Source of the DNA: Methanomassiliicoccales archaeon UBA280 | GTDB taxonomy: Archaea; Thermoplasmatota; Thermoplasmata; SG8-5 | Direction: 5' to 3' | Length of the DNA stretch: 64,000 bases | NCBI GenBank assembly: GCA_002499085.1 | Contig: DAKD01000032.1 | Span: forward strand, 1,315 to 65,314 | Made by a program: the position numbers and the translations under genes | Shown: positions 1-64,000 of the stretch, piece by piece | How positions within the stretch are numbered: the stretch's first letter is position 1 | How the letters are laid out: every line of letters starts with the position of its first letter | The notes under the pieces: model-generated | The model's input: only the letters and a program-made list of their open reading frames with translations | Database searches by the model: none | What the model was told of the DNA's origin: nothing

Positions 1-35
1 TTTCGCGCACGAAAATCCCCTATCAGCCGGGCGCT

Positions 36-188
36 CCAGCCAGTCTAAGCTATAGGCCCATGTTTGCGAATGATTTCTTGCCTATAGCTCGCTTGGCTGG
101 AGCTTGCTCCGAGACGGCGAAGCCGTCGAGGGACAGCCGAGCCCCGAAGGGGTTCGGCTAGGACCAGCCAGTCTAAGCTATAGGCCCA
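36..188. repeat. Local repeat cluster: 25-nt unit CCAGCCAGTCTAAGCTATAGGCCCA at 36-60 and 164-188, plus an imperfect inverted copy at 81-103 (long hairpin 33-56/81-103)
   Basis: Read directly. Arms of 10+9 complementary bp surround a 24-nt loop. Followed by small hairpins GACGGC-GAA-GCCGTC and GCCGAGCCCC-GAAG-GGGTTCGGC (113-158). Confidence 0.7.
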
Positions 189-299
189 TTAGAGCAGTTG
201 GCATACAGCTTATTCAATTTAAACATTGCCATAAGGCACATTCATCGGGAGTTGGATCGGCATTCTCAATCCATCAGCAGAGATCCGACGATGGCCCGT

Positions 300-428
300 C
301 TCCCGTTCTGACGGTTAAATCAGGGCCATGAATTGCCATCGATTTGATAGCAAGAGGTGAATGCGAGGACTGAATCCCATCAGCCAATAGCATTCGCCAT
401 GAATCAGCAACCCGATTCAAAATGATTC
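300..428. repeat. Dispersed ~130-bp intergenic repeat, copy 1 (copy 2 at 21384-21522)
   Basis: Shared blocks CTCCCG..TGACGG..AATCAGGGCCATGAA..AGCAAGAGGTGAATGCG.GGA.CTGAATCCC..AGCATTCGCCATGAAT..ATTCAAAA in the same order and orientation. Confidence 0.75.
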
Positions 429-474
429 AACCAGTGTTCGATAATTCCACCATGTTCGAAACAAAGAATTACCG

Positions 475-750
475 AAAAAAAGAGGGTGGTGTTATATGGC
501 ATAATTGCCTAGGTTGGACGAGAAAGATTTCCCTGGCATATTAATCCACAATCTTTCGAGCAAGCCGAATTTTCGAATGTAAATATATAAGGACTAAGAA
601 AACTCGGCGATGTCCCCAAACTAGCGGCTTTCTTCGATGTAAAGACGGAGTCTGTTTGGGGAGTTTAACAGCAACAACAGAACCACCCTCGCCTGGAAGC
701 AAATGATAAAAAAGAGGGTGGTGTTATTTGGCATAATTGCCTAGGTTGGA
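475..750. repeat. Direct repeat of a 43-bp unit AAAAAAGAGGGTGGTGTTAT(A/T)TGGCATAATTGCCTAGGTTGGA at 475-517 and 708-750
   Basis: Two copies with one mismatch, 233 bp apart, in a non-coding stretch. Each contains the small hairpin GGCA-TAAT-TGCC. Confidence 0.8.
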
Positions 751-1060
751 GAGAGTACACCACCCAAGTGGGGAAGAGTTTTCATCGTGATTTGCGAATG
801 TCCTTGGCTGGAGGTCACGTGTCCAGTGCACGGGAGGGAGGGTTCAGGCGTACATGGCGCTGAGCCAGGTTCTCAGGGATTCGTGGCCTGTCTCGCCGCG
901 GAGCCAGCATCTTAGGAGCTCGTGGTTCTGGCTTGTTTTCCCGTATTCCCTGAAGTTCCTGTACATCATTTTCTTTCCTTCCTATTGCCTGATAGGGGTT
1001 TCACAGTATATGTACATTAAGAAAAAGATTGTGAAAAGTTGTGAAATGTGCGGTTGAGGC

Positions 1061-1192
1061 CTACCTCTGAACCTCGACCTCGACCTTTCCTGTTCCGCCG
1101 CAGCCAGCGCACATATGCCCGTTCAGGGCATGACCCGAGCCCCCGCATGATCTGCAGGCTTGGATCTCTATCACGGTTACCAGTTTTACCAT
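1061..1192 (-). CDS. Small (43 aa) DnaJ-type zinc-finger protein; below the 60-aa cutoff of the ORF track
   Basis: Manual translation gives MVKLVTVIEIQACRSCGGSGHALNGHMCAGCGGTGKVEVEVQR, with two CxxCxGxG motifs. An A/T-rich TATA-like box (CATATACA on the coding strand) lies ~27 nt upstream of the ATG, consistent with a leaderless archaeal mRNA. Confidence 0.5.
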   Translation of the reverse strand: MVKLVTVIEIQACRSCGGSGHALNGHMCAGCGGTGKVEVEVQR

Positions 1193-1260
1193 GATGATGG
1201 AATTGGGTTTCAGTGTATATGAGGCTATTGAAAAGGGATGTGAAAGAATATGAAAAAAAC

Positions 1261-1683
1261 CTATGGATGCCTTGACATTTTCACATGCTCTATGCCGGCC
1301 TCCATGAACCTATCCCCCTCCGGAACGAAGCCCAGCCTGCGGTAGAAGGCCTCCGCCGATGTCTGGACATTGGCGTATACTGGCATGCCTTCGCCTGCCC
1401 TGCGCAACAGCCATTTCACAATCTCCCGCCCCAGGCCCTTCCCCCTGTAATCCCGGAGCACGGCCACTCTGCCCAGCTTCATGCCGTCGGGCATTTTCAC
1501 CAGCCGCCCTGTTCCGACAGGCTGGCCGTTCACCAGACAGAGCACATGTATTGCCTTGGAATCATATTCGTCCATCTCTATATCACTGGGCACGTTCTGT
1601 TCCCTGACGAAAACCTCGAGCCTGATGTGCTTGGCGGCTTCCAGGTCGAAACGGTCCTTTGCCTCCCTCAGGGCATGGTCCAT
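1261..1683 (-). CDS. GNAT family N-acetyltransferase
   Basis: Acetyl-CoA binding signature RGKGLGREIVKWLL and a GNAT-like beta-strand pattern. Start trimmed to the Met at 1683, because the 1740 start would run into the divergent hef upstream region. Confidence 0.8.
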   Translation of the reverse strand: MDHALREAKDRFDLEAAKHIRLEVFVREQNVPSDIEMDEYDSKAIHVLCLVNGQPVGTGRLVKMPDGMKLGRVAVLRDYRGKGLGREIVKWLLRRAGEGMPVYANVQTSAEAFYRRLGFVPEGDRFMEAGIEHVKMSRHP

Positions 1684-1789
1684 GCTCCCTTGACATGTGA
1701 GCGCGCATAAGAAAGTTGCTGTACTTTCGGCCATCCCCAAAACCTTCTTTATAAGATGCCTATTTACCGGCGTGTTTGTCAGTCATCAG

Positions 1790-4141
1790 ATGATTGTGCC
1801 GGATTCCCTGGAAGAGAGGCATTACCAGGTCGCCATAGCCGAGACCGCGTCCGGCATGTCCACGCTGGTTGTCCTGCCCACAGGGCTCGGGAAGACCATC
1901 ATCGCGGCGCTGGTCGTGGCCGAGACGCTGAGGACGAAGAAGGGCAAGATCCTGTTCCTCGCGCCCACCAAGCCGCTTGTGGAGCAGCATGCCAGGTTCC
2001 TCAGGAAGCATCTCATTGCCGAACCGCCTGCGGTCTTCACGGGGGAAACTGCCCCTGCGAAGCGCAGGCAGATGTGGGAGTCCAGCCAGATCGTTGCGGC
2101 CACCCCGCAGGTGATTTCCAATGACATTGTTTCCGGCCAGATTGACCTGAACGACGTGTCCCTCGTTGTGTTCGACGAGGCGCACAGGGCCGTGGGCGAT
2201 TACGCCTACGTATTCATCGGCGAGAGGTTCAGCAAGGTGAAAGGCGGCCTGGCCATGGGCATGACCGCGTCCCCAGGCAACGACCCGAACCACATTTTGG
2301 AAGTCTGCGGCAACCTGCGCATCCAGGCTGTGGAAATAAGGCATGAGTTCGACCCTGACGTCGTCAGATATGTCCATGACATCTACATCAAGTGGGTTGA
2401 GATTGACGTTCCGCCTGAGATGATGGCTGTGATCCAGCACCTGAAGAAGGCCCTGGACGAACAGGTGGTGAAGCTCAGGAAGGCCGGGTACCTGAAAAGG
2501 ACCGGGTTCGTCAGCATGAAGGACCTTCTCGCTGCCCAGCGCCAGGTCAGCGGGCAACTGCAGGCCTCAGGCAACCAGCCGTCGGCATTCCAGGCCGCGA
2601 CCTCGGTCGCGATTGCGATGAAGATAAACCATGCGCTGGAGCTTGCCGAGACCCAGGGAGTCGCGGCCCTGAAGGCCTATTTCGAGAGGCTGATCAAGGA
2701 TGCGGTGTCGAGGGGAGCCAGCCGGGCCTCGAAGGAGGCTATAGCCCTTCCCAAGGTCCAGCTTGCCATGAAGGCCGTTAACCTGCTTGAAGCCATATCT
2801 GTGGAATCGCCGAAGCTTGCCAGGGTGAAGAAGCTGGTGGTCGCGCAGCTGAACCAGAAGCCGGATGCCAGGATAATCGTGTTCACGCATTACAGGGACA
2901 CTGCGGAGCTTGTCTCGGGCGAACTGGCCAAGATAAGCATAGTCAAGCCTGCGAGATTCGTCGGCCAGGCGACCAAGGGCGCGGACAAGGGCATGAACCA
3001 GAAGAAGCAAGTGGATATCATCGACAGGTTCCAGGCAGGCGAGTTCAATGTGCTGGTGGCGACGAGCGTGGCCGAGGAGGGGCTTGACATCCCATCCACC
3101 GACCTTGTGATATTCTACGAGCCTGTTCCCTCGGAGATAAGGAGCATCCAGCGCCGGGGCAGGACAGGCAGGCACAGGACCGGGAAAGTATTCATCCTGG
3201 TTTCCAAGGGCACACGGGATGTGGCTTACCGATGGTCCGCGCATCACAAGGAACACAAGATGCACAGTGAGCTGGAGAAACTGAGAAAGGAGCTCCAGAA
3301 TGACCTGAAGGTGGGCGGCCCCACAGCCCCGAGCTTCGAGAGCGCGGCCGCCAGGATACTGGGGGCGGGACATCCCGCCGAACCGGAGGCCCAGGACAGG
3401 AGCCAGCGCACACTCGGGGAGTTTGCGCCCGGACCGAAGAAAGAGGATAGGCTGAAAATCATCGCAGACACCAGGGAGTTCAAGTCATCGGTAGTGAGGC
3501 ATCTCGCTGTCAGGGACATCATAGTGGAATCCAGGCAGCTGGACATAGGCGACTACCTTGTCTCGGAGCGCGTCGGCGTGGAGAGGAAGGAGGCTGTCGA
3601 TTTTGTGGCTTCTGTCATGGACGGGCGTCTGTTCCAGCAGGTCAAGGCCCTGAAGCGGGCTTACCAGTCGCCGCTGATCATCATCGAGGGGGACATCAGG
3701 TCCGGAAGGCTCTCGGCCGAATCAGTCCGCGGAACCCTGGCTTCGATCGCCGTGGACTTCGGGGTGCCGATAATGTTCACGGCCGACGATTCCGAGACTG
3801 CGGAGTTCCTCATAACGCTCGTCAAGAGGGAGGCACAGGAGGGCCGCACCCCGGGAATCAGGGGCGAGAAGGGCACGATGCTGGTCCAGGAAAGGCAGCA
3901 GTTCATACTAGAGGGGCTGCCCAATGTCTCGGGCGTGCTGGCCCAGAGGCTCCTGTCCCATTTCGGCAGCGTTCGCGCCGTCATGGAGGCCTCGGTGGAG
4001 CAGCTCCAGGAGGTCAAGGGCGTGGGCAAGGGCATAGCCAAGGGCATCAGGGAGACCATTGATGCGAAGTATTACTCCAAGGAGTCGGAGGAGAGTCCGA
4101 AGGAAAGAAAAGCAGCATCTCCGAATGAGATGGGGAGATAA
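1790..4141 (+). CDS. hef: Hef helicase/nuclease (FANCM/XPF-family: DEAH helicase + ERCC4 nuclease + HhH2)
   Basis: PTGLGKT Walker A, FDEAH, VATSVAEEGLDIP and QRRGRTGR helicase motifs. ERCC4 motif GDYLVSERVGVERK. C-terminal HhH repeats (LPNVSGVLAQRLL, VKGVGKGIAKGI). Start moved to the Met at 1790. Confidence 0.93.
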   Translation: MIVPDSLEERHYQVAIAETASGMSTLVVLPTGLGKTIIAALVVAETLRTKKGKILFLAPTKPLVEQHARFLRKHLIAEPPAVFTGETAPAKRRQMWESSQIVAATPQVISNDIVSGQIDLNDVSLVVFDEAHRAVGDYAYVFIGERFSKVKGGLAMGMTASPGNDPNHILEVCGNLRIQAVEIRHEFDPDVVRYVHDIYIKWVEIDVPPEMMAVIQHLKKALDEQVVKLRKAGYLKRTGFVSMKDLLAAQRQVSGQLQASGNQPSAFQAATSVAIAMKINHALELAETQGVAALKAYFERLIKDAVSRGASRASKEAIALPKVQLAMKAVNLLEAISVESPKLARVKKLVVAQLNQKPDARIIVFTHYRDTAELVSGELAKISIVKPARFVGQATKGADKGMNQKKQVDIIDRFQAGEFNVLVATSVAEEGLDIPSTDLVIFYEPVPSEIRSIQRRGRTGRHRTGKVFILVSKGTRDVAYRWSAHHKEHKMHSELEKLRKELQNDLKVGGPTAPSFESAAARILGAGHPAEPEAQDRSQRTLGEFAPGPKKEDRLKIIADTREFKSSVVRHLAVRDIIVESRQLDIGDYLVSERVGVERKEAVDFVASVMDGRLFQQVKALKRAYQSPLIIIEGDIRSGRLSAESVRGTLASIAVDFGVPIMFTADDSETAEFLITLVKREAQEGRTPGIRGEKGTMLVQERQQFILEGLPNVSGVLAQRLLSHFGSVRAVMEASVEQLQEVKGVGKGIAKGIRETIDAKYYSKESEESPKERKAASPNEMGR

Positions 4142-4144
4142 AAA

Positions 4145-5179
4145 ATGTTGGCACTGAGCGTGCCCAGCAGGAATGCAGAGGCTGTGCGCCTGCTCATGAC
4201 AGAGCACGGCATGCTTGACAAGCATCACAGGATATTCAGTTCCGGAGGCATCACAGAGATTCCGGCGCTGGCCATGCCCCTTCCCCCGCTGATGGACGAA
4301 CTGGGGAAGCTCGGCGCGGGCATCATCGACTCGCGGGATTACGAGTGGCGCGAGACATTCAAGGACCCATTCAGGGACATACTGGCAGACATCGGGATCC
4401 CCGAAGCCCTGAAGAAGAAACTTCCGAAGAGATGGGAGCAGCTGGGCCGTGTCCTTGTGCTGAAGCTCCCCAAGGAGCTGGAGCCCAGGAAAGGGGAAGT
4501 GGCGAGGGCCTATGCCAAGGTCCTGGAGGCAGACACAGTCCTGCGGGACACCGGAGGCATCAGGGGAAAGTACAGGGAGCCGGTCATGGAGCTGCTCCTG
4601 GGCAGGAACACGGAAACCATCCACGTGGAGAACCAAGTGAGATTCTCGCTTGACGCTGCCAGGCTCATGTTCTCATCCGGGAATGTGGACGAGCGCATAA
4701 GGATGGCCTCTGTGCCGAAGCCCGGGGAGATTGTCGTCGACATGTTCGCCGGAATCGGTTACTTCTCGGTCCCGATGGCGGTGCATTCCAAGCCAGCGAG
4801 GATAATTTCACATGAATTGAATCCGCTGGCTTTCGAATACCTGAAGAAGAACATCGCCCTGAACAATGTGGGGGATAGGATAACACCTGTCCTTGGGAAT
4901 TGCCTGGACGCCGAGGAAAATATCGCGGACCGGGTGGTGATGGGATATGTCCACACGACACACGAGTACCTGCCCAAGGCCATGAGAATTCTCCGGGGAA
5001 AGGGAATCATCCATTACCATGAGACATGCCCGAACAGGCTCCTCCCCAAAAGGCCGCGGGAGAGGGTGAGGGAGGCAGCGAGGGATGCGGGGAAGGAAGC
5101 CGAGATACTGGGGATGGTGAGGGTGAAGTCTTATGCGCCGGGAGTGGAGCATGTGGTGGTGGACGCAGAGATTTATTAA
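4145..5179 (+). CDS. Trm5/Tyw2 (Met-10+) family tRNA methyltransferase
   Basis: AdoMet-binding block VVDMFAGIGYFSVP followed by HELNP. Size and layout are typical of archaeal Trm5/Taw2. Confidence 0.8.
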   Translation: MLALSVPSRNAEAVRLLMTEHGMLDKHHRIFSSGGITEIPALAMPLPPLMDELGKLGAGIIDSRDYEWRETFKDPFRDILADIGIPEALKKKLPKRWEQLGRVLVLKLPKELEPRKGEVARAYAKVLEADTVLRDTGGIRGKYREPVMELLLGRNTETIHVENQVRFSLDAARLMFSSGNVDERIRMASVPKPGEIVVDMFAGIGYFSVPMAVHSKPARIISHELNPLAFEYLKKNIALNNVGDRITPVLGNCLDAEENIADRVVMGYVHTTHEYLPKAMRILRGKGIIHYHETCPNRLLPKRPRERVREAARDAGKEAEILGMVRVKSYAPGVEHVVVDAEIY

Positions 5180-5224
5180 TACTTCACTCAGGATTACCGC
5201 TCAGCAATAGAATATGGAGGAAGA

Positions 5225-6490
5225 ATGCGTAGAATACTCTATTCAACATTATACTTGTGCGCAATTTTCGTTCTGTTGACAAGCCAGTCCGGAACACCTC
5301 TGGGCTTAGAAACCAAAGGTGTGCCCTGTTATCGATTGAACCCGCAGCATACTGGCCAGAGCCCATATGATACAACCCATACGAATGGGGATGTATTATG
5401 GTCATATACCACCCCCAATGGCAATATTTATTCGCATCCAGTAATCACCACGGAAGGAAATCTTCTTTTCTTTTCATCCGACGGATGGCTATACTCCATC
5501 AATAAAAATGGCCAACAAAACTGGCAATATTTCACTGGGAGCGGTTCTGAACTTTGTGGTCCCGCAATTGGGGACGACGGGACAATATACTGTGGTGGTT
5601 CAAATAACACATTCTATGCATTGAATTCAAACGGTACTTTAAAGTGGAGTTATTCAGTGAATCTAACTTTAGCCACCACATTCCTGGCACCAATCCTTGA
5701 TGAGAATAACATTCTCTATACGGTATCTATATCAGATCATCTTCTCTATGCATTAGATTCCAATGGTAGTTTTTTATGGTCCCACAATATTGGAAATTTA
5801 CCAAAAATACCGTTCCCTCCCGTATTAAGTAATAATGGTGTGATATATGCAAGTGGAGGAGACGGTTTATTCGCCTTCTCTCCAAACGGTACTCAATTAT
5901 GGAATATATATCTTGGATTTTATGGGGGAAAGCAAGTATCCATCAGCTCAAGTGGGAACATATATTTAACCGCAGGCAATTTCCATTTGTATTCAATATA
6001 TCCAAATGGGACAATAGCTTGGTCATATATTATTCATGATTTAGCCAATGGTTCTCCCGCCATTAGTGACGATGGACTTGTATATACCGTCGCACAAGAT
6101 TATGGGCGGATATACATCTCGAATCTTGACGGTTCAAATTTAATTAATTGGACAATCAATGATTATATTTTGTCGCCAATTACAATTAGTAAAGAAGGTA
6201 CACTCTACTTTTCCTCTCGAGATTATTGGGGAAATTGCACAATTCACGCATTGAATCAGGATGGGACGGTAAAATGGGAATATCAGGTTGATGGAATCAG
6301 GTTGACATCATCCCCTGCTGTAATAGGAGAGGATGGTACGGTTTATATCACGATTGAGGATACAATGTACGCATTTAGCAATGAAGATTCCAATAGCCTT
6401 ATCCCATTGGTTGTCACTTGCATATTTGTAATGACTGTCGTTTATTTTATAATCTTCCACGTTATTCGCAAAATGAAAAAAGAGATTTGA
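5225..6490 (+). CDS. Secreted PQQ-like beta-propeller repeat protein with C-terminal membrane anchor
   Basis: Signal-peptide-like N-terminus. Repeated ~40-aa blades (G.LYA.d.NG...W.Y). C-terminal hydrophobic helix plus KMKKEI tail. Many N-x-S/T sequons. The gene is visibly AT-rich relative to its neighbours. Confidence 0.8.
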   Translation: MRRILYSTLYLCAIFVLLTSQSGTPLGLETKGVPCYRLNPQHTGQSPYDTTHTNGDVLWSYTTPNGNIYSHPVITTEGNLLFFSSDGWLYSINKNGQQNWQYFTGSGSELCGPAIGDDGTIYCGGSNNTFYALNSNGTLKWSYSVNLTLATTFLAPILDENNILYTVSISDHLLYALDSNGSFLWSHNIGNLPKIPFPPVLSNNGVIYASGGDGLFAFSPNGTQLWNIYLGFYGGKQVSISSSGNIYLTAGNFHLYSIYPNGTIAWSYIIHDLANGSPAISDDGLVYTVAQDYGRIYISNLDGSNLINWTINDYILSPITISKEGTLYFSSRDYWGNCTIHALNQDGTVKWEYQVDGIRLTSSPAVIGEDGTVYITIEDTMYAFSNEDSNSLIPLVVTCIFVMTVVYFIIFHVIRKMKKEI

Positions 6491-6621
6491 TTGTCGAGCA
6501 GACTGAGATGAGGTTTCTTTTTAAGGCCACATTATTCTTTGCTGAAACGAAACATGCGGAGAAAATTTCCTCAAAGAAAAAAAACGGGGGTGGAGCATGT
6601 CGTCATTGACGCCCGGATATC

Positions 6622-7269
6622 CTAGGCCTTTGAAGCCATCATCACAATCGACTCCCTCGGATATATCTGGCCTTCATGTCTCACTTTCCTCTCGATAATC
6701 TGGAAATGCCTGACAGAAAGTCCGGCGCCCTTGACCAACGAGTCAAGTTCCTGCCCGAGATAGAACCTCCAGACAAGGCCTTCTTCCCTGAGATAGGTGC
6801 GCGGGAATATCTCGGAGCCCTTGCCCGACCGCATGTCCGCCGGGGAAAAGACCTCGATGAGGACCATGCCCCTGGGCGCAAGAACCCTGGCCGTCTCCTT
6901 CAGAATGGCTTGGTCGTCGCCCGGGATAGCATGTGTGAGCACGTGCCTGGAGACGACAGCCGAGAACGAGTTGTCCCTGAAGGGAAGGTTCCTGGCATCG
7001 CCGACCACCCGATTGAACTTCGGATCCTTCATGAGGAAAGTCCGGAATGATTCGCGGGAGATGTCCAGGCAGACAAGGTTCCTGCAGTGCCGTTCGATTT
7101 CCGAGGCAGTGTTTCCGTCCCCCGAACCGAGTTCCAGGACATTTCCTGCGAGGTCAAGGAATTCGGAGTAGGCTGATAGATCAAATCCTCCGCGCCACTG
7201 AGTTCCTTTTCGGGCATAGGATGTATCCCAGGCCAGAGGATAGGTCTTTCGGTCGAGTTCAGCGTTCAT
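6622..7269 (-). CDS. Class I SAM-dependent methyltransferase
   Basis: Motif I VLELGSGDGN and post-I LDIS. Typical length. Confidence 0.85.
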   Translation of the reverse strand: MNAELDRKTYPLAWDTSYARKGTQWRGGFDLSAYSEFLDLAGNVLELGSGDGNTASEIERHCRNLVCLDISRESFRTFLMKDPKFNRVVGDARNLPFRDNSFSAVVSRHVLTHAIPGDDQAILKETARVLAPRGMVLIEVFSPADMRSGKGSEIFPRTYLREEGLVWRFYLGQELDSLVKGAGLSVRHFQIIERKVRHEGQIYPRESIVMMASKA

Positions 7270-7336
7270 CGTTCACCGCCGTTCCCGGTTCCGAAGTATG
7301 TCCAAATGTCCCGAAGGGACTTTGGATGCAGGAAAA

Positions 7337-7399
7337 ACCGCGCCACTGGGTGCCCTTCCTGGCGTAGGACTCGTTCCAGGCCAAGGGATACCGTTTCAT
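7337..7399 (-). pseudogene. Duplicated, diverged 5' end of the methyltransferase gene 6622-7269
   Basis: The minus-strand translation MKRYPLAWNESYARKGTQWRG matches codons ~8-28 of the intact gene (RKTYPLAWDTSYARKGTQWRGG). Most nucleotide differences are synonymous. The frame then runs into a repeat hairpin and stops at the real ATG. Confidence 0.7.
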
Positions 7400-7757
7400 G
7401 TCCAACTTTTCCGGGGAACCGCCCATGCACCCAATAAGCTGCTCATACGATATATCAGTTCCTCCGGGAACAACCGACCTTCAACATCTCATCGAACTCA
7501 TGAGAAACGAAAAAAGATAGAGAGAGTCGTTCCCATGCCAGAGCCTTCAAATTCGTACCCCGGCCTCACGGCCGAGGCTTTTTGTGTTGAGCTGCCCTCA
7601 TGAACGCTTTGCGAAGGGGCACTAGCTCACAAAATGATGTGAAACCCTGGCCTTACAGCCAGGGCATGCCGCTCAAAGTCGACGAACATGGCGCCAGGTA
7701 AGGCGGGGCAGGGTTGCCCCTTCACATTATATCTGAATCAGAAGTTTGGATACTGGA

Positions 7758-7964
7758 TTAATCCAACCAAGCCCCGTCTTCCTTGTATTCCTGGTACAGG
7801 CGCACGCCAGTGAGGCAGAGCAGGAGGACGAACAGTATCAGCAGGAGTACAGGCCCTGCGGACCAGTCGCCCCTGAGAACAAGCAGTACTATTGAAACAG
7901 TCCAGAGGGCTGCGGCGGACACGCTGGCGATGCGCCCCTTCGGGTTCAGGAGTATGACTGTCAT
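7758..7964 (-). CDS. Small membrane protein (68 aa, two hydrophobic helices)
   Basis: ATGA start/stop overlap with the upstream methyltransferase (7961-7964). Hydrophobic segments AAALWTVSIVLLVL and GPVLLLILFVLLLCL. Confidence 0.6.
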   Translation of the reverse strand: MTVILLNPKGRIASVSAAALWTVSIVLLVLRGDWSAGPVLLLILFVLLLCLTGVRLYQEYKEDGAWLD

Positions 7965-8698
7965 GGGGCCTCCTTCTCCAGCACCATCGCATATATCCCG
8001 TCCTTGCCGTTGAAGTATTTCCTCACCTTCCAGCCCGTACCGGAAAGGATGGCCTCCAGCTCCTGCTTGGACACCATCAGGTAATCGAACCAGGGCGTGC
8101 AGTACCTCTGGTAGCGGACGCGTATCCTGACCTGGCCCGACATCCTGCCCCTAGCGCGGTTCCTTGCCTGGTACTCCAGATGGTAGTCCCTGTCAGTCTG
8201 GTAGACATCGATGGTCTCGGCGATTATGTAGGCGTCCGGCGATGTCATCCCGTGGAAACGGCGCAGCAGCGTCTTGGCCCTCCTGGGGTTGGCGAACAGC
8301 CCGAAGTTGTTGCCCAGCATCAGAATGGTGTCGAAAGTGCCCAGGCCCGGTTTAATCTCGAGAATGTCCATGAGCATTGTCTTCTTCAGGCCCTGCTCAC
8401 GGCAGCATTTCAGGGCCATGGGCGAGTTGTCGATGCCCAGGATGTCCAGGCCTTTCGACTGGAGGTACAGCGAGTGCCTGCCCCCGCCGCAGCCTATGTC
8501 GAGGACACGGCCTTTCGCATGGCGGACAGCCCTCTGCAGGTGCACTGGCCAGTCCCCGAATTTTGCGAGATATGACTTGGGGCCCTCGGACACGTCGATG
8601 TAGCCGTCGTCCCTCTCGACCACTTCCTCCACGTCGATTCCGTGGAAATAGTCGTACATGCCGTACCCGAACGCGTCCTGGTGATCCTTCAGGGGCAT
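7961..8698 (-). CDS. Class I SAM-dependent methyltransferase
   Basis: Motif I VLDIGCGGGRHSLYL, with downstream ILGIDNS and ILMLGNNFG. Confidence 0.85.
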   Translation of the reverse strand: MPLKDHQDAFGYGMYDYFHGIDVEEVVERDDGYIDVSEGPKSYLAKFGDWPVHLQRAVRHAKGRVLDIGCGGGRHSLYLQSKGLDILGIDNSPMALKCCREQGLKKTMLMDILEIKPGLGTFDTILMLGNNFGLFANPRRAKTLLRRFHGMTSPDAYIIAETIDVYQTDRDYHLEYQARNRARGRMSGQVRIRVRYQRYCTPWFDYLMVSKQELEAILSGTGWKVRKYFNGKDGIYAMVLEKEAP

Positions 8699-8779
8699 CT
8701 TACACCGGGAGTGAATTCCCTTTGCATTATTTAAACACGACCCTGAGGCTTCGGACCCTGGCTTCCGAGGGAGTGTCTC

Positions 8780-11700
8780 TCAACCGGTCCCGGTTTCTTT
8801 GCGGCATCTCGACGCCCAAAAAGACTTGCCAAGGGCCTCGAAGCATTCGGCGGCCTTGAGGAAACTAGCTGCAGCCTTCGTGTCCTCTCCCATGGCTTTC
8901 CTCAGCATGCCAATCTCGAAATATACCAGGCCGGTTTGATCTCTGTCCGAGGCGGAGAGGACCAAATTTAAGGCCCTATCCAGCTCGCTTGCGGCACTGT
9001 CCCATTCGCCCTTCGCCCTGTGAATGGCGCCGAGGATTCTGCGCCCTGCCGCTTCCCCGCTGGTCGAGTTCAACTCAGAGGAGATTTCTATAGACTCCCT
9101 GGCGCATGACAGGGCTTCGGCTAGGTTGCCCAGCCCCAGATACGTTTCGGCCATTCCAATATTGAAAAACGCAAGCCCGTGCCTGCTTCCCAAATCTTTT
9201 TCGATGTCGAGGCCCCGCTTGTAGCGCTCAAGGGCTTCGAGCCATTCATGCCTGAGCCTGTGTGCCTCGCCCAGATCCCTGAGGGATTCGGACACCCCCG
9301 AAAGCTGGCCCAATTTCTCACGTATGGCCAGGCTGCGGCTGTGAAACTCGAGGGCCTTATCCAGTTCCCCGAGGTCCACATGTATATTTCCCATGTTGTG
9401 CAAGGACAGGGCTATTGCTTGCTGGTTCCCCAGCGCTTCGTGCATCCTGAGGCCGTTCATTGTGTGTTCCAACGCGCTGTCAAGGTTGCCGAGTCTGTGA
9501 TATATATCGCCGATATTGGTCAGGGATGTAGCTATGCCTGATTTATCCCCTATTGACTCGAGTATGGCAAGGCCCTGTTTGTGGAACTCGAGCGCTTTCA
9601 CGATATCGCATTTGGCAGTGTAGACATTGGCTATATTGCTCAGCGATGTAGCTATACCCTGCTTGTCACCGAGCTTTCTCCTGATCGCAAGACTGCGCTC
9701 GTAGCATTGTATGGACTCATCCAGCTCACATTTGTCCGAATACACGACACCGATATTATTTAGCGATGCTGAGATGCCTAGCTTATCCCCAATCTTTTCC
9801 CTGATCGCCAGACTCTCTTTATAATTCTGGAGGGCTTTGTCCAGCTCCCCTCTGCTATGATGCACTATCCCTATGATGTTGTGGGAATTTGCAACTGCCA
9901 ATTGGTCATTGGCCAGTTTCATCATTTTAAGGCTTTGCTCGGCGAACTGGAGTGCCGAGTTGAAATCGCCTCTGGCGATATATATCGGGCTCAAAGCCCG
10001 GAGTGCCTCACCCAAGTCGGCCTGGGAGTCCAGTTCCTTGAAAAGGTTTATCGCATCGTGGAATAATGGCATGGCCTTATCATAGTTCCCCTTCTTCCAT
10101 TGGACCGAGCCCTCGGCGAGCATTATGCGCCCCATCTCAAGGCACTTGACGCCGCCAAGGGAGTCCCTGGCAATCGCCAACGTCTGAAGGGCTTCTTCGA
10201 ATTCACCCCGCTTATCCAGAACAGTCCCTGTTTTTCGAAGGGACCTGGCCCGGGTTTCGGCTTCTGCCGAGGACTCCATCTCCCTCGAATAATATCGAAT
10301 GGCATTCTCGTAATCGCCTTCTATAGTATAGATGTCGGCAATTTTTTCAAATATTACAGGTTGTTCGTCCGGCCGTAGAAAGTCCAATGCATTCTCGTAC
10401 GATTGTATCGCGTCCTGGTTGACGAAAGCCTGTGCAGCCTTATCCCCGGCGAGAACAAGATATTGCCCTGCACGCTGGTCCCGGGCGCGTGAATAATGAT
10501 GGGCGATCTCTTCGATACGGTCCATCTCCCCGGCTTCCTGCAAGCCGACAAGTATATCGCCGACTTGCCTATGGTATTCGCTCCTCAACTCATCAGAAAT
10601 CTCCTGGTACAGCACCTCGCGGACCTTTGCATGGTCGAACCTATATTTGGATTTCATGGCATGTATCAGCCTATGGGTTCGCTCGATCTCACCCAGATGC
10701 TTCAGCAAAGGAATTTTCTTGACCTCGGAGATTCTTTCCAGCAGGTCGGCGGAGAACTCTTCGCCGATTACTGAGGCTAATCCGAGGAGGTCCCTCTGGT
10801 CGCCCGTGATCCTGTCCAGCCGCCGCTGCACGACGTCAACAATCTTAGTCGGCAGCGCCAAGCTGCCTGGGTCCTTTGCGACAATCCATCTGCCGGACCC
10901 GTCGCGCACGATCGCCCCCTCATCCGCCAGAACCTTCAGCACCTCGATGATGAAGAAGGGTGTGCCTCCCGTCTGCTTATGTATCCCATGAAGGAAATTC
11001 TCGTCGAACCCGTTCGGGCCCAAGGTGAAGGTGATGAGATTTCCAGTCTCATTCTCATTGAACCTCTCAAGTTCAATTCTGTGGAATAGCCCTTCCCTAC
11101 CCATGTTCTGCATTGCAGCTTCCAGGGGATTCGGTTTTCCGTCCCGGGCTCGTACTAAGTCCTCGGGGCGATAGGCCCCAAGAATTAATACCCTGTTTTC
11201 CCTCGTATTGCGGGCAATGTAATGCAACAGCCGCAGGCTTGTGGGGTCACACCATTGGAGATCATCCACAAAAATGATCAGAGGCCATTCTGATGAAAAC
11301 CTTTGCAGACCGATGAGGACGTTGTCGAACAGGTTCTCCTGCTTCAGGCGGGGTTTGTCCAGAATATTCGAACCATTGTACTTGCCTGAATCGATGAACC
11401 AGGCCAGCTTCGGGATTACGAACTCAGATTCGGAGGTATCACCGCGCCAGCCGTCCAGCTTTCCGTCCAATTTTATGAGCAGCTGTTTCATGTCATCGAT
11501 GAGGAATTCATTCTCCGTCCCCTCGAGCACCAGACTCAACGAGAGGGTGCCGCGCTTGCTGAGCATTATCTTGTACTGCCCGTAACCGATGGAGTTCAGG
11601 CTACCTTCCCGGGAGTGTGTCATTTTTGAGAGTGAGTCCCTCATGAAAGTGCCAACTGCGGACAGCATTGAGGCGAAAATCTCAGAGTCGAGGTCTGTAT

Positions 11701-12112
11701 CCCCCCTCTCGGCTTTCGCGAGCAGTATGCCGGCCTCGTTCATCAGGTAGACGGACAGTACCCTTGGTGTAGATACCTTGGAGATGAGATGGGCAAGACC
11801 TGCTGTCCGTAGCATTTCACTGAAGGGCATCAGGGGTTCGAGACTTTCGGCAAGACACCATCCTTTAAGGACCTTAAAGCTTGAGCACTTGGGATTGTTC
11901 TCCAGTTCAGACACAAGTCTGGTCTTTCCTATGCCAGCTTCGCCCGCAAGCAATATCATTGACCCATGCGACTCTATTGCGCTGTCCAGGGCAGCCTCAA
12001 GTCTAGAAATCTCTGATTTTCTCCCGATAAAATTCAGATTATCGCGAATCTCATCACTTTGCAGGAATCCCACCGAGGGAGAATACCATTTTTCCTTATT
12101 ATGCTTATGCAA
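8780..12112 (-). CDS. STAND-like P-loop ATPase with Roadblock/LC7-like insert and long C-terminal TPR array
   Basis: Walker A GEAGIGKTRL. Walker B LIIFVDDLQWCD lies ~200 aa later. The insert VLSVYLMNEAGILLAKAERG...FASMLSAVGTFMRDS...LSLSLVLEG resembles Roadblock/MglB. More than 12 TPR units follow (e.g. NIGVVYSDKCELDESIQCYERSLAIRRKLGD). Confidence 0.8.
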   Translation of the reverse strand: MHKHNKEKWYSPSVGFLQSDEIRDNLNFIGRKSEISRLEAALDSAIESHGSMILLAGEAGIGKTRLVSELENNPKCSSFKVLKGWCLAESLEPLMPFSEMLRTAGLAHLISKVSTPRVLSVYLMNEAGILLAKAERGDTDLDSEIFASMLSAVGTFMRDSLSKMTHSREGSLNSIGYGQYKIMLSKRGTLSLSLVLEGTENEFLIDDMKQLLIKLDGKLDGWRGDTSESEFVIPKLAWFIDSGKYNGSNILDKPRLKQENLFDNVLIGLQRFSSEWPLIIFVDDLQWCDPTSLRLLHYIARNTRENRVLILGAYRPEDLVRARDGKPNPLEAAMQNMGREGLFHRIELERFNENETGNLITFTLGPNGFDENFLHGIHKQTGGTPFFIIEVLKVLADEGAIVRDGSGRWIVAKDPGSLALPTKIVDVVQRRLDRITGDQRDLLGLASVIGEEFSADLLERISEVKKIPLLKHLGEIERTHRLIHAMKSKYRFDHAKVREVLYQEISDELRSEYHRQVGDILVGLQEAGEMDRIEEIAHHYSRARDQRAGQYLVLAGDKAAQAFVNQDAIQSYENALDFLRPDEQPVIFEKIADIYTIEGDYENAIRYYSREMESSAEAETRARSLRKTGTVLDKRGEFEEALQTLAIARDSLGGVKCLEMGRIMLAEGSVQWKKGNYDKAMPLFHDAINLFKELDSQADLGEALRALSPIYIARGDFNSALQFAEQSLKMMKLANDQLAVANSHNIIGIVHHSRGELDKALQNYKESLAIREKIGDKLGISASLNNIGVVYSDKCELDESIQCYERSLAIRRKLGDKQGIATSLSNIANVYTAKCDIVKALEFHKQGLAILESIGDKSGIATSLTNIGDIYHRLGNLDSALEHTMNGLRMHEALGNQQAIALSLHNMGNIHVDLGELDKALEFHSRSLAIREKLGQLSGVSESLRDLGEAHRLRHEWLEALERYKRGLDIEKDLGSRHGLAFFNIGMAETYLGLGNLAEALSCARESIEISSELNSTSGEAAGRRILGAIHRAKGEWDSAASELDRALNLVLSASDRDQTGLVYFEIGMLRKAMGEDTKAAASFLKAAECFEALGKSFWASRCRKETGTG

Positions 12113-12246
12113 AGTAAGTTGTCGGGGGTGCCAGGCTATGACCGTTAATTCTTTACCAGTGTCTTATAACCTCTAAAATTGGCCCAACCATTTATTAAAT
12201 AGAGATATTTATATATCTATAACACTATTAAGGGTCAGGTGTCAAA

Positions 12247-12621
12247 ATGACCGAAGAAAACACGGAAATGCTGGCAGAGCTGAAGAGGATAAGGAGGCTG
12301 CTCACGCCGGCCCCGGAGCCGAAAGGGCGCAAGGGGCTGATGGGCGAATTCCTTGACTTCGTTGGAAAGTACAAGATACTGGGACTTGCGGTAGCGTTTG
12401 TCATAGGCATGTACCTGGGCGAGGTCGTGAAAGGGCTGGTGCAGGGGCTGCTGATGCCTCTGATACAGCAAATCTTGGATCCAATGGTCCAAGGAGACCT
12501 TGTGGGAAGCTTCGATCCCTACAAACCCGGCCTGTTCATCATGGCTCTCATAACCTTCATCATCGTCTGCATCGTGGTCTTCATTGTGATGAAGATGGCC
12601 AAGAAATGGAAGATCGAATAA
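12247..12621 (+). CDS. mscL: Large-conductance mechanosensitive channel MscL family protein (with ~30-aa N-terminal extension)
   Basis: FLDFVGKYKILGLAVAFVIGMYLGEVVKGLVQGLLMPLI aligns by eye with the MscL TM1 consensus. A second TM helix and a basic tail follow. Confidence 0.7.
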   Translation: MTEENTEMLAELKRIRRLLTPAPEPKGRKGLMGEFLDFVGKYKILGLAVAFVIGMYLGEVVKGLVQGLLMPLIQQILDPMVQGDLVGSFDPYKPGLFIMALITFIIVCIVVFIVMKMAKKWKIE

Positions 12622-12713
12622 ACGTATATTCGATCCAAGGCAATGCGGTTTCACAGCGATGAAACTGCAAACGACATGCCCCGCCTGTGAGGGCGGGGTT
12701 TCATTTTAATAGC

Positions 12714-13048
12714 TGTATATGTGACAGGGCATTCTCAAGCATTTTGTTGCTCTGTATTTGGGGGCCTCGCCTGTAAGGGCGAGGGGGTCGGGTACTCACC
12801 TGACAGGCCTGAGTCAGGTGATATTTGAAGCTCTAACAAGACTTCGTCTCCCTCATCCTTCGAATTGCGCATTATAAACGAAGTTTGAAAAATCGTCCCC
12901 ATGCCAGAGCTGAGAAAATTCCTCCCCGGCCTTACAGATGAGGTTTCCTGTTAAAAACGCCCGAAAATGCACTCAACAAGCGCACTCAAAATGGGGTAAA
13001 TTTGAAACCCCGCCCTCCGTTCCAAATGTCCCGCAGGACTTTGGATGC
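12714..13048. repeat. Modular hairpin-rich dispersed intergenic repeat, copy X (related copies at 29592-30153, 7275-7670, 61657-61740)
   Basis: Shared blocks: TGTAT..GTGACAG.GCATT..TTTGTTGCTCT; GGGGCCTCGCCTGTA; GGGTC.GGTACTC + hairpin; TTCGTCTC.CTCATCCTTCG; AGTTTGAAA..TG.CAGAGC; CCGCCCTCCGTTCCAAATGTCCCGCAGGACTTTGGATGC. Confidence 0.8.
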
Positions 13049-13319
13049 CGCAAAAATGAGTGCTCCCCAAGCTAAAGCATGGGGTATCCATTAATTGTCT
13101 TCACCCTGAATTTCGTGATTATTTACCGCCAGTTACTCATTCAGGCAGATTCGAAAATGTTTGGAGCATACTGACATCGTGGGGAGCACTTTAATTGAAC
13201 AATTTCTCGCATTGGAATTGCATAAAAACGCCCTTATCCGCAGACTTAAAAGTCGCGGTATGCGGGCGAGAACATGTTCAATCATCCGGGGCATGCCGCA
13301 TTAGTATGTCCGAAAACGC

Positions 13320-15068
13320 CTATTTCTTCTGCATCTCGTAGAGCGCCAGCATCTCCTCGGAGTTGGTAGCGTCCTCCGGAGCCTTGTCCTTCCGTATGAT
13401 GCCAGTGAATCGGGGAAACCTGATGGCCAGGCCCGAACCTTTCCTCACGGCTTCCCACGCGCAGGTGTGTATGGGCGAGAGCGTTATCTCTGCGCCTTTG
13501 ACTTCCATCACCAGGCTGGGCTCGAACCAGAAGTCGGCCTTCATGGTGCTTCTGACCAGCCTGTGGGGCTTGCCTCCCTTCAGCGGCTCCAGCATCCCGG
13601 GCAGCGCTGCAAGCATTTCATCGTCGAAGCCGGTTCCGAGTTTTGTGACTGTCTCGAATCGCCCGTCTTCCCGGTTATACACTGCCATGAGCAGGGCCCC
13701 GTAAGCCCCGGCCCGCTTTCCCCTTCCGGAGAATCCTCCGACCGCGACAAGGTCGACAGTGTCGTTCATCTCCGATTTGTAGTCGCGCTTGAACTTTATC
13801 CAGTTCCAGCCCCTGGAGCCGGCGCGGTAGAACGAATCCTTGGCCAGGGATTTGGCCATCACACCCTCGCCGCCCTTGGCCACCACCTTGCTGAAGTACT
13901 CCTCGGCCTCTTCCGGGTCATCGGTGACAAGAACCTCGGCCAGCTTCACACGTTCCGACTCCCGGATACAGGACTCCAGTTTCTTCCGCCGGTTCGTGTA
14001 CGGGGTCTGCGTGAGGTCCTTTCCGTTGAGGTAAAGGCAGTCGAACAGGAACAGCATCACCGGAAAATCCTCCACAGCCGAAGTAAGTTCGTACTTGCGG
14101 CCCCTGCGGCGGCTGACAGTCTGGAAAGGCAGCATCTCCCCGGTGTTAACATCCACTGGCACGCATTCCCCTTCCAGGACCGCGGCCTTGCCTTTGAAGG
14201 CCTTGGCCAGAAGCCCGACCAGGTCCGGGAACTGGTCTGTCGTATTTTCCAGCTGCCTCGTGAACAATTCCACCTTCCCGCCCTTGATGTGGGCCTGTAT
14301 CCTGAGGCCGTCGTACTTGTACTCGAATGCGCATTTTCCGCCGAGCTTCTCCAATATCTCGGGTATGCCCGGAAGCCTTTCCGCCAGCATGGCCCTGAGA
14401 GGTATGCCGACCTCCAGCTCTATCTCATCCAGCCCGACGAGTCCCTTGGAGGCTAGAAGCTTCGCCACCCTGGCCAGGTCCGAGCAGGTGTTGTAGGCAT
14501 GCTCGACCCTGTCCCTGTCGTCCTTGGTGGCATAGGTCACGGCCAATGCGTCGATGAGCGTCATGTCGGCAATGCCGAGCCTCAGCTTTCCCGCAAGAGT
14601 CCGGGCTATGAATTTGGCTTCTACGGGTGAGGAATCGTGCATCAGCTTGGCCAGGAGCTTCAGCTTCAAATCCTGCGAGCCCGCGCCCGAGGCAGAGGAA
14701 ATATGAACCAAGCTGTCGAAGACATTGTCAACGCTCAGAGTGTCCGTGAAAAGGGAGGTCTGCTTCCTCCTGGACACTGCCTCGAAGGCCACTGTGCCCA
14801 GGTCGCCCTCCTTCTGCCATAATCTCTGGATTTCAGCTTCGCTGACGCGGGTGGCCTCGTAGATGGCCCTGAGGGCCAGCTTCTCGGCGATTCCGAGCTC
14901 CTGGCCTGCAAAATCGGGCGCGAGCTTGCCCTGGGTGAGGAGCACGACCTTCTCGATGTCGCCAGGCGGGATTTTCCTGAAAAGCTCCGCCAGCAGGTCG
15001 GTCATATCCAGGCGCTTGCTTGTGGCCTCGATTCTTGAGTAGGCTTGGGCAAGCGTGAGGTAGTCCAT
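13320..15068 (-). CDS. lig: ATP-dependent DNA ligase
   Basis: Adenylation motif EYKYDGLRIQAH (KxDG), plus EGVMAK and WIKFKRDY motifs. The 582-aa length is typical of archaeal Lig. Confidence 0.95.
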   Translation of the reverse strand: MDYLTLAQAYSRIEATSKRLDMTDLLAELFRKIPPGDIEKVVLLTQGKLAPDFAGQELGIAEKLALRAIYEATRVSEAEIQRLWQKEGDLGTVAFEAVSRRKQTSLFTDTLSVDNVFDSLVHISSASGAGSQDLKLKLLAKLMHDSSPVEAKFIARTLAGKLRLGIADMTLIDALAVTYATKDDRDRVEHAYNTCSDLARVAKLLASKGLVGLDEIELEVGIPLRAMLAERLPGIPEILEKLGGKCAFEYKYDGLRIQAHIKGGKVELFTRQLENTTDQFPDLVGLLAKAFKGKAAVLEGECVPVDVNTGEMLPFQTVSRRRGRKYELTSAVEDFPVMLFLFDCLYLNGKDLTQTPYTNRRKKLESCIRESERVKLAEVLVTDDPEEAEEYFSKVVAKGGEGVMAKSLAKDSFYRAGSRGWNWIKFKRDYKSEMNDTVDLVAVGGFSGRGKRAGAYGALLMAVYNREDGRFETVTKLGTGFDDEMLAALPGMLEPLKGGKPHRLVRSTMKADFWFEPSLVMEVKGAEITLSPIHTCAWEAVRKGSGLAIRFPRFTGIIRKDKAPEDATNSEEMLALYEMQKK

Positions 15069-15106
15069 GCTAAGCAGAAGGAAATGAGAATATTTAATCT
15101 ATGGCG

Positions 15107-15229
15107 TCAGAGCATTCCCGCCAACCTAGCCATGTCCGTCTCCGCGACATGTGTGTATATCTGGGTTGTCTTGAGGTCTTTGTGGCCGAGCAGTTTCTTG
15201 ATATGGACTGCACCCCTTTTCACGGACAC
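15107..15229 (-). pseudogene. Tyrosine recombinase/integrase, C-terminal ~40-aa remnant
   Basis: Translation VSVKRGAVHIKKLLGHKDLKTTQIYTHVAETDMARLAGML* contains the LLGH...TT..Y(T)H box with the catalytic Tyr. It is bounded upstream by an in-frame TAG, and no remainder of the gene is present. Confidence 0.75.
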
Positions 15230-15586
15230 CTATAATAGTGAATAACGCATGAAACGTGAAGATATACAAAACAGACACTTGAACGTCGAACCCCCCACGA
15301 CGGACGAACTGGACGACGAACCCCGTAAGAAAAAACTACGGCAACAACGGAATTTACGGCAGGGTTTCAAACTTCTTCGGCACTTCGTGCCTCGACCCCG
15401 CTGCGCTCTCGCTTCGCTCGGGAAAGATAACATGCGGCTATCTGGCTTCGGGGGTTGCACCCCCTACGACCCAAATTCCCCTTCGGGGAACTTCAGATAG
15501 CCCCACCCGTTATACGAAACCGTGGATGGGTGTTTATTAGCAACAATATATTAGGCGATACCGTGCATCCCATCCAATCAAAAGGA

Positions 15587-16333
15587 TCACAATGCATTAA
15601 TGACAAACTCGCACACGGTCCTGAATGATGGCGTTTCTCCCACCAGTTGAGCCATCTCGCTGTCCCATTTCCTTTCCAGTAACTTGCATTGTTTCATGAA
15701 ATTCTCACGATTGAATTCCAGGTCATAATATTGAAGCTTCTGGTTAACGGTGTCGAGATCGGGTTTCTTTCCTCCGAGCATGAGCATGTAGAGGTCATAC
15801 ATGTCCCTGGCCTTGCTCCTCGTCAGTATGGCGCGCACTTTCTCTGAGGCGATTTCTTCCGGATTCATGACCTCGATAATGTAAGGAAGTATGTCCGCGT
15901 AAGGCGGCGCGATTTCCTTCCGCTCGGGCTCTTCAAAGACTGATTCTCTCTTGCTTATTTCTATCCGCACCGAAGAAAGGCTCTCCGGCCCCTTGTAAAG
16001 CGGGCCTTGTATCAGCAGCCTGAAACCTATGGTTCTTTCATCATCCATAGTTCTGTCTGATTCAGATGGGTAGTTGTAGGCATCAAGTGCGCTTGTAACC
16101 GCCCTGCTCAGCCGCTCCATGGTCTGCGGTTTTCTTGCGGTGAAATCCAGGTCTTCGCTGAATCTTGTAACTATCCCTGTTTTTTGAAGAGCCGTACCTC
16201 CTTTGAATGTGATCTCGCCGCCCATGTTTCTGGAAATGGCCCCCAAAATAATATGCTGCAAATAGTCTTTCTCCACCTGGCCAAGCGAATGTCCGGTTAT
16301 TCCGATGTATTTTTTCAGTTCTTCCCTGTTCAT
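15587..16333 (-). CDS. abiEii: AbiEii/AbiGii-family nucleotidyltransferase toxin (type IV TA)
   Basis: Hallmark FKGGTAL...RFSEDLDF motifs. ATGA overlap with the upstream antitoxin gene. Confidence 0.88.
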   Translation of the reverse strand: MNREELKKYIGITGHSLGQVEKDYLQHIILGAISRNMGGEITFKGGTALQKTGIVTRFSEDLDFTARKPQTMERLSRAVTSALDAYNYPSESDRTMDDERTIGFRLLIQGPLYKGPESLSSVRIEISKRESVFEEPERKEIAPPYADILPYIIEVMNPEEIASEKVRAILTRSKARDMYDLYMLMLGGKKPDLDTVNQKLQYYDLEFNRENFMKQCKLLERKWDSEMAQLVGETPSFRTVCEFVINAL

Positions 16334-17055
16334 TCAATCACCGTGTTCACGATTATTCGCCACTTCGGGTCATACTTGCCTTGCTTCGGGTTTTTCGGGT
16401 CTAACGGAACATAAGTTTGAGATAATCCACCGAAGTCATACGGCTGGCAAGAGTATCCGGCTTTTTCCAGAAGGTACCCTGCCCGTTTCATCACCGATTG
16501 TTTCTCGCTTCTCTTTGCATATTCAATAATTTTTTCCGGTTCTATCGTGCTGGACATGGAAAAATAGACCTCGTCCAGCGAGATATAGTCCATGTATTGC
16601 AGGCTATCGATTATGGCCCGTTCTTTCTCAGCTATAAAGGCAATTTTGCCTTCTATTTTGACTTTCTTGATGCCATATATTTTTGAGGACGCGGTATTGA
16701 TGAACCTAATCTGGAAATTACCGGTTTCCAATTCGATCTTCAGAACACACGGCCTTTTAGTGCAGACCACATCCACCATTCTTGGCATCTGGGTTGTGGC
16801 TCCATAATATTCGAAAGCTTTCCATAGTGAAACATAAGACGGAAAGTAAATACTGGACGCTATGCAAAGAATATCAGTATCGGGCAGAGCGAATCTTCCC
16901 CGCATGATTCTGGTCAGTTCGTTCGCGCCAATCATCCGATTCAACAGGACGGCGGCATACGCACTATCTTTGCCCAATATCGCAGAGAATTGTTGCACTG
17001 TAAACACCGGTATTTGCATGTTTTCTAGCATTTTTACGACCGAAAGCCTGTTCAT
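16330..17055 (-). CDS. abiEi: AbiEi-family antitoxin / transcriptional regulator
   Basis: N-terminal wHTH (FTVQQFSAILGKDSAYAAVLLNRMIGANELTRIMRGRFAL). Position and coupling to abiEii. Start trimmed to the Met at 17055. Confidence 0.8.
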   Translation of the reverse strand: MNRLSVVKMLENMQIPVFTVQQFSAILGKDSAYAAVLLNRMIGANELTRIMRGRFALPDTDILCIASSIYFPSYVSLWKAFEYYGATTQMPRMVDVVCTKRPCVLKIELETGNFQIRFINTASSKIYGIKKVKIEGKIAFIAEKERAIIDSLQYMDYISLDEVYFSMSSTIEPEKIIEYAKRSEKQSVMKRAGYLLEKAGYSCQPYDFGGLSQTYVPLDPKNPKQGKYDPKWRIIVNTVIE

Positions 17056-17149
17056 CGAGTAGGATAGCACAATTATCATATATATGTCTTTTGATGTCAC
17101 CAGATTATCATAAATGTAATTTAGCGACAATAAAGTACATATATTATCA

Positions 17150-17299
17150 TGCAATTATCTCGTCCAGAACGATCCTGACCATCTCGACTTCGACTGCGAG
17201 TACCTGTTTGATTAATTCAACAAGAAGGTCAGTCATCTCCAGGCGCTTGCTGGTCGCCTCGATTCCCTCGTAGGTTCGGGCAAGGGTGAGGTAGTCCAT
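17150..17299 (-). pseudogene. Displaced, diverged 5' fragment of the DNA ligase gene
   Basis: MDYLTLARTYEGIEATSKRLEMTDLLVELIKQ compared with the intact lig MDYLTLAQAYSRIEATSKRLDMTDLLAELFRK. After ~32 codons similarity is lost and a stop follows. Confidence 0.8.
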
Positions 17300-17353
17300 G
17301 GCAGGGAGATTGGGCTGAGAATATTTAATTGTGAGGAATGCCATGCGCCCGCT

Positions 17354-17788
17354 ATGCTCAAGAAACTCGCAGACTCGGATGAGGGAAAAGCCGTTGCGGC
17401 CGCGCTGGAGAGGCTGAATCAGAGAGATCAGGCCCTCTGGGCTGCAGATTGCGCCGAGCATGTTCTCCCGTTTTTCGAGGCAAAGTGCCCCGGAGAGGTG
17501 AGGCCCCGGGAGGCAATCGAGGCGGCAAGAGCCTGGGCCCGGGGTGAAATTAGATGCGGCGCGGCCAGGAAGGCTGCCCTGGCTGCCCATGCTGCGGCCA
17601 GGGAGGCGGGGGATGGGGCTGCTGTCGCGGCAGCCAGGGCCGCCGGGCATGCTGCGGCAACCACCCATGTGGCCAGGCATTCTGCCGGCGCCGGGCTCTA
17701 TGCGGCGAAGGCGGCGTTCATTTCAGGCGGCCATGAGGGCCTCGACAGGGAAAGGAAATGGCAGCTGGAGAGGCTGGCGGACGGTTAG
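17354..17788 (+). CDS. Ala-rich helical protein resembling the 'putative immunity protein / Imm5-like' family (function unknown)
   Basis: The pattern ALWAADCAEHVLPFFE...PREAIEAARAWARGE...AALAAHAAAREA...AAARAAGHAAATTHVARHSAGAGLYAAKA is recalled from a widespread bacterial family. Very GC-rich, with competing ORFs in other frames. Confidence 0.5.
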   Translation: MLKKLADSDEGKAVAAALERLNQRDQALWAADCAEHVLPFFEAKCPGEVRPREAIEAARAWARGEIRCGAARKAALAAHAAAREAGDGAAVAAARAAGHAAATTHVARHSAGAGLYAAKAAFISGGHEGLDRERKWQLERLADG

Positions 17789-17904
17789 GTGCTCACCAGA
17801 TGATTGCACGCGCGCGCAGGCAGTTGCGGCAACCTGGCTCGCAAAAATCCACCCATGCCATTAAATACCCACCCGGTATGGGATTGGTAAAGAAGGAATG
17901 AATA

Positions 17905-19251
17905 ATGGGATGCGAAAATTTCTCAGAATTTAAACTCCTGGAGCCGCTCAACCGCGCCATCCGGGACGTAGGATACTCTGTGCCCACCCCGGTTCAGGTC
18001 CAATCGATTCCGCCGCTGATGGCGGGAAGGGACCTGCTCGGATGCGCGCAGACAGGAACAGGAAAGACGGCAGCATTCGCGCTGCCCATACTGCAGCACA
18101 TGGCTACGGTGAGGGGACAGAGGCGGAAGGGTTATGTCAGGGCGTTGATAGTCACTCCGACCCGCGAGCTTGCCGCCCAGATAGACCAGAGCATGAAGGA
18201 TTACTCCAGGTACACGAATGTCACGGGCGCCGTGATATTCGGCGGAGTGGGCCAGAACCCGCAGGTCAGGGCTTTGGAGAGGGGAGTCGACATACTTGTG
18301 GCGACGCCCGGACGCCTTCTGGACCTCATGAACCAGGGCCATTTACGTCTCGACAGCGTGGAGATATTCGTCCTGGACGAGGCGGACCGCATGCTGGACA
18401 TGGGCTTCCTCCCGGACATAAAGAGGATACTGGCCAAGCTGCCGGCGAAGCGCCAGACCATGTTCTTCTCTGCGACGATGCCTCCGGACATAGTCAGACT
18501 GGCAAGGACCATGGTCAGGGACCCGGTCAGCGTCGACGTGACGCCCGATATCCCGGTTGTGGAACTCATAGACCAGCGCCTGATGTTCGTCGAGCGCAAG
18601 GACAAGGTCGCGCTGCTGGAGCGCCTGCTCCGCGAGAACGGTGTGAACCGTTCGCTGGTGTTCACCAGGACCAAGCACGGCGCCAACAAGATTGTCAGGA
18701 TACTTGACCGCGCAGGAATACGCGCGCTTGCCATACACGGGAACAAGGCCCAGAGTGCCAGGACGAAGGCGCTCGAGGACTTCCGGACCGGAAGGGTGAG
18801 AGTGCTCGTGGCAACGGACATCGCAGCCAGGGGCATAGATGTTGAGGGCATAAGCCATGTCGTGAATTTCGACATACCGAATGTGCCTGAAACGTACGTT
18901 CACCGCATAGGCAGGACTGCCAGGGCGGGAAACGCAGGCATCTCTGTATCGTTCTGCGACTCCGAGGAGAGGTCCTATGTCAGGGACATCGAGAAGCTTC
19001 TCAGACATCCGATACCGGTGGTCAGTGACCATCCGTACCATTCCGAGGCTGCCGCAAAATCGACGCAGCTGGCGCCCCCGCAGGGACAGAGAGGACATGG
19101 CCGACCCCAGGGAGAGCGCAGGGCCAGACCGCAGAATCAACAGGGCAACAGGCGGCCCGGAAACCCGAGACGCAGCGAACGTTCCGGAGCCAGGCGGGGA
19201 AACTCGGACTTCAGGCAATCTCGTCCAGGTCAATCCCAGCCGACTCGCTGA
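17905..19251 (+). CDS. DEAD-box ATP-dependent RNA helicase (RhlE-like) with basic C-terminal tail
   Basis: Q-motif region, AQTGTGKTAAF, PTRELA, DEAD, SAT and HRIGRTARAG motifs. Confidence 0.93.
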   Translation: MGCENFSEFKLLEPLNRAIRDVGYSVPTPVQVQSIPPLMAGRDLLGCAQTGTGKTAAFALPILQHMATVRGQRRKGYVRALIVTPTRELAAQIDQSMKDYSRYTNVTGAVIFGGVGQNPQVRALERGVDILVATPGRLLDLMNQGHLRLDSVEIFVLDEADRMLDMGFLPDIKRILAKLPAKRQTMFFSATMPPDIVRLARTMVRDPVSVDVTPDIPVVELIDQRLMFVERKDKVALLERLLRENGVNRSLVFTRTKHGANKIVRILDRAGIRALAIHGNKAQSARTKALEDFRTGRVRVLVATDIAARGIDVEGISHVVNFDIPNVPETYVHRIGRTARAGNAGISVSFCDSEERSYVRDIEKLLRHPIPVVSDHPYHSEAAAKSTQLAPPQGQRGHGRPQGERRARPQNQQGNRRPGNPRRSERSGARRGNSDFRQSRPGQSQPTR

Positions 19252-19798
19252 GCTCACGGTGGAGTTTTTCCATCCTGGCGGCCTGTTTCTCGTGGCCTTT
19301 CCCGCGCTCCCGGGCGACAGCGTCAGCGACCTTCCAGCGCTTAGGGCCGCGCCCATCGTGGGTGAACAGGTTGTCCGCATGCGCCACTATCTTCTCGGCA
19401 GGTGTCTCGGGCATGTAGTTTCCAGGAGGAAGGCCGAGCTTCTCCGCTTCCTCAGTGTCTATCCCGGCTCCGATATGGCGCTCCACGATCCTGATTATGG
19501 CCCCGTCCAGGTTTCTTTTCCTGAGAATGTCGGCCCCGGCAACGGCATGGCCGATGCCATGGGTCTTGGCACGGCCGATGTCATGGAGGAGGGCTGCGCG
19601 GCTGATCATGTCCATCGCCTCTTGGCCGAGGTTCATCCTCCTGGCAATTTTCAGGGCCAGGTGCTCGACTGCCATGCAGTGGTCGATAACCGTGTTGGGG
19701 CAGTTCTCCTCCGCGAGGTAGGAAAGGCAGGTTTCTACCGAAGGGACTCTTCCGCGACAGGAGCATGAGTGAGCAGAGGCATCGGATGCATCATTCAT
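19211..19798 (-). CDS. HD-domain phosphohydrolase (small archaeal HD family)
   Basis: H...HDIGR...H..D pattern (DHCMAVEH, LLHDIGRAKTHG, VERHIGAG). Start overlaps the trm56 stop. Confidence 0.75.
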   Translation of the reverse strand: MNDASDASAHSCSCRGRVPSVETCLSYLAEENCPNTVIDHCMAVEHLALKIARRMNLGQEAMDMISRAALLHDIGRAKTHGIGHAVAGADILRKRNLDGAIIRIVERHIGAGIDTEEAEKLGLPPGNYMPETPAEKIVAHADNLFTHDGRGPKRWKVADAVARERGKGHEKQAARMEKLHRELSESAGIDLDEIA

Positions 19799-20297
19799 TT
19801 TCCAGCACCGTCTTTCCCCTGGGGTCCGGGACTATCTTCATCCGGCCGTCCGCGAAATCGGGCATCTTCTCCCCGCGGTACTTGTATAGGAACAGGGCCA
19901 GGGCCGCGACCTCGGAATGGGGCTGGTTTCCCACGGATATGTTGATCGTGGCCAGTTCATAGACCTCGCGCGGAACCTTCTCCGCCCCGACGACTATCAT
20001 GAGGTCTTTCTGCGGGTCCAGTGCCCCGAGTCCCTTTTCCAACTCCTCTCCGTACATTGTGAGATGCACAATCTGGCCCTTGAAGCCCTTCATCTGCTCG
20101 CGGTGCTTCACCCCGGTCTTTATCGAGACCTTCCCGCCCCATCTTTCGCAGGTCGAGACGAAATTCCTCTCGAGATCCGGGTCCCTGGTGTCCACGAGAA
20201 TCCGGTCGGCGCCGAAGGCCCTAGCGACGAGCGCGACATGGGTGGTTATCCGCTTGTCCCTCTCTGGCCTGTGGCCTATCCTCAGAACCGTTATCAA
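19791..20297 (-). CDS. trm56: tRNA (cytidine56-2'-O)-methyltransferase aTrm56 (SPOUT)
   Basis: The N-terminus MITVLRIGHRPERDKRITTHVALVARAFGA is characteristic of aTrm56. Typical ~170 aa. Confidence 0.85.
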   Translation of the reverse strand: MITVLRIGHRPERDKRITTHVALVARAFGADRILVDTRDPDLERNFVSTCERWGGKVSIKTGVKHREQMKGFKGQIVHLTMYGEELEKGLGALDPQKDLMIVVGAEKVPREVYELATINISVGNQPHSEVAALALFLYKYRGEKMPDFADGRMKIVPDPRGKTVLENE

Positions 20298-20301
20298 AAA
20301 A

Positions 20302-20811
20302 TCACTCTTCGTCGTGCAGCTCTATCCTGTGCCCGCGGTAATCGAACTTCGCGGACCGCTTCACAAGGCTCTTGAGCATGGTCTGGCTCAGCTTCAGCTC
20401 CTCTGCGACGTCGCCCGCGAACCTGCCCTCCTTGCCAATCGACTTGAGAATTTTGGCCTCCAGTTTCTTGAAGTCCTTGTCAGGCATGCCTGCGGCGGCG
20501 ATCACGTCGCTTATCTCGAACACCGAGCAGGATGTATTGATGTGGAACGCCGAGTAATACGTATGATAAGCTTTGACAGGCTTCTGCTGGCTTCCCTCCG
20601 GAGGCTGCTGCCACCTTGTCTCGACCAGCTTCATCTTGTTGAAGAGCCTGAGCACGACCGGGCCTTCCTCCCCGTACTTCTCCTCTATTTCCTGGGCAGT
20701 CTTCCAGCCCGCGGAGACTTCCTTGAATATCTCCCGCTTCATCTCCGTGTCCACGGCCCTGAATGTCGAAACCAGTTCGGAAGGGTCGTTCACAACCTTT
20801 ATCCTGTTCAT
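20302..20811 (-). CDS. Winged-helix (ArsR-like) transcriptional regulator
   Basis: wHTH-like N-terminal segment (FKEVSAGWKTAQEIEEKYGEEGPVVLRLFNKMKLVE) and a second HTH-like C-terminal segment. Start trimmed to the Met at 20811, because the longer ORF would overlap the tRNA on the other strand. Confidence 0.65.
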   Translation of the reverse strand: MNRIKVVNDPSELVSTFRAVDTEMKREIFKEVSAGWKTAQEIEEKYGEEGPVVLRLFNKMKLVETRWQQPPEGSQQKPVKAYHTYYSAFHINTSCSVFEISDVIAAAGMPDKDFKKLEAKILKSIGKEGRFAGDVAEELKLSQTMLKSLVKRSAKFDYRGHRIELHDEE

Positions 20812-20914
20812 ATGACCGCACCTATATGCTGATTTAAAGATATAAAGATGACACATTATTTGGATTGGCCTGAAACGACAAGGTTTTATAGGGTGTCCCA
20901 GATGCCCGGCATGT

Positions 20915-21068
20915 GCCGAGATGGCCCAGCCCGGTAAGGCGCAAGACTGGAAATCTTGTGTCCGCAAGGATGCGGGAGTTCAAAAGGGGCTCGGAGTCAT
21001 TTCATTATCTCCGAGCTGGCGAATCAGGTTGATTGGATTCGTGCCCCGTGGATATCTCCCTCTCGGCG
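20915..21068 (+). tRNA. tRNA-Ser (anticodon GGA) with a ~70-nt non-canonical intron in the T-loop (about 20985/6 to 21054/5)
   Basis: Acceptor GCCGAGA (20915-21) pairs perfectly with TCTCGGC (21061-67), discriminator G. Anticodon arm CAAGA-CTGGAAA-TCTTG. Long variable arm TCC-GCAA-GGA. T-stem GGGAG (20974-78) pairs with CTCCC (21056-60), but the T-loop TTCAAA is followed by ~70 nt containing two hairpins. TTTTATA box ~27 nt upstream and a T-run downstream. Confidence 0.8.
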
Positions 21069-21103
21069 CTTAGCTTTTTTATTGTTGGGATTCGCGCCTC
21101 GAG

Positions 21104-21312
21104 GTGCGGCGATGCTAAAAATTGTCACATGGATACGCCGCACCCTGCGCCGAATTGGACTGCAAAGTGATTTCACAATTCGGCTTGCTCGCGCTGACGC
21201 TTCCAAATTGCCAAGGAGCTACAGCGCTCGTCTCGGCGCTTTCCATGCAAGAGCATAGATAAGTAATAGAAGTGCGGCGATGCTAAAAATTGTCACATGG
21301 GTACGCCGCACC
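21104..21312. repeat. Direct repeat of a 41-bp hairpin unit GTGCGGCGATGCTAAAAATTGTCACATGG(A/G)TACGCCGCACCCTGCGCCGA at 21104-21144 and 21272-21312
   Basis: Two copies with one mismatch. Each folds as an 8-bp stem GTGCGGCG/CGCCGCAC around a 24-nt loop. Confidence 0.8.
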
Positions 21313-21383
21313 CTGCGCCGACTACCGTAATGTGTTGAATGCATCTGTTATCAGTTGATGGCTATGCATTCGACCATGGCCGG

Positions 21384-21522
21384 CTCCCGGGTTGACGGCT
21401 GAATCAGGGCCATGAAACATAAGCACTTGAAAGCAAGAGGTGAATGCGGGAACTGAATCCCGCAAAAAAAAAGCATTCGCCATGAATTGCCTATGAGATT
21501 GTTGCGCAATTCAAAAAAATTC
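21384..21522. repeat. Dispersed ~130-bp intergenic repeat, copy 2 (copy 1 at 300-428)
   Basis: Same ordered blocks as copy 1, in the same orientation. Confidence 0.75.
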
Positions 21523-21642
21523 GGTAATCAGCAATCTGGCAGCGCCATGATTACCGATAGATAGCTTTTAATACCGGCGCTGTCTAGATGCATTGTCCAG
21601 AAGATGAGAGATTCATCATCGTGGACAACAGGAGAAAAAACA

Positions 21643-21792
21643 ATGTATAACAGCGACAGAGAGATGCACAAGGCCACTTGTGCGGATTGCAAGCAGGAAT
21701 GCGAAGTGCCGTTCAAGCCTTCGGAAGACAGACCAGTATATTGCAGGGATTGCTTCCAGAAGCACAGGCCGCCGCGAAGGGACAGATATTGA
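21643..21792 (+). CDS. CxxC-x17-CxxC zinc-binding small protein
   Basis: MYNSDREMHKATCADCKQECEVPFKPSEDRPVYCRDCFQKHRPPRRDRY, giving CADC-x17-CRDC and a basic tail. Start trimmed to the Met at 21643. Confidence 0.75.
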   Translation: MYNSDREMHKATCADCKQECEVPFKPSEDRPVYCRDCFQKHRPPRRDRY

Positions 21793-21932
21793 GTTCGCCG
21801 AATTCGATTTTATTCTTTCACAGAATTCGAAATAATGAGGGGGCCAAAAGGCTCCCTTCCCTTTAACATCGCGGTTGTGAACTTGGCACCCGATACCAAA
21901 CGTTTTTAGATTTCCACCCGTTACCTTATCAC

Positions 21933-24080
21933 ATGTCCCCGGACAGAAACGCTCTGGAGAGCCTTTTCAATCCGAAATCAGTCGCGGTCATAGGCGCGTC
22001 AGCAAAGGAGGGCAGCATAGGCCACAGCCTTATCCAGAATCTGCTGGCTTCCGGCTACATGGGGAAGATCCTTCCTGTCAACCCGAAGTACACCGATATC
22101 CTGGGCGTGAAGTGCTGGCCCGGGATAGAGGCTCTTCCGCAGGCCCCTGATCTCACAGTTGTGGCGGTTCCGGCAGAGGCTGTCTCCCAGGTCGTCGAGA
22201 AGGCTTGCCAAGCCGGCGGCAGGATGTTCATCATCATTTCCAGCGGCTTCGACGAGGTGGGCAGGCATGACCTCACCCACGACCTCACGGCGGTGCTGAA
22301 GAGGCATCGGGCCAGGGCGCTCGGGCCGAATGTTTTCGGCGTGTTCTCGGCCAAGGCCGGGATGAACGCGACCTTCGGGCCCCGGGAGATTCGGGCGGGA
22401 AATGTTGGCCTGATATCGCAGAGCGGGGCTTTGGGAGTCGCCCTCATGGGCAAATCCGTCACTGACAGCATAGGCCTGTCCGCGGTCGTGAGCGTCGGCA
22501 ACGAGGCAGATATCACGGAGGCCGAGGCCCTCGAATACCTGGGTGACGACGAATCCACTTGTGTAATCCTGATGTACATGGAGGGATGCAGGAACGGCAG
22601 GCATTTCCTTGATGTCGCGACCAGGGTATCGCGCAAGAAGCCGATAGTCATCATCAAGTCGGGGAGCTCGGCCAGGGGAGCGCTTGCAGCCGCCTCGCAC
22701 ACAGGCTCCCTCGCGGGCTCCGACATGGTGTTCAGCGCCGCAATTAGGCAGGCCGGGGTGATAAGGGCCGACGACCTCACTGACGCTTTCAACTGGACAA
22801 GGGCGCTGGCCAACCTGCCCCTGCCCAAGGCGCCCGGCACGGTGATTGTCACGAACGGCGGCGGAGTCGGGGTCATGGCCTCGGACTCGGCAGAGAGGCA
22901 CAATGTCACGCTGAACTCGGACCTGGAGATGCTTGAAAGGGTGTTCCGCCCGACAATGCCCAAGTTCGGCAGCTCGAAGAACCCGATAGACGTAACTGGC
23001 CAGGCGAGGAACGAGGAGTATGGCATGGCGCTCAGGGCGTCGCTTGAGGAGGGAACCATACCTTCGGTCGTGGGCCTCTACTGCACGCCGGCCACGATGG
23101 ATGTCACCAAATTCGCAAAAACCGCCGTGCAATCCGCAGGCGAGCTCACGGGCATCAAGCCCATGGTGTTCTCCATAATAGGCGGGCAGGGAGTGGCCGA
23201 GGCCATTGCCATGCTCAACGCCAGCGGCATACCCTGTTACGGGACCCCGGACGAGGCCATGTCGGCAATGGGCGTGCTGTACCGAAGGATGAACTGGCTG
23301 GCCAAGAAGCAGGGCGCTCCCGAGGAATTCGACATGGACCTGGATGCGATCAGGGCCATTATTGACAGGGCCCTATCGAGGAATCAGACCCAGCTGCTGG
23401 AGAGCGACTGTGCCGAGATACTGAGGCTCGCCGGCCTGGAATTCCCCAAGACAGCGGTGGCCAGGACTATGGAAGAGGCAGTGAAGGCGGCCGAGTCAAT
23501 CGGCTACCCGGTTGTGATGAAGATCCTATCGGAGGAGATAGTTCACAAGACCGAGTACGGGTGCGTGAAGCTTGACCTGGAGGATGAGAGAGAGGTGAGA
23601 GTGGCCTACGAATCCATAATGGCCGAGGCAAGGCGCCATTTCCCCAAGGCAAGGATTGAGGGCGTCACAGTGACCGAGATGGTGATGGGCGCAACCGAGA
23701 TGATACTGGGATTCTCGGAGGACCGGTCGTTCGGGCCGGTCGTCATGTTCGGGATGGGGGGCATCTATGTCGAGGTCATGAAGGATGTGAGCTTCAGGGT
23801 GGCTCCAGTTTCCAGGCAGGAATGCGAATCCATGGTGAAGGCCATTAACTCATACCCAATCCTGATGGGTGCCAGGGGAAAGGCCGTGAGAGACATACCC
23901 AAGGCGGTCGACGCCATATCGAGAGTGTCATACCTGGCCACGCACACCAGGGACATACTGGAGCTGGACATCAACCCGCTCATGGTTCTGGCCAGGGGCA
24001 AGGGCTGCAAGGTCGTGGATTCAAGGATGACCATTAGAAAAGCTATTAATAGGGAAGAGATTACCGAGGAATTCCCATGA
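21933..24080 (+). CDS. acd: Acetate--CoA ligase (ADP-forming), fused alpha-beta (ACD)
   Basis: N-terminal CoA-binding domain (SVAVIGAS), succinyl-CoA-synthetase-like ligase domain with a phosphohistidine loop (AASHTGSLAG), and a C-terminal ATP-grasp domain (GYPVVMKI...). Confidence 0.9.
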   Translation: MSPDRNALESLFNPKSVAVIGASAKEGSIGHSLIQNLLASGYMGKILPVNPKYTDILGVKCWPGIEALPQAPDLTVVAVPAEAVSQVVEKACQAGGRMFIIISSGFDEVGRHDLTHDLTAVLKRHRARALGPNVFGVFSAKAGMNATFGPREIRAGNVGLISQSGALGVALMGKSVTDSIGLSAVVSVGNEADITEAEALEYLGDDESTCVILMYMEGCRNGRHFLDVATRVSRKKPIVIIKSGSSARGALAAASHTGSLAGSDMVFSAAIRQAGVIRADDLTDAFNWTRALANLPLPKAPGTVIVTNGGGVGVMASDSAERHNVTLNSDLEMLERVFRPTMPKFGSSKNPIDVTGQARNEEYGMALRASLEEGTIPSVVGLYCTPATMDVTKFAKTAVQSAGELTGIKPMVFSIIGGQGVAEAIAMLNASGIPCYGTPDEAMSAMGVLYRRMNWLAKKQGAPEEFDMDLDAIRAIIDRALSRNQTQLLESDCAEILRLAGLEFPKTAVARTMEEAVKAAESIGYPVVMKILSEEIVHKTEYGCVKLDLEDEREVRVAYESIMAEARRHFPKARIEGVTVTEMVMGATEMILGFSEDRSFGPVVMFGMGGIYVEVMKDVSFRVAPVSRQECESMVKAINSYPILMGARGKAVRDIPKAVDAISRVSYLATHTRDILELDINPLMVLARGKGCKVVDSRMTIRKAINREEITEEFP

Positions 24081-25117
24081 AATCCTTAACCATCACGTCC
24101 ACAAGGACTGCGGCAGGAAAGACGACAGTCGGTTTGGGCATTGCCCTGAACACCAAGCTGAAATGCGGCTTCTACAAGCCCTACGGTGACCATCTGGTCT
24201 ACAGCAAGAAGAACCTCCATGACCTCGACGCCATGGTCTTCCATAACTGGCTGGGCATGGACAATATAGTTCTGGAAAGCACGCTCGGCTTCGACGCTGA
24301 CAAGATAATATCCCACTGGAACCACAAGGAGCTGGACAGCGTTCTGAAGCGGAATTACGAGGCTGTTCGGGCCAAGCACGATCTCACCATAGTGGAGACT
24401 GCCAGGAATTACTCTTTCGGCGGGCACATGGACATGGATTCCATTTCCCTGGCGCAGAAATTCGACTCCGAGATACTCCTGGTCGCGGAGGGGGACGTGT
24501 CCCTCATCCTGGACAAGGTCCTGGCCATAGCCAAGTGCGCCGAGAACATCGCCAAGTTCAAGGGCATCGTCATAAACAAGGTCAGCGAGGAGGACTGGGA
24601 CAAGGTGAAGATCGAGGTCCCGCCGGTGCTGGAGAGGAAGGGCATAAAGCTCCTCGGCATGCTTCCCAAGCATCCCGAGCTTGAATGGGGCCACATGCGC
24701 CTGGTCCTGGAGAAGCTCAACGCCAAACTGATTGCGGGGGGCGACGGCATCGGCAAGGTCGTCAAGACTGTGCAGGTGGGTGCGCTGAGCGCCGAGCAGG
24801 CAATGAAGATGCCTAACTTCTTCCGGGAGAACAAGGTCCTCATCACGGGCGGCGACAGGATCGACCTGATCTACGCATGCCTGGCTCCCGAGACCGCTGG
24901 CATCGTTCTCACCAACAACATACTGCCGCATCCCAAGGTAATAGCGAAGGCCGACGACATGGACATTCCGATCCTCTCGGTGCACATGGACACCTACTCG
25001 ACAGCCAAGGCAGTCGAGAAGATCATCGCCGAGATTTCCCCGGATGAGGTTGACAAGAGAGAGCTGATCAAGAACATGGCTAAAAAGGAACTTGACCTGG
25101 ATGCCATTCTGGCATAA
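24077..25117 (+). CDS. Phosphotransacetylase-family N-terminal-domain protein (BioD-like P-loop + DRTGG), lacking a PTA catalytic domain
   Basis: P-loop TSTRTAAGKTTVGLG and DRTGG-type motif VLITGGDRIDL. 4-nt overlap with the acd stop. Confidence 0.75.
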   Translation: MKSLTITSTRTAAGKTTVGLGIALNTKLKCGFYKPYGDHLVYSKKNLHDLDAMVFHNWLGMDNIVLESTLGFDADKIISHWNHKELDSVLKRNYEAVRAKHDLTIVETARNYSFGGHMDMDSISLAQKFDSEILLVAEGDVSLILDKVLAIAKCAENIAKFKGIVINKVSEEDWDKVKIEVPPVLERKGIKLLGMLPKHPELEWGHMRLVLEKLNAKLIAGGDGIGKVVKTVQVGALSAEQAMKMPNFFRENKVLITGGDRIDLIYACLAPETAGIVLTNNILPHPKVIAKADDMDIPILSVHMDTYSTAKAVEKIIAEISPDEVDKRELIKNMAKKELDLDAILA

Positions 25118-25121
25118 TGTC

Positions 25122-26408
25122 TCACAATTCTTTGTTCACGTCATCCAGAAGCCGCTTCGCGCCTATCTCTTCGAAAAGGGCCTTCGCGTCAGCGAACATC
25201 TGTTTGGCCTTCTTCCTGTCGCCCTTGGCCTTGTACATCTTTCCCAAATCGAAAAGCAGCTGGCCCTTGTGATACTTGGATGAGAGGCCTTCGGTTATCT
25301 CCATGGCCTTTGCAAAGAGTTCCTCTGCCTTGGCCCAGTCCTTCTTCTTCGAATGTCCCATGGCCTGGAGCCTGATGGAGCCCTGTATGCCCATGGTGTC
25401 GTTCAGCGGCTCCAGCATCTTGAGGGCCTTATCGCCGCGGGTTATGGCCTCGTCCACCTCGTCAATGTTGAGAAGCGCCTCGCCCGAGTTGAACAGGCTC
25501 CAGCCTATGAACTGCTGGTTGTTGATCATCCTGGCGAATTCCTCGGATTTCTCGAAATGCGATATGGCCTTCTTCCATTCCTTCTGCTGCATGTAGGAAT
25601 CGCCGATGTTGTTGTAGACCCTGGAAAGCTGGCGGTGGTCCCTCACGCCCTCGAGCAGTGGTATGCTCCGGTCGAACCAGTCTATGGCCTTCACAAGGTC
25701 GCCCAGGTCGCTGTACACGAGCCCGAACTCGATCATGATCTGGCCAAGCAGTCCCTCGTCACCTGTTCTCTCTGCATTGGAATGGCCTTTCTCGAGCCAT
25801 TCCAGGGCGCGGCTGTAGTTGTTCCTGTGCCATTCGAGATGACCGAGCCACCTGGAGGCGTCCGCAATGCCCAGGGGATAATCGGCCGACTGCGATATGG
25901 AGAGGCCTTTGTTGAGGTACTCTATGGCTTCGTCCCACTTGTCATTTCTCTCGAATATCAGCCCTATGCCGATGTTGGCCTCGGCTTCCTTGAGCGGGTA
26001 GTCGGCCTTCTTCGCGTACCTGATGGCATTCCTGAAAGCCCTGTCGCCCTCGTCGAAATCACCTATGACCTGGCAGGCGGTGCCCAATGAAACATAGATG
26101 TCAGCGAAGCGCCTTGCCATGTTGGGGTCGCCTTCCTTGCCCTTGAGCGTGTCCAGCTCCATCTGGACCTTGAGCTTGCGAATCTGGTTGCCCACCTTCT
26201 GGGCTGTCTCGTCGCCCTTGGAGGGCCTGATGGCCCTGATGAGGGCCGGCGTGAGCCGGATAAGGTCGCTGACCTTTATCTCCTCGGGCCTGATGCTGAG
26301 CTCGGAGCACTGCGTGATGAAAACCGTCTGGCCAAACTCCGGCCCCAGCTCCGCATTGAGAATCCGCCTAATCTCGGATACGAGCTTGTAGCCAGGTTGT
26401 TCTATCAT
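25122..26408 (-). CDS. TPR repeat protein
   Basis: Eight or more TPR units (e.g. AEANIGIGLIFERNDKWDEAIEYLNKGLSI). Start trimmed to the Met at 26408. Confidence 0.8.
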   Translation of the reverse strand: MIEQPGYKLVSEIRRILNAELGPEFGQTVFITQCSELSIRPEEIKVSDLIRLTPALIRAIRPSKGDETAQKVGNQIRKLKVQMELDTLKGKEGDPNMARRFADIYVSLGTACQVIGDFDEGDRAFRNAIRYAKKADYPLKEAEANIGIGLIFERNDKWDEAIEYLNKGLSISQSADYPLGIADASRWLGHLEWHRNNYSRALEWLEKGHSNAERTGDEGLLGQIMIEFGLVYSDLGDLVKAIDWFDRSIPLLEGVRDHRQLSRVYNNIGDSYMQQKEWKKAISHFEKSEEFARMINNQQFIGWSLFNSGEALLNIDEVDEAITRGDKALKMLEPLNDTMGIQGSIRLQAMGHSKKKDWAKAEELFAKAMEITEGLSSKYHKGQLLFDLGKMYKAKGDRKKAKQMFADAKALFEEIGAKRLLDDVNKEL

Positions 26409-26497
26409 GCCGTCTTTCCCGGTACATAAATAACGGGGACTCTTAAAAAGGTATTGATACCGGGAACTTGTCAAGAATTCAGGGATATTGGGACAAG

Positions 26498-26687
26498 TTG
26501 CTAGGGTCTAGGGTCTGCGCCAATAATATGGGATAAAGGGTCTAGGGTCTAGGGGAGCTGGCTTGGTTTGGACAAGCCAGCAAATGCGATTTGGAGGCAC
26601 CCTATGACCCTATCGCTGAATCAGAGATTCGGCTCAGTCGCGACACTTTGTCGCTCCTAGCCCCTAGCCCCTAGACCCTATGACCCT
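26498..26687. repeat. MITE-like element built from TAGGGTC heptamers, copy A (copy B at 37567-37748)
   Basis: The 5' part has CTAGGGTCTAGGGTCT...AAAGGGTCTAGGGTCTAGGGGA. The 3' part has the complement CCTAGCCCCTAGCCCCTAGACCCTATGACCC. Internal hairpins are GCTGGCTTGG..CAAGCCAGC, GAATC-AGAG-ATTC and GTCGCGACA..TGTCGC. About 90% identical to copy B by eye. Confidence 0.85.
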
Positions 26688-26752
26688 GAACCAAAATATT
26701 CACCAAGAATTAGACAGACCCATACCAGCCCAAGTACGACGAATCGCGGCGC

Positions 26753-27142
26753 TCAGACAACATCCAGGCTGATTTCCCGGCCGTCCCGGGAATATGCCCG
26801 CCAGGAACCCATGTCATATGGATATCCGATGATTATGTGGACTGGCCCGGTCTGGGCGAAAAGCCTCAGGTCCTCGTCCGACGGATGGTTGTCTCCGGAC
26901 GGGTGCGAGTGTGCGGTGCCCACCCGCCTGAAATCTATGGGAAGATCATGAAGCCTGAGTATGGCATAGCGCTCGCTTGCTATCGTGCCCGGGCCAAGCC
27001 AGAACTCGAATATTATCCCGTCCTCCGCGATAAGGAAACAGGAGAATTCATGCGGTTGGGGCGATTCATAGGCCGATCTCGAGGCTGCGAGCAGGTCCGC
27101 GAGAAGCTTCCTGTTGATGGCAGTGACCTTCTTCCTGGGCAA
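26753..27142 (-). CDS. JAMM/MPN+ family metalloprotease (Mov34/PAD-1)
   Basis: JAMM motif HSHPSGDNHPSDED (HxHx7Sx2D) and an upstream Glu. Confidence 0.85.
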   Translation of the reverse strand: MPRKKVTAINRKLLADLLAASRSAYESPQPHEFSCFLIAEDGIIFEFWLGPGTIASERYAILRLHDLPIDFRRVGTAHSHPSGDNHPSDEDLRLFAQTGPVHIIIGYPYDMGSWRAYSRDGREISLDVV

Positions 27143-27146
27143 TGCC

Positions 27147-27950
27147 TCACATCCTCAGTTTCTTCCAGGCCCGGTCGTAGAAATCCTCCTGGAACCTCAC
27201 GAACCTTGCCGGGTTCTCGGAACGGCTCAGCCTGAGCACATCCTCCGGGTCTATCCGTATCTCGTCCTGACCGTCCAGCACCATCATGCACCTCTTCTTG
27301 TCCGCGTGCCTGACCTCGACCGTGCTGTTCGCCGGAATGACCAGCGGGCGAATCGCCAGGTTGAAGGGGGCTATGGGCGCCAGAACGAATGCATCGACCC
27401 GGGGGTCGATTATTGGGCCGCCTACGCTCATGGCATAGCTTGTCGAGCCTGTGGGCGTGGAGATTATGAGGCCGTCCGCTCTTACATTGAGGGCGGGCTT
27501 GCCGTCAACCAGGACGTCGAAATGGTGCATCTTGGAGACATGGCTGGTGTGCAGCACAGCCTCGTTGATGCAGTCGGGAAGCCTTGTCTCGTTGCGCATG
27601 ACCTTGAGACGCATCCTCTCCTCGACCGTGTACTGGCCGGAAAGTATCCTTTTCACCCGGGCAGTTATCTCGTCCCTCGGTATCTCGGTGAGGAAGCCAA
27701 GCTGGCCCGCGTTTATCCCGGCAATGACGTGATTGCATCTCTGGAGCGCATAGAGGATGGTGCCGTCCCCGCCTATGGTTATGAGCACGTCGATTTCCAT
27801 GGCTTCGAGGGGTTGGCCCTTCTTCCCGAGTTTCTTCGCAAGCTCGAATTCGTACACGATCTCGGCCCTGTCCTCCAGGACCGGGCACAGTTCTGCGAGG
27901 ACATTGTCCACATCCCTCAGCTTCGGATTTGCCAGTATCCCGATTCTCAT
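27147..27950 (-). CDS. nadK: NAD+ kinase
   Basis: GGDGTIL motif and NE..L/TPTGSTSY region. Start trimmed to MRIGIL at 27950 (ATGA overlap with the upstream gene). Confidence 0.9.
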   Translation of the reverse strand: MRIGILANPKLRDVDNVLAELCPVLEDRAEIVYEFELAKKLGKKGQPLEAMEIDVLITIGGDGTILYALQRCNHVIAGINAGQLGFLTEIPRDEITARVKRILSGQYTVEERMRLKVMRNETRLPDCINEAVLHTSHVSKMHHFDVLVDGKPALNVRADGLIISTPTGSTSYAMSVGGPIIDPRVDAFVLAPIAPFNLAIRPLVIPANSTVEVRHADKKRCMMVLDGQDEIRIDPEDVLRLSRSENPARFVRFQEDFYDRAWKKLRM

Positions 27951-28714
27951 GTCAGCAGCCTCCTGGCCTCTTCGGAGCCGGCCGCGCACATGTTCCTTCT
28001 CTCATCGAGGGACAATGGCATGTCCAGTATTTCATTATTTTCGTCCCAAGCCTGGCCGCCCGCCTCGCGCAGGACCAGGACTGCCGCGGCAATGTCGATG
28101 ATCCTCGGGCTCTTGCTGATATCCGGGTACCTCACTAGGAATGCGTCGGCCTGGCCGCTTGCCACGGAGCACAGCTCGAGCGCAGTGGAGCCAAGGCATC
28201 TCACCCTCTTGAACCTTGAAGCCACTGTGTGAACCAGTGGGTCGGCCGCGCCGCCCAGGTATGCCATCAGCAGCTTCTCGGCTCCCGGCTCTTTCACCCT
28301 TATCGACGCACCGTTCAGCGTGGCGCCCTTCCCCTTGGAAGCGTGGAATGCATCCCCGGTGACCAGGTTCATCACAAGGCCCTCGCGCATTCCTGAAAGC
28401 GAGTCCTTTCCCACTGCCAGCGATACGCTGTAGAACGGTATGCCTGCGCAGGCATTGTGCGTGCCGTCGATCGGGTCCGCGACCAGCACGTCCCCGAATC
28501 CGCGGTCGATGATCCCGGCTTCCTCGCTCAGAACATTGAGGCGGACATCCTTATCATCCAGGTACCGGAGGATGGCGTCCTCCGCGACCTTGTCGATGTA
28601 ACTTGTCGGCGTGCCGTCCGCGCCCATTCCGACGGACTTTGCCCTCTCTTCCAATGACAACGCTGAAACAGCTTGCCTGACTGCCCCGGCCATACCGAGG
28701 AGCTTTTCCCTCAT
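27947..28714 (-). CDS. suhB: Inositol monophosphatase / fructose-1,6-bisphosphatase family protein
   Basis: Motifs SEE, DPIDGT and WD..A(G/A). Coupled to nadK, as in archaeal NADK-IMPase pairs. Confidence 0.88.
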   Translation of the reverse strand: MREKLLGMAGAVRQAVSALSLEERAKSVGMGADGTPTSYIDKVAEDAILRYLDDKDVRLNVLSEEAGIIDRGFGDVLVADPIDGTHNACAGIPFYSVSLAVGKDSLSGMREGLVMNLVTGDAFHASKGKGATLNGASIRVKEPGAEKLLMAYLGGAADPLVHTVASRFKRVRCLGSTALELCSVASGQADAFLVRYPDISKSPRIIDIAAAVLVLREAGGQAWDENNEILDMPLSLDERRNMCAAGSEEARRLLT

Positions 28715-28745
28715 GATATGGCCCAGGCCGACTCATCATAAAAAA

Positions 28746-29006
28746 CTATCTGCCGAAAGGGAAAACAGAGGAGAGGCCATCCCCGGTTGCCCGGCTGATC
28801 AGCTTCCGGATGCTGAAGCTCTCCTCGAATTGACTGGCCAGCTTTTCGGCCAGCTTCCTGTCCATCCCGCCCCTGATCATGCCCTTCCTGAGCTTCCTGG
28901 CAGCCTTCTTTGCCCTGCGCTTGAACCTGAGGGCGGAGAAAACCAGCCTGATCGTCAGTCCGGGCACCCTGGCCAGGGCGGCCAGCGGGAGTTCACTCAT
29001 CTTCAA
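28746..29006 (-). CDS. Hypothetical small basic protein
   Basis: ORF only. 14-nt overlap with the upstream ORF in the same orientation. Confidence 0.45.
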   Translation of the reverse strand: MKMSELPLAALARVPGLTIRLVFSALRFKRRAKKAARKLRKGMIRGGMDRKLAEKLASQFEESFSIRKLISRATGDGLSSVFPFGR

Positions 29007-29388
29007 ACTTCCTTGCGATCTTGGCCTTGACTTTCTTCTCTATCTCGTCGCCCAGGTCATCATGGTTCCCGTGGCCGTGATTGCCTATGTTGATGCCGCC
29101 GCTCTCGCCCAGCACCTTGGATATCATGCCTCCGGGGCTGGAGCTGTCCATGAACTTCTGCGTGAGCTGGAAGGCCTTGTCCTCGTCCATTCCCGCGTCT
29201 ATCATCGACTTGTAGAACTTCGCGACCGCCATGCCGAAAGCCTCAGACTTCTCCGCGCTGAACAGCGCCTCGGTTATCTCGTTCAGCAGCTTGGGCACTG
29301 TCGAGCTTACTGCCTCCAGTATCTCTTTCACTTCCTGGGCGTCATTCTTGGAGCCCAGCACATCCTTCTCTATGTCGTCTTTTGCCAT
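28993..29388 (-). CDS. Hypothetical acidic helical protein
   Basis: ORF with a coherent helical, charged composition and a His/Gly-rich segment INIGNHGHGNHDD. Confidence 0.55.
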   Translation of the reverse strand: MAKDDIEKDVLGSKNDAQEVKEILEAVSSTVPKLLNEITEALFSAEKSEAFGMAVAKFYKSMIDAGMDEDKAFQLTQKFMDSSSPGGMISKVLGESGGINIGNHGHGNHDDLGDEIEKKVKAKIARKFEDE

Positions 29389-29591
29389 ATTTCATACCTC
29401 CTGCGAGCGGTTTTCCCGCTTCTGATACTCAATAGTTTGGGCAGAGTATTTAAATGAGGTGGAAAAATGTGAGCAGTTTGGGTGCAGTTGACTCGGGCAG
29501 TTCGGAGCCGTTGAAACGCATATTCGTGGCAGCATGCCCCGGCTGATGGCGGCAATTTCCGGATTGAAGGCCGGGGTCGTATATTCTCATC

Positions 29592-30153
29592 TGTATGGGT
29601 GACAGAGCATTTTAGGGCAGTTTGTTGCTCTATTCTCGGGGGCCTCGCCTGTACGAGCATCGTAGCTCCTAGGCAAATCCCAACATCGATGCGAGTGAGA
29701 CGAATGGCCCATGCGCTTGTAAACGCCATTCGTTGCAAGGGCGGATGGGTCAGGTACTCGCCCAGCCTGTGCGAGCTGGGTGAAATTACGGGCTCCTGCA
29801 GGGATTCGTCTCTCTCATCCTTCGCATTGTACATAAAAGTAAAGTTTGAAAGAAACGCATCTGTGCCAGAGCTTGGTTTATGCGCGACCGCCCTCCGTTC
29901 CAAATGTCCCGCAGGACTTTGGATGCTGCCTAAAACAGGCGGGGCATGCTGCTTGACTTTTTTCGAACCATTGGATATACGAAACTCTTGAAAGTTTGAA
30001 AGAGACGATTCTGTGCAAGAGTTGATAAATGTATACCCCGCCCTGACAGGCGGGGCTTCCTGGGCAGAAAATACATTTGCGCAGAGATGCCGCTCAAGCG
30101 CACCCGATGAGAAAATGCATTTAAACCCCACCCTGGCAGGTGGGGCATGCTGC
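29592..30153. repeat. Modular hairpin-rich dispersed intergenic repeat, copy Y (full unit 29592-29926 plus a second partial module to 30153)
   Basis: Collinear with 12714-13048 apart from two indels of ~85-100 bp. Downstream module AGTTTGAAAGAGACG...CCCCGCCCTGACAGGCGGGG...AAACCCCACCCTGGCAGGTGGGGCATGC parallels 12880-13015 and 7515-7670. Confidence 0.8.
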
Positions 30154-30178
30154 TTGGTAAATGCCTCTGGGTGATGAT

Positions 30179-30640
30179 TTATTTCATCACCCCCAGCAAT
30201 TTGAGCCATTTCTCTACAAGTTCGTCCGAGACCTTGTATTTCTTAACCTTCCTGTCCCCCACGACCTCGATGGCCCTGGCATCCTCCAGCTCCTTGAGCT
30301 TGTCCCGGACTGTTTTCCTGGACGATGTCCCGCGCTTCTCCTTCAGGATGTCGGCTATCTGGGAGATGTTCAGCTCCTTCTTCTCGAACAGTATGACCAG
30401 TATCTCCTGGGCGATAGGGTCCTTGACCGACGGGACCAGCATCTCCGGCGAGACTTTGCCGTGCTGCTGGTACAGGTTGATGATCTTCAGGTAGCCGGAG
30501 GCCATCTCGTTGAACTTGGCCATCAGGGACATCGCTTCCTGGTAGGGCTTCGCCATGTCGGATATCATGCCCTCGAGGTTGTCGATTTTATTGGATAGTC
30601 TCTCGATTTCCTTGTCCTTGTCCTTCTCCCTGCTGGTCAC
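30179..30640 (-). CDS. Winged-helix DNA-binding protein with N-terminal coiled coil
   Basis: The C-terminal segment LNISQIADILKEKRGTSSRKTVRDKLKELEDARAIEVVGDRKVKKYKV is wHTH-like. Confidence 0.65.
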   Translation of the reverse strand: MTSREKDKDKEIERLSNKIDNLEGMISDMAKPYQEAMSLMAKFNEMASGYLKIINLYQQHGKVSPEMLVPSVKDPIAQEILVILFEKKELNISQIADILKEKRGTSSRKTVRDKLKELEDARAIEVVGDRKVKKYKVSDELVEKWLKLLGVMK

Positions 30641-30684
30641 GGGAGAAGGTATCTATAATCGAATATTAGATAGTTATGAATGGT

Positions 30685-32753
<2,069 letters not shown>

Positions 32754-32832
32754 CCCGATATTTTTAAATATGCTGTTACTTATACATCATAGGTACATCA
32801 AAAGTACGTTTAAACGGATTAAAGGTGGAACT

Positions 32833-33561
32833 ATGGCGGAAGTCAGAGTGATAATCCCGGACGAGGTGGACAGGTACCTGGACAGCGTCATCAAGTCCGG
32901 AATGTTCGGAAACAAGGCCGAGCTGGCCAGGGCCGCGATAGTGCATTTTCTCAACACATTGGGGCCGGTATCGAAGGGCTATGACACAGAGACATCGTTC
33001 TCCCCGGACGGCAGGATCTTCCAGCTGGAGTATGCGAGGGAATCCGTGCAGAGGGGCAGGCCGGTCGTCGGGATCGTGTGCTCGGACGGCGCCGTGCTGG
33101 CAACCGAGAACCTGTCTAAGGGCCCAGACTCGCTGCTGGTCTCCAACCCGGGCATCAGGAGGATATCCGAGAACATAGCCATCGGATACTCGGGCCTGGC
33201 AGTGGACGCGATGATGGTGATGGACCACCTCAAGCCCCTGGACCTCAAGACTGAAGAGAAGGTCTTGACCGCCATAAGGGAGATGTACTGGAACCAGACC
33301 CTGAAAAGGGACACGAGGCCGCTCGGGGCGAGCCTGCTTGTGGCGACTTGCTTCTCGAGGCCGCGGCTGTTCGAGGTCGAGCCGGGCGGGATGATAAACG
33401 AGTGCTTGGCCGGGATAATAGGGGCCGGGAGCGAAGCCTCGAGGGCTTCCCTGGCTGCGGAATACAGGAAGACAGCGATAAAGAACACGGGAAAGCTCAT
33501 CGCCTCGATGCTGGGCGAGGGCAGGGAATACACGGTCGAGACATTGCTGGCAGGAGCGTGA
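32833..33561 (+). CDS. Proteasome alpha-type subunit with N-terminal ribbon-helix-helix (CopG-like) extension
   Basis: Residues 1-45 (MAEVRVIIPDEVDRYLDSVIKSGMFGNKAELARAAIVHFLNTL) fit a beta-alpha-alpha RHH pattern. YDTETSFSPDGRIFQLEYARESVQRG and a short, divergent alpha-type core follow. Start at the Met at 32833, after AAAGGTGG. Confidence 0.75.
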   Translation: MAEVRVIIPDEVDRYLDSVIKSGMFGNKAELARAAIVHFLNTLGPVSKGYDTETSFSPDGRIFQLEYARESVQRGRPVVGIVCSDGAVLATENLSKGPDSLLVSNPGIRRISENIAIGYSGLAVDAMMVMDHLKPLDLKTEEKVLTAIREMYWNQTLKRDTRPLGASLLVATCFSRPRLFEVEPGGMINECLAGIIGAGSEASRASLAAEYRKTAIKNTGKLIASMLGEGREYTVETLLAGA

Positions 33562-33565
33562 TTGC

Positions 33566-34333
33566 ATGGAGGACGACATCAGGATAACGGACAGGAAGGA
33601 CGTGAGCGTGAAAGGCGCGGTGCTGATCGAGGGATTTCCCAGCATCGGAATGGTGAGCTCGATTGTGGCCAATTACCTGATAAAGACACTCAACATGGAG
33701 TATATAGGCTCTGTCAGGTCCAAGAACTTCCAGCCTCTCTCCGTCATCTCCGGGGGCGTGCCGATGCCGCCTGTGAGAATATACGCGGGCCAGCCAGTCG
33801 AGAAGAAGGACTGCATATGCGAAAGATTGGTCGTGGTCACCTCCGAGTTCGCGCCACCGGCCGAGCTGATGCAGCCGCTTGCAGAGAGATTGCTGGAATG
33901 GTCCAAGGACAAGGGCATCAAGACCATCATTTCGATAGAAGGCATAATCAGCGAGAGCAAGGAACATGAGCAGCACAGCACCTATGCCATTGCCAGCTCG
34001 CCTGCGGCCAGGAAGCTCCTTGAGAACAGGAACATCAAGCCGATGCAGAACGGCATAATCACCGGAATTTCCGGAGTGCTGCTCCACGAGGCCGAAGCCA
34101 AGGGCCAGGATGTCATATGCCTGCTCTCGGACGCGAATCCCCAGATACCGGACGCGCGTGCGGCCGCAAGGCTCATCGAGCTTCTGGACGGATTCCTGCC
34201 CAAGATAAAGCTTGACCCGCAGCCCCTCATCAAGGAGGCGGAGAGATTGGAAGGATTGCTGAAGCAGTCCCTGGCCCATGCAGGCGCGATGAACGTTCCC
34301 GTGGGCAAGGAACAGCAGGTCATGTACGGCTGA
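33566..34333 (+). CDS. PAC2-family proteasome assembly chaperone-like protein
   Basis: N-terminal GFPSIGMVSSIVANYLI and overall PAC2 (PbaA/PbaB-like) pattern. Lies 4 nt after the alpha-type gene. Confidence 0.75.
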   Translation: MEDDIRITDRKDVSVKGAVLIEGFPSIGMVSSIVANYLIKTLNMEYIGSVRSKNFQPLSVISGGVPMPPVRIYAGQPVEKKDCICERLVVVTSEFAPPAELMQPLAERLLEWSKDKGIKTIISIEGIISESKEHEQHSTYAIASSPAARKLLENRNIKPMQNGIITGISGVLLHEAEAKGQDVICLLSDANPQIPDARAAARLIELLDGFLPKIKLDPQPLIKEAERLEGLLKQSLAHAGAMNVPVGKEQQVMYG

Positions 34334-34438
34334 GTGCTTTCTGTTACGGATTGCCCTGTTTTGCATCGGTGCATTCCATGGGCGGTTACAAACCTTAAAA
34401 TCCGACCTTGCATTCCGGGCAGAAAACGAGGTGTCTGA

Positions 34439-37159
34439 ATGCCAAAGAAGCTTATTTACCTCTTTTCCGAGGGAAAGGGGGACATGAAGGACCTGCTGGG
34501 CGGCAAAGGGGCGAATCTTGCGGAGATGACCAGGATAGGGCTCACTGTCCCGCCAGGGTTCGTGATCACGACAGAAGCATGCAACGCGTACAATGCCCAA
34601 GGAAAGAAACTGCCAGCCGGACTGATGCAGGATGCCAGGAAGGCGATGGCCTCCGTGGAAAAGGCCGCGGGCAAGAGGTTCGGGGACATGAAGAGGCCGC
34701 TACTGGTCTCGGTCCGCTCCGGCGCCAGGGTATCCATGCCGGGCATGATGGACACCATACTGAATCTGGGGCTGAATGACGGGACTGTCCGGGCCCTGGC
34801 CGCGGCCACGAGGAACGAGCGCTTTGCCTGGGACTGCTACCGCAGGTTCGTCCAGATGTACGGCGACGTCGTGATGGGCGTGCAGAAGCGCGCCGGCGAG
34901 GACCATGAGCCTTTCGAGGTTGCCATACACGATCTCAAGATCAAACGTTACGGGAAGGACATCGGCGACACCGAGCTTAAGGCCGATGACCTGAAGGCCC
35001 TGGTGGAGCAGTTCAAGGCACTCATCAAGGCCAGGACTGGAAAGGCGTTCCCGACAGACCCATGGAAGCAGCTGGAGGGCGCGATAGGGGCTGTCTTCGA
35101 CTCGTGGATGAACGACCGGGCCGTCGTGTACCGCAGGAAGTACGGCTACCCTGCAGACTGGGGCACGGCCGTGAATGTCCAGGCCATGGTCTTCGGCAAC
35201 ACTGGCAACAAGTCAGGCTCCGGGGTCGGGTTCACCAGGAACCCGGCGAGCGGCGAGAAAGAATTTTACGGCGAATTCCTCATGAACGCGCAGGGCGAGG
35301 ACGTGGTCGCGGGAGTGCGCACCCCCCAGCCCGTGTCGGAGCTTGCAAGGGTCATGCCCCCGGCATTCAGGGAGCTGGAGAGGGTCCGTGGCATCCTGGA
35401 GAAACACTTCAGGGACGTCCAGGACTTCGAGTTCACGATCGAGGACGGAAAACTGTACATGCTCCAGACAAGGAACGGCAAGCGCACAGCGCAGGCCGCC
35501 CTCAGGATCTCCATGGACCTGTTCGACGAGAAGCTGATAGACTGGAAAAGGGCGGTGATGCTCAACCCGGCCAACCAGTTCCATCATCTCCTTGCTCCGG
35601 TGTTCGACCCGGACGAGGTCAGGAAGACCAAGTCCATATGCTCCGGGCTGCCGGCCGGCCCGGGCGCGGCTTCGGGCCAGATCTATCTGAACGCTGACAG
35701 AGCCGCTGCGGCCGCGGGAAAGGGAAACAAGGTTCTGCTCGTGAGGTCGGAGACATCGCCCGAGGACCTCAGGGGCATGATCGCAGCCGAGGGGATACTG
35801 ACTGCAACAGGCGGGGTATCGTCCCATGCCGCGCTCGTAGCCAGGCAGATGGGCAAGGTATGCGTGTGCGGCGCCAGCGCATTGGCGATCGATTATTCGA
35901 AGAAGACCGTCAAGGTCGCGGGAAGGACATTCTCGGAAGGGGATTACCTGTCCATCGACGGTACCGCTGGGACAGTTTACCCGGCAAGGCTGAAGACCGT
36001 GCCCTCGGACATTGTCAGGGCGATTGTGAACCGGGACAAGAGCGCCGCGAAGACGGAGCAGTTCAGGAACTACTGCAGGCTCATGGACTGGTGCTCCAAG
36101 GCCTCCAGGATGAAAGTCAGGACGAACGCGGACAACCCGGAACAGACAGGCAACGCAGTGAGATTCGGCGCGCAGGGAATCGGCCTTTGCAGAACTGAAC
36201 ATATGTTCTTCGAGGGCGACCGCATCGACGCCATGAGGGAGATGATACTGGCAGAGAACGTCGCGGACAGGAAAAAAGCCCTGGCCAAGATCCTCCCCTA
36301 CCAGAGGAAGGACTTCATCGGCATATTCACCGAACTCAACGGCTACCCGGCGACGATTCGCCTGCTTGACCCGCCGCTGCACGAGTTCCTGCCCCATACC
36401 GAGGACCAGCAGAGGGATCTGTCAAGGAAGACAGGCATCTCCGTGGAAAGGATAAAGCACCGTGTGGAAGAACTTCACGAGTTCAACCCGATGCTCGGGC
36501 ACAGGGGCTGCAGGCTCGGGATAGCCTATCCCGAGATAACCGAGATGCAGGCCAGGGCGATTTTCGAGGCCGCGGCCGCGGTCCTGAAGAAGAAGATACC
36601 CGTGAAGCCCGAGGTCATGATACCGCTCGTGGGATTCGCGAAGGAATTGGCTCTCCAGGAGGAGATTGTCAGGAAGGTCGCTGCGGAGGTCATGAAGGAG
36701 CAGAAAGTCAAATTCGACTACCTGGTCGGAACCATGATAGAGGTCCCGAGAGGGGCGCTGACCGCGGACGAGATTGCCGGGGTCGCGGAATTCTTCAGCT
36801 TCGGCACGAACGACCTCACTCAGATGGGCATGGGCATCAGCCGCGACGACATGGGCCATTTCAAGGACTCGTACACGGAACTGGGAGTGTTCTCGAGGAA
36901 CCCGTTCGAATCCCTGGATATCTCGGGCATAGGCCAGCTAATGCAGATTGCCGTGGAGAAAGGCCGCAAAACAAGGCCGAAGATAAAGCTCGGGATCTGC
37001 GGGGAGCACGGCGGCGACCCGGACTCGGTGAGGTTCTGCCATCAACTCGGCCTGGACTACGTGTCATGCTCGCCCTTCAGGGTGCCCGTCGCAAGACTGG
37101 CAGCGGCGCAGGCGGCGATAGAGGACGGGCCCAAGGCCGGAAAATCGAAAAAACGCTGA
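34439..37159 (+). CDS. ppdK: Pyruvate, phosphate dikinase
   Basis: [15 protein letters not shown]-grasp start, phosphohistidine swivel [17 protein letters not shown], and C-terminal PEP-utilising TIM barrel ([19 protein letters not shown]). Confidence 0.95.
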
Positions 37160-37176
37160 TTTGCCATCCGGGAATA

Positions 37177-37476
37177 TCATGCCCCTAGGTCGCCGTCCAA
37201 CTGCCTTCTGGCGTCCTTAGACATGGCCAGCTCCTCCTCCCAATGCTCCAGCGTGTCGAGGGTCTCCTTGAGCTGTCTGAGGCAGTCTATGCAGACCCAC
37301 CTTTTTCCGACCATCTTGCCCGGAGTCTTCCGGTAGCAGATGGAGCCGCACATCCAGCAGGTGTTCATCTCCTTGGTGCGGTGCTCCGCGTAGGCCTCCA
37401 TCTTGCGGCCCTCGACTATTGACTCGATGACCATCCTGCGCCTGTCGGAATCCGGTTTTATCTCTGCTTTAGGCAT
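37177..37476 (-). CDS. Hypothetical zinc-ribbon protein
   Basis: CWMC...CIDC four-cysteine arrangement. ORF only. Confidence 0.55.
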   Translation of the reverse strand: MPKAEIKPDSDRRRMVIESIVEGRKMEAYAEHRTKEMNTCWMCGSICYRKTPGKMVGKRWVCIDCLRQLKETLDTLEHWEEELAMSKDARRQLDGDLGA

Positions 37477-37566
37477 TTACGTTCCCTATGTTTATGTGTA
37501 TAGGGTTGAGATATTTAGTGTTTTGGTGTTTGTGAGATTGTTATAATTTATTTGATATTGAGATTA

Positions 37567-37748
37567 TTGCTAGGGTCTAGGGTCTGCGTTTTCAAATTGG
37601 GATAAAGGGTCTAGGGTCTAGGGGAGCTGACTTGGTCTGGACAAGCCAGCAAATGCGATTTGGAAGCACCCTATGACCCTATCGCCGAATCGGAGATTCG
37701 GCTTAGTCGCGACACATGTGTCGCTCCTAGCCCCTAGACCCTAGATCC
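37567..37748. repeat. MITE-like TAGGGTC-heptamer element, copy B; its last heptamer provides the arcS stop codon
   Basis: Collinear with 26498-26687. The CTA at 37741-37743 (TAG on the minus strand) lies inside the terminal CCCTAGACCCTAG block. Confidence 0.85.
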
Positions 37749-39456
37749 TGTGCCTTATCCGCACTGCCTCGCCCCTGTCGGACTGGGCCATCTCCTCGCC
37801 TGGCATCCTGGCTGTTCCGGAGGCTGCCAGCTTCCCTGACCTGAGAATTGCGACCTCGTCGCCGACGCGTATCTGAGGGTCGGCCGACTCGACGCCGACC
37901 GCGAACAGGTTGCCCGTGAGCTCGAACTCTGACATGTGCACCGTGTGGATGCCGGCTCCGGCCAGGAGCTCCGCGCCTGCCAGGGTCGGAACCAGCATGC
38001 CATTGGCCTGGGATATGCTGGCCACCTGCTTCCTGTCCCTCAGAATCTTCACATTGGGATACCGCCCGGCAAGGGCGCAGCCCGAGAATATTTCCCCGGC
38101 CGGAAGCCCGAACTGGAACCCGGCCATGGAGGCTATTTCCTCGGATGAGCGGGATTTCCAGTCCTGGCGGTCCGGGGCCAATTCAGTAAGGGCTCGGGTC
38201 AGCGCTGCCAGGGACTCGTCCGATGTGGGGTTGGTGCCGCCGGTGACCCGGGCGTCGATGCCCTCCAGGAGCCTTGGGTCTCCGAGATGGTTTATTATGT
38301 GTGAATAATTATTAATTTTCAAATATTCTTTTAAGAGGATATTAATCATTCGCTTCTCGTCCTCGAACCAGTGGCCTGTTACGGGAATATCGTAATGCTG
38401 GGCCGGGAAGAACAGCTCCAGCTCCCTGGGCACCAGGCCAAGGGGGGAGGTGACTATGACCTCGTGGATTCGGGGGCCTGCGCGGCTCTGCTCGATTGCC
38501 CGCGCGAAGAAACCGTGGCTCTTGGACTGGGAATATGGCTTCCTGGCCGAGCACGGCAGAAGGACCAGGATATCGGGCGTCGGCGGCTTCCTGTACCTCT
38601 CCAGGACACGGTCCCTGAACCGGACTATGTCGGGCCTGCCCAGGGAAAGCCTGGTCGTGGCTGCAAATTTTCCGGAAACCAGGGGGAACCTGGATTCCTG
38701 ATAATGGTAGTGCTGCATGTCCAGGTGCCGGAGCATCTCAACCAGCTTGGGGGATGTCTTCGACCTGTATTCCACGAACTCGCGGATCGTGCCGTTGGCA
38801 ATCCTGGCCCGGGTGCGCAGGAGCTCGGAATGGAGGGCGGCAGTGTTGTGCGCATACAGGTTTCCCCCGGAACAGGCCTCGCAGGGGCACGGCTCCCTCT
38901 CCCCGCCCGCACTGAGCCATGCACCGTCCTGGGTCATGAACCAGCCCTCCGAGGAGAGAATCGCGACTCTGGCCGTGTCCAGGATATCCGCGCCCATATA
39001 GGCCAGGAGCGAGACGTTATTGGGCAATGCCACGGCCGGAAGGTACAGTGCGGCCTGGTAGCCGATGGCGTCCCTCACCCTCGCGACCGTGTCGATAAAT
39101 AACTTTGCATTATTATATAATTCAATTGAATTTTCCAAGATGAATAAATCTGCCTGGCCCCGCAGGGCTTTCAATGCCTCGGGATGGGCATTGAGCCTGA
39201 GAAGGCATGTGCGCTCGTGGAGAATAGGTTCGGCTCCAGCGTCCGAAGAATGCGGGTATCCGGAAAAATCCGGCAGGGAGATCTCCGTGCCCCCGGCCGA
39301 GACGGCATTGGCATCATTCCTCCTGGCCAGTGTAACCCCCGCACCGGGGAACCTCTCCGTGTCCAGCAACAGAACTGCGGGCGTGTCGATTCTCAGATCG
39401 CCCTCGGAATACCGCCCGATGCGGCCGCAGCCCGCCCTGGATATGACTTCGAACAT
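37741..39456 (-). CDS. arcS: Archaeosine synthase ArcS (TGT-like N-domain, Zn-binding CPCxxC, C-terminal PUA)
   Basis: TGT-like start (RIGRY...IDTPAVL), EPCPCEAC, a DUF5591-like middle and a PUA-like C-terminus (IRVGDEVAIL). Confidence 0.8.
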   Translation of the reverse strand: MFEVISRAGCGRIGRYSEGDLRIDTPAVLLLDTERFPGAGVTLARRNDANAVSAGGTEISLPDFSGYPHSSDAGAEPILHERTCLLRLNAHPEALKALRGQADLFILENSIELYNNAKLFIDTVARVRDAIGYQAALYLPAVALPNNVSLLAYMGADILDTARVAILSSEGWFMTQDGAWLSAGGEREPCPCEACSGGNLYAHNTAALHSELLRTRARIANGTIREFVEYRSKTSPKLVEMLRHLDMQHYHYQESRFPLVSGKFAATTRLSLGRPDIVRFRDRVLERYRKPPTPDILVLLPCSARKPYSQSKSHGFFARAIEQSRAGPRIHEVIVTSPLGLVPRELELFFPAQHYDIPVTGHWFEDEKRMINILLKEYLKINNYSHIINHLGDPRLLEGIDARVTGGTNPTSDESLAALTRALTELAPDRQDWKSRSSEEIASMAGFQFGLPAGEIFSGCALAGRYPNVKILRDRKQVASISQANGMLVPTLAGAELLAGAGIHTVHMSEFELTGNLFAVGVESADPQIRVGDEVAILRSGKLAASGTARMPGEEMAQSDRGEAVRIRHRI

Positions 39457-39504
39457 CGCTTGCCAATGGCCCCGGGGAATATTAAGGTTTCACATAGCCA
39501 TTCG

Positions 39505-39517
39505 AAAATATTATATA
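39505..39517 (+). promoter_or_regulatory. TATA-like box for the 5S rRNA gene
   Basis: AAAATATTATATA is centred ~28 nt upstream of the 5S 5' end. Confidence 0.5.
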
Positions 39518-39540
39518 CCGAACCCCTATGCTAGGCTTGG

Positions 39541-39662
39541 TTTGACGGTCAGAGCGGTGGGGCCACACCCGGTCTCATTCCGAACCCGGAAGTTAAGCCC
39601 ACCTGCGTTCTGCGCAGTACTGTGGTGCGAGAGCCCACGGAAAACGCAGAACGCTGTCAGCC
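39541..39662 (+). rRNA. rrf: 5S ribosomal RNA (stand-alone, not linked to 16S/23S in this window)
   Basis: Conserved core GGTGGGGCCACACCCGGTCTCATTCCGAACCCGGAAGTTAAGCCCACCTGCG. The terminal helix pairs UGACGG (5') with CUGUCA (3'). End coordinates are +/- 3 nt. Confidence 0.9.
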
Positions 39663-39717
39663 ACTTTTTTCTTTGGTTTCGAGCTGCGCTGGATTGCCCT
39701 CGGCAAAGAAAAAAGTG
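39662..39717 (+). terminator. T-run plus 14-bp perfect inverted repeat immediately 3' of 5S rRNA
   Basis: CACTTTTTTCTTTG (39662-75) pairs with CAAAGAAAAAAGTG (39704-17) around a 28-nt loop. Confidence 0.5.
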
Positions 39718-39896
39718 TATAAAAAAGCCATTAAAATTCTAACATAGAAACCTCGGGCAACCCTGCTCGCTCGAAAGACGACGGCGCAATCGCCGGGGCG
39801 ATTGCTCTTGGCCTTTGGTTGCAGGTCTCCCGCACTCTTTCCTCTGCATAACATTGAAATACATATATGGCATATTAGCCCCAAGGATGTGATGCA

Positions 39897-40601
39897 TTGG
39901 TCTCGGCACTGAACATTATAGGCAGCGACAAGAGCCTCCAGGATCACTGGGTGAAGCGATTCGTCGCCATTCTGATTGATTACATAATATTCTGGGTCAT
40001 CAGCACCATCGCGTTCTGGCTCATAATCATCCCCAGGGCTGCGGACCTGCCGTTTGTCTGGACAGTGTTCCAGCCGGGTCTTGCCGGCCTTTTCATGTTC
40101 CTGTACTCCACCATAATGGAGTCCATGGAGGGCGGCGCCACAATAGGCAAGCGCGTGATGAGCCTGAGGGTCATGGCCCTGGACGGAAATCTGGACATGG
40201 GGAAGGCCCTCATCCGCAATGTCTCCAAGGTTTACAGCCTCTTCCTGCTGCTTGACTGGCTTGTGGGCTTCGTCTCTGAGGGCGACCCGAAGCAGAAGTG
40301 GCTCGACAGGGTGGGCGGGACAACGGTCATCATAACGACGGCGCTCACGGACCAGGAGCAGCATATCTACCAGTCCCAGCAGTCCAAGTACGCGCCCCCG
40401 CCGCAGGAGCAGTACACGACCAGGCACGATTCTGCCTACCAGTACCCTCCGCCGCCACCGCCGAGCTCGGCCCCGCAGCAGCCCGCCGCCCAGGCAGCCC
40501 CGGCCCCGGACAATCAGCCGAAGTGCATAAGCTGCGGCGCCAGGGTGACCGAGACAGGCGCCGGCAGGCTGAAATGCATCAGGTGCGGCAAGATCCAGTA
40601 G
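39897..40601 (+). CDS. RDD-family membrane protein with Pro/Gln-rich linker and C-terminal zinc ribbon
   Basis: RDD-like WVKRFVAILIDYIIF...GATIGKRVMSLRV. C-terminal CISCG...CIRCG. Only a TTG start is available in frame. Confidence 0.7.
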   Translation: MVSALNIIGSDKSLQDHWVKRFVAILIDYIIFWVISTIAFWLIIIPRAADLPFVWTVFQPGLAGLFMFLYSTIMESMEGGATIGKRVMSLRVMALDGNLDMGKALIRNVSKVYSLFLLLDWLVGFVSEGDPKQKWLDRVGGTTVIITTALTDQEQHIYQSQQSKYAPPPQEQYTTRHDSAYQYPPPPPPSSAPQQPAAQAAPAPDNQPKCISCGARVTETGAGRLKCIRCGKIQ

Positions 40602-40609
40602 GACTTACA

Positions 40610-41380
40610 ATGATTGACGATGTCGAGGTGACCAGGAAGATTTTCGAGCGCTATTCCAGGGAGTTCCTGGGCCTCACCCGAACGGATGTGGTTGTGGCCG
40701 GCGCGGGTCCTGCAGGCCTCACAGCCGCAAGGATACTTGCCCGGGCGGGAAAGAGAGTGCTGATAATAGAGAGAAAACTTGCCCCAGGCGGAGGCATGTG
40801 GGGCGGCGGGATGAACTACCCGGTCATTGTCATCCAGCCCGAGTCAAAGCACCTTCTCGAGGACGTGAATGTGAAGGTCGAGGATGCGGGAAACGGGTAT
40901 TACACTGCCGATTCCGTGGAATGCGTCGCCAAGCTACTGGCTGCGGCAATCGACGCAGGCGCCAAGGTCTGGAACGCCGTCACCGTGGAGGACGTGATGC
41001 TGCGCCGGGGAAGGATCTGCGGCGTGGTCATGAACTGGACCGGCGTGAGCCTGGCCAAGATGCACGTGGACCCTCTGAGCATAGGCGCGGAATATGTCAT
41101 CGATGGCACGGGCCATGATGCCAGCGTCTGCACGGTCGCGCGCAGGAAGGCAGGAAAGCTGGACACGCCCAACGGCGATGTGATGGGCGAGCGTTCCATG
41201 TGGGCCGAGGTCGGGGAGCAGACTGTGGTCGAGAACACGAAAGAGGTGTTCCCCGGGCTGATAGTGGTGGGAATGGCCGCGAACGCTGTCATGGGCGCGC
41301 CCAGGATGGGGCCGATTTTCGGGGGCATGCTCCTGTCGGGCGAGAAGGCTGCCAACCTGATACTTTCCAGGCTCGGATGA
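40610..41380 (+). CDS. thi4: Thiazole synthase Thi4 (archaeal ADP-thiazole synthase)
   Basis: FAD/NAD fold VVVAGAGPAGLTAA, GGGMWGGGM and IDGTGHDA motifs. Start trimmed to MIDDVEV at 40610. Confidence 0.9.
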   Translation: MIDDVEVTRKIFERYSREFLGLTRTDVVVAGAGPAGLTAARILARAGKRVLIIERKLAPGGGMWGGGMNYPVIVIQPESKHLLEDVNVKVEDAGNGYYTADSVECVAKLLAAAIDAGAKVWNAVTVEDVMLRRGRICGVVMNWTGVSLAKMHVDPLSIGAEYVIDGTGHDASVCTVARRKAGKLDTPNGDVMGERSMWAEVGEQTVVENTKEVFPGLIVVGMAANAVMGAPRMGPIFGGMLLSGEKAANLILSRLG

Positions 41381-41427
41381 CCAAAGTTTTATAGTGAGGG
41401 CGGCTATTCGCGGGACAGAGTGCATAC

Positions 41428-41814
41428 ATGACTGACGACATAGAGATGCTTGCAAGGCGCCTTCGCGAGACACCGGACAGGCCCATTTCAGTGCCTGACC
41501 TGGCAGCAGAGTTCGGGCTTTCAGAGCCCAGGATGGCCATGGGGGTCGGGGACCTGATGAAGCGCAAGGGCTTTTACGACCTGGGTGAGGGCAGGGTCAT
41601 GTTCACGGGAAATGCAGACCTTGCGGCATTCGAGATCTTCAGGACCGCGGCAATGCACATCACATTCGACGAGTATATCCGGTACAGGGACCAGCCCCAT
41701 GTGCTGATGAGGATGTCCAGGGACAGGGAAGTGGCCCACGGCTCGGAACCCGAGCAGCTTCTCAAGGATGCTGTCAGGGAGAAGGAAAGACCAAGGGGGA
41801 GTAAGTTTAGCTAA
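41428..41814 (+). CDS. Hypothetical protein (wHTH-like N-terminus)
   Basis: ORF. Overlaps the next ORF by 47 nt in a different frame. Confidence 0.5.
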   Translation: MTDDIEMLARRLRETPDRPISVPDLAAEFGLSEPRMAMGVGDLMKRKGFYDLGEGRVMFTGNADLAAFEIFRTAAMHITFDEYIRYRDQPHVLMRMSRDREVAHGSEPEQLLKDAVREKERPRGSKFS

Positions 41815-41902
41815 CCACCGGTCCCCCAGGCCGAGGCAGGCGCCGGACAGGCGGCCCAGGAGGGTGCAGACCCCCAAGAAGAAGCGCCTGAACCTGAGGC
41901 GC

Positions 41903-42118
41903 ATGATCGAATTCAAGTATGAGCTGAGCAAGATACTTGCCCCTCTTCCGGAGAACATCACGGGCACCATGAAGGGCTCGATAATCGCCAAGGCAGACAA
42001 GATGGACATGGACGCGGCCATGGACTTCATCGACCAGAAGACTGACGACAAGACCATATCGGAAGAGACGCGCGAGGAACTTTACAAGCTTCTGAAATAT
42101 TTCTGCGTCTACCGCTAA
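41903..42118 (+). CDS. Hypothetical small acidic protein, or the C-terminal part of a frameshifted gene starting at 41428
   Basis: The ORF remains open upstream to 41768 across a highly basic stretch. The first Met after the basic stretch is at 41903. Confidence 0.45.
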   Translation: MIEFKYELSKILAPLPENITGTMKGSIIAKADKMDMDAAMDFIDQKTDDKTISEETREELYKLLKYFCVYR

Positions 42119-42164
42119 TTTTTAATTCTCTCAGGAGATACAGTACTCAAAGGGAGGCATCAGA

Positions 42165-42809
42165 ATGCTGATAAGGTGGCACGGGCATTCCTGTTTCGAG
42201 ATAGGGAGCGACAGCGGGATCACCCTGGTGACAGACCCGCATGACGGCAAGTCCATAGGCATCAAGCAGCCGGTCGTGGCTGCCAACATTGTCCTGATGA
42301 GCCATGACCATTTCGACCACAACTGCGAGCGGATAGTTCAGGGCCTGGACAAGAAGCTGGTCACCAAGGCCGGCTCCCACACAGCCAGGGAAATCCCAAT
42401 TTTGGGAGTGGCCACATGGCATGACGAGGAGGAGGGGAAGAAGCGCGGCCAGAACATCGCGTTCAGGTTCGAGGTCGACGGGATGAGGCTCTGCCACCTC
42501 GGGGACCTGGGCCAGGTCCTGGACGATGCCCAGTCGGAGAAAATCGGCCCCGTTGACATTCTGTTCATACCGGTCGGCGGTACCTTCACGCTGGACGCGG
42601 AAATGGCATGGAAGGTCGTGAGGAAGCTGAAGCCCAGAATCGTGATACCGATGCATTTCAGAATCGGCGGGCTCTCCCTTTCCATTGCACCGGTCGACGG
42701 GTTCCTGGCGAAGGCCAGGAAGGACTCGGTCGTGAAGGTGGGAAACGAGATAGAGATGACAACGGAAGATTTGCCTCAGGAACAAGAGATATGGGTTTTC
42801 AGCCTGTAA
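42165..42809 (+). CDS. MBL-fold metal-dependent hydrolase (UPF0173-like)
   Basis: SHDHFDH metal-binding motif and a beta-lactamase-fold pattern. Confidence 0.85.
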   Translation: MLIRWHGHSCFEIGSDSGITLVTDPHDGKSIGIKQPVVAANIVLMSHDHFDHNCERIVQGLDKKLVTKAGSHTAREIPILGVATWHDEEEGKKRGQNIAFRFEVDGMRLCHLGDLGQVLDDAQSEKIGPVDILFIPVGGTFTLDAEMAWKVVRKLKPRIVIPMHFRIGGLSLSIAPVDGFLAKARKDSVVKVGNEIEMTTEDLPQEQEIWVFSL

Positions 42810-42852
42810 TTCCATAACCATTCCGCTTTCAAATCGCCGGTTACGGAATTAC
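42806..42852 (+). terminator. Hairpin overlapping the stop codon of the MBL hydrolase gene
   Basis: GTAATTCCATAACC (42806-19) pairs with GGTTACGGAATTAC (42839-52): 14 bp with one mismatch. Confidence 0.45.
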
Positions 42853-43140
42853 AGAAATTGTTGAATGAATTTGTTGCGAGATTGCTCATTCAAGGCGAAC
42901 GCCTTTATTTTCCATCCGAAGTCCTTTCCCTCCATCCGAGGCCTTCGGCACTCGGAACGATTCAGCTCCGGCGTTCACCGATTGCTCATAGGATGTTGCG
43001 AGCCGCATGGCCGCTCGAATCCGCTAAAATTCAATGCCGCGCCATGGTCGAACCTCTGCGCAGATGTGTCGGTGGGCGGTTCAACTTTCGTAAGGTGTTC
43101 ATGATAACATATGAACACTTTCGGCAACCCCCCGTCAATG

Positions 43141-43148
43141 TTTAAATA
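43141..43148 (+). promoter_or_regulatory. TATA box of the cas operon (leaderless cas6 mRNA predicted)
   Basis: TTTAAATA is centred ~26 nt upstream of the cas6 ATG (43170). Confidence 0.45.
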
Positions 43149-43169
43149 CCCTCCAACCGATTAGGGTGT

Positions 43170-43886
43170 ATGCACGTCACGGTGCAGTTGAATAGAGTAG
43201 GGGGGAAAGACGCGTCCTACGACCACAACTTCCATCTCGGAAGCGCGGTCTACACATTATTGAAAGAAAACGGGGACGGCGCAGCGGAAGCACTCCATGA
43301 GTCACATTATCGTTCAGCTTATGTTTTATCGGAAATTCACAGGGTCGGCGGAAAGCCAGGCGAGGCCTGGTTCCGGGTAGGGACAGAAAATGATGCGGTC
43401 CTCAAGATAATATCTAGGGCACTGCCTTCCAGCCAGAAACTCCATGTAGGCGGAGCTGAGTTCGTGGTCACAGGCCAAAATTTGGATGACCCGGTCGTCC
43501 GCCCAGGGGAGTTCATCACCCTCAGCCCCATCCTCCTGCGGGACAGGGAAACGGGCAAGAGCATCGTGCATGACACCCCGGGTTACAAAGAAACCCTGGA
43601 AGCGGCAATCAACGCCCAGATAAAGAATTACATGAAAGTCGATGGAACCGTAAAGCTCATACACTTCGAGCCCCAGGCTGTCAGGAAGCGCACAATCAAG
43701 GAGAAAACGGTTCTGGCGCAGAAGGGCCGGTTGCTGCTGGACGGGGAGGAGGAGCAGTTGCGGTTCTTGGTGAACCATGGCGTGGGGTTGAGCCCGGCGT
43801 TGGGGTTCGGGATGGTGGTGGGAGCCAATGATAGGTGTACTTACAACGATGAGGAAGATATATATCATTATCACAGGGGTGAATGA
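43170..43886 (+). CDS. cas6: CRISPR endoribonuclease Cas6 (stand-alone)
   Basis: Dual-RRM-sized protein with a C-terminal glycine-rich loop GVGLSPALGFGMVV typical of Cas6. GC-rich like the host. Confidence 0.8.
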   Translation: MHVTVQLNRVGGKDASYDHNFHLGSAVYTLLKENGDGAAEALHESHYRSAYVLSEIHRVGGKPGEAWFRVGTENDAVLKIISRALPSSQKLHVGGAEFVVTGQNLDDPVVRPGEFITLSPILLRDRETGKSIVHDTPGYKETLEAAINAQIKNYMKVDGTVKLIHFEPQAVRKRTIKEKTVLAQKGRLLLDGEEEQLRFLVNHGVGLSPALGFGMVVGANDRCTYNDEEDIYHYHRGE

Positions 43887-46696
43887 TGTCCCAAGTGAGT
43901 TCACCTAACAATACACAAAAATGGATTGCTGGTGCATTAGGATTGAAAAATAATGATTCCCCGTTTTCATGGCAAATGAGGCTCTTTGAAAACTTCAAGA
44001 AAGGTGAAATTCCTCGCTTACTCGATATCCCCACAGGACTTGGCAAAACTGGTGTTATGGCCATATGGCTCGTAGCACGGGCTATCGGCGCACCAATGCC
44101 TCGTCGACTTGTCTACATCGTGGATAGGCGAGCCGTTGTAGATCAGGCAACGGAAGTGGCGCTTAACATTCGGACCTTCGTGGAAAATACGCCAGAATTG
44201 AAAAAAAATCTCGATTTGGAGGCACATGCACTTCCAATCTCCACCCTCCGCGGTAAATTTGTAGATAACAAGGAATGGCTAGAAAATCCAGTTTCACCCG
44301 CAATTATCGTTGGGACCATTGACATGATTGGTTCTCGACTTTTATTTGAGGGATATAATGTTTCACGCAGGATGCGACCGTTTCATGCAGCCCTCCTCGG
44401 AACAGATTCACTCATTGTCCTTGACGAGGCTCATTTAGTACCGCCTTTCGAGAAACTTCTTGAAACTATTGATGATGGCAAGAATGTTTTTGGCCCATAC
44501 AAAGAGGAACAGAAAATAATTATACCCACATTCAAACTTATTGCATTGTCTGCCACAGGCCAGTCAGATTCGGGAACTATTTTCAATATCGATAATGCAG
44601 ATTTGAAAGTTGGCACTGTCACTTCTCAACGTCTTAATGCTAAAAAACAAATTGTTATTGAGGACATCGAAGATGGAAAGGAATTATCAGAGGCCCTAGC
44701 AAAGAATGCCTGGAAACTCTCTGAAAATGGCAAACTCGCTGTTAAAATTGTTGTATTCTGCGATAAACGCGAAGATGCTGAGAAAGTTAAGAAAGCCATT
44801 GAGAAGCACTCGATGGGCGTTAATAAGAAAGAAAAACCACCCATTGAACTCCTTGTTGGTAGTCGTCGTGTATACGAAAGGGAGAAAGTTGCACAATGGC
44901 TAAAAATTCATGGTTTCGCAGATAAAGATATAAATGTGGAGGAGCCCACATTTTTAGTTGCGACTTCTGCTGGTGAGGTTGGAGTTGATCTTGATGCGGA
45001 CCATATGGTTTCCGACCTTGTCGCTTGGGAGCGCATGGTACAACGCCTTGGACGGGTGAATCGATTTGGCAATGGTGCTGCTCGCGTGAATATAATAGTG
45101 TCATACGACAAAAAGGCACCAGACGCATATAAGAAAACACCAGAAATTCGTAATGAAAATGAACAAGAATTAGCAGAAAAATACGAGAGGTTAATAGCGA
45201 CACGTGAACTACTCGCCAAATTGCCTAAAATTAATGGAGGTTATGATGGCAGTCCAATAGCATTATGCAACCTAAAGAATATGGCAAATAACAATGATGA
45301 ATTAAAATCCCTTTTCGATAAAGCTATTACGCCATCGCCCCTAAGGCCAGCCCTTACACGGCCTTTAGTGGATGCTTGGTCTATGACATCCCTCAAGGAA
45401 CATACAGGGCGACCAGAGATTGGTCCCTGGTTGCGCGGATGGGTAGATGATAAACCGCGAGTGTCGGTTATCTGGCGAAAGTACCTACCTGTTCGTTGGT
45501 CAGGGGACAGACGGGTTAGTGTTTCAGCAAGCGAGACAGAAGCTTTTTTTGAAGCCGCACCACCTCATATGAGTGAAATGCTCGAAACAGAATCATATCG
45601 AGTCGTTGAATGGCTCAAGAAACGTGCAAAAATTATTGAACCACCCCAGTTTGTCGGTTCTTCTGCAGACACCGACAATGAAGATCAAGATATTCATTAT
45701 CTCATTCAAGAAGATGATATAGTGGCTAATGTTTTGTCACCAGCTCATGAAATTAAAAAACTCCTCACATTGAGCAATCTTCTGCAAGAAAAAGAGGAAC
45801 TGGATGATTTATCATCGGGTTGCATTATTGTCCTTGACGCACGTATTGGAGGGCTGAGTGATGGACTTCTCGATAAAGATAAAAAATCAACTCCGCGAAC
45901 AGCCGACGATGGTCAACTGTGGACGCAAGTAGGTTCAGAAAATGCGCAGTCCACACCAGTTGTTCATTTTCGTATCAGAAAAATGAATGAAGAATTGGAC
46001 GAAGATGTTAATGAAGAGTGGCACGAAAGCCTTAGATTTCCCACGAAAGTCATGGAAGATGGGGAGTCATCTGAGTGGCTTATTATCGAAAAATGGCATG
46101 GCTCCTCCGAAACAGAAGAAAGTCGCTCAACTGGATATCTCCAACTTCTGGACAATCACAAAGAAGAGGTGGAGAAAAAGGTGCAATTCATCGCGGACAA
46201 ACTGAGCTTTCCTGAGGAATATGCAAACATGCTTCGCATCACGGCGAGACTACATGATGAAGGTAAAAGGGTCAATTGTTGGCAGCAGGCATTTAACGCA
46301 CCCAAAGATGGAAGAACCTATGCCAAGACGAAAGGACCCATAGATCAGGACATTCTAAACAAATACCGACATGAACTTGGTTCTCTATTATTTGCAGAGA
46401 AAGACCCTGAACTTTTGGCTCTTCCAGAAGATAAGCGCGAGTTAGCACTTCATATGATTACAGCCCATCATGGATTCGCCCGTCCAGTCATAACCACACA
46501 TGGCTGTGAGGAAGCACCGCCATCGTTGTTGAATGAAAAATCAAAGGAGATTGCCTTACGCTTTGCACGATTACAGAAACAATGGGGACCGTGGGGTCTC
46601 GCCTGGTGGGAAACAGTACTCAGGGCAGCAGATCAACAGGCATCACGTGTTGATGAAGAAACTATTAACACGAATGGAGGAAAACGCGATGGCTGA
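43883..46696 (+). CDS. cas3: Cas3 helicase with C-terminal HD nuclease (type I-G/I-U architecture)
   Basis: Walker A PTGLGKTGV and DEAH box VLDEAHL. The HD domain is at the C-terminus (RLHDEGKR...HELGS...ITAHHG). ATGA overlap with cas6. AT-rich. Confidence 0.9.
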   Translation: MMSQVSSPNNTQKWIAGALGLKNNDSPFSWQMRLFENFKKGEIPRLLDIPTGLGKTGVMAIWLVARAIGAPMPRRLVYIVDRRAVVDQATEVALNIRTFVENTPELKKNLDLEAHALPISTLRGKFVDNKEWLENPVSPAIIVGTIDMIGSRLLFEGYNVSRRMRPFHAALLGTDSLIVLDEAHLVPPFEKLLETIDDGKNVFGPYKEEQKIIIPTFKLIALSATGQSDSGTIFNIDNADLKVGTVTSQRLNAKKQIVIEDIEDGKELSEALAKNAWKLSENGKLAVKIVVFCDKREDAEKVKKAIEKHSMGVNKKEKPPIELLVGSRRVYEREKVAQWLKIHGFADKDINVEEPTFLVATSAGEVGVDLDADHMVSDLVAWERMVQRLGRVNRFGNGAARVNIIVSYDKKAPDAYKKTPEIRNENEQELAEKYERLIATRELLAKLPKINGGYDGSPIALCNLKNMANNNDELKSLFDKAITPSPLRPALTRPLVDAWSMTSLKEHTGRPEIGPWLRGWVDDKPRVSVIWRKYLPVRWSGDRRVSVSASETEAFFEAAPPHMSEMLETESYRVVEWLKKRAKIIEPPQFVGSSADTDNEDQDIHYLIQEDDIVANVLSPAHEIKKLLTLSNLLQEKEELDDLSSGCIIVLDARIGGLSDGLLDKDKKSTPRTADDGQLWTQVGSENAQSTPVVHFRIRKMNEELDEDVNEEWHESLRFPTKVMEDGESSEWLIIEKWHGSSETEESRSTGYLQLLDNHKEEVEKKVQFIADKLSFPEEYANMLRITARLHDEGKRVNCWQQAFNAPKDGRTYAKTKGPIDQDILNKYRHELGSLLFAEKDPELLALPEDKRELALHMITAHHGFARPVITTHGCEEAPPSLLNEKSKEIALRFARLQKQWGPWGLAWWETVLRAADQQASRVDEETINTNGGKRDG

Positions 46697-47558
46697 ATAT
46701 TCAATTCCTGTTGATATTTTCAACCCTGGCCAAGTATTCGCGTCGCTGGGGTTTCTGGAAGCGGCAGATGTACTTCTTGGTGATGTAGAAGGTGGCTTTG
46801 ATTGGACTGATTATACAAATGTACGCTTCATACTTCGTACGGGGAATGATAGAAATCCATTCAAAGAAGTACTTGAATTTATTGCGAATGCAAATATGGT
46901 TTGTTTAGCTCCACCAAATTATAAAACATCTAAATCCAGGTCAATTCGAATATCTGAATGTTTTCCATCAAAACATATTAAGGATAAGGAATTTCCATGC
47001 AGATTCGAGAAAAATGGTTTTGCAATCAACATCAGTCATTGGGCTGACAGTTCAAGTCGAGATAATTTCAAGCAATTTGCTGGAAACCAAAATCCAAGTG
47101 AAACCATTCTACCTCAATTGCAGAGCGGTATTAAGGAATTGTTGAAATGTGATACTTATTTTATCGAGAATCCGTTCGAGAGTATGCTGCCAATTGGGCG
47201 CATAAGCTGGAAACTAGATGCACGTTCGGCGTGGACCGCTAGAGATGTGGGGTACTCTCTTGAAGACCAGAAGTATGCTTTAATGTCATCTCCTGTAGTG
47301 GAACTTTATGCAGCTATCGGTTTCGAAAACGCTAGGCCTTTCGTCGATTTGAATAACAAATTAAAGGTTAGTTATGGTGTTTGGAGCACTGTTGTTGCTC
47401 CACTATTATGTCGTCCTGTTATAGGCGGCATCAATACGGGTATACCAACACGTATCTTCGAGTTTATTCGAAATAAATCTGGAAAAAACGGAGAATATAA
47501 ACAAACGACATATGCAAACGAAGTAACCATAGAAAATAATGGAGTTGATGAAAAATGA
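46689..47558 (+). CDS. csb3: Csb3/Cas8u1-like protein in the large-subunit slot of type I-G (289 aa)
   Basis: Position between cas3 and csb1. The N-terminal IPVDIFNPGQVFASLGFLEAADVL matches my recollection of the Csb3 (Dpsyc subtype) signature. 8-nt overlap with cas3. Confidence 0.6.
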   Translation: MAEYSIPVDIFNPGQVFASLGFLEAADVLLGDVEGGFDWTDYTNVRFILRTGNDRNPFKEVLEFIANANMVCLAPPNYKTSKSRSIRISECFPSKHIKDKEFPCRFEKNGFAINISHWADSSSRDNFKQFAGNQNPSETILPQLQSGIKELLKCDTYFIENPFESMLPIGRISWKLDARSAWTARDVGYSLEDQKYALMSSPVVELYAAIGFENARPFVDLNNKLKVSYGVWSTVVAPLLCRPVIGGINTGIPTRIFEFIRNKSGKNGEYKQTTYANEVTIENNGVDEK

Positions 47559-48658
47559 ATAAAGAAAAAGATAGCGAAGAACTTGTGGTGGACGAGGCGA
47601 TGTTGAATGATTGGGCAACGAACCCAAAGGGGCCCGTCGCCCTTGTTTTAAAGGAGAAATTAATGCCAGTCGAGGGCGAAAGGGGAATTATTTTCCCTCC
47701 AACGTATGCAGATATCGGTTACAACATTGACGAGTTGTCAGATGGGAAAAAGATCGCAACAATAGATAGTGTAGGGTCTCAGGCCAACCGAATGGAACCT
47801 TTGTTCAAAGAGGAATCACTTAAAGACCTTGTGCCACAGATTGATATAAAAATTAACGAAGAAAAAATAATATCCATTTTTGATATTGGGCATCGACTGG
47901 GGGATGCACTTATACGTTGTAGTGATTTTTCAGCCGAAGCTAAAGAGGCATTCGAGAATTGGCGGGAAGGGGACGCTTTCAAACTAGCCAAACTTGCGCC
48001 TACTTCGATAGTGTTCGGTGCTTGGGATTCTCGGGATACAGCAGCCAAATTACCTCGTATAGTTCAATCAGTAATCCGTGCATGGGATGTTACAGAACTA
48101 AAACGTTCTGCAACATATGTTCCACCAGTGGATTACTCAAAACTCGACATATTTTCTGAAGAAGATAAGGCAAAAGCCGAAGGAGATACGAAAAATCCTT
48201 TAGCAAAGCGTGGCTTCGTGCATGTCCCTGCAGGAAAAGTACCTGGTGGTGTGATAGCTAATGGCCCTATTTACCGCGATGTCACGGTGAATCTGGTTGC
48301 TCTGCGTCAGATTAAATCCAAAGAAAAGAGAGATGAGCTTCGTAAGTATATTCTTGGCTTGTCGTTAACTGTTGCAATCCAGCCACTCGATGGATTCCTG
48401 CGGCAGGGTTGCCTTCTTACGCTAGATCCAACGGTGAAAGAGTCTTGGATTGTAGTTAATCGTGATGGCACCCGTCAATCCGTAACAATCAAAGAACAAA
48501 CAGTACTCGATTACGCAAAGAAATCATCTAATAATTTTGGTGTTGGTAAGTCAAAAAAAGCAGAGTTTGACAAAAAGAAGGCTAAGGAAGATTCACAGAA
48601 AGATAAGAAGAAAAAGAAGGGAAAAGATAAGGAAAATGAGGAAAAAAAAGACCAATAA
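47555..48658 (+). CDS. csb1: Csb1 / Cas7 of type I-G (GSU0053 family RAMP) with Lys-rich C-terminal tail
   Basis: IFPPTYA...IDSVGSQANRMEPLF and FGAWDSRDT motifs are typical of Csb1. Tail KKKAKEDSQKDKKKKKGKDKENEEKKDQ. ATGA overlap with csb3. Confidence 0.8.
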   Translation: MNKEKDSEELVVDEAMLNDWATNPKGPVALVLKEKLMPVEGERGIIFPPTYADIGYNIDELSDGKKIATIDSVGSQANRMEPLFKEESLKDLVPQIDIKINEEKIISIFDIGHRLGDALIRCSDFSAEAKEAFENWREGDAFKLAKLAPTSIVFGAWDSRDTAAKLPRIVQSVIRAWDVTELKRSATYVPPVDYSKLDIFSEEDKAKAEGDTKNPLAKRGFVHVPAGKVPGGVIANGPIYRDVTVNLVALRQIKSKEKRDELRKYILGLSLTVAIQPLDGFLRQGCLLTLDPTVKESWIVVNRDGTRQSVTIKEQTVLDYAKKSSNNFGVGKSKKAEFDKKKAKEDSQKDKKKKKGKDKENEEKKDQ

Positions 48659-48661
48659 TCG

Positions 48662-50179
48662 GTGTTCACAATGTTGAGAAACCTTCTTATCAAAGTCAAT
48701 TTTCACGATGGACGATTCCATGGATCGAATGACTGGCCACCGTCCCCAGCTAGGCTGTTTCAAGCATTGGTTGCTGGTGAGGGTGTTGGTGGACCGATTT
48801 CGGATATGAAAAAAGCGACTTATCAATGGTTAGAATCCCTCGTTGCTCCAATTATATTGGCACCAATAGCTAAGAAAGGAAGCAAAGTGACTTTTTTCGT
48901 CCCGAGAAACGACTTTGATTTTGTCAAAGGAGATTTCAATAAAGTGAATGAAATCCGATACCCAAAGACAATCACACCCTGGTTGTTCGATGCTGCGCAT
49001 CCAACTATCTATATCTGGGAATTCCAAGATGAAGATGTGGAACAAGCAAAAAATGTATGCCAATTCGCCGAGAGTTTATATCAACTCGGCCACGGGGTTG
49101 ATATGGCATGGGCCACCGGGGAAATCATTGAACCTGAAAAGGTGGATGAAATATTGAGAAACTACCCAGGACAAGTTTATCGCCCAACAGCCAGAACGGG
49201 TTCCACCGAAAGATGGGCGTGCCCTTGTCTCGGTACATTCGAAAGCCTTGAGAAACGTTACAATACTGTACGATTCCGAAATGAGAATGGTGGGCAAGTG
49301 TTACGCCCCCCCTCAGCTAAATTTGCGATGATTGCCTACAACGCCCCTCCCAATCGTTGTTTGTTTGAGCTTCGAAAAGTCACCGATAACAGGCAGTTTA
49401 ACTCTATACCACTTTATAAATCTGCGAACCTTGTCATTAAAATACGCGACGCTGCAATCCAGAAACTGCTTAGTGTATTTCCCCAAGAAGAAAATCATGT
49501 GAAAAATGCATTGAACAGTAAAGTACATAATAGCAATCGTGGAATGAAAGATAATTCTCAAGTGAATATCATCCCACTTCCCTCTATTGGCCACCGTTAC
49601 GTTGATTGTGATATCAGGCGCATTCTCGTCGAGGTTCCTCTCAATTGTCAGTTAAATGCCGAAGATGCATTTTGGGCATTTTCAGGGCTCACCCTTGCAG
49701 CAACTGATATGAAAGGAGAACTGGAAACGATTCTCACGCGAATCAGGGTGGGTGGCAAACAGAATATGCTTGCCCATTACGGTGTAATTGATAAATCAAA
49801 ATTCAAGATATGGCACACAGTGACCCCCGCTGCATTGCCAGATGAAGCAAAAAGGCGGCGCATTGACCCCACACGAGGTCATGAGGAATCAAAGTCTGGG
49901 TCGGAACGTGCTGGTGAAGAGATGCAAGCAGCTGTCGCAATTTTCCATGAATTGCGTAATGTCCGTATGCTACCACAAATCGAATCAATCCATGTGCAAC
50001 GCGAACCGTTTCAGAGCAGGGGAATGCGTGCGGAGGCATTCAGTATCGGTACGGAATTTGCGAAAGAACAACTTTGGCACGTTGAAATTGCGTTTAAAGA
50101 ACCTGTTGATGGCCCACTTCTGATTGGCAATGGCCGTTTCCTCGGCCTTGGAGTTATGGCACCTGTAAGGAATGCATGA
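48662..50179 (+). CDS. csb2: Csb2 / Cas5(-Cas6 fusion) of type I-G (GSU0054 family)
   Basis: N-terminal signature FHDGRFHGSNDWPPSPARLFQALVAG. The ~500-aa size fits the Csb2 family. GTG at 48662 or ATG at 48671. Confidence 0.85.
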   Translation: MFTMLRNLLIKVNFHDGRFHGSNDWPPSPARLFQALVAGEGVGGPISDMKKATYQWLESLVAPIILAPIAKKGSKVTFFVPRNDFDFVKGDFNKVNEIRYPKTITPWLFDAAHPTIYIWEFQDEDVEQAKNVCQFAESLYQLGHGVDMAWATGEIIEPEKVDEILRNYPGQVYRPTARTGSTERWACPCLGTFESLEKRYNTVRFRNENGGQVLRPPSAKFAMIAYNAPPNRCLFELRKVTDNRQFNSIPLYKSANLVIKIRDAAIQKLLSVFPQEENHVKNALNSKVHNSNRGMKDNSQVNIIPLPSIGHRYVDCDIRRILVEVPLNCQLNAEDAFWAFSGLTLAATDMKGELETILTRIRVGGKQNMLAHYGVIDKSKFKIWHTVTPAALPDEAKRRRIDPTRGHEESKSGSERAGEEMQAAVAIFHELRNVRMLPQIESIHVQREPFQSRGMRAEAFSIGTEFAKEQLWHVEIAFKEPVDGPLLIGNGRFLGLGVMAPVRNA

Positions 50180-50700
50180 TAATGAACAAAGAATCCACGA
50201 CCATAACACATGATGCTATAACCCCCTCCGGCAAAGCCGCCTTCTACCTCCATTCCTGCCCGGTCCTGACCTGGCTATACCTCCACGGACAACTCGTCGT
50301 CAGCCCGAGCCATGTATACATCCAGAGCGGAAAAGAACTCGACGCCCAGCGCTTCTCCAACAAGCGCTCCATCGACCTCTCCCCCTATGGGAAAGCGGAC
50401 TGGGTCACCGGCACCCAAACAAGTCCAGTAATCCACGAGGGCTCGCGCGGCAAGCGGCACAATGAGCCGAAGCGCGCCCAGCTCCGCCATTACCTGTGGG
50501 CCGCCAAGCAACTCTACAACATCGACGCGGTCGGCGAACTTCACCTGAAACAGGGCAACGTGGAGAGAGTCGAACCTGACCACGAATCGGTGGAAAAAGA
50601 CCATGCCAGGCTGCTGGAGATAATGAACGGCCCGATGCCTGAGCCGAAGAAAATCCCGATATGCAAGGGTTGCACGAACAGGGACTGGTGCTGGGGTTGA
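50176..50700 (+). CDS. cas4: Cas4 (RecB-like nuclease with Fe-S cysteines), stand-alone
   Basis: N-terminal Cys (HSCPVLTW), QxxxY (AQLRHY) and C-terminal CKGCTNRDWC. ATGA overlap with csb2. GC-rich again. Confidence 0.8.
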   Translation: MIMNKESTTITHDAITPSGKAAFYLHSCPVLTWLYLHGQLVVSPSHVYIQSGKELDAQRFSNKRSIDLSPYGKADWVTGTQTSPVIHEGSRGKRHNEPKRAQLRHYLWAAKQLYNIDAVGELHLKQGNVERVEPDHESVEKDHARLLEIMNGPMPEPKKIPICKGCTNRDWCWG

Positions 50701-50791
50701 TGCTTAAGGGGGCTTCGCATGTCAAGTGACAAAAAACACAATTAGTGTCTTATAGCGAGCGAAGCCTTTATATAGAATACTTTTCATACAG

Positions 50792-52018
50792 GTGATTATG
50801 ACGGAAGAGATACTGAGACAATTCAATCCCTGGTGGGAGAGGGAATACGAATCGCCCGGCATTCCGAGGCCGGATTACATCAGAAAGATTCGGGACGCCC
50901 TCGCCCGGCAGAATGTGGCGATTCTGTATGGCCTGCGCCGTGTCGGTAAGACCACCATAATGAGGCAGTTCGTCGCCCAAACGCTTGGAACCTTGCCGCC
51001 CGACAGGATATATTTCGCTTCCATGGACCACCCGGACCTCGGGAGAACGTCCATCATCGAAATCCTGAGGGAGTTCAGAAGGATCACCTCCGCCAGGACT
51101 GACGAGAAAGTGTTATTACTGTTGGATGAAGTTCAGCACAGGAAAGGGTTTGAGAAGGAGATCAAGGCCATCGTCGATATGGACGAGAAGGTCCAGATTA
51201 TTGCGTCAGGGTCTTCAAGCCTTGCCCTGGCTCACGCAAGCCCTTATCTGACAGGCAGATATAGCCGTGTTCCGGCCCGGCCTTTGAGTTTCCTAGAATT
51301 TATCTCCTTCAGGGCACAGAAGTACTTGGAACATGAGCCGCAACTCATGGAAGCGCTGATGGATGAGTACCTAGTCACCGGGGGAATGCCGAAATACGTC
51401 ATGACTGGCGACCCGTTGATTATCACAGAAATAATCGAAGATGTCATTTATAAGGACATATACGGCCAGTATGAAATACAGGATCCACAACTGCTCAAGG
51501 AACTCTACTACCTACTCATGGTGCGGGTGGGAAAACCGCTTAGTTTCCGCAAGATGGGAAGGCTAATAGATATGAGTGTTGACACGGCCAGAAGGTATGT
51601 AGGGTATTTCCAAGAGGCATTCCTAATAGATGTGGTGGAGAGGGAAGGGTCGCCCAACGTTCGCAAGGCTTCGCCCAGGAAATGCTATGCTCCAGATACT
51701 GGAATTCGTGCAGTCATTGCGGGTGAAAGCAACATTGGCTCCCTCGCTGAAAATGCGGCTTATCTCAAGCTCAAAGAGGAGGGGCCCGTGAGATACCTGT
51801 CTGAGAAGAACGGGGAGATAGATTTCCTAATCGGCGGAAAGGCCGTAGAGGTCAAATACTGGGACCGGGTGGAAAAGGAACAAATTCCGTATCTTGTCAA
51901 GTTCAAAGGAAGGCAGGTGAAGGATAAAATTGTCGTGTCCAGGAGGGTCAGTCCGGACATCGGGAGAATCAAGAACGTACCTTTATGGCGCTTCCTGGTC
52001 GACGAGAGGGAACGATGA
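50792..52018 (+). CDS. AAA+ ATPase of the COG1373 / AAA_14 + DUF4143 family (C-terminal PD-(D/E)xK-like motif), embedded in the adaptation module
   Basis: FNPWWE start, Walker A GLRRVGKTT, Walker B LLLLDEVQ, a wHTH-like middle, and C-terminal GEIDFLI...AVEVKY. Its stop overlaps the cas1 start (ATGA at 52015). Confidence 0.85.
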   Translation: MIMTEEILRQFNPWWEREYESPGIPRPDYIRKIRDALARQNVAILYGLRRVGKTTIMRQFVAQTLGTLPPDRIYFASMDHPDLGRTSIIEILREFRRITSARTDEKVLLLLDEVQHRKGFEKEIKAIVDMDEKVQIIASGSSSLALAHASPYLTGRYSRVPARPLSFLEFISFRAQKYLEHEPQLMEALMDEYLVTGGMPKYVMTGDPLIITEIIEDVIYKDIYGQYEIQDPQLLKELYYLLMVRVGKPLSFRKMGRLIDMSVDTARRYVGYFQEAFLIDVVEREGSPNVRKASPRKCYAPDTGIRAVIAGESNIGSLAENAAYLKLKEEGPVRYLSEKNGEIDFLIGGKAVEVKYWDRVEKEQIPYLVKFKGRQVKDKIVVSRRVSPDIGRIKNVPLWRFLVDERER

Positions 52019-53010
52019 AGGACTACTACATATTCCAGAACTGCAAGCTGGACGCGGACGAACACGTTCTCCACATCGAAGGCGATAAAAGCCGCAGATT
52101 GCCGGTGGAGGAGATCGCCGGGCTGCATCTTCTCTCCGGGTACTCAATCACCAGCGGCGTCATCGACCTGGCCGCGAAGCACAACATACCGATACACGCC
52201 TATAATTTTCATGGAATCTATCATGGAACATTCTTCCCGCCGCCTGTGGAGCCGACCGGCTCCATTCTCATTGGCCAGGTGAAGAGCAGGTTGGACGAGG
52301 GCAGGAGATTGGAACTGGCAAGGTGCATCCTGGAAGCATCCAACCGTTCGACAAATGCCCTGTTGAAACCTTTCGAACTGGAATTGTCCTGCGCAATCGA
52401 GGGAGACAATGTTGAGATGTTCATGCTCTCGGAAGCGCGGGTCCGAAAGGAATACTATGCCCTGCTGGACACCATACTTCCGGCATTCTGGAGCATTGTC
52501 AAGAGGGAGCGCCAGCCCCCGAGAAGGCCTGCCGATGCGGTGCTGGGGTTCGCCAACGGTATTCTGTATGCGAAAATGGCAGGCTGGATTCATCGGGCGG
52601 GACTTGATCCCAGGATAAGCTACATCCACGGGGAAAGCCGCGCTAGAAACCCTCTCGCGCTAGACCTAGCCGAGGTTATGAAGGCGCCTCTTTCGGAAGC
52701 AATATTATTGGAAATCGCTGCCAGCGGCTCCGAGAGGAGCCTGATAACGGAAGTGGGGGAGGGTGTTTATCTGAACGAAAAGGGCAGAAAAATAATCATC
52801 CAGTTCATAGAAGAAGCTCTTAAAAAATCAGTGCGCCCTCCCGGAAAGGACCGAGAGGATATCGTCGAAGCGTGGGGAAGTTCGGTCCCGAGAAAGCTCC
52901 ATAGATGCCTCGTGGAGGATAATAATCCTAACTTACCGGTGATGCCATGTACGTTGTCGTCGTCTACGATGCGGACCCTCATGAACGAGAGATCATCCGT
53001 GCCGTACTGA
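52015..53010 (+). CDS. cas1: Cas1 integrase
   Basis: Typical N-terminus (YIFQNCKLDADEHVLHIEG...IPIHAYNFHG) and catalytic region (SEARVRKEYY...NGILYAKMA...GLDPRISYIHG...RNPLALDLAE). Confidence 0.9.
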   Translation: MKDYYIFQNCKLDADEHVLHIEGDKSRRLPVEEIAGLHLLSGYSITSGVIDLAAKHNIPIHAYNFHGIYHGTFFPPPVEPTGSILIGQVKSRLDEGRRLELARCILEASNRSTNALLKPFELELSCAIEGDNVEMFMLSEARVRKEYYALLDTILPAFWSIVKRERQPPRRPADAVLGFANGILYAKMAGWIHRAGLDPRISYIHGESRARNPLALDLAEVMKAPLSEAILLEIAASGSERSLITEVGEGVYLNEKGRKIIIQFIEEALKKSVRPPGKDREDIVEAWGSSVPRKLHRCLVEDNNPNLPVMPCTLSSSTMRTLMNERSSVPY

Positions 53011-53198
53011 TGCCGAAGTTGCACTGGATACAGAACAGCGTCTTTGCAGGTGAGATAAATCAAGTGGCTGCGAAGGACCTTCAGAAATCATTGACAGATT
53101 TTGTGCGAGATTCTAAGGTCACTTTCTGGCTATTCGATAAAAAGCCGGAGACTTTCCAGATTGGCTCACAGGATGATGGCGAATCGATTTTCTTGTGA
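52947..53198 (+). CDS. cas2: Cas2
   Basis: MYVVVVYDAD...IQNSVFAGE... ferredoxin-like Cas2 pattern, 83 aa. Confidence 0.9.
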   Translation: MYVVVVYDADPHEREIIRAVLMPKLHWIQNSVFAGEINQVAAKDLQKSLTDFVRDSKVTFWLFDKKPETFQIGSQDDGESIFL

Positions 53199-53302
53199 GC
53201 CAAAAATCATATAAACAGGAAGTAATATATATGACCTGAAGAAAAGGCCAGACCTGAAACATAACCAATCCGAAAGCTTTTTAAATGATGAGTCAAGGTC
53301 TT
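53199..53302 (+). promoter_or_regulatory. CRISPR leader (AT-rich, 104 bp between cas2 and the first repeat)
   Basis: AT-rich sequence with ATATATATGA and TTTTTAAATGATGA boxes directly upstream of repeat 1. Confidence 0.6.
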
Positions 53303-55924
53303 GTCGCTCCCGCCCGCCTACGAGGCATTGAAACACGCTCCCGGACCTGGAGGGCAGGCTGAGCGCAAGTCGCTCCCGCCCGCCTACGAGGCATTGAAAC
53401 CGAAGTACTTCTGAAGGATCGCGGTTTTTTCCTCGTCGCTCCCGCCCGCCTACGAGGCATTGAAACGTAGAGTGACGGGACATCGCACCCCAGCACCCCC
53501 GTCGCTCCCGCCCGCCTACGAGGCATTGAAACCTGGGCGAGCAGGGCCTGGAGCTTCAGCATGATCGTCGCTCCCGCCCGCCTACGAGGCATTGAAACTT
53601 CTTGTTGAAGGTTATCGAGGTCTTGCATTCCTGTCGCTCCCGCCCGCCTACGAGGCATTGAAACGATAGAGCTAACCTACAGCGATGCCATGGGTAATGT
53701 CGCTCCCGCCCGCCTACGAGGCATTGAAACTGTCAATCCGAAGATAGAATCACTCTAGCCCCGAGTCGCTCCCGCCCGCCTACGAGGCATTGAAACTGCA
53801 ACAGAAGCTTGTCCTCCTGGAGCTCGGCCCGTCGCTCCCGCCCGCCTACGAGGCATTGAAACAAAATATCGGGCACACCCAGCGCCATACTGTACAGTCG
53901 CTCCCGCCCGCCTACGAGGCATTGAAACACGACGCAGTTCATGAAGTACGTCAACCCGACATGTCGCTCCCGCCCGCCTACGAGGCATTGAAACACGACA
54001 ACAGGATCAGCTCCGCAATCAACCAGACAGGTCGCTCCCGCCCGCCTACGAGGCATTGAAACCACACTATACGCCAGCAGACTACTGCATGAAATCGGGT
54101 CGCTCCCGCCCGCCTACGAGGCATTGAAACGATGAAACCGCCATTGACTGTTGAGATTGTGGCATGTCGCTCCCGCCCGCCTACGAGGCATTGAAACAAT
54201 GTCTCTAGGTGCTTCAGCTGCCTCTGGGAGCCGAGTCGCTCCCGCCCGCCTACGAGGCATTGAAACAAGGTCAGCTGGAACCACACGAAGCTGGCGAAGC
54301 GTCGCTCCCGCCCGCCTACGAGGCATTGAAACTTGGAAAAGGACAATTTCATGGGCATTGCAATCCGTCGCTCCCGCCCGCCTACGAGGCATTGAAACCT
54401 GTTGGCTGAGGAATTCTGCCCGATAGTATTTTGTCGCTCCCGCCCGCCTACGAGGCATTGAAACCAGAAATGATTAGAAGTTCCCCCAATCAGTTATCGT
54501 CGCTCCCGCCCGCCTACGAGGCATTGAAACGAGCGCATGCCGGGGAACCTGAACATCTGTTTGAGTCGCTCCCGCCCGCCTACGAGGCATTGAAACAAGT
54601 GTAATGTCCAACCAGGCCCAGCCATAACGGGTCGCTCCCGCCCGCCTACGAGGCATTGAAACGTGGTCATGGGGATTGCCCCCTCTGAGGTTCGGGAGTC
54701 GCTCCCGCCCGCCTACGAGGCATTGAAACCAGGTTGTCCGCGTATGTGTCAATGGCGCTCTTGGTCGCTCCCGCCCGCCTACGAGGCATTGAAACTGCAG
54801 GACCTTGTTGTACGTCGACACGACGGCCAGTCGCTCCCGCCCGCCTACGAGGCATTGAAACGACAGATCCAGCGGGGATATGACCAATCCGACGGGTCGC
54901 TCCCGCCCGCCTACGAGGCATTGAAACGCCAAGTCATCCGCCGACATGCTGATCAGAACTAGTCGCTCCCGCCCGCCTACGAGGCATTGAAACGTATAAG
55001 GTGGCCACGAATCAGAAACTCATGGCTGCGTCGCTCCCGCCCGCCTACGAGGCATTGAAACACGGGCCTCTCCTGGCTGCACACCGAACCCATCAGTCGC
55101 TCCCGCCCGCCTACGAGGCATTGAAACATGCCCTTGGCTATTTCTCTGGCCGTTTGCCCCGGTCGCTCCCGCCCGCCTACGAGGCATTGAAACAAGGTCC
55201 TGTTAGTCTATCATAACGACAGACTAAGGTCGCTCCCGCCCGCCTACGAGGCATTGAAACGACTATTGCACCAGCAACGCGACCGGCCACAACTGTCGCT
55301 CCCGCCCGCCTACGAGGCATTGAAACAATCGACTCTGGGCGGGTGTTCGCTGGAATACTCGGTCGCTCCCGCCCGCCTACGAGGCATTGAAACTTAAATG
55401 CGCAAGGTGTTGTAAGGTATCCAGATATGGTCGCTCCCGCCCGCCTACGAGGCATTGAAACGATTTTGAAACGATAAGTTGTAAAGTAAGTACATGTCGC
55501 TCCCGCCCGCCTACGAGGCATTGAAACAACCAATTACCTCAAGATACCGATGTACCTCAGCGTCGCTCCCGCCCGCCTACGAGGCATTGAAACAAAGCTG
55601 GCGGGATAATACAGACGCCCGTACCAGGTCGCTCCCGCCCGCCTACGAGGCATTGAAACAATAAAAATAAACTGGTGTTCCCGACCCCATAGGGTCGCTC
55701 CCGCCCGCCTACGAGGCATTGAAACGAGCATGCGATAGAGTACACCAGCACAGACGGGTTGTCGCTCCCGCCCGCCTACGAGGCATTGAAACAGTATCCA
55801 GCCCACCCCATCCATGCAATTCACATGTCGCTCCCGCCCGCCTACGAGGCATTGAAACTGAAATAAGGGAGCGCGGCGCCCGCGATTACTCCGTCGCTCC
55901 CGCCCGCCTACGAGGCATTGAAAC
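53303..55924 (+). CRISPR. CRISPR array: 40 copies of the 32-nt repeat GTCGCTCCCGCCCGCCTACGAGGCATTGAAAC, with 39 spacers of 34-37 nt
   Basis: All repeats were located by hand (first at 53303-53334, last at 55893-55924). No variant repeat was noticed. The GTCGC...ATTGAAAC repeat type is shared with I-C/I-G-like families. Orientation is inferred from the ATTGAAAC 3' end and the leader next to cas2. Confidence 0.98.
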
Positions 55925-56586
55925 TAATAAAGGTGCAGCCCGTCCTCTACCTTGCCCAGCTCGATCGGCGTCGTGCGCTCCCCGACCATCGCGCCCTTCG
56001 AGTTGGCTATCATGCAGGCCCCCACCTGGCCCGTGCCGTAATTGGCCGTGCATATTGCCGGCTTGAGGCCCAGCACCCGTTCCATGAGTTCCATCTCGGC
56101 CGATGACGTGTGCGGGTGGCATATCAGTCCCTTGTTCGTGGCCACGGCTGCCGAGCCGACTGTGCTGTATCCTGCGACTGTGCCCCTTTCGACGGGAACG
56201 CCGAGCGCTTTGGAAATCAGGTTTATGGTGGAGTCCTCGAAATCCGGATGCACTATCGCGCCGTTGTCATTGGCCAGAATGTTGTTGCCCATGGCATTGT
56301 GCCTTTCCGCAATCCTTGTTACCTTGACATGCTGCGCGATCCTCTTTATCTCGTCGTCGAACATGGATTGGGCGGCCACCGCGCCGTTGGAGTTCATGCG
56401 GATGAGCGAGCCCAGCGTGCTGCTGCCGTCCACGGACATCCTGATCACGTTTTCCACTCCGAGGTACTTTGAGACTCTCTCGGGAAAATCAGCCTGCGTG
56501 GCATGCGGGACAACGGCAAGCGTCTCACTCGAGGCGCAGAAAACACCCACATAGGGGTTGCCGAAAATCATTCCCTTGCCCAGCAT
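55924..56586 (-). CDS. eif6: Translation initiation factor 6 (aIF6)
   Basis: FGNPYVGVF start and five-fold pseudo-symmetric repeats (SNGAVV, NDNGAIV, TNKGLICHP, NSKGAMVG). Confidence 0.92.
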   Translation of the reverse strand: MLGKGMIFGNPYVGVFCASSETLAVVPHATQADFPERVSKYLGVENVIRMSVDGSSTLGSLIRMNSNGAVAAQSMFDDEIKRIAQHVKVTRIAERHNAMGNNILANDNGAIVHPDFEDSTINLISKALGVPVERGTVAGYSTVGSAAVATNKGLICHPHTSSAEMELMERVLGLKPAICTANYGTGQVGACMIANSKGAMVGERTTPIELGKVEDGLHLY

Positions 56587-56597
56587 GAGAGAATCGC

Positions 56598-56882
56598 CTA
56601 CTCGTCAGGCAGCAGAACTTCCACCAGGTCCTCGCCCTCCACCCATGCGACCTTGAGCGTGACCTTGTTCGGGGGGTTCTCTATTCCCCTGGCCCATATC
56701 ATCTCATTGACTTCCTTGTCGATCCAGACGTTCTCGGGCTCTGCCTTCCTGTGCCTCACGACATATTCCCTGATGAGCTTGATGGCCTTCGGGGCCCTCT
56801 TTGTCCTGGGACATCTCAGAAGGTCGCGCAGCGGGATGGTGTAAACCTGTTCCTTGAATTCCTTTTCTTTGTCGTCTGCCAT
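56598..56882 (-). CDS. rpl31e: 50S ribosomal protein L31e
   Basis: YTIPLR...RTKRAPKAIKLIREYVVRH...VWIDKEVNEMIWARGIENPP. Confidence 0.93.
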   Translation of the reverse strand: MADDKEKEFKEQVYTIPLRDLLRCPRTKRAPKAIKLIREYVVRHRKAEPENVWIDKEVNEMIWARGIENPPNKVTLKVAWVEGEDLVEVLLPDE

Positions 56883-56892
56883 TTCAATCCCT

Positions 56893-57048
56893 CTAGACCT
56901 TCAGCCTGTTCCTCCGCCACGACCTCTGCTTGGGATGGCGCATGAACCTGCGGTTCGTCCTCTGGATCACCCATGCCGGAACGCGCCTGTTCGAGTTTGT
57001 GGCCTTGCAGAGCCTCAGTTTCCTTGCGAATGGTTTGTTTCTTGCCAT
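56893..57048 (-). CDS. rpl39e: 50S ribosomal protein L39e (51 aa; below the ORF-track cutoff)
   Basis: Manual translation gives [51 protein letters not shown]. Located in the conserved S19e-L39e-L31e-aIF6 cluster. Confidence 0.9.
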
Positions 57049-57057
57049 CTTATCCCT

Positions 57058-57402
57058 CTATCTTCTTGTTATCTTGATCTCCCGTTTCTCGGGCGTGAGC
57101 CTTTCCAGGATCTGGACGAGGCTTGCATCGTCAATCACCGCATGCAGTTTTCCCTGCTGCGCCAGCATTATCAGCTGGTTCTCCACGGCCACGGCGAAGT
57201 CCGCTCGGGCCGTCCTCAGCCTTGCCAGGCGCTCCCTGGCATCGGGGGCGAGTATCTGCCGCAGGACCGCCTGCCTCTGCGCCTCGTACTGGGCATCGGC
57301 CTGGGCCTGTGCGGCCTGCTGGACCCCGTCGTCAGCCTGGTCCTGCTGGAGGGCCTCGAGCTTCCTGCGCCTTATCTCCTGAAGCTCCTTGTCGTCGTCC
57401 AT
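57058..57402 (-). CDS. PDCD5/TFAR19-like DNA-binding protein
   Basis: LRQILAPDARERLARL...ENQLIMLAQQGKL...IDDASLVQILERL, plus its conserved position between S19e and L39e. Confidence 0.85.
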   Translation of the reverse strand: MDDDKELQEIRRRKLEALQQDQADDGVQQAAQAQADAQYEAQRQAVLRQILAPDARERLARLRTARADFAVAVENQLIMLAQQGKLHAVIDDASLVQILERLTPEKREIKITRR

Positions 57403-57410
57403 ACGACCGC

Positions 57411-57869
57411 CTACATTCGGTATTTTGCGAGCCTTGGGTTATCCTTGGCCTGCTCGGTGAATATGGCATGGGATGTGTTGTCCAGCAGCTTCTGACCCTG
57501 GGCAGTGATCATGCGGCCTTTCTTCTTCTGGTTGGATACCAGGCCGGATGATTCAAGTTGCTGCAACGAGAGCCTGATTATGGACCTGCTTCCGGACCAG
57601 GCATGGTACGGGGACGAGCCCTTGTCCACAGGGCCGCCGAACTCGGCTGCCAGCTTTTCCGTGCCGATGGGGCCCATCATGTAGACCTTCCTGAGCACGG
57701 CCGCAACGCGGGTGTACCACCAGTCCGGCGTTTCCGGAGCCTTCTCCCTGTGAATGCCTGTCTTTACGAAGGCGGACCATTCGGGCGGCTGAATCGTGTC
57801 CTTCTTCTTGAGCTCCTCTGCTATGCTCGAAATGAGCTTGTCCGCGGGTACATCGTAAGCGGTGGTCAT
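57411..57869 (-). CDS. rps19e: 30S ribosomal protein S19e
   Basis: TAYDVPADKLI...PPEWSAFVKTG...WWYTRVAAVLRKVY. Confidence 0.93.
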   Translation of the reverse strand: MTTAYDVPADKLISSIAEELKKKDTIQPPEWSAFVKTGIHREKAPETPDWWYTRVAAVLRKVYMMGPIGTEKLAAEFGGPVDKGSSPYHAWSGSRSIIRLSLQQLESSGLVSNQKKKGRMITAQGQKLLDNTSHAIFTEQAKDNPRLAKYRM

Positions 57870-58106
57870 TTTTTCCCCCAGTATATTATATATGGACTGG
57901 AAGTAGTGCCCCTAAAGAGCATGGGGTATTTTATGTTTGTCCTGTTCCATGCGTATTTGGACCTGTGTGTCGGGCAGCATGGCATCTTAAATATTAAGTA
58001 TTCGTCTGGCAATCAGGGTCGCACAGAAGGGATGCCTGAGGGATGCGCGGCAATGGATCCCCATTGGCCGGCACGTCAGGCCCCGGACATTGCTCTGGGG
58101 TGACAC

Positions 58107-60116
58107 ATGACAGATATCGCCGAGAAGCTGGGCAAGCAGCAGAAAGAGATTTCCATAGCGGAATTTTTCGAGAAGAACAAGCAGATACTGGGCTTCGACT
58201 CCCAGACCAAGTCTCTGATAACGGCCGTCAAGGAGGGAGTGGACAACTCGCTGGACGCCTGCGAGGAGGCAAGGATCCTTCCCGACATTATCGTCGAGGT
58301 CACCGAGACAGAGAAGGGCGAGTTCAAGATCGTCATAGAGGACAACGGCCCCGGAATAGTGAAGAAGCAGATTCCCAATGTTTTCGGCAGGCTTCTCTAC
58401 GGCTCAAGGTTCCATGCCATACGCCAGTCGAGGGGACAGCAGGGAATCGGCATTTCCGCGGTGGTCATGTACAGCCAGCTTACGACGGGCAAGCCCGCAT
58501 TTATAATGTCCAAGATCGGGACCGAGGAAGTGGCCCATTATGTGAAGCTGGTTCTGGATATAAAGAAGAACAGGCCGGACATCATAGAGGAGGACTTCAG
58601 GATGTGGGACGGCAAGGCCCACGGCACCAGGCTGGAGGTCTATGTCAAGGGCAGGTACATCACAGGCAAGCAGTCCATTCTTGAGTATCTCAGGGCCACG
58701 GCCATAGTCAATCCCCATGTCCAGATAACGTTCAGAGACCCCATGGGCGGTGTCATCAGCCTGCCGCGGGTGAGCGAGGATCTGCCCAAGGAGACGGTCG
58801 AATCAAAGCCCCATCCGGAAGGGATAGAATTGGGCCAGCTCATGAGCATGGCCAAGGTCAGCGAGCACCGCAAGCTCACTGCCTTCCTGACGCATGAATT
58901 CTCGAGGGTGAGCCCGCGTGTGGCCAAGGAGATCTGCGACAAGGCCCTGGTGCCGGAGAACAGGAGCCCGAAACGCATGTCCCTGGAGGAGGGAGCCGCA
59001 TTGCTGAAGGCGATAGGGGAAGTCAAGATAATGGCGCCGAAGGCTGACTGCCTCACTCCGATCGGCGATGTGCTTATCAGGAAAGGCCTCAGGAACGTCC
59101 TGGAGGGTCTCAAGCCCGGATTCTACGCGCCCCCCATTTCCAGGGAGCCGAAAGTCTACTCAGGCCACCCGTTCCTCATAGAAGTGGGGATCGTTTACGG
59201 CGGGCAGCTTCCAAAGGATGCGCAGGTCGACATTCTCAGGTTCGGAAACAGAGTGCCGCTGCTCTACCAGCAGGGCGCCGACGTCATAACGAAAGCAATT
59301 GCGGAGGTAGACTGGCGCAGGTACGGGCTTGAGCAGAGGGGCGGCAAAGGCTTACCTTTCGGGCCTGCGATAATTCTGGTGCATGTGGCATCGAGCCAGC
59401 TGCCTTTCACGTCCGAAGCCAAGGAGGCGATAGCCAACCTGGACCCGATAAGGGAGGAGATAGTCAGGGCGCTCAGGCTGTGCGCCCGGAACCTGAAAGT
59501 GCATCTGGGCAAGAAAGCCAGGCGCTCCAAGACCCAGGAGAAGTTCGACATCGTCCAGCTTCTCATCCCGGAGATTGCCAAGAAGGCGGCCAGCATTGTC
59601 GGCAAGCCTGTTCCTGCGCTCGGGAAGACAGTGACTGGCATCATGAACGTTATATGGATCGATGACAAGGTGGAATACGCCAAGGGCCGCCACAAAGTGA
59701 CCATCAACATACACAACTACATGGCCACGGGCCAGAAGTTCAGCGTGCACAGCATTGTCCCGGGGGCCAACCTGGACAGGAAGAAGATGTCACCGGAGCC
59801 AGACAGCGTGAACGGGGATAAACTCACTTGGAACCTCAAGAGGCTGGCCACGACAGAAATCCAAACGATAACCTTTGAACTCGCGGGTCTGGACCAGGAC
59901 GGATACCAGGAGGCCGAGATATTTGTCAGCGGAATAGACCATTCCAAGGTGATAGGCGCCGAACCCCTTCCGGGAGACTGGGACCTGGACGGCACAGGCC
60001 AGTATTCGCTGTTCTCATTCGGGGAAGAGGCTGAGGAGGAGGTCGCCGAAGAGGAGGACGACGAGAACGGCGTGGACTATGACGAACAAACCGAGGTGAT
60101 CTCCGATGATGAATGA
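58107..60116 (+). CDS. top6B: DNA topoisomerase VI subunit B
   Basis: [17 protein letters not shown] start and Bergerat-fold motifs ([21 protein letters not shown]). Acidic C-terminal tail. Confidence 0.95.
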
Positions 60117-61209
60117 CCCGAGGAACCACAGGGCCGTGGAGGAGCTGTACAAGATAGCGGACGAGATATACAACCAGATCGACAGGGGCCAGATACCCAG
60201 GATGAGCATACCCCTCAGGTCCAAGAAGAACATACAGTTCGCACCGCGGAAAGGTGTCTGGAAGTACGGAAACCTGCACGGGGTGAGAAGCGCCAAGAAG
60301 ATGACGGGCGCCTACATGCTCCTCAGGACGATGTACATGCTGGAGTTCATCAAGGACATGATAAAGGACCAGAAATCGTCCACGCTCAGGGAGATGTACT
60401 ACATCTCGGAGGGCTGGGGCCATGCCAAGTTCGGCTCCCAGGACGAGAGCAACAACCTGGCAGAGGACCTGGAGATTGTGACCACATGCATGAGGGAGGA
60501 CTTCAAGCTGCGGCCCGAGGAGGACGGGGCCAGGGTGATTGGCAACCTCACGCTGATGGAGACCAACCGAAAGGGAGAGAAGAAGAAGATCAACCTCAGG
60601 GACGACGTCGGGGATTCGGGCTACGGCATTCCCTTCAACGTCGAGAAGGACAAGATCAACCTGCTGGAAACCGACGCCAAGTTCGTTATCGCCATAGAAA
60701 CGGGCGGTATGTTCGACAGGCTGGTGGAGAACGGTTTCGACGAGGATTTCAACGCGATCATCCTGCATCTGAAAGGCCAGCCCGCCCGCTCGACCAGGCG
60801 GTTCATGAAGCGCCTCAACGAGGAGCTGAACCTCCCGATAGTGGTATTCACCGACGGAGACCCATGGTCCTTCAGGATATTCTCCTCCATCGCTTACGGC
60901 GCCATCAAGACCGCCCACATCTCGGAATACCTTGCCACGCCCACGGCCATGTTCGTGGGCATAACCAGCTCGGACATAATGAATTACGAGCTCCCCACCG
61001 ACAAGCTGAACGACAAGGACATAAAGGCTCTGCAGTCCGAGCTAACTGACCCAAGGTTCAAGGACCGGTTCTGGAAGGACGAGATAGAGCTCATGCTGAA
61101 GATTGGCAAGAAGGCGGAACAGCAGGCGCTGGCGAAGTACGGTTTGGATTTCGTGACCGATAAATATTTGCCCGAGAAGCTTACGGAATTGGGCATCCTC
61201 AAGCAATAG
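60106..61209 (+). CDS. top6A: DNA topoisomerase VI subunit A (Spo11 family)
   Basis: STLREMYY (catalytic Tyr region) and Toprim IAIETGGMF...FTDGDPWS. 11-nt overlap with top6B. Confidence 0.95.
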
Positions 61210-61387
61210 CCTGCATGGTCTTATGCAGGCAGGATGTACCGAGCGAGCATGCGAGGGCGAGTTTTCTCCGAAGATGGCGAAGCCGTCGAGGCCCCGCCGA
61301 CATCCGAAGGATTCGGTGAGGGTTTTGCTGAATATTTTTCTTTTGGAGCCCGAGCCGGCGCAGCGAGGTTAAAAGAAAAATACTCAG

Positions 61388-61483
61388 GCCGAGCAGCAGG
61401 CATTGGCGAAATACGGTCTCGACTTCGTTACGGACAAATACCTGCCTGAGAAGCTCACAGAATTGGGCATTCTGAAAGCATGA
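61388..61483 (+). pseudogene. Second, synonymously diverged copy of the last 31 codons of top6A
   Basis: Translates as [31 protein letters not shown], against [31 protein letters not shown] in the intact gene. About 17 nucleotide differences, nearly all at third positions. Confidence 0.8.
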
Positions 61484-61898
61484 TGTTGCAGCATGCCCCG
61501 GGTGTGCAACGAATTGCGAGCGAAATCGAATATTGGCAATTCGTCTTACTCACATTGATGCTGGAATCTGCTATTGGCTACAATGTTCGTGAGCCCGGGG
61601 TTGAGATTTCTCGCACCCTAAGTGCGCGTTTCACAGCGTGCATAGAATCCCTTCAAGCCTCGCCTGGCATTCAATTGCATTTTATTAGGGCGAGGTACTA
61701 TTTTCTTGGCTCTAGCACAGATTCGTCTCTCTCATCCTTTTCTACCAATCAACCACCCATACCGTGTCCGCGAGTTTTTCTTTTTGAGCTCCGAACTGTG
61801 CTGGCCAGCCCTGCGCAAAAAGAAAAATTCATTAATAGAAAAACTCCGGGCTGGCCTGCTCGTTCTCCGCAATGCTAGCGTTCAAGGAAACGCCAGTT

Positions 61899-64000
61899 TT
61901 ACCAATCCACAGTCCAAACGCTATCCGCGACAACATGCACCCAGTACCCCTGCCCCGGCATCATGTACTCGCCCGGCCCCATCTCCCTGAGGAGGCTTGG
62001 GCCTGAGGGGTCGAACGCCTCCACGCGGTCCGCGCCAGTGCCCCAGAGGGCTTCCGCGACCGTCCGGGAGGTCTGCGCCGGGTAACCGACCAGGTTCCAG
62101 CCGGCGTGAAGCGGTATCTGCGTGGTTTGGGGAATTTCCCCGAACACAGTGAGCGTGCAGTTCTCCAGAGCGTAGAGCCAGAATCCCATGGCATTGTCTG
62201 CTCCGGTCAAGTCGTTCGAGGTTCCGTTCGCCCGATAGGTCTTCCAGGGGTCTGCGGTGTCCAGAGAATCGTAGTATTTGGCCACGCTCCATTTGCCGGA
62301 GATGGAGGAAAGAACACTTTCAAAGGATCTGTCGGTCAGAATGAGGGGGATTGATATTAGATTCCAGCCGGCGGAAATGCTGATGTTGAAGGACGAGATA
62401 TAAGGTTCCCTGACTGCATTGATGTTGCCATCCTCGCCGGCGACATTCTGGGCCTCCACGACGTACCACCACAATATCAAGTCGGCCCGGCCTCTGTTCA
62501 TGTCAACAAAGGTGAAAGTGTTCCCGGGAACGCTGTCAACGTATTCCCAGGGCCCGGTATCGGATTCAGACCTGTAGATGTTGAACCGGTCCACGAACCC
62601 GGAGCCGTCATGGGTCCAGTTGAGGGTGTTGTGCTCGTAAGGGTTGCCTTCGCCCCAGTGCTCCACCGTTAAGTTAGCGGGGGATGTGGGTGGGGTATGG
62701 GGTGCTCCAGTGATGCTCGAGGGCGTGGAATTGTGGTCAAAACCGAGTACGAACTCCGGAAGTACATGCCAGGTCACTTGCACGTTGTCATACATGCCTC
62801 GGAAGGTGCTTAAACTCATACCGGGAGTTGTGGCCCTTGCGGCTATCTTCAGGTAATATGTGGATGCAGAATTCACATGCTCGCTGACGTCGAGCGGCCC
62901 GACTGTTACCCATGGGCTCCAGCCCGATATGGAGGAGCTCCATATGGCGCTGTTTACACTGGGGGTGCCTGAGAATGTATCGATGAACACATAGAAATTT
63001 GCACCATAAATGTTATAGTAGTTACTGCACGTCCAACTAAAGTTCAGTGACACAGAGCTTGGAGCCGATGACGGAGTGAAAGCCTGTTGCCAATAGCCGC
63101 CCTGTTCCAACAGAACAGGCAGCATATCATTGCGATTGACATCTATGCTCGCTGCACCAGAAACCCAACTGCTTGTCCCGCCCCCCCAATTGAAGAAAGT
63201 CCACCCATCAGTGCCGTCTGCGAAATCTGGGTTCACTGTGCTTTCAGTAATCGCACCGCCGTATCTCTCGGCGTCCAGCCATATCTCCACGTAATACCTG
63301 TCACCCGTATCTAACATGATGTCAGGTGCCTCGTGTGCCCAAGTGAAGCTGTGATATGTTTCGAACGCGCTCACATTTTCGTCGTCCCTGCCTGTCTCGA
63401 ATAGCAGCTCCCCGGTGCTTTCCTTATACACACTGGCAAACAGGTGCCCGCCTAGTACCGAGCTGTTCGTCACATATCCGTACATGTCAAATGTCCACGT
63501 TCCAGCTATGCTTGCGGAGTGAGTGAGCGGGTCGCTTATCCATTTGTTCTGGAGTATGTGTTCTCCGCTTTGGAGTATTGCCCCTGTGCTGGCAATCTGT
63601 ATGCCGGTCTCGAATGGCTCGTTGCTCAGGTTCTTGTAGCCAGGAACAATGGAATTCTGAACCTGCAGGTATTGCCGAACCAACTCGGGCGTACCCCACG
63701 GTTCCATCAGCGGGTAGTTGTCCTGCGCCCCCATGCCTCCCTCGATATCCGTGTACGGCGTGTCCCCGATTCCATCCGCGCCCGGGATGTCCTGGTCCGG
63801 GCCGGAATATTCATCTGTACCGTTGAAATCAGACCAGTAGTTGCCGCCCGAGGGGTAGCTGTCGTTCCAGATGTTGCTTCCGGTGTCATCGTAAGCTTGG
63901 ACAGTATTGTTAATAAAATTGTTATTAACGATTATGTTGCAATCAGAGAAGGTGAGGTCCAAACCATAATCGTTGTTTGAAATGGTATTGTTGAATACCG
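61899..64000 (-). CDS. Large secreted surface protein, partial (N-terminus beyond the window): right-handed beta-helix (NosD-like) repeats, FN3-like domain and conserved C-terminal domain
   Basis: NNFINNTVQAYDDTGSNIWNDSYPSGGNYWSDF...GADGIGDTPY beta-helix signature. FN3-like PANLTVEH...FNIYRSESDTGPWEYV. The ORF is still open at position 64000. Confidence 0.75.
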   Translation of the reverse strand, partial: VFNNTISNNDYGLDLTFSDCNIIVNNNFINNTVQAYDDTGSNIWNDSYPSGGNYWSDFNGTDEYSGPDQDIPGADGIGDTPYTDIEGGMGAQDNYPLMEPWGTPELVRQYLQVQNSIVPGYKNLSNEPFETGIQIASTGAILQSGEHILQNKWISDPLTHSASIAGTWTFDMYGYVTNSSVLGGHLFASVYKESTGELLFETGRDDENVSAFETYHSFTWAHEAPDIMLDTGDRYYVEIWLDAERYGGAITESTVNPDFADGTDGWTFFNWGGGTSSWVSGAASIDVNRNDMLPVLLEQGGYWQQAFTPSSAPSSVSLNFSWTCSNYYNIYGANFYVFIDTFSGTPSVNSAIWSSSISGWSPWVTVGPLDVSEHVNSASTYYLKIAARATTPGMSLSTFRGMYDNVQVTWHVLPEFVLGFDHNSTPSSITGAPHTPPTSPANLTVEHWGEGNPYEHNTLNWTHDGSGFVDRFNIYRSESDTGPWEYVDSVPGNTFTFVDMNRGRADLILWWYVVEAQNVAGEDGNINAVREPYISSFNISISAGWNLISIPLILTDRSFESVLSSISGKWSVAKYYDSLDTADPWKTYRANGTSNDLTGADNAMGFWLYALENCTLTVFGEIPQTTQIPLHAGWNLVGYPAQTSRTVAEALWGTGADRVEAFDPSGPSLLREMGPGEYMMPGQGYWVHVVADSVWTVDW

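Follow-up and report, generated by a model that had tools for sequence, protein, structure and literature searches.

A gene for an AAA+ ATPase with a predicted nuclease domain lies between cas4 and cas1 of a type I-G CRISPR–Cas locus in the Methanomassiliicoccales archaeon UBA280. We think it moderately probable that this gene is an autonomous ATPase-nuclease cassette that was inserted once, has been inherited together with the adaptation module across CRISPR subtypes and has outlasted cas genes that decayed around it. The ATPase is probably a lodger and not a component of the spacer-acquisition machine, because sister CRISPR loci do without it and because it survives beside decayed cas genes. 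A dedicated adaptation role is not supported by our sequence comparisons and seems unlikely. The DNA that we analysed, here called the window, is a stretch of 64,000 nucleotides (contig DAKD01000032.1 of assembly GCA_002499085.1, positions 1,315 to 65,314 of the forward strand), and its relevant features are listed in Table 1. A literature search for an AAA_14/DUF4143/COG1373 ATPase between cas4 and cas1 returned no description of this arrangement.

Table 1. Features of the ATPase gene and the surrounding CRISPR–Cas locus, in window positions.
Feature	Position	Strand	Basis or remark
I-G interference genes	43170–50179	+	Pfam and NCBIfam; AT-rich, GC 0.39–0.46
cas6	43170–43886	+	Pfam/NCBIfam
cas3g	43883–46696	+	Pfam/NCBIfam
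cas8g2	46533–47558	+	Pfam/NCBIfam
cas7g/csb1	47555–48658	+	Pfam/NCBIfam
csb2	48662–50179	+	Pfam/NCBIfam
Stand-alone cas4, 174 aa	50176–50700	+	Pfam Cas_Cas4 (3.4e-19), PADLOC Cas4
Heptamer CGGTGGA, copy in cas4	50588–50594	+	exactly two occurrences in 50100–52300
1.3-kb insert: hairpin, TATA box and ATPase gene	50701–52018	+	comparison with empty cas4/cas1 sites
Bipartite inverted repeat/hairpin, outer stem GCTTCG/CGAAGC, inner stem GACA/TGTC	50708–50769	+	clade conservation, RNAalifold
TATA box TTTATATA	50767–50774	+	~24 nt upstream of ATG 50798
AAA_14 + wHTH + DUF4143 (PD-(D/E)xK-like) ATPase-nuclease, 406 aa	50798–52018	+	Pfam, PADLOC PDC-S01
Walker A, GLRRVGKTT	50930–50956	+	motif in ATPase
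Walker B, LLLLDEVQ	51113–51136	+	motif in ATPase
E-x-D...E-x-K motif (EIDFLI...VEVKY)	51815–51856	+	motif in ATPase
ATGA, ATPase stop over cas1 start	52015–52018	+	sequence
cas1, I-B-like	52015–53010	+	Pfam and NCBIfam
Heptamer CGGTGGA, copy in cas1 codons 30–32	52103–52109	+	beside right cassette boundary 52111 (L005, L035)
cas2	52947–53198	+	Pfam and NCBIfam
CRISPR array, repeat GTCGCTCCCGCCCGCCTACGAGGCATTGAAAC, period ~66	~53369–55793	+	TRF

The locus that holds the ATPase gene spans positions 43170–55793. All of the I-G signature genes, cas3g, cas8g2 (GSU0052), cas7g/csb1 (GSU0053) and csb2 (GSU0054), were found with NCBIfam models, each above its cut-off (TIGR02621, 596 bits; TIGR04106, 152 bits; TIGR02570, 142 bits; TIGR02165, 249 bits). 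Cas1 scored 190 bits with the I-B model cas1_HMARI versus 80 bits with cas4g_cas1g (cut-off 560), and the Cas4–Cas1 fusion typical of I-G is absent, cas4 and cas1 being separate genes. Adaptation modules of the window type were also found attached to I-B and I-D loci. An earlier, sequence-only reading of this DNA had correctly named cas4 and cas1 as the neighbours of the ATPase gene and had placed the gene exactly at the I-G fusion junction. The latter description does not hold: because Cas1 is I-B-like and an orthologous I-G locus that lacks the ATPase has separate cas4 and cas1 genes overlapping by ATGA, the local ancestor had no fusion. The reading had also matched the GC content of the gene to cas4 and cas1 and not to the effector genes, which is roughly right, as its value (0.49–0.51) is intermediate and closer to cas4 (0.55–0.57) and cas1–cas2 (~0.53) than to the effectors. 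The CRISPR repeat of the window recurs in two other loci of our set, L035 and L115.

Read from a GTG, the ATPase open reading frame covers positions 50792–52018 of the plus strand (408 codons), as the sequence-only reading had it. The frame is real, with the ATG at 50798 (406 aa, MTEEILRQFNPWW) as the likelier start, because all homologs begin there and an identical database protein (P0001) has 406 residues. Pfam identified AAA_14 at residues 40–170 (3.6e-27, 95 bits, cut-off 27) and DUF4143 at residues 221–356 (6.2e-13, 49 bits, cut-off 28), and the PADLOC model PDLC04787, of family PDC-S01, covered residues 20–403 of 406 (4.8e-65, 218 bits). The two Walker motifs and the E-x-D...E-x-K motif recognized in the earlier reading are all present, and both P-loop motifs are intact, matching GxxxxGK[TS] and hhhhDE. 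Residues G45, G50, K51, D110, E111, E318, E340, D342, E351 and K353 are invariant across 92 homologs; E318, D342, E351 and K353 make up the PD-(D/E)xK catalytic signature, with its glutamate in the first helix, its aspartate on the second strand and (D/E)xK on the third. PD-(D/E)xK chemistry is also that of Cas4 and Csa1. Placement of DUF4143 in the PD-(D/E)xK superfamily has been published (PMC3424549), and Pfam agrees. In an AF2 model of the protein (pLDDT 93), the predicted secondary structure of the C-terminal domain (helix 313–325, strands 332–336, 339–345 and 348–352, helix 364–368 and strand 376–381) fits the alpha-beta-beta-beta-alpha-beta core of this superfamily. Foldseek matched the whole model best to 2FNA, 2QEN, Avs4, ORC/Cdc6 and Apaf-1. 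The isolated C-terminal domain model (pLDDT 83) had no significant Foldseek match in the PDB (best E, 0.35), its non-significant top matches being rich in restriction-type nucleases (MspJI, BglII, EcoO109I, Can2, Cap4 and Bax1), and a PDB sequence search with the ATPase gave weak P-loop matches only. PDC-S01 is a candidate defence family named by 'guilt by embedding', with validation pending, and is reportedly retained in Thermoplasmatota (PMC12988326).

Comparison of occupied with empty cas4/cas1 junctions revealed that the insert falls exactly in the 4-base ATGA overlap of the two genes, with the cas4 stop as its left edge. Empty sites (L120, L124 and L127) read TGGC(A/T)ATGA followed by A(A/G)GA, and occupied sites read CAATGA followed by TG(C/T)TTAA on the left and CATGA followed by AAGAC on the right; most occupied loci have ATGA at both ends of the insert. 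As claimed earlier, the stop codon of the ATPase gene in the window shares bases with the start of cas1. The corresponding overlap is ATGA in L012 and L123 and GTGA in L119, and a purine-rich, SD-like GAGAGGGAA lies just before the cas1 start, within the 3' end of the ATPase gene. The order cas4–ATPase–cas1–cas2 recurs: the window, L012, L119 and L123 all have it, which makes at least four distinct loci, with ATPases that are 70–78% identical. These loci carry differing effector modules, I-G and I-B, and the ATPase therefore travels with the adaptation module.

One explanation of this arrangement is a dedicated accessory, in which the ATPase-nuclease would work with Cas4–Cas1–Cas2 in ATP-dependent generation or selection of prespacers or in gating of acquisition; such a partnership would explain why the operon retains the gene and its coupling to cas1. 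The recurrence of the order and of the ATGA/GTGA overlap in four distinct loci with I-G and I-B effectors agrees with it, as do a PD-(D/E)xK domain like those of Cas4 and Csa1, purifying selection on the ATPase with a dN similar to that of Cas1 (measured against L119), and a Thermus thermophilus AAA_14/DUF4143 gene near a CRISPR array that is induced by plasmid DNA (PMC4406477). We nevertheless regard this explanation as unlikely. The sequence-only reading had itself named relatives with an identical cas4–cas1 junction and no ATPase as evidence against an accessory, and we found them: L120–122 (I-G, Cas1 91% identical), L124–126 (I-D, 86%) and L127 (I-B, 74%) lack the gene, and their cas4–cas1 ATGA overlap is intact. 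The ATPase is scattered over the tree of Cas1, ((((window+, L012+), L120-), L124-), L123+), L119+, L127-, and one of four locus look-ups seeded with Cas1 contained it. Three gains, or one gain and two losses, are equally parsimonious, and the direction is not polarised.

The insert also carries a conserved control region. The hairpin directly adjoins the TATA box, and every one of the 11 intergenic regions from the clade of close relatives (70–80% identity) retains it. RNAalifold finds it independently, with 95.8% of cells paired, compensatory changes in 5 of 13 pairs and a covariation score that none of 500 shuffles reached; the fold energy of the single sequence is not significant (z = -1.3), and a comparison with Rfam gave no match. 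The hairpin probably serves as an operator or as a terminator-like insulator against the upstream transcript. A description of the intergenic motif as two palindromic protein-binding boxes was rejected, as several loci lack individually palindromic boxes. We call it a bipartite inverted repeat because the cross-pairs of the nested hairpin persist with compensatory changes and the single boxes are not always palindromic. The A/T-rich box TTTATATAGAATAC reported in the earlier reading is present at 50767–80, one base away from where it had been placed, and CCTTTATA is invariant in every clade member. TATA-like boxes at positions -18 to -42 of the start precede 5 of the 51 called genes in the window. 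Within the cas locus they occur only upstream of the ATPase gene and of cas6 (TTTAAA, 29 nt before the cas6 start), bar one match inside the cas6 coding sequence. That match lies upstream of cas3g. By what is generally known of archaeal promoters, the spacing of the cassette TATA box from ATG 50798 implies a leaderless transcript, which would start the ATPase–cas1–cas2 unit.

Within the clade, 10 of 10 members with known context (P0005, P0008 and P0011 are outside this count) adjoin cas4 or cas1, intact or as a remnant. This count would favour an accessory when set against the wider family, in which none of 79 GTDB loci (845 kb) has Cas1, Cas2, Cas4 or an array within ~8 kb. The 10 members share a single ancestry, however, so that they are not independent evidence and show no repeated recruitment. 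A gene-neighbourhood survey of homologs had been proposed in the sequence-only reading, and outside the clade it gave no enrichment beside adaptation genes: neighbours are heterogeneous across the 79 genomes, and Cas1, Cas2 and Cas4 are not among the top families listed for 136 immediate neighbours. The text of a CRISPR-linked-gene survey likewise mentions no such ATPase link. A consistent association with cas1, cas2 or cas4 is thus present within the clade and absent from the wider family. A single-protein scan of JGI metagenome contigs yielded one close relative only, which was already in our set.

Chance adjacency of a highly paralogous gene, either without biological meaning or as a decaying passenger, would fit the heterogeneous neighbours in the other 79 genomes and the extreme abundance of the family in archaea, which average more than one copy per genome (PMC12988326). 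Conservation and selection data largely refute it, and we give it very little credence: several divergent loci have kept the arrangement, the control region is kept with compensatory changes, and no copy has a broken ORF, the dN/dS of 0.07–0.14 indicating purifying selection. For the window–L012 pair, the ATPase has a dS of 1.1 and cas1, cas4 and cas2 have values of 0.69–0.99, which speaks for a long residence and suggests co-divergence and not recent transfer. An allele swap had been considered for this pair, whose Cas1 proteins are 94% and ATPases 78% identical; it was dropped, as dS is comparable across the four genes (0.69–1.1), and the identity gap mostly reflects constraint (omega, 0.05 versus 0.11). 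Overall, the interpretation given in the sequence-only reading is partly supported. Its view that the adjacency is not random stands, given the recurrence of the order in four loci, the selection and the conserved promoter region; its accessory proposal is unsupported, and the observations it had named as counting against that proposal were largely made.

In four loci (L001, L005, L035 and L117), an intact ATPase ORF lies beside cas4/cas1 stubs of ~10–45 codons. The copies in L005 and L035 share their right breakpoint and have a dN/dS of 0.107 between them; copies under such selection (dN/dS ~0.1) beside dead cas4/cas1 stubs argue against an accessory. Judged from local context, and with Cas1 possibly encoded elsewhere in these genomes, the ATPase appears to be independent of its cas neighbours. 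The settings of stub-flanked copies are unrelated (cysS/radical SAM with tRNA-Leu; deoxyhypusine synthase; an MFS transporter), and a unit of ~1.5 kb is all that they have in common. L035 contains a CRISPR array, AbiE, MNT/HEPN and three ATPase paralogs in tandem. Its cassette is adjoined by a member of the PF01637 + DUF234 family.

The junction shows signs of reuse. In L115, a 28%-identical paralog is inserted behind cas4 between 50-bp direct repeats of the cas4 3' end (42 of 50 positions identical), which read as a Campbell-type signature. Junctions of a cas1 5' part with a cas4 3' part (cas1N::cas4C) flank the ATPase in four assemblies (L001–L004), and L035 has one on each side of it, in copies that are 91% identical; such junctions need a circle or a tandem duplication. 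The cas4/cas1 position is a reused site that other, unrelated paralogs have also taken, which again speaks against an accessory. Homology boundaries in L005 and L035 lie at 50610–50632 and 52111, and the two CGGTGGA copies lie where the cas1N::cas4C junctions break and where the cassettes of relatives end. We treat this pair as a lead only, because a chance match of seven bases is not unlikely. A tblastx all-against-all comparison of the loci was dominated by CRISPR repeats and served for coarse synteny only.

These features could also be those of a selfish mobile cassette, free-standing and either homing-type or driven by recombination, that targets or repeatedly re-enters the cas4/cas1 junction, spreads from locus to locus and from genome to genome, carries pieces of cas4 and cas1 with it and is retained through propagation or addiction and not through benefit to the host. 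Precise insertion within ATGA and presence/absence polymorphism among orthologous loci, as expected of a mobile or homing element, are both found, and the nuclease domain, the direct repeats in L115, the cas1N::cas4C junctions and the stub-flanked copies in unrelated contexts point the same way. We consider this explanation quite improbable. The 1.3-kb unit contains no integrase or transposase, no terminal inverted repeats and no known homing-endonuclease family. A scan of viral contigs found no close relatives and a plasmid tblastn search found only relatives of at most 27% identity, so there is no evidence of the clade on known mobile replicons. The comparable dS of the ATPase and its flanks in the window–L012 pair suggests that they diverged together and also speaks against a recent transfer, the stub-flanked copies may be what is left of CRISPR loci that decayed, and the 7-bp microhomology could be chance.

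Returning to the autonomous cassette, we propose the following course of events. The ATPase is a lineage-specific member of the very abundant AAA_14/DUF4143 family (COG1373, PDC-S01), in which an AAA+ ATPase of the ORC/STAND-like kind is followed by a winged helix and by a nuclease domain of the PD-(D/E)xK type whose catalytic motif is intact. It may have arrived as a self-contained 1.3-kb cassette, in which the hairpin/operator and the TATA box precede a leaderless ORF with an SD-like 3' end, and may have inserted exactly into the cas4/cas1 ATGA overlap of a Thermoplasmatota adaptation module. Cassette and cas4–cas1–cas2 would afterwards have been inherited together as the module moved between I-B and I-G effectors, with the cassette absent or lost in sister loci; where the surrounding cas genes decayed, the ATPase would have been left alone under selection. 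Because it persists alone under selection, its biochemical role is most likely autonomous, and we infer that the protein, powered by ATP, recognizes and cuts DNA in defence or genetic conflict. The insertion would uncouple cas1–cas2 translation from cas4 and couple it to the ATPase, and cas1–cas2 are probably transcribed from the regulated promoter of the cassette. Any effect on spacer acquisition would then arise indirectly, from co-expression or from DNA fragments made by the nuclease, and would involve no dedicated Cas function. What weighs against this course of events is that the arrangement with cas1 and the overlap have been kept over saturated synonymous divergence and in two subtypes. 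Such conservation would also resemble a functional partnership.

We also considered a lineage-specific add-on to adaptation, in which the regulated promoter of the PDC-S01 gene drives cas1–cas2 and ATP-dependent DNA cleavage by its product feeds or gates acquisition, or in which the overlap is a landing site; we hold this to be unlikely. In the landing-site variant, ATPase-nuclease cassettes may be exchanged at the cas4/cas1 overlap via circular or tandem intermediates, of which the cas1N::cas4C junctions would be the mark. PDC-S01 is reportedly among the commonest predicted defence genes of prokaryotes, and of archaea above all, and in this clade it has a defined genetic context, in which one cas4–cas1–cas2 module exists naturally with and without the gene, against I-G and I-B backgrounds, and some copies have outlasted the cas genes beside them. 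Two questions are now testable, namely whether PDC-S01 affects acquisition or cas1–cas2 expression, and whether defence cassettes land preferentially at the cas4/cas1 overlap. If the add-on were true, a candidate innate defence family would be linked directly to adaptive immunity; if both answers are no, the locus would still be a clean example of defence genes lodging in CRISPR operons, and a warning that operonic coupling alone is insufficient to call a gene cas.

Among known systems, the ATPase most closely resembles PDC-S01 (COG1373; AAA_14 + DUF4143), which it matches over its full length and with which it shares the architecture of ATPase and PD-(D/E)xK domain, the single-gene unit and occurrence in defence islands (L035). 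It differs in that its clade sits inside a CRISPR adaptation operon, coupled to cas1, whereas the 79 other members surveyed do not. Archaeal ATPases of the PF01637 + DUF234 family (SSO1545, 2FNA; PABY2304, 2QEN) are its best structural matches (Foldseek E values of 4e-10 and 1e-9) and its best PDB sequence matches, and have the same layout of AAA+, lid, wHTH and C-terminal domain, but they are only 14–16% identical and belong to different Pfam families. Like the adaptation nucleases (Cas4, Csa1, the DnaQ domain of certain Cas2 proteins and Cas2–Cas3 fusions), the gene encodes a putative nuclease beside cas1–cas2 and would be co-translated with cas1. Those nucleases are near-universal within their subtypes and have demonstrated prespacer-processing roles, whereas this AAA+ ATPase is present in some orthologous modules and missing from others, and persists where the cas genes have decayed. 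Free-standing homing endonuclease genes such as seg and mob of phage T4 are likewise nuclease genes with their own promoters, inserted precisely between conserved genes, with presence/absence polymorphism in collinear loci and flanking gene fragments that travel along. In contrast to these, the ATPase falls outside the known homing-endonuclease families; it is a large, ATP-dependent protein whose gene seems to have diverged together with its flanks, and cleavage of empty sites by it is hypothetical. Finally, Avs4 is among the top fold matches of the NTPase module, and the STAND/Avs proteins follow the same logic of an NTPase sensor joined to a nuclease effector; the ATPase is much smaller, is without sensor repeats (TPR or similar) and has a C-terminal nuclease of the DUF4143 type, so that the resemblance is structural only.

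The ATPase gene sits in a type I-G operon whose order, from Pfam, NCBIfam and repeat searches, is cas6, cas3g, cas8g2, cas7g, csb2, cas4, ATPase, cas1, cas2 and a CRISPR array. We recovered the open reading frame and motifs that a sequence-only reading had listed (GLRRVGKTT, LLLLDEVQ and EIDFLIGGKAVEVKY for Walker A, Walker B and the C terminus), with the start moved to the more likely ATG at 50798, from which a 406-residue protein opens with MTEEILRQFNPWW. As that reading had it, its TGA shares bases with the cas1 ATG (ATGA, 52015-52018) and the gene has an A/T-rich upstream box; TTTATATA in this box lies approximately 24 nt before the ATPase ATG. The same reading placed the gene at a Cas4-Cas1 fusion junction, which we discard: the window Cas1 is I-B-like (190 bits on cas1_HMARI versus 80 bits on the model of the I-G fusion), which makes the site a boundary between separate genes and no former fusion junction. 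The GC content of the ATPase had been likened to that of cas4 and cas1; this holds roughly, the ATPase (0.49-0.51) being intermediate but closer to cas4, cas1 and cas2 (0.53-0.57) than to the effector genes. Regionally, the effector genes (43800-50100) are clearly AT-rich (0.39-0.46) relative to the adaptation genes (50100-53200; 0.49-0.57) and the flanking genome (~0.55-0.60), and related MAGs have this cas4-cas1-cas2 module (Cas1 identity 74-94 %) joined to I-G, I-B and I-D effector modules. This combination indicates shuffling of effector and adaptation modules.

Features of the window around the ATPase gene
Feature	Position	Detail
cas3g		TIGR02621, 596 bits
cas4, stand-alone	50176-50700	
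CGGTGGA copy 1	50588-50594	cas4 codons ~138-140
Nested hairpin	50708-50769	RNAalifold
TATA box	50767-50774	
ATPase ORF	50792-52018	+ strand; ORF listing
cas1	52015-53010	
CGGTGGA copy 2	52103-52109	cas1 codons 30-32
CRISPR array	~53369-55793	

A Cas1 search yielded four homologs, picked solely by identity and contig size, whose loci we examined alongside the ATPase-bearing ones. In the operon of L120-L122 (cas6-cas3g-cas8g2-cas7g-csb2-cas4-cas1-cas2), the stop codon of cas4 and the start codon of cas1 overlap. At empty sites the sequence is TGGC(A/T)ATGA^A(A/G)GA(C/T)TAT (caret, junction), at occupied sites ...GGCAATGA^TG(C/T)TTAAAAG ... GAGGAGACATGA^AAGACTAT; the 1.3-kb insert is therefore placed exactly inside the ATGA overlap, with ATGA at both ends. 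It leaves the stop of cas4 and the start of cas1 intact and puts a Shine-Dalgarno-like purine run before cas1. Presence of the ATPase is patchy on the Cas1 tree, ((((window+, L012+), L120-), L124-), L123+), L119+, L127-, on which one gain with two losses is as parsimonious as three gains.

Loci of related genomes with and without the ATPase at or beside cas sequence
Locus	Cas1 identity to window	Type	ATPase	Arrangement
Window		I-G	present	intact cas4-ATPase-cas1-cas2
L012		I-B/I-D-like	present	cas3 directly upstream; intact cas4-ATPase-cas1-cas2
L119			present	intact cas4-ATPase-cas1-cas2
L123	80 %	I-B	present	full operon, cas6-cas8b-cas7-cas5-cas3-cas4-ATPase-cas1
L115			present	cas4, 28 %-identical AAA_14/DUF4143 paralog, cas4 3' fragment, ATPase
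L013			present	ATPase, internally deleted cas1, cas2 stub, another paralog, cas6
L001-L004			present	between radical-SAM gene and tRNA-Leu/thyX
L005			present	beside deoxyhypusine synthase
L117			present	beside MFS transporter
L120-L122	91 %	I-G	absent	collinear with window
L124-L126	86 %	I-D	absent	
L127	74 %	I-B	absent	

A protein search returned a tight clade of ATPases (P0002-P0011) at 69-80 % identity to the window protein, with the next relatives at 55 % or less and a long stem under the clade in a neighbour-joining tree. Contexts came from locus look-ups and, for L035, a GTDB search. The intact arrangement has the stop/start overlap in the window, L012 (assigned as I-B/I-D-like because cas3 lies directly upstream), L119 and L123. 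The copies in L001-L004, L005, L117 and L035 were candidates for solitary genes, which we rejected, as tblastn and blastn revealed cas4 3' and cas1 5' remnants flanking each (cas4 from codon 135-159 onwards; cas1 codons 1-4 up to 1-32). With these remnants, cas4 or cas1 sequence touches the ATPase in all ten clade members of known context. One more locus may combine intact cas genes with a near-identical ATPase: P0219, an ATPase sharing at least 90 % identity with the stub-flanked copy of L005, and P0122, a Cas1 91 % identical to that of the window, are listed with equal lengths for their longest contig (5946 bp, NCBI Thermoplasmata MAG).

The wider family was sampled through 79 loci from GTDB species representatives (845 kb; ATPase homologs at most 54 % identical). 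In these, an HMM from 98 Cas1 sequences and phmmer with I-B, I-D and I-G Cas proteins found no Cas1, Cas2 or Cas4, and all 79 lacked a CRISPR array. Their 136 immediate neighbours map to 148 Pfam families, the commonest neighbour being another AAA_14/DUF4143 gene (5 cases). The survey of homolog neighbourhoods for cas enrichment was thus positive within the clade (10/10) and negative beyond it (0/79; Fisher p = 2e-13), a contrast that reflects one shared ancestry and no repeated independent recruitment. The link to the adaptation module is restricted to the clade, where it extends across I-B and I-G, and for the clade we reject pure chance, the null hypothesis of the sequence-only reading. That reading had favoured an accessory role in spacer acquisition, for which the position beside cas1 could speak; the tests it proposed, homolog neighbourhoods and orthologous loci, gave no support, the wider family scoring 0/79 and L120-L122, L124-L126 and L127 having the module without the ATPase, a result that the reading itself had named in advance as counting against it. 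We consider a genuine contribution to acquisition unlikely.

We estimated dN/dS by the Nei-Gojobori method. Between the window and L012, dS and omega were 0.78 and 0.19 for cas4, 1.10 and 0.11 for the ATPase, 0.69 and 0.05 for cas1, and 0.99 and 0.06 for cas2; the four genes are of similar age in this pair, and the ATPase is clearly under purifying selection. Nine more ATPase pairs gave omega 0.06-0.14, and between the window and L119, where synonymous sites are saturated, dN was 0.17 for the ATPase and 0.18 for Cas1. Among the nine, the stub-flanked copies L005 and L035, which have a common right breakpoint (window 52111), gave omega 0.107 at dS 0.65, so the ATPase is evidently maintained without intact cas4 or cas1 adjoining it. 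A decaying passenger that came to lie there by chance is very unlikely. In L013, the adaptation module itself is decaying (1892-2220): cas1 residues 1-85 are joined near residues 286-327 and only 15 codons of cas2 remain, yet the ATPase frame upstream is intact; a second paralog and then the start of cas6 lie downstream.

All clade members, stub-flanked ones included, conserve the ~97 nt that separate the cas4 stop from the ATPase ATG, a region ending in an invariant GCGAAGCCTTTATA that occurs only in clade loci and once in the window. Besides one match upstream of cas3g, inside the cas6 reading frame, which we excluded, the only suitably placed TATA-like boxes in the cas locus are those of the ATPase and upstream of cas6. 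RNAalifold on 11 copies returned a nested hairpin (outer stem GCTTCG/CGAAGC, inner stem GACA/TGTC) whose 3' arm abuts the TATA box. Paired cells on this structure amount to 95.8 %, dropping to ~40 % when the register is slid by one position or more; compensatory changes occur in 5 of 13 pairs (reached by 4/500 shuffles), and the covariation score is 0.309 versus 0.18 (reached by 0/500). The window hairpin sequence alone folds no significantly better than shuffles (z -1.3), and Rfam held no match. The hairpin probably serves as an operator and/or terminator-like insulator, followed by the putative promoter of a leaderless ATPase-cas1-cas2 transcript, such that cas1-cas2 would now be driven by the cassette. 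In L005, a ~470-bp insertion (4553-5031) built of degenerate ~92-bp tandem units (TRF 4702-4879, period 92, 87 % matches) separates the cas4 remnant from the conserved hairpin and promoter.

Hairpin, TATA box and gene behave much like a cassette. Among stub-flanked copies, a ~1.5-kb unit is the sole common sequence, and gene contexts are unrelated. Four independent assemblies, L001-L004, have a cas1 5' fragment joined to a cas4 3' fragment upstream of the ATPase, the reverse of chromosomal order, as expected of a circle joint or tandem duplication. L035 has this type of joint on both sides of the ATPase (two copies, 91 % identical), with a different 416-residue paralog upstream, its stop overlapping the cas1-fragment ATG, and an ATPase_2/DUF234 protein downstream. 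The heptamer CGGTGGA occurs exactly twice in window 50100-52300, as a direct repeat around the cassette; empty loci conserve it as well, and the L035 joint and the right ends of L005 and L035 coincide with it. Microhomology-mediated duplication or excision there is only a lead, because a chance 7-mer match is not improbable and the L001 joint has other breakpoints. Active mobility could account for these joints; we found no integrase or transposase with the cassette and no close ATPase relative on viral contigs or plasmids, and we judge it quite improbable. We favour a single insertion of the cassette, which would thereafter have travelled with the cas4-cas1-cas2 module.

Several loci carry related arrangements. 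L035 1-9000 (GTDB MAG244, JBFMEL010000031.1) is a defence island with a CRISPR array bearing the window's repeat, AbiEi/AbiEii and MNT/HEPN; its three different, consecutive AAA ATPase-nuclease-type genes, with near-identical cas1N::cas4C, hairpin and TATA units between them, look like a cassette array. In L115, a 424-residue AAA_14/DUF4143 paralog directly follows cas4, with a 50-bp direct repeat of the 3' end of cas4 on either side (1094-1143 and 2563-2612; 42/50 identical), so the cas4-cas1 boundary may be a recurrent landing site. In L001, cas1 codons 1-4 are all that is left between the ATPase copy and a tRNA-Leu(TAA) gene that lies 84 nt downstream in opposite orientation (9305-9391; also L002 1674-1760), a site that may be an integration hotspot.

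The ATPase matches Pfam AAA_14 (3.6e-27) and DUF4143 (6.2e-13), no NCBIfam model, and the PADLOC candidate family PDC-S01 over its full length (4.8e-65). Its catalytic motifs are intact: the Walker A/B residues, E318, E340, D342, E351 and K353 are invariant among 92 aligned homologs (36-100 % identity). A confident AlphaFold2 model (pLDDT 93, pTM 0.90) comprises an AAA+ core, helical lid, winged-helix region and a C-terminal alpha-beta-beta-beta-alpha-beta unit. Against the PDB, its top Foldseek matches were the uncharacterised archaeal ATPases SSO1545 (2FNA, 4e-10) and PABY2304 (2QEN), both also weakly matched by profile search, followed by Avs4, ORC/Cdc6, Apaf-1/CED-4, and RuvB and clamp loader. 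The nuclease-like C-terminal domain claimed earlier is borne out by E...D...ExK residues on this unit. A fold search with the isolated domain (pLDDT 83) had no significant match (best E-value 0.35), and its non-significant hits are rich in restriction-type nucleases. DUF4143/COG1373 has been placed in PD-(D/E)xK, function unknown (Steczkiewicz et al., PMC3424549). An AAA+ sensor or motor with a winged helix and PD-(D/E)xK nuclease is thus well supported; ATPase and nuclease activities are predicted, and the protein would work on its own, as an ATP-dependent nuclease with a role in defence or conflict.

PDC-S01, which combines an ATPase with PD-(D/E)xK, is described as ranking fourth in abundance among prokaryotic defence candidates, with 9986 copies in 7747 archaeal genomes and retention in Thermoplasmatota, and has no experimental validation (PMC12988326). 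The natural plus/minus alleles described here make its function straightforward to test, and the insertion of defence cassettes into cas operons likewise. Near a CRISPR array of T. thermophilus, expression of an AAA_14/DUF4143 gene is induced by plasmid DNA (PMC4406477). The text of a survey of CRISPR-linked genes does not mention the family, and in partial literature coverage, hence as weak evidence, we found no description of a cas4-ATPase-cas1 arrangement. What is new is a conserved variant of the adaptation module with an embedded gene whose family is known yet uncharacterised.

Follow-up and report, generated by a model that had tools for sequence, protein, structure and literature searches.

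Non-coding hairpin modules framed by two versions of a gene end at top6A and other loci of a Methanomassiliicoccales archaeon

A second 3' end downstream of top6A

The gene top6A, encoding subunit A of DNA topoisomerase VI, lies intact near the right end of the window (the whole stretch that we analysed, 64,000 nucleotides of contig DAKD01000032.1 of Methanomassiliicoccales archaeon UBA280; Table 1) and shows Pfam matches to TP6A_N, Topo_VI_alpha and the TOP6A-Spo11 Toprim domain, the last of which extends to residue 359. Its last 31 codons are found again at 61388-61483, ending ILKA*, and we call the working end of the gene DR1 and the copy downstream of it DR2. An ungapped nucleotide repeat between 61112-61202 and 61386-61476 is 80% identical (E=2e-18), and the full pair in Table 1 also includes the last codons and stops. 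An earlier note on this DNA had described a second copy with the same peptide apart from the final residue, which the alignment bears out: the last residue is the one amino acid that differs, 21 of the 93 coding bases are changed (16 at third, 4 at first and 1 at second codon positions), and 18 of the 19 altered codons are silent. The approximately 17 silent changes previously given were right as to their mostly silent character and wrong as to the count. The longest identical run between the two copies is 11 nt, and in a simulation of neutral decay that assumed at least one third of the changes to have fallen in the non-coding copy, a copy free of stop codons and with no more than one amino-acid change arose with a probability of at most 5e-4. 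The presence of a real second gene end is confirmed.

Between DR1 and DR2 lie 176 nt (61210-61385; the note had given 175 bp, 61210-61384) that consist of a 26-nt hairpin spacer and a 150-nt structured module, and the first base of DR2 directly adjoins the module's tail. The hairpin CCTGCATGG..TTATGCAGG reported for this stretch is present in the spacer, which has no counterpart 3' of top6A in the closest relative (G003) and arrived jointly with DR1, probably as the 3' flank or terminator of the donor allele. Module A is built of two stems, an outer and an inner one, together with a conserved internal loop (GAGCAKGC / GCCRGCGNAG), a loop rich in T and an A-rich tail, TTAAAAGAAAAATACTC. Inside its loop sits a two-hairpin sub-module that short-form modules lack, and the unit GGCGAAGCCGTCGAGG...CCGAAGG.TTCGG, said to recur near the start of the window, indeed does so (61265-61322 versus 109-162, 81% over 52 nt). 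The insert contains no ORF of 60 aa or more and one of 34 aa that lies entirely inside it; no integrase gene was found in or beside it, contrary to the integrase-borne island that the earlier note had implied, and Rfam 15 covariance models gave no match at E<=1 on either strand of 61000-62000. What lies between the two gene ends is not a deletion scar; it belongs to a family of compact, non-coding hairpin modules and is intact.

Table 1. Features of the top6A region and of related loci in the window
Feature	Position	Strand	Evidence or remark
top6A (DNA topoisomerase VI subunit A), intact, 367 aa	60106..61209	+	ORF; Pfam matches
DR1, working last 31 codons and TAG stop of top6A	61112..61209	+	repeat alignment; imported allele, G007-like
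Spacer with 8-bp hairpin CCTGCATGG..TTATGCAGG (hairpin 61210-61230)	61210..61235	+	
Module A, long form, non-coding	61236..61385	+	23 genome copies, covariation
Two-hairpin sub-module inside the loop of module A	61265..61322	+	independent mini-element, recurs at 109-162
DR2, displaced original top6A 3' end, 31 codons and TGA stop	61386..61483	+	repeat alignment; collinear with G003 native end
Native intergenic DNA between both displaced ends, made of other dispersed repeat families	61484..61741	.	
DR2', displaced last 9 codons and stop (ADTVWVVDW*) of surface-protein gene	61742..61771	-	
Module B, short form, inverted orientation, tail ...GCTCAAAAAGAAAAACTC	61772..61868	-	nhmmer E=2e-19
Spacer B, small hairpin CTGGCGTT..AACGCTAG	61869..61898	-	
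DR1', working last 9 codons and stop (ADSVWTVDW*)	61899..61928	-	surface-protein gene 687 aa, 61899-63962
Solo module-family copy, no detectable flank duplication	39661..39778	-	
Methyltransferase (6622-7269, -) 5' end, same geometry	7190..7390	+	

An old module family with a constant junction

The module family has 23 copies in the source genome (G000, a MAG that is 77% complete), and its type-1 short form is restricted to about 12 Thermoplasmata/Methanomassiliicoccales MAGs. Its stems covary, with 89% of cells paired compared to 66% in shuffles, double changes at 13 of 18 stem pairs, and seven G-T wobble cells against one A-C cell. The paired arms are internal and followed by an unpaired tail of 15-17 nt, while T-runs lie in the loop on one strand and opposite the tail on the other. 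Copies in the source genome have a median pairwise identity of 60% without any burst of near-identical copies, none of which were found there at different loci, and they are old. No description of these modules was found in the papers searched, and the family appears to be undescribed so far. Viral and plasmid contigs in IMG/VR contained neither the module nor a top6A fragment, so that the element carrying a top6A 3' end that the earlier note had envisaged did not turn up there.

In 14 of the 23 copies of the source genome and in 15 of 33 copies of an independent set from other MAGs, the DNA immediately 3' of the module tail repeats the gene end on the module's left at an offset of exactly 0. 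The layout thus runs from gene interior to gene end, spacer, module and tail, which is directly joined to a copy of gene interior and gene end, and it is equal at 3' and 5' gene ends whatever the direction of transcription. This constancy is unlike random deletion end-points and, together with the intactness of the module, speaks against the proposal that the insert is what remained after a cargo had been deleted. The flank repeats are 17-133 nt long with 69-100% identity, and the one module family sits at no fewer than 14 different targets in the source genome that share no core sequence. A weak bias among targets towards a purine at -1, G at +1 and A at +7 (R|GNNNNNA), with variable bases in the four positions before the insertion point (AAGA, AGAG, CGAG, GCAA and others), suggests an enzymatic joining step, and the constant offset and target motif show that the joining of tail to target is specific.

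Pooled over 16 coding pairs, 131 of 181 differences (72%) fall on third positions (P=9e-27), and of 148 codons with a change 121 still encode the same residue. The third-position excess indicates that the copies are alleles and not decaying duplicates. Some pairs are young and 94-100% identical (C36, C15 and C22 in the source genome; L059, L038 and L072 in other MAGs), and in these events the repeat continues into the left arm of the module, to where the homology between incoming and resident DNA stops. Older displaced copies decay, with 8 of 29 residues changed in G019 and a stop codon in L043.

Native and imported ends of top6A

The closest relative, G003, is free of the insert, and its top6A ends with ILKT* followed by TGATGTTGCGGCATGCCC, which matches DR2 and the DNA downstream of it (ILKA* followed by TGATGTTGCAGCATGCCCC) and not DR1. 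DR2 is collinear with this native end and a further 30 nt downstream (123 nt, E=2e-23), and the identity of 86-96% between top6A of G000 and G003 drops to 76% from the start of DR1. At the informative sites, which lie within about 90 nt of weak phylogenetic signal and near-saturated synonymous positions among the compared species, G003 sides 12 times with DR2 and 5 times with DR1, and G007 sides 12 times with DR1 and 5 times with DR2. An identity matrix of the 87-nt ends was too saturated to place DR1 and DR2 alone; their placement used the C-terminal residue, the type of stop codon, downstream DNA and the site-by-site comparison. Because G003 lacks the insert and has an end that matches DR2, we infer that DR2 is the displaced native end and that DR1, the hairpin and the module were imported. 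From the idea of an element's scar, the part that stands is that incoming DNA brought its own top6A end and left the old one behind.

The junction of the module tail with AGGCNGAGCAGCAGGC is found in 5 of 22 genomes of the order, belonging to two families, and is absent in the sister species. Besides G000 these are G004, G006, G019 and G021, all independently assembled. DR2 of G004 and G006 ends VLQ*/VLP*, like the insert-free end of G005 (ILQ*), and has the same next gene. In G006, where the assembly broke in the duplicated top6A region, the two copies do not differ over 85 nt, and the cassette type is limited to the tip of DR1. A pattern of reciprocal chimeras as left by a single crossover is only suggestive in the top6A copies (Fisher p≈0.05, with the cut chosen after seeing the data). 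Exact-pattern scans of metagenomes yielded no further alleles.

Displaced ends at other genes

A second module case lies 260 nt away, on a convergent surface-protein gene (Table 1), and the small hairpin CTGGCGTT..AACGCTAG of its spacer recurs left of many modules. Within the native intergenic stretch that separates the displaced ends, 61486-61611 has a counterpart of 88% identity in genome contig C23:4994-5119, and 61505-61743 matches repeats of the window near 12830 and 29650-30050. A 132-aa ORF at 61480-61878 was rejected as a gene and has no Pfam match.

The earlier note had set the top6A case beside a methyltransferase and a ligase case, of which only the former is a counterpart. At the 5' end of the methyltransferase gene, DR1 (7190-7242) and DR2 (7338-7390) enclose a hairpin of a different family with an A-rich tail (7291-7337) in the same geometry, while the ligase case differs in having genes and an integrase remnant and no module. 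A hypF-like gene is a further case of a module at a 5' end. At a cysK-like locus, five members of the genus are empty. The filled sites of G000 and G003 have two repeat bodies of native type, 98-99% alike, together with a tip and a spacer that are foreign and G004-like. G014 has a PIN toxin-antitoxin pair between two copies of its top6A end. Two candidates for a cargo-carrying version were discarded, L052 as a paralogue artefact and L039 because its repeat, next to a BRO/KilA-like ORF, is itself dispersed.

Comparison with known elements

Integrated elements of archaea insert in 3'-distal regions of protein genes (PMC6563490), and the dusA-specific islands of bacteria in the end of a protein gene (PMC4482086). 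With such gene-end integrative elements, SXT/R391 at prfC among them, the top6A insert shares its position in the coding end of a conserved gene, the supply of a replacement end that keeps the gene whole (DR1 keeps top6A intact), a remnant of the old end at the far side, and the ability of several insertions to stack at one site. These elements differ in being kilobases long with their own integrase and one target per family, whereas the top6A insert is 176 bp of non-coding DNA of a kind found at many gene ends, with no integrase inside and neither an identical core nor a single target. Their attachment repeats measure 8-69 bp and are essentially identical, compared to 17-133 nt and often 70-85% identity for the repeats around the modules. 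CIMEs (attL-attR units without recombination genes) and MITEs are, like the modules, small, non-autonomous, present in multiple copies and bracketed by direct target repeats, but the former keep the single target of their parent element and the latter are marked by inverted repeats at their termini and by target duplications that are short and constant in length. An origin as a MITE derived from a DDE transposon was rejected in view of the internal arms, the unpaired tail and the long duplications.

The REP/REPIN sequences of bacteria and their RAYT (Y1 HUH) transposases offer another likeness (PMC3116915, PMC5581495), since they are extragenic hairpins of ca. 100 nt with compensatory stem changes that persist for long in tens of copies, mostly at gene ends, alongside a clade-conserved single-copy Y1. 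The modules, too, are extragenic hairpin repeats with compensatory changes and many copies, but REPINs lack the duplicated gene ends on either side. Across the order, most genomes carry one or two copies of a Y1 HUH transposase gene, which in G000 (contig C21:3130-3576) is flanked by a GGTGAATGCGAG..GCATTCGCC hairpin family and not by the module. The abstracts found on REPIN, RAYT and archaea describe no archaeal REPIN/RAYT system.

At Rhs, CDI and T6SS effector loci, gene ends are displaced by homology-facilitated illegitimate recombination (PMC5361080). As at the module loci, incoming DNA anchors in a conserved gene body and brings a new end, an orphan old end downstream keeps a conserved piece, and repeated events build arrays (PMC5361080). 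The body, the new tip and the kept old tip are all seen at module loci, but Rhs, CDI and T6SS tips encode varied toxins or immunity genes under selection for variety, whereas at modules the same peptide is found in both ends, the sole payload is a non-coding hairpin, and the far joint lies at one hairpin base.

Ends-in integration (Campbell-type, or with gap repair) is used as a laboratory method in insertion-duplication mutagenesis with plasmids. It likewise leaves a homologous fragment duplicated around the insert, with copies that are chimeric or, after gap repair, both recipient-like; the papers searched yielded no natural non-coding element that persists in this way. Altogether, the joining of a tail to a weak target with a long and variable duplication fits none of the five element classes tested.

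Several further candidates were rejected. Miniature elements of the IS200/IS605 type (PATEs) would require a fixed tetra- or pentanucleotide and do not fit the long duplications, and TnpB is absent from the source genome. This absence also disfavours homing of a TnpB/omega-RNA-like kind with the module as scaffold and the start of DR2 as guide, in which, moreover, DR1 would not be immune because the starts of DR1 and DR2 are identical in young insertions. The DEDD transposase of IS110 bridge-RNA elements is lacking in G000 and most module-bearing genomes. A diversity-generating retroelement does not agree with differences (T/C, G/A, C/G, G/T) that lie at synonymous sites, run both ways and are not adenine-specific, and the ORF list holds no reverse transcriptase at 57000-64000. 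An mRNA-derived or retro-type origin, or a function as 3' UTR, does not match a geometry that is also found at promoter-bearing 5' ends on either strand, and microhomology-driven template switching is contradicted by pre-target bases unlike the end of the tail.

Proposed spread of gene-end cassettes and its alternatives

Judging from these comparisons of sequence, we favour with a probability of roughly 0.6 that module-bearing cassettes displace gene ends and spread between lineages by ends-in homologous recombination of the host. The mobile unit would be composed of the replacement gene end, the spacer, the module and the first bases of the old end, and may move between related lineages with the help of the host's homologous recombination. 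Its two flanks share homology with a single conserved coding stretch, so that a fragment spanning the module would have ends-in homology to an intact gene and could integrate by a single crossover or gap repair, which would duplicate the recipient's gene end, keep the essential gene intact and leave the old end as a fossil. Recombination between the copies could remove the insert again and result in a patchy distribution, and the T-runs of the module may insulate the working gene from the displaced fragment. Homologous recombination at only about 80-85% identity is usually inefficient, which counts against this model, and vertical inheritance with many losses and gene conversion could mimic part of the pattern (as at the cysK-like locus and in G006). 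The model would cover the movement of the joined unit, with the first joint between tail and target outside its reach.

More speculatively, an undescribed class of non-autonomous archaeal mobile elements might be represented by the modules, along with one or more further hairpin families whose tail is A-rich. A hairpin-recognising enzyme, for which the RAYT-like Y1 transposase conserved within the order is a candidate, would join the tail to R|GNNNNNA in a gene end and thereby duplicate 17-133 nt; the conserved coding copies might then serve as portable homology arms (a "knock-in cassette") for harmless homing into the intact gene of other species, with stacks of displaced ends as a record of past alleles. 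We regard this as a possibility on the tentative side.

Transposition in place is a doubtful alternative, in which an enzyme, possibly one specific for the folded single-stranded hairpin, joins the tail to R|GNNNNNA and the other side of the module to a point 17-133 nt or more away near the gene end, gap filling creates the long, variable target duplication, and DR1 and DR2 come to differ later when ordinary homologous recombination exchanges the working top6A end for an allele of another lineage. It would directly provide for the target motif and the offset that is always 0, and it agrees with the 94-100% identity of young pairs, from which the duplication can come from the recipient's own sequence, with the G-T wobble excess, which points to one folded strand, and with the conserved single-copy Y1 HUH transposase of most genomes of the order. 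However, no known transposase yields variable duplications of 17-133 nt, Y1 elements use a fixed tetranucleotide and leave no target duplication, and the hairpins on either side of the Y1 gene are of another family. Near-identical copies across loci are also missing, and the movement of whole cassettes explains more simply why five genomes have the top6A junction in common and why tip and spacer are foreign at the cysK-like locus.

We consider it improbable that a tyrosine recombinase was responsible, be it that the insert is the scar of an island that lost its cargo or an attachment-arm mini-element that depends in trans on an integrase whose gene lies elsewhere. Such an integrase might exchange strands wherever its partners are homologous, as the pTN3 integrase of Thermococcus reportedly does. 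Genes for a 428-aa integrase and a XerA-like recombinase are present in the genome, the ligase-associated element in the window includes an integrase remnant, stacked arrays at one site are typical of integrases, the duplicated top6A end of G014 encloses a toxin-antitoxin pair, and archaeal integrated elements target 3'-distal parts of protein genes, to which they can bring a new stop codon (PMC6563490). Yet none of the approximately 29 bracketed modules has an integrase inside or next to it, PF00589 matches in the genome are limited to C11:16193, C22:91609 and the window at about 15140-15202, and the 428-aa integrase on C22 has no flanking repeats or modules to link it to the family. At least 14 targets without a common core for a single family, and repeats that are long, variable and often diverged (with a longest run of 11 nt at top6A), do not resemble a fixed identical core, a deletion scar is not expected to stop at the same module base each time, and nothing similar is seen in IMG/VR.

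A function of the second copy itself at the level of RNA or protein, as a small-RNA decoy or target, a structured 3' UTR or an alternative C-terminus, appears far-fetched: the DR2 peptide is conserved and the T-runs of the structured module could end transcription on both strands, but the geometry is the same at 5' and 3' ends independent of transcription direction, older displaced copies decay, Rfam gives no match, and the closest relative does without the whole arrangement. Finally, an assembly artefact that placed the top6A 3' ends of two strains in tandem might be feared from a 77%-complete MAG and from the broken assembly of G006 at the same region. It is very unlikely, since four other genomes, assembled independently from other samples, show this architecture and junction too; in addition, the spacer is a genuine dispersed-element copy and not a join of variants, and the arrangement is repeated at 13 other loci of the source genome and 15 in other MAGs.

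Implications

If cassettes indeed spread by ends-in recombination, conserved and essential genes of archaea carry small passengers at their ends, with topoisomerase VI and aminoacyl-tRNA-synthetase-like, cysK-like, hypF-like and GMP-synthase-like genes as examples. Such passengers would persist and cross species without a recombinase of their own by using the host gene as homology arms, a strategy distinct from transposons and integrase-borne islands, and they would provide a concrete mechanism for the mosaic gene ends of these genomes. The displaced ends would then be datable fossils of earlier alleles that could be used to trace recombination in uncultured Thermoplasmata. On the practical side, duplicated ends break contigs, as in G006, and produce false ORFs or truncated gene calls.

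A second 3' end of top6A

The intact top6A gene follows directly on top6B and is itself followed by a 176-nt spacer, beyond which its final 31 codons and stop recur (DR1, the working end, and DR2, the second copy). The existence of this second end, as described in an earlier note on this DNA, is confirmed: The two copies align without gaps over 91 nt at 80% nucleotide identity, and their peptides differ solely at the final residue (KQ* versus KA*). That note had also described the changes as silent, which holds for most of them (18 of the 19 changed codons), while its count of about 17 differences is too low, with 21 changes among 93 coding bases of which 16 fall on third positions. If one-third of these changes had hit a non-coding copy, the chance of seeing at most one amino acid change and no stop would be ~5e-4. 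Stop codon and downstream hairpin are separate for the two copies, and the duplicated stretch encodes residues 337-367 within the Toprim fold (Pfam match up to residue 359), where an unrepaired insertion would truncate an essential enzyme.

The closest relative (G003) carries a top6A gene of 88% identity in the same synteny and without insert, and its end (ILKT*, then TGATGTTGCGGCATGCCC) is matched by the end of DR2 and the DNA downstream of it (ILKA* and TGATGTTGCAGCATGCCCC). Collinear alignment to G003 covers 123 nt for DR2 (E=2e-23) versus 80 nt for DR1 (E=2e-9), and identity between the two genomes runs at 86-96% along top6A and then at 76% from the start of DR1. Informative sites favor DR2 over DR1 by 12:5 in G003 and DR1 over DR2 by 12:5 in G007, an insert-free member of the genus. 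In G004 and G006, DR2 ends with VLQ* and VLP*, resembling insert-free G005 (ILQ*) with which the next gene is also shared, and DR1 ends with VL*. Judging from these comparisons, which are made throughout between MAGs and in which segments of 90 nt give a thin phylogenetic signal, DR2 is the original gene end, now displaced, and DR1 came in together with the hairpin and the module, which supports the core idea of an incoming replacement end. The accompanying proposal that top6A bears the scar of an element whose cargo was since deleted is not supported, as the 176 nt are made up of a 26-nt hairpin and a 150-nt dispersed module.

Coordinates of top6A, its spacer, and other gene ends with the same layout (plain positions refer to the window)
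Feature	Position	Strand	Description
top6A	60106-61209		intact; TP6A_N, all-beta, and Toprim domains (Pfam)
DR1	61112-61209		final 31 codons and stop of top6A
Hairpin	61210-61235		26 nt, left part of the 176-nt spacer
Module	61236-61385		150 nt, right part of the 176-nt spacer
Mini-element	61265-61322		two hairpins, nested in the long-form module
DR2	61386-61483		recurrence of the 31 codons and stop
Surface-protein gene, 3' end	61899-63962	minus	ADSVWTVDW*, then hairpin, inverted short-form module (61772-61868), and ADTVWVVDW* copy (61742-61771)
hypF-like gene, 5' end and promoter	C22:26350-27250	minus	two stacked modules upstream, an older displaced 5' fragment after each
Methyltransferase, 5' end	7190-7390		layout as at module loci, different hairpin family, A-rich tail

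A dispersed hairpin module

Copies of the module with 74-88% identity lie on further contigs of this 77% complete genome, in which an nhmmer profile recovers 23 copies. The alignment resolves five parts, i.e., an outer stem, a conserved internal loop (GAGCAKGC / GCCRGCGNAG), an inner stem, a T-rich loop, and a constant, unpaired tail, TTAAAAGAAAAATACTC. Both stems are recovered by RNAalifold with double compensatory changes in 13 of 18 pairs; 89% of cells are paired (versus 66% in shuffles and 26-43% with partners slid), and the covariation score is 0.58 versus 0.20. The 7:1 ratio of G-T wobble to A-C cells hints at folding of the strand that bears the tail. The nested mini-element also stands alone at 109-162, which bears out the earlier report of a spacer unit repeated near the start of the window, and on either side of this free copy lies a direct repeat of 26 nt, CCAGCCAGTCTAAGCTATAGGCCCAT (36-61 and 163-189).

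The module copies in this genome are old, with a pairwise identity of 60% in the median and no burst of near-identical copies. The module has no match in Rfam and no description in the literature searched, and the exact pattern of the short form is confined to ca. 12 uncultured Thermoplasmata/Methanomassiliicoccales MAGs; this pattern was not found in IMG/VR, and scans of viral sequences and of metagenomes revealed nothing further. At C29:22152-22260, on another contig, the module tail adjoins the 3' end of an opposite-strand tRNA gene, so that a T-run complementary to the tail sits right after the tRNA and could act as its terminator.

Gene ends displaced at a fixed joint

Of the 23 copies, 14 have a repeat of sequence from the left of the module that begins at the base right behind the tail (offset 0) and extends over 17-133 nt with 72-99% identity. 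The same rule is seen at 15 of 33 modules in an independent set from other MAGs (16-130 nt, 69-100% identity). The displacement at the surface-protein gene (61742-61928, minus strand) shares its intergenic region with the top6A case; at the same gene, G003 has a displaced copy of 51 nt that begins at a different codon, and G007 has two modules stacked. The displaced 5' fragments of the hypF-like gene carry its promoter region (MRIIIQGTVQGVGFR, then MAKITVRGVVQGVGF), and this stack records, layer by layer, a series of replacements. Gene-end duplication is not limited to one module family, since the methyltransferase 5' end has the same geometry with another hairpin (TCCAAATGTCCC..GGGACTTTGGA and a GGAAAAA tail; relatives at 13010-13056 and 29888-29934). 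The shared order, from gene interior to gene end, spacer, and module and from the tail directly into the copy, holds regardless of transcription direction, which points to a process at the DNA level and counts against an mRNA-derived or UTR explanation.

Across 16 coding pairs (289 codons), third positions account for 131 of 181 differences (P=9e-27) and the change is silent in 121 of 148 altered codons, which shows the two gene-end copies to be alleles and not decaying duplicates. Older displaced copies have decayed, as seen from a stop codon in L043 (a locus from another MAG) and from changes in 8 of 29 residues at top6A in G019, which mark the latter as an older event, and selection hence does not maintain them. 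Displaced copies were merely coding up to the time of displacement.

Proposed spread by recombination and candidate enzymes

The junction of the tail with AGGCNGAGCAGCAGGC is present in 5 of 22 genomes of the order, belonging to the genus (G000, the genome studied here, G004, and G006) or to another family (G019 and G021), and absent from the sister species. In G006, the two top6A copies are identical over ~85 nt with only the DR1 tip being of cassette type, and these identical repeats split the assembly into two contigs (L013/L035; C132 and C19); in MAGs, cassettes of this kind give rise to broken contigs and to gene calls that are truncated. A cysK-like locus is empty in five members of the genus and filled at the same site in G000 and G003, where the bodies of both repeats are native (identity of 98-99% within each genome and ~80% from one genome to the other), and its tip and spacer in G000 are similar to the native gene end of G004. 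In young events, the repeat takes in the spacer and 16-20 nt at the start of the left module arm and stops where the homology of incoming and resident sequence stops. Because these are the products expected of single-crossover or gap-repair ("ends-in") integration, we infer that the module has spread in this way. The integrating fragment would span the end of a gene, the spacer, the module, and the start of the gene copy; its two ends would share homology with a single stretch of the recipient's intact gene, leaving that stretch duplicated, and the insert would be lost again upon recombination between the two copies. A single crossover should leave reciprocal chimeras, and such a pattern is seen in G000 over the first 18 nt of DR1 and DR2, though as weak support (p~0.05 with a cut chosen post hoc).

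That the offset is constant and that targets show a preference at the insertion point (purine at -1 in 23, G at +1 in 17, and A at +7 in 20 of 27 sites, some of which are orthologous, so that not all are independent) suggests that the first joining of tail to target is an enzymatic step. Neither TnpB nor an IS110-type transposase was found in the genome, and its tyrosine recombinases have no link to the modules. A single-copy Y1 HUH transposase (HVHLF...YI..GQ; C21:3130-4023), accompanied by a partial second copy, occurs in most genomes of the order with uniform E~1e-28, a RAYT-like distribution. It is flanked not by the module but by another hairpin family, GGTGAATGCGAG..GCATTCGCCATGAAT, which is also found at 344-404 and 21427-21487 of the window, and together they may form an archaeal REP/RAYT-type system.

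Known systems and other cargo

Integrase-borne elements of archaea and bacteria are known to insert into the ends of protein genes and restore the reading frame (PMC6563490, PMC4482086), and at Rhs, CDI, and T6SS loci, the old end is displaced by DNA that comes in with an anchor in the conserved body of the gene, which is attributed to homology-facilitated illegitimate recombination (PMC5361080). The module differs from both in that its payload is a non-coding hairpin of ~100-150 nt, many different gene ends are occupied by one family, the repeats are long and variable, and the far joint is fixed at one defined base. Unlike top6A, the ligase case would fit a decayed integrase-borne element, as a 40-aa tyrosine recombinase remnant (PF00589, E~1e-3, below the curated cut-off) lies within the ligase-associated element at ~15140-15202. 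Cargo of different kinds has landed repeatedly at the top6A end. In G014, from another family of the order (L019, oriented ~150-960), a PIN-domain toxin and a small antitoxin-like gene lie between duplicates of the top6A 3' end, which span ~185 nt, without the hairpin module, and the ~640-nt top6A cassette of G019 (L020, oriented ~155-800) contains a ~113-aa membrane-protein ORF before an expanded module.
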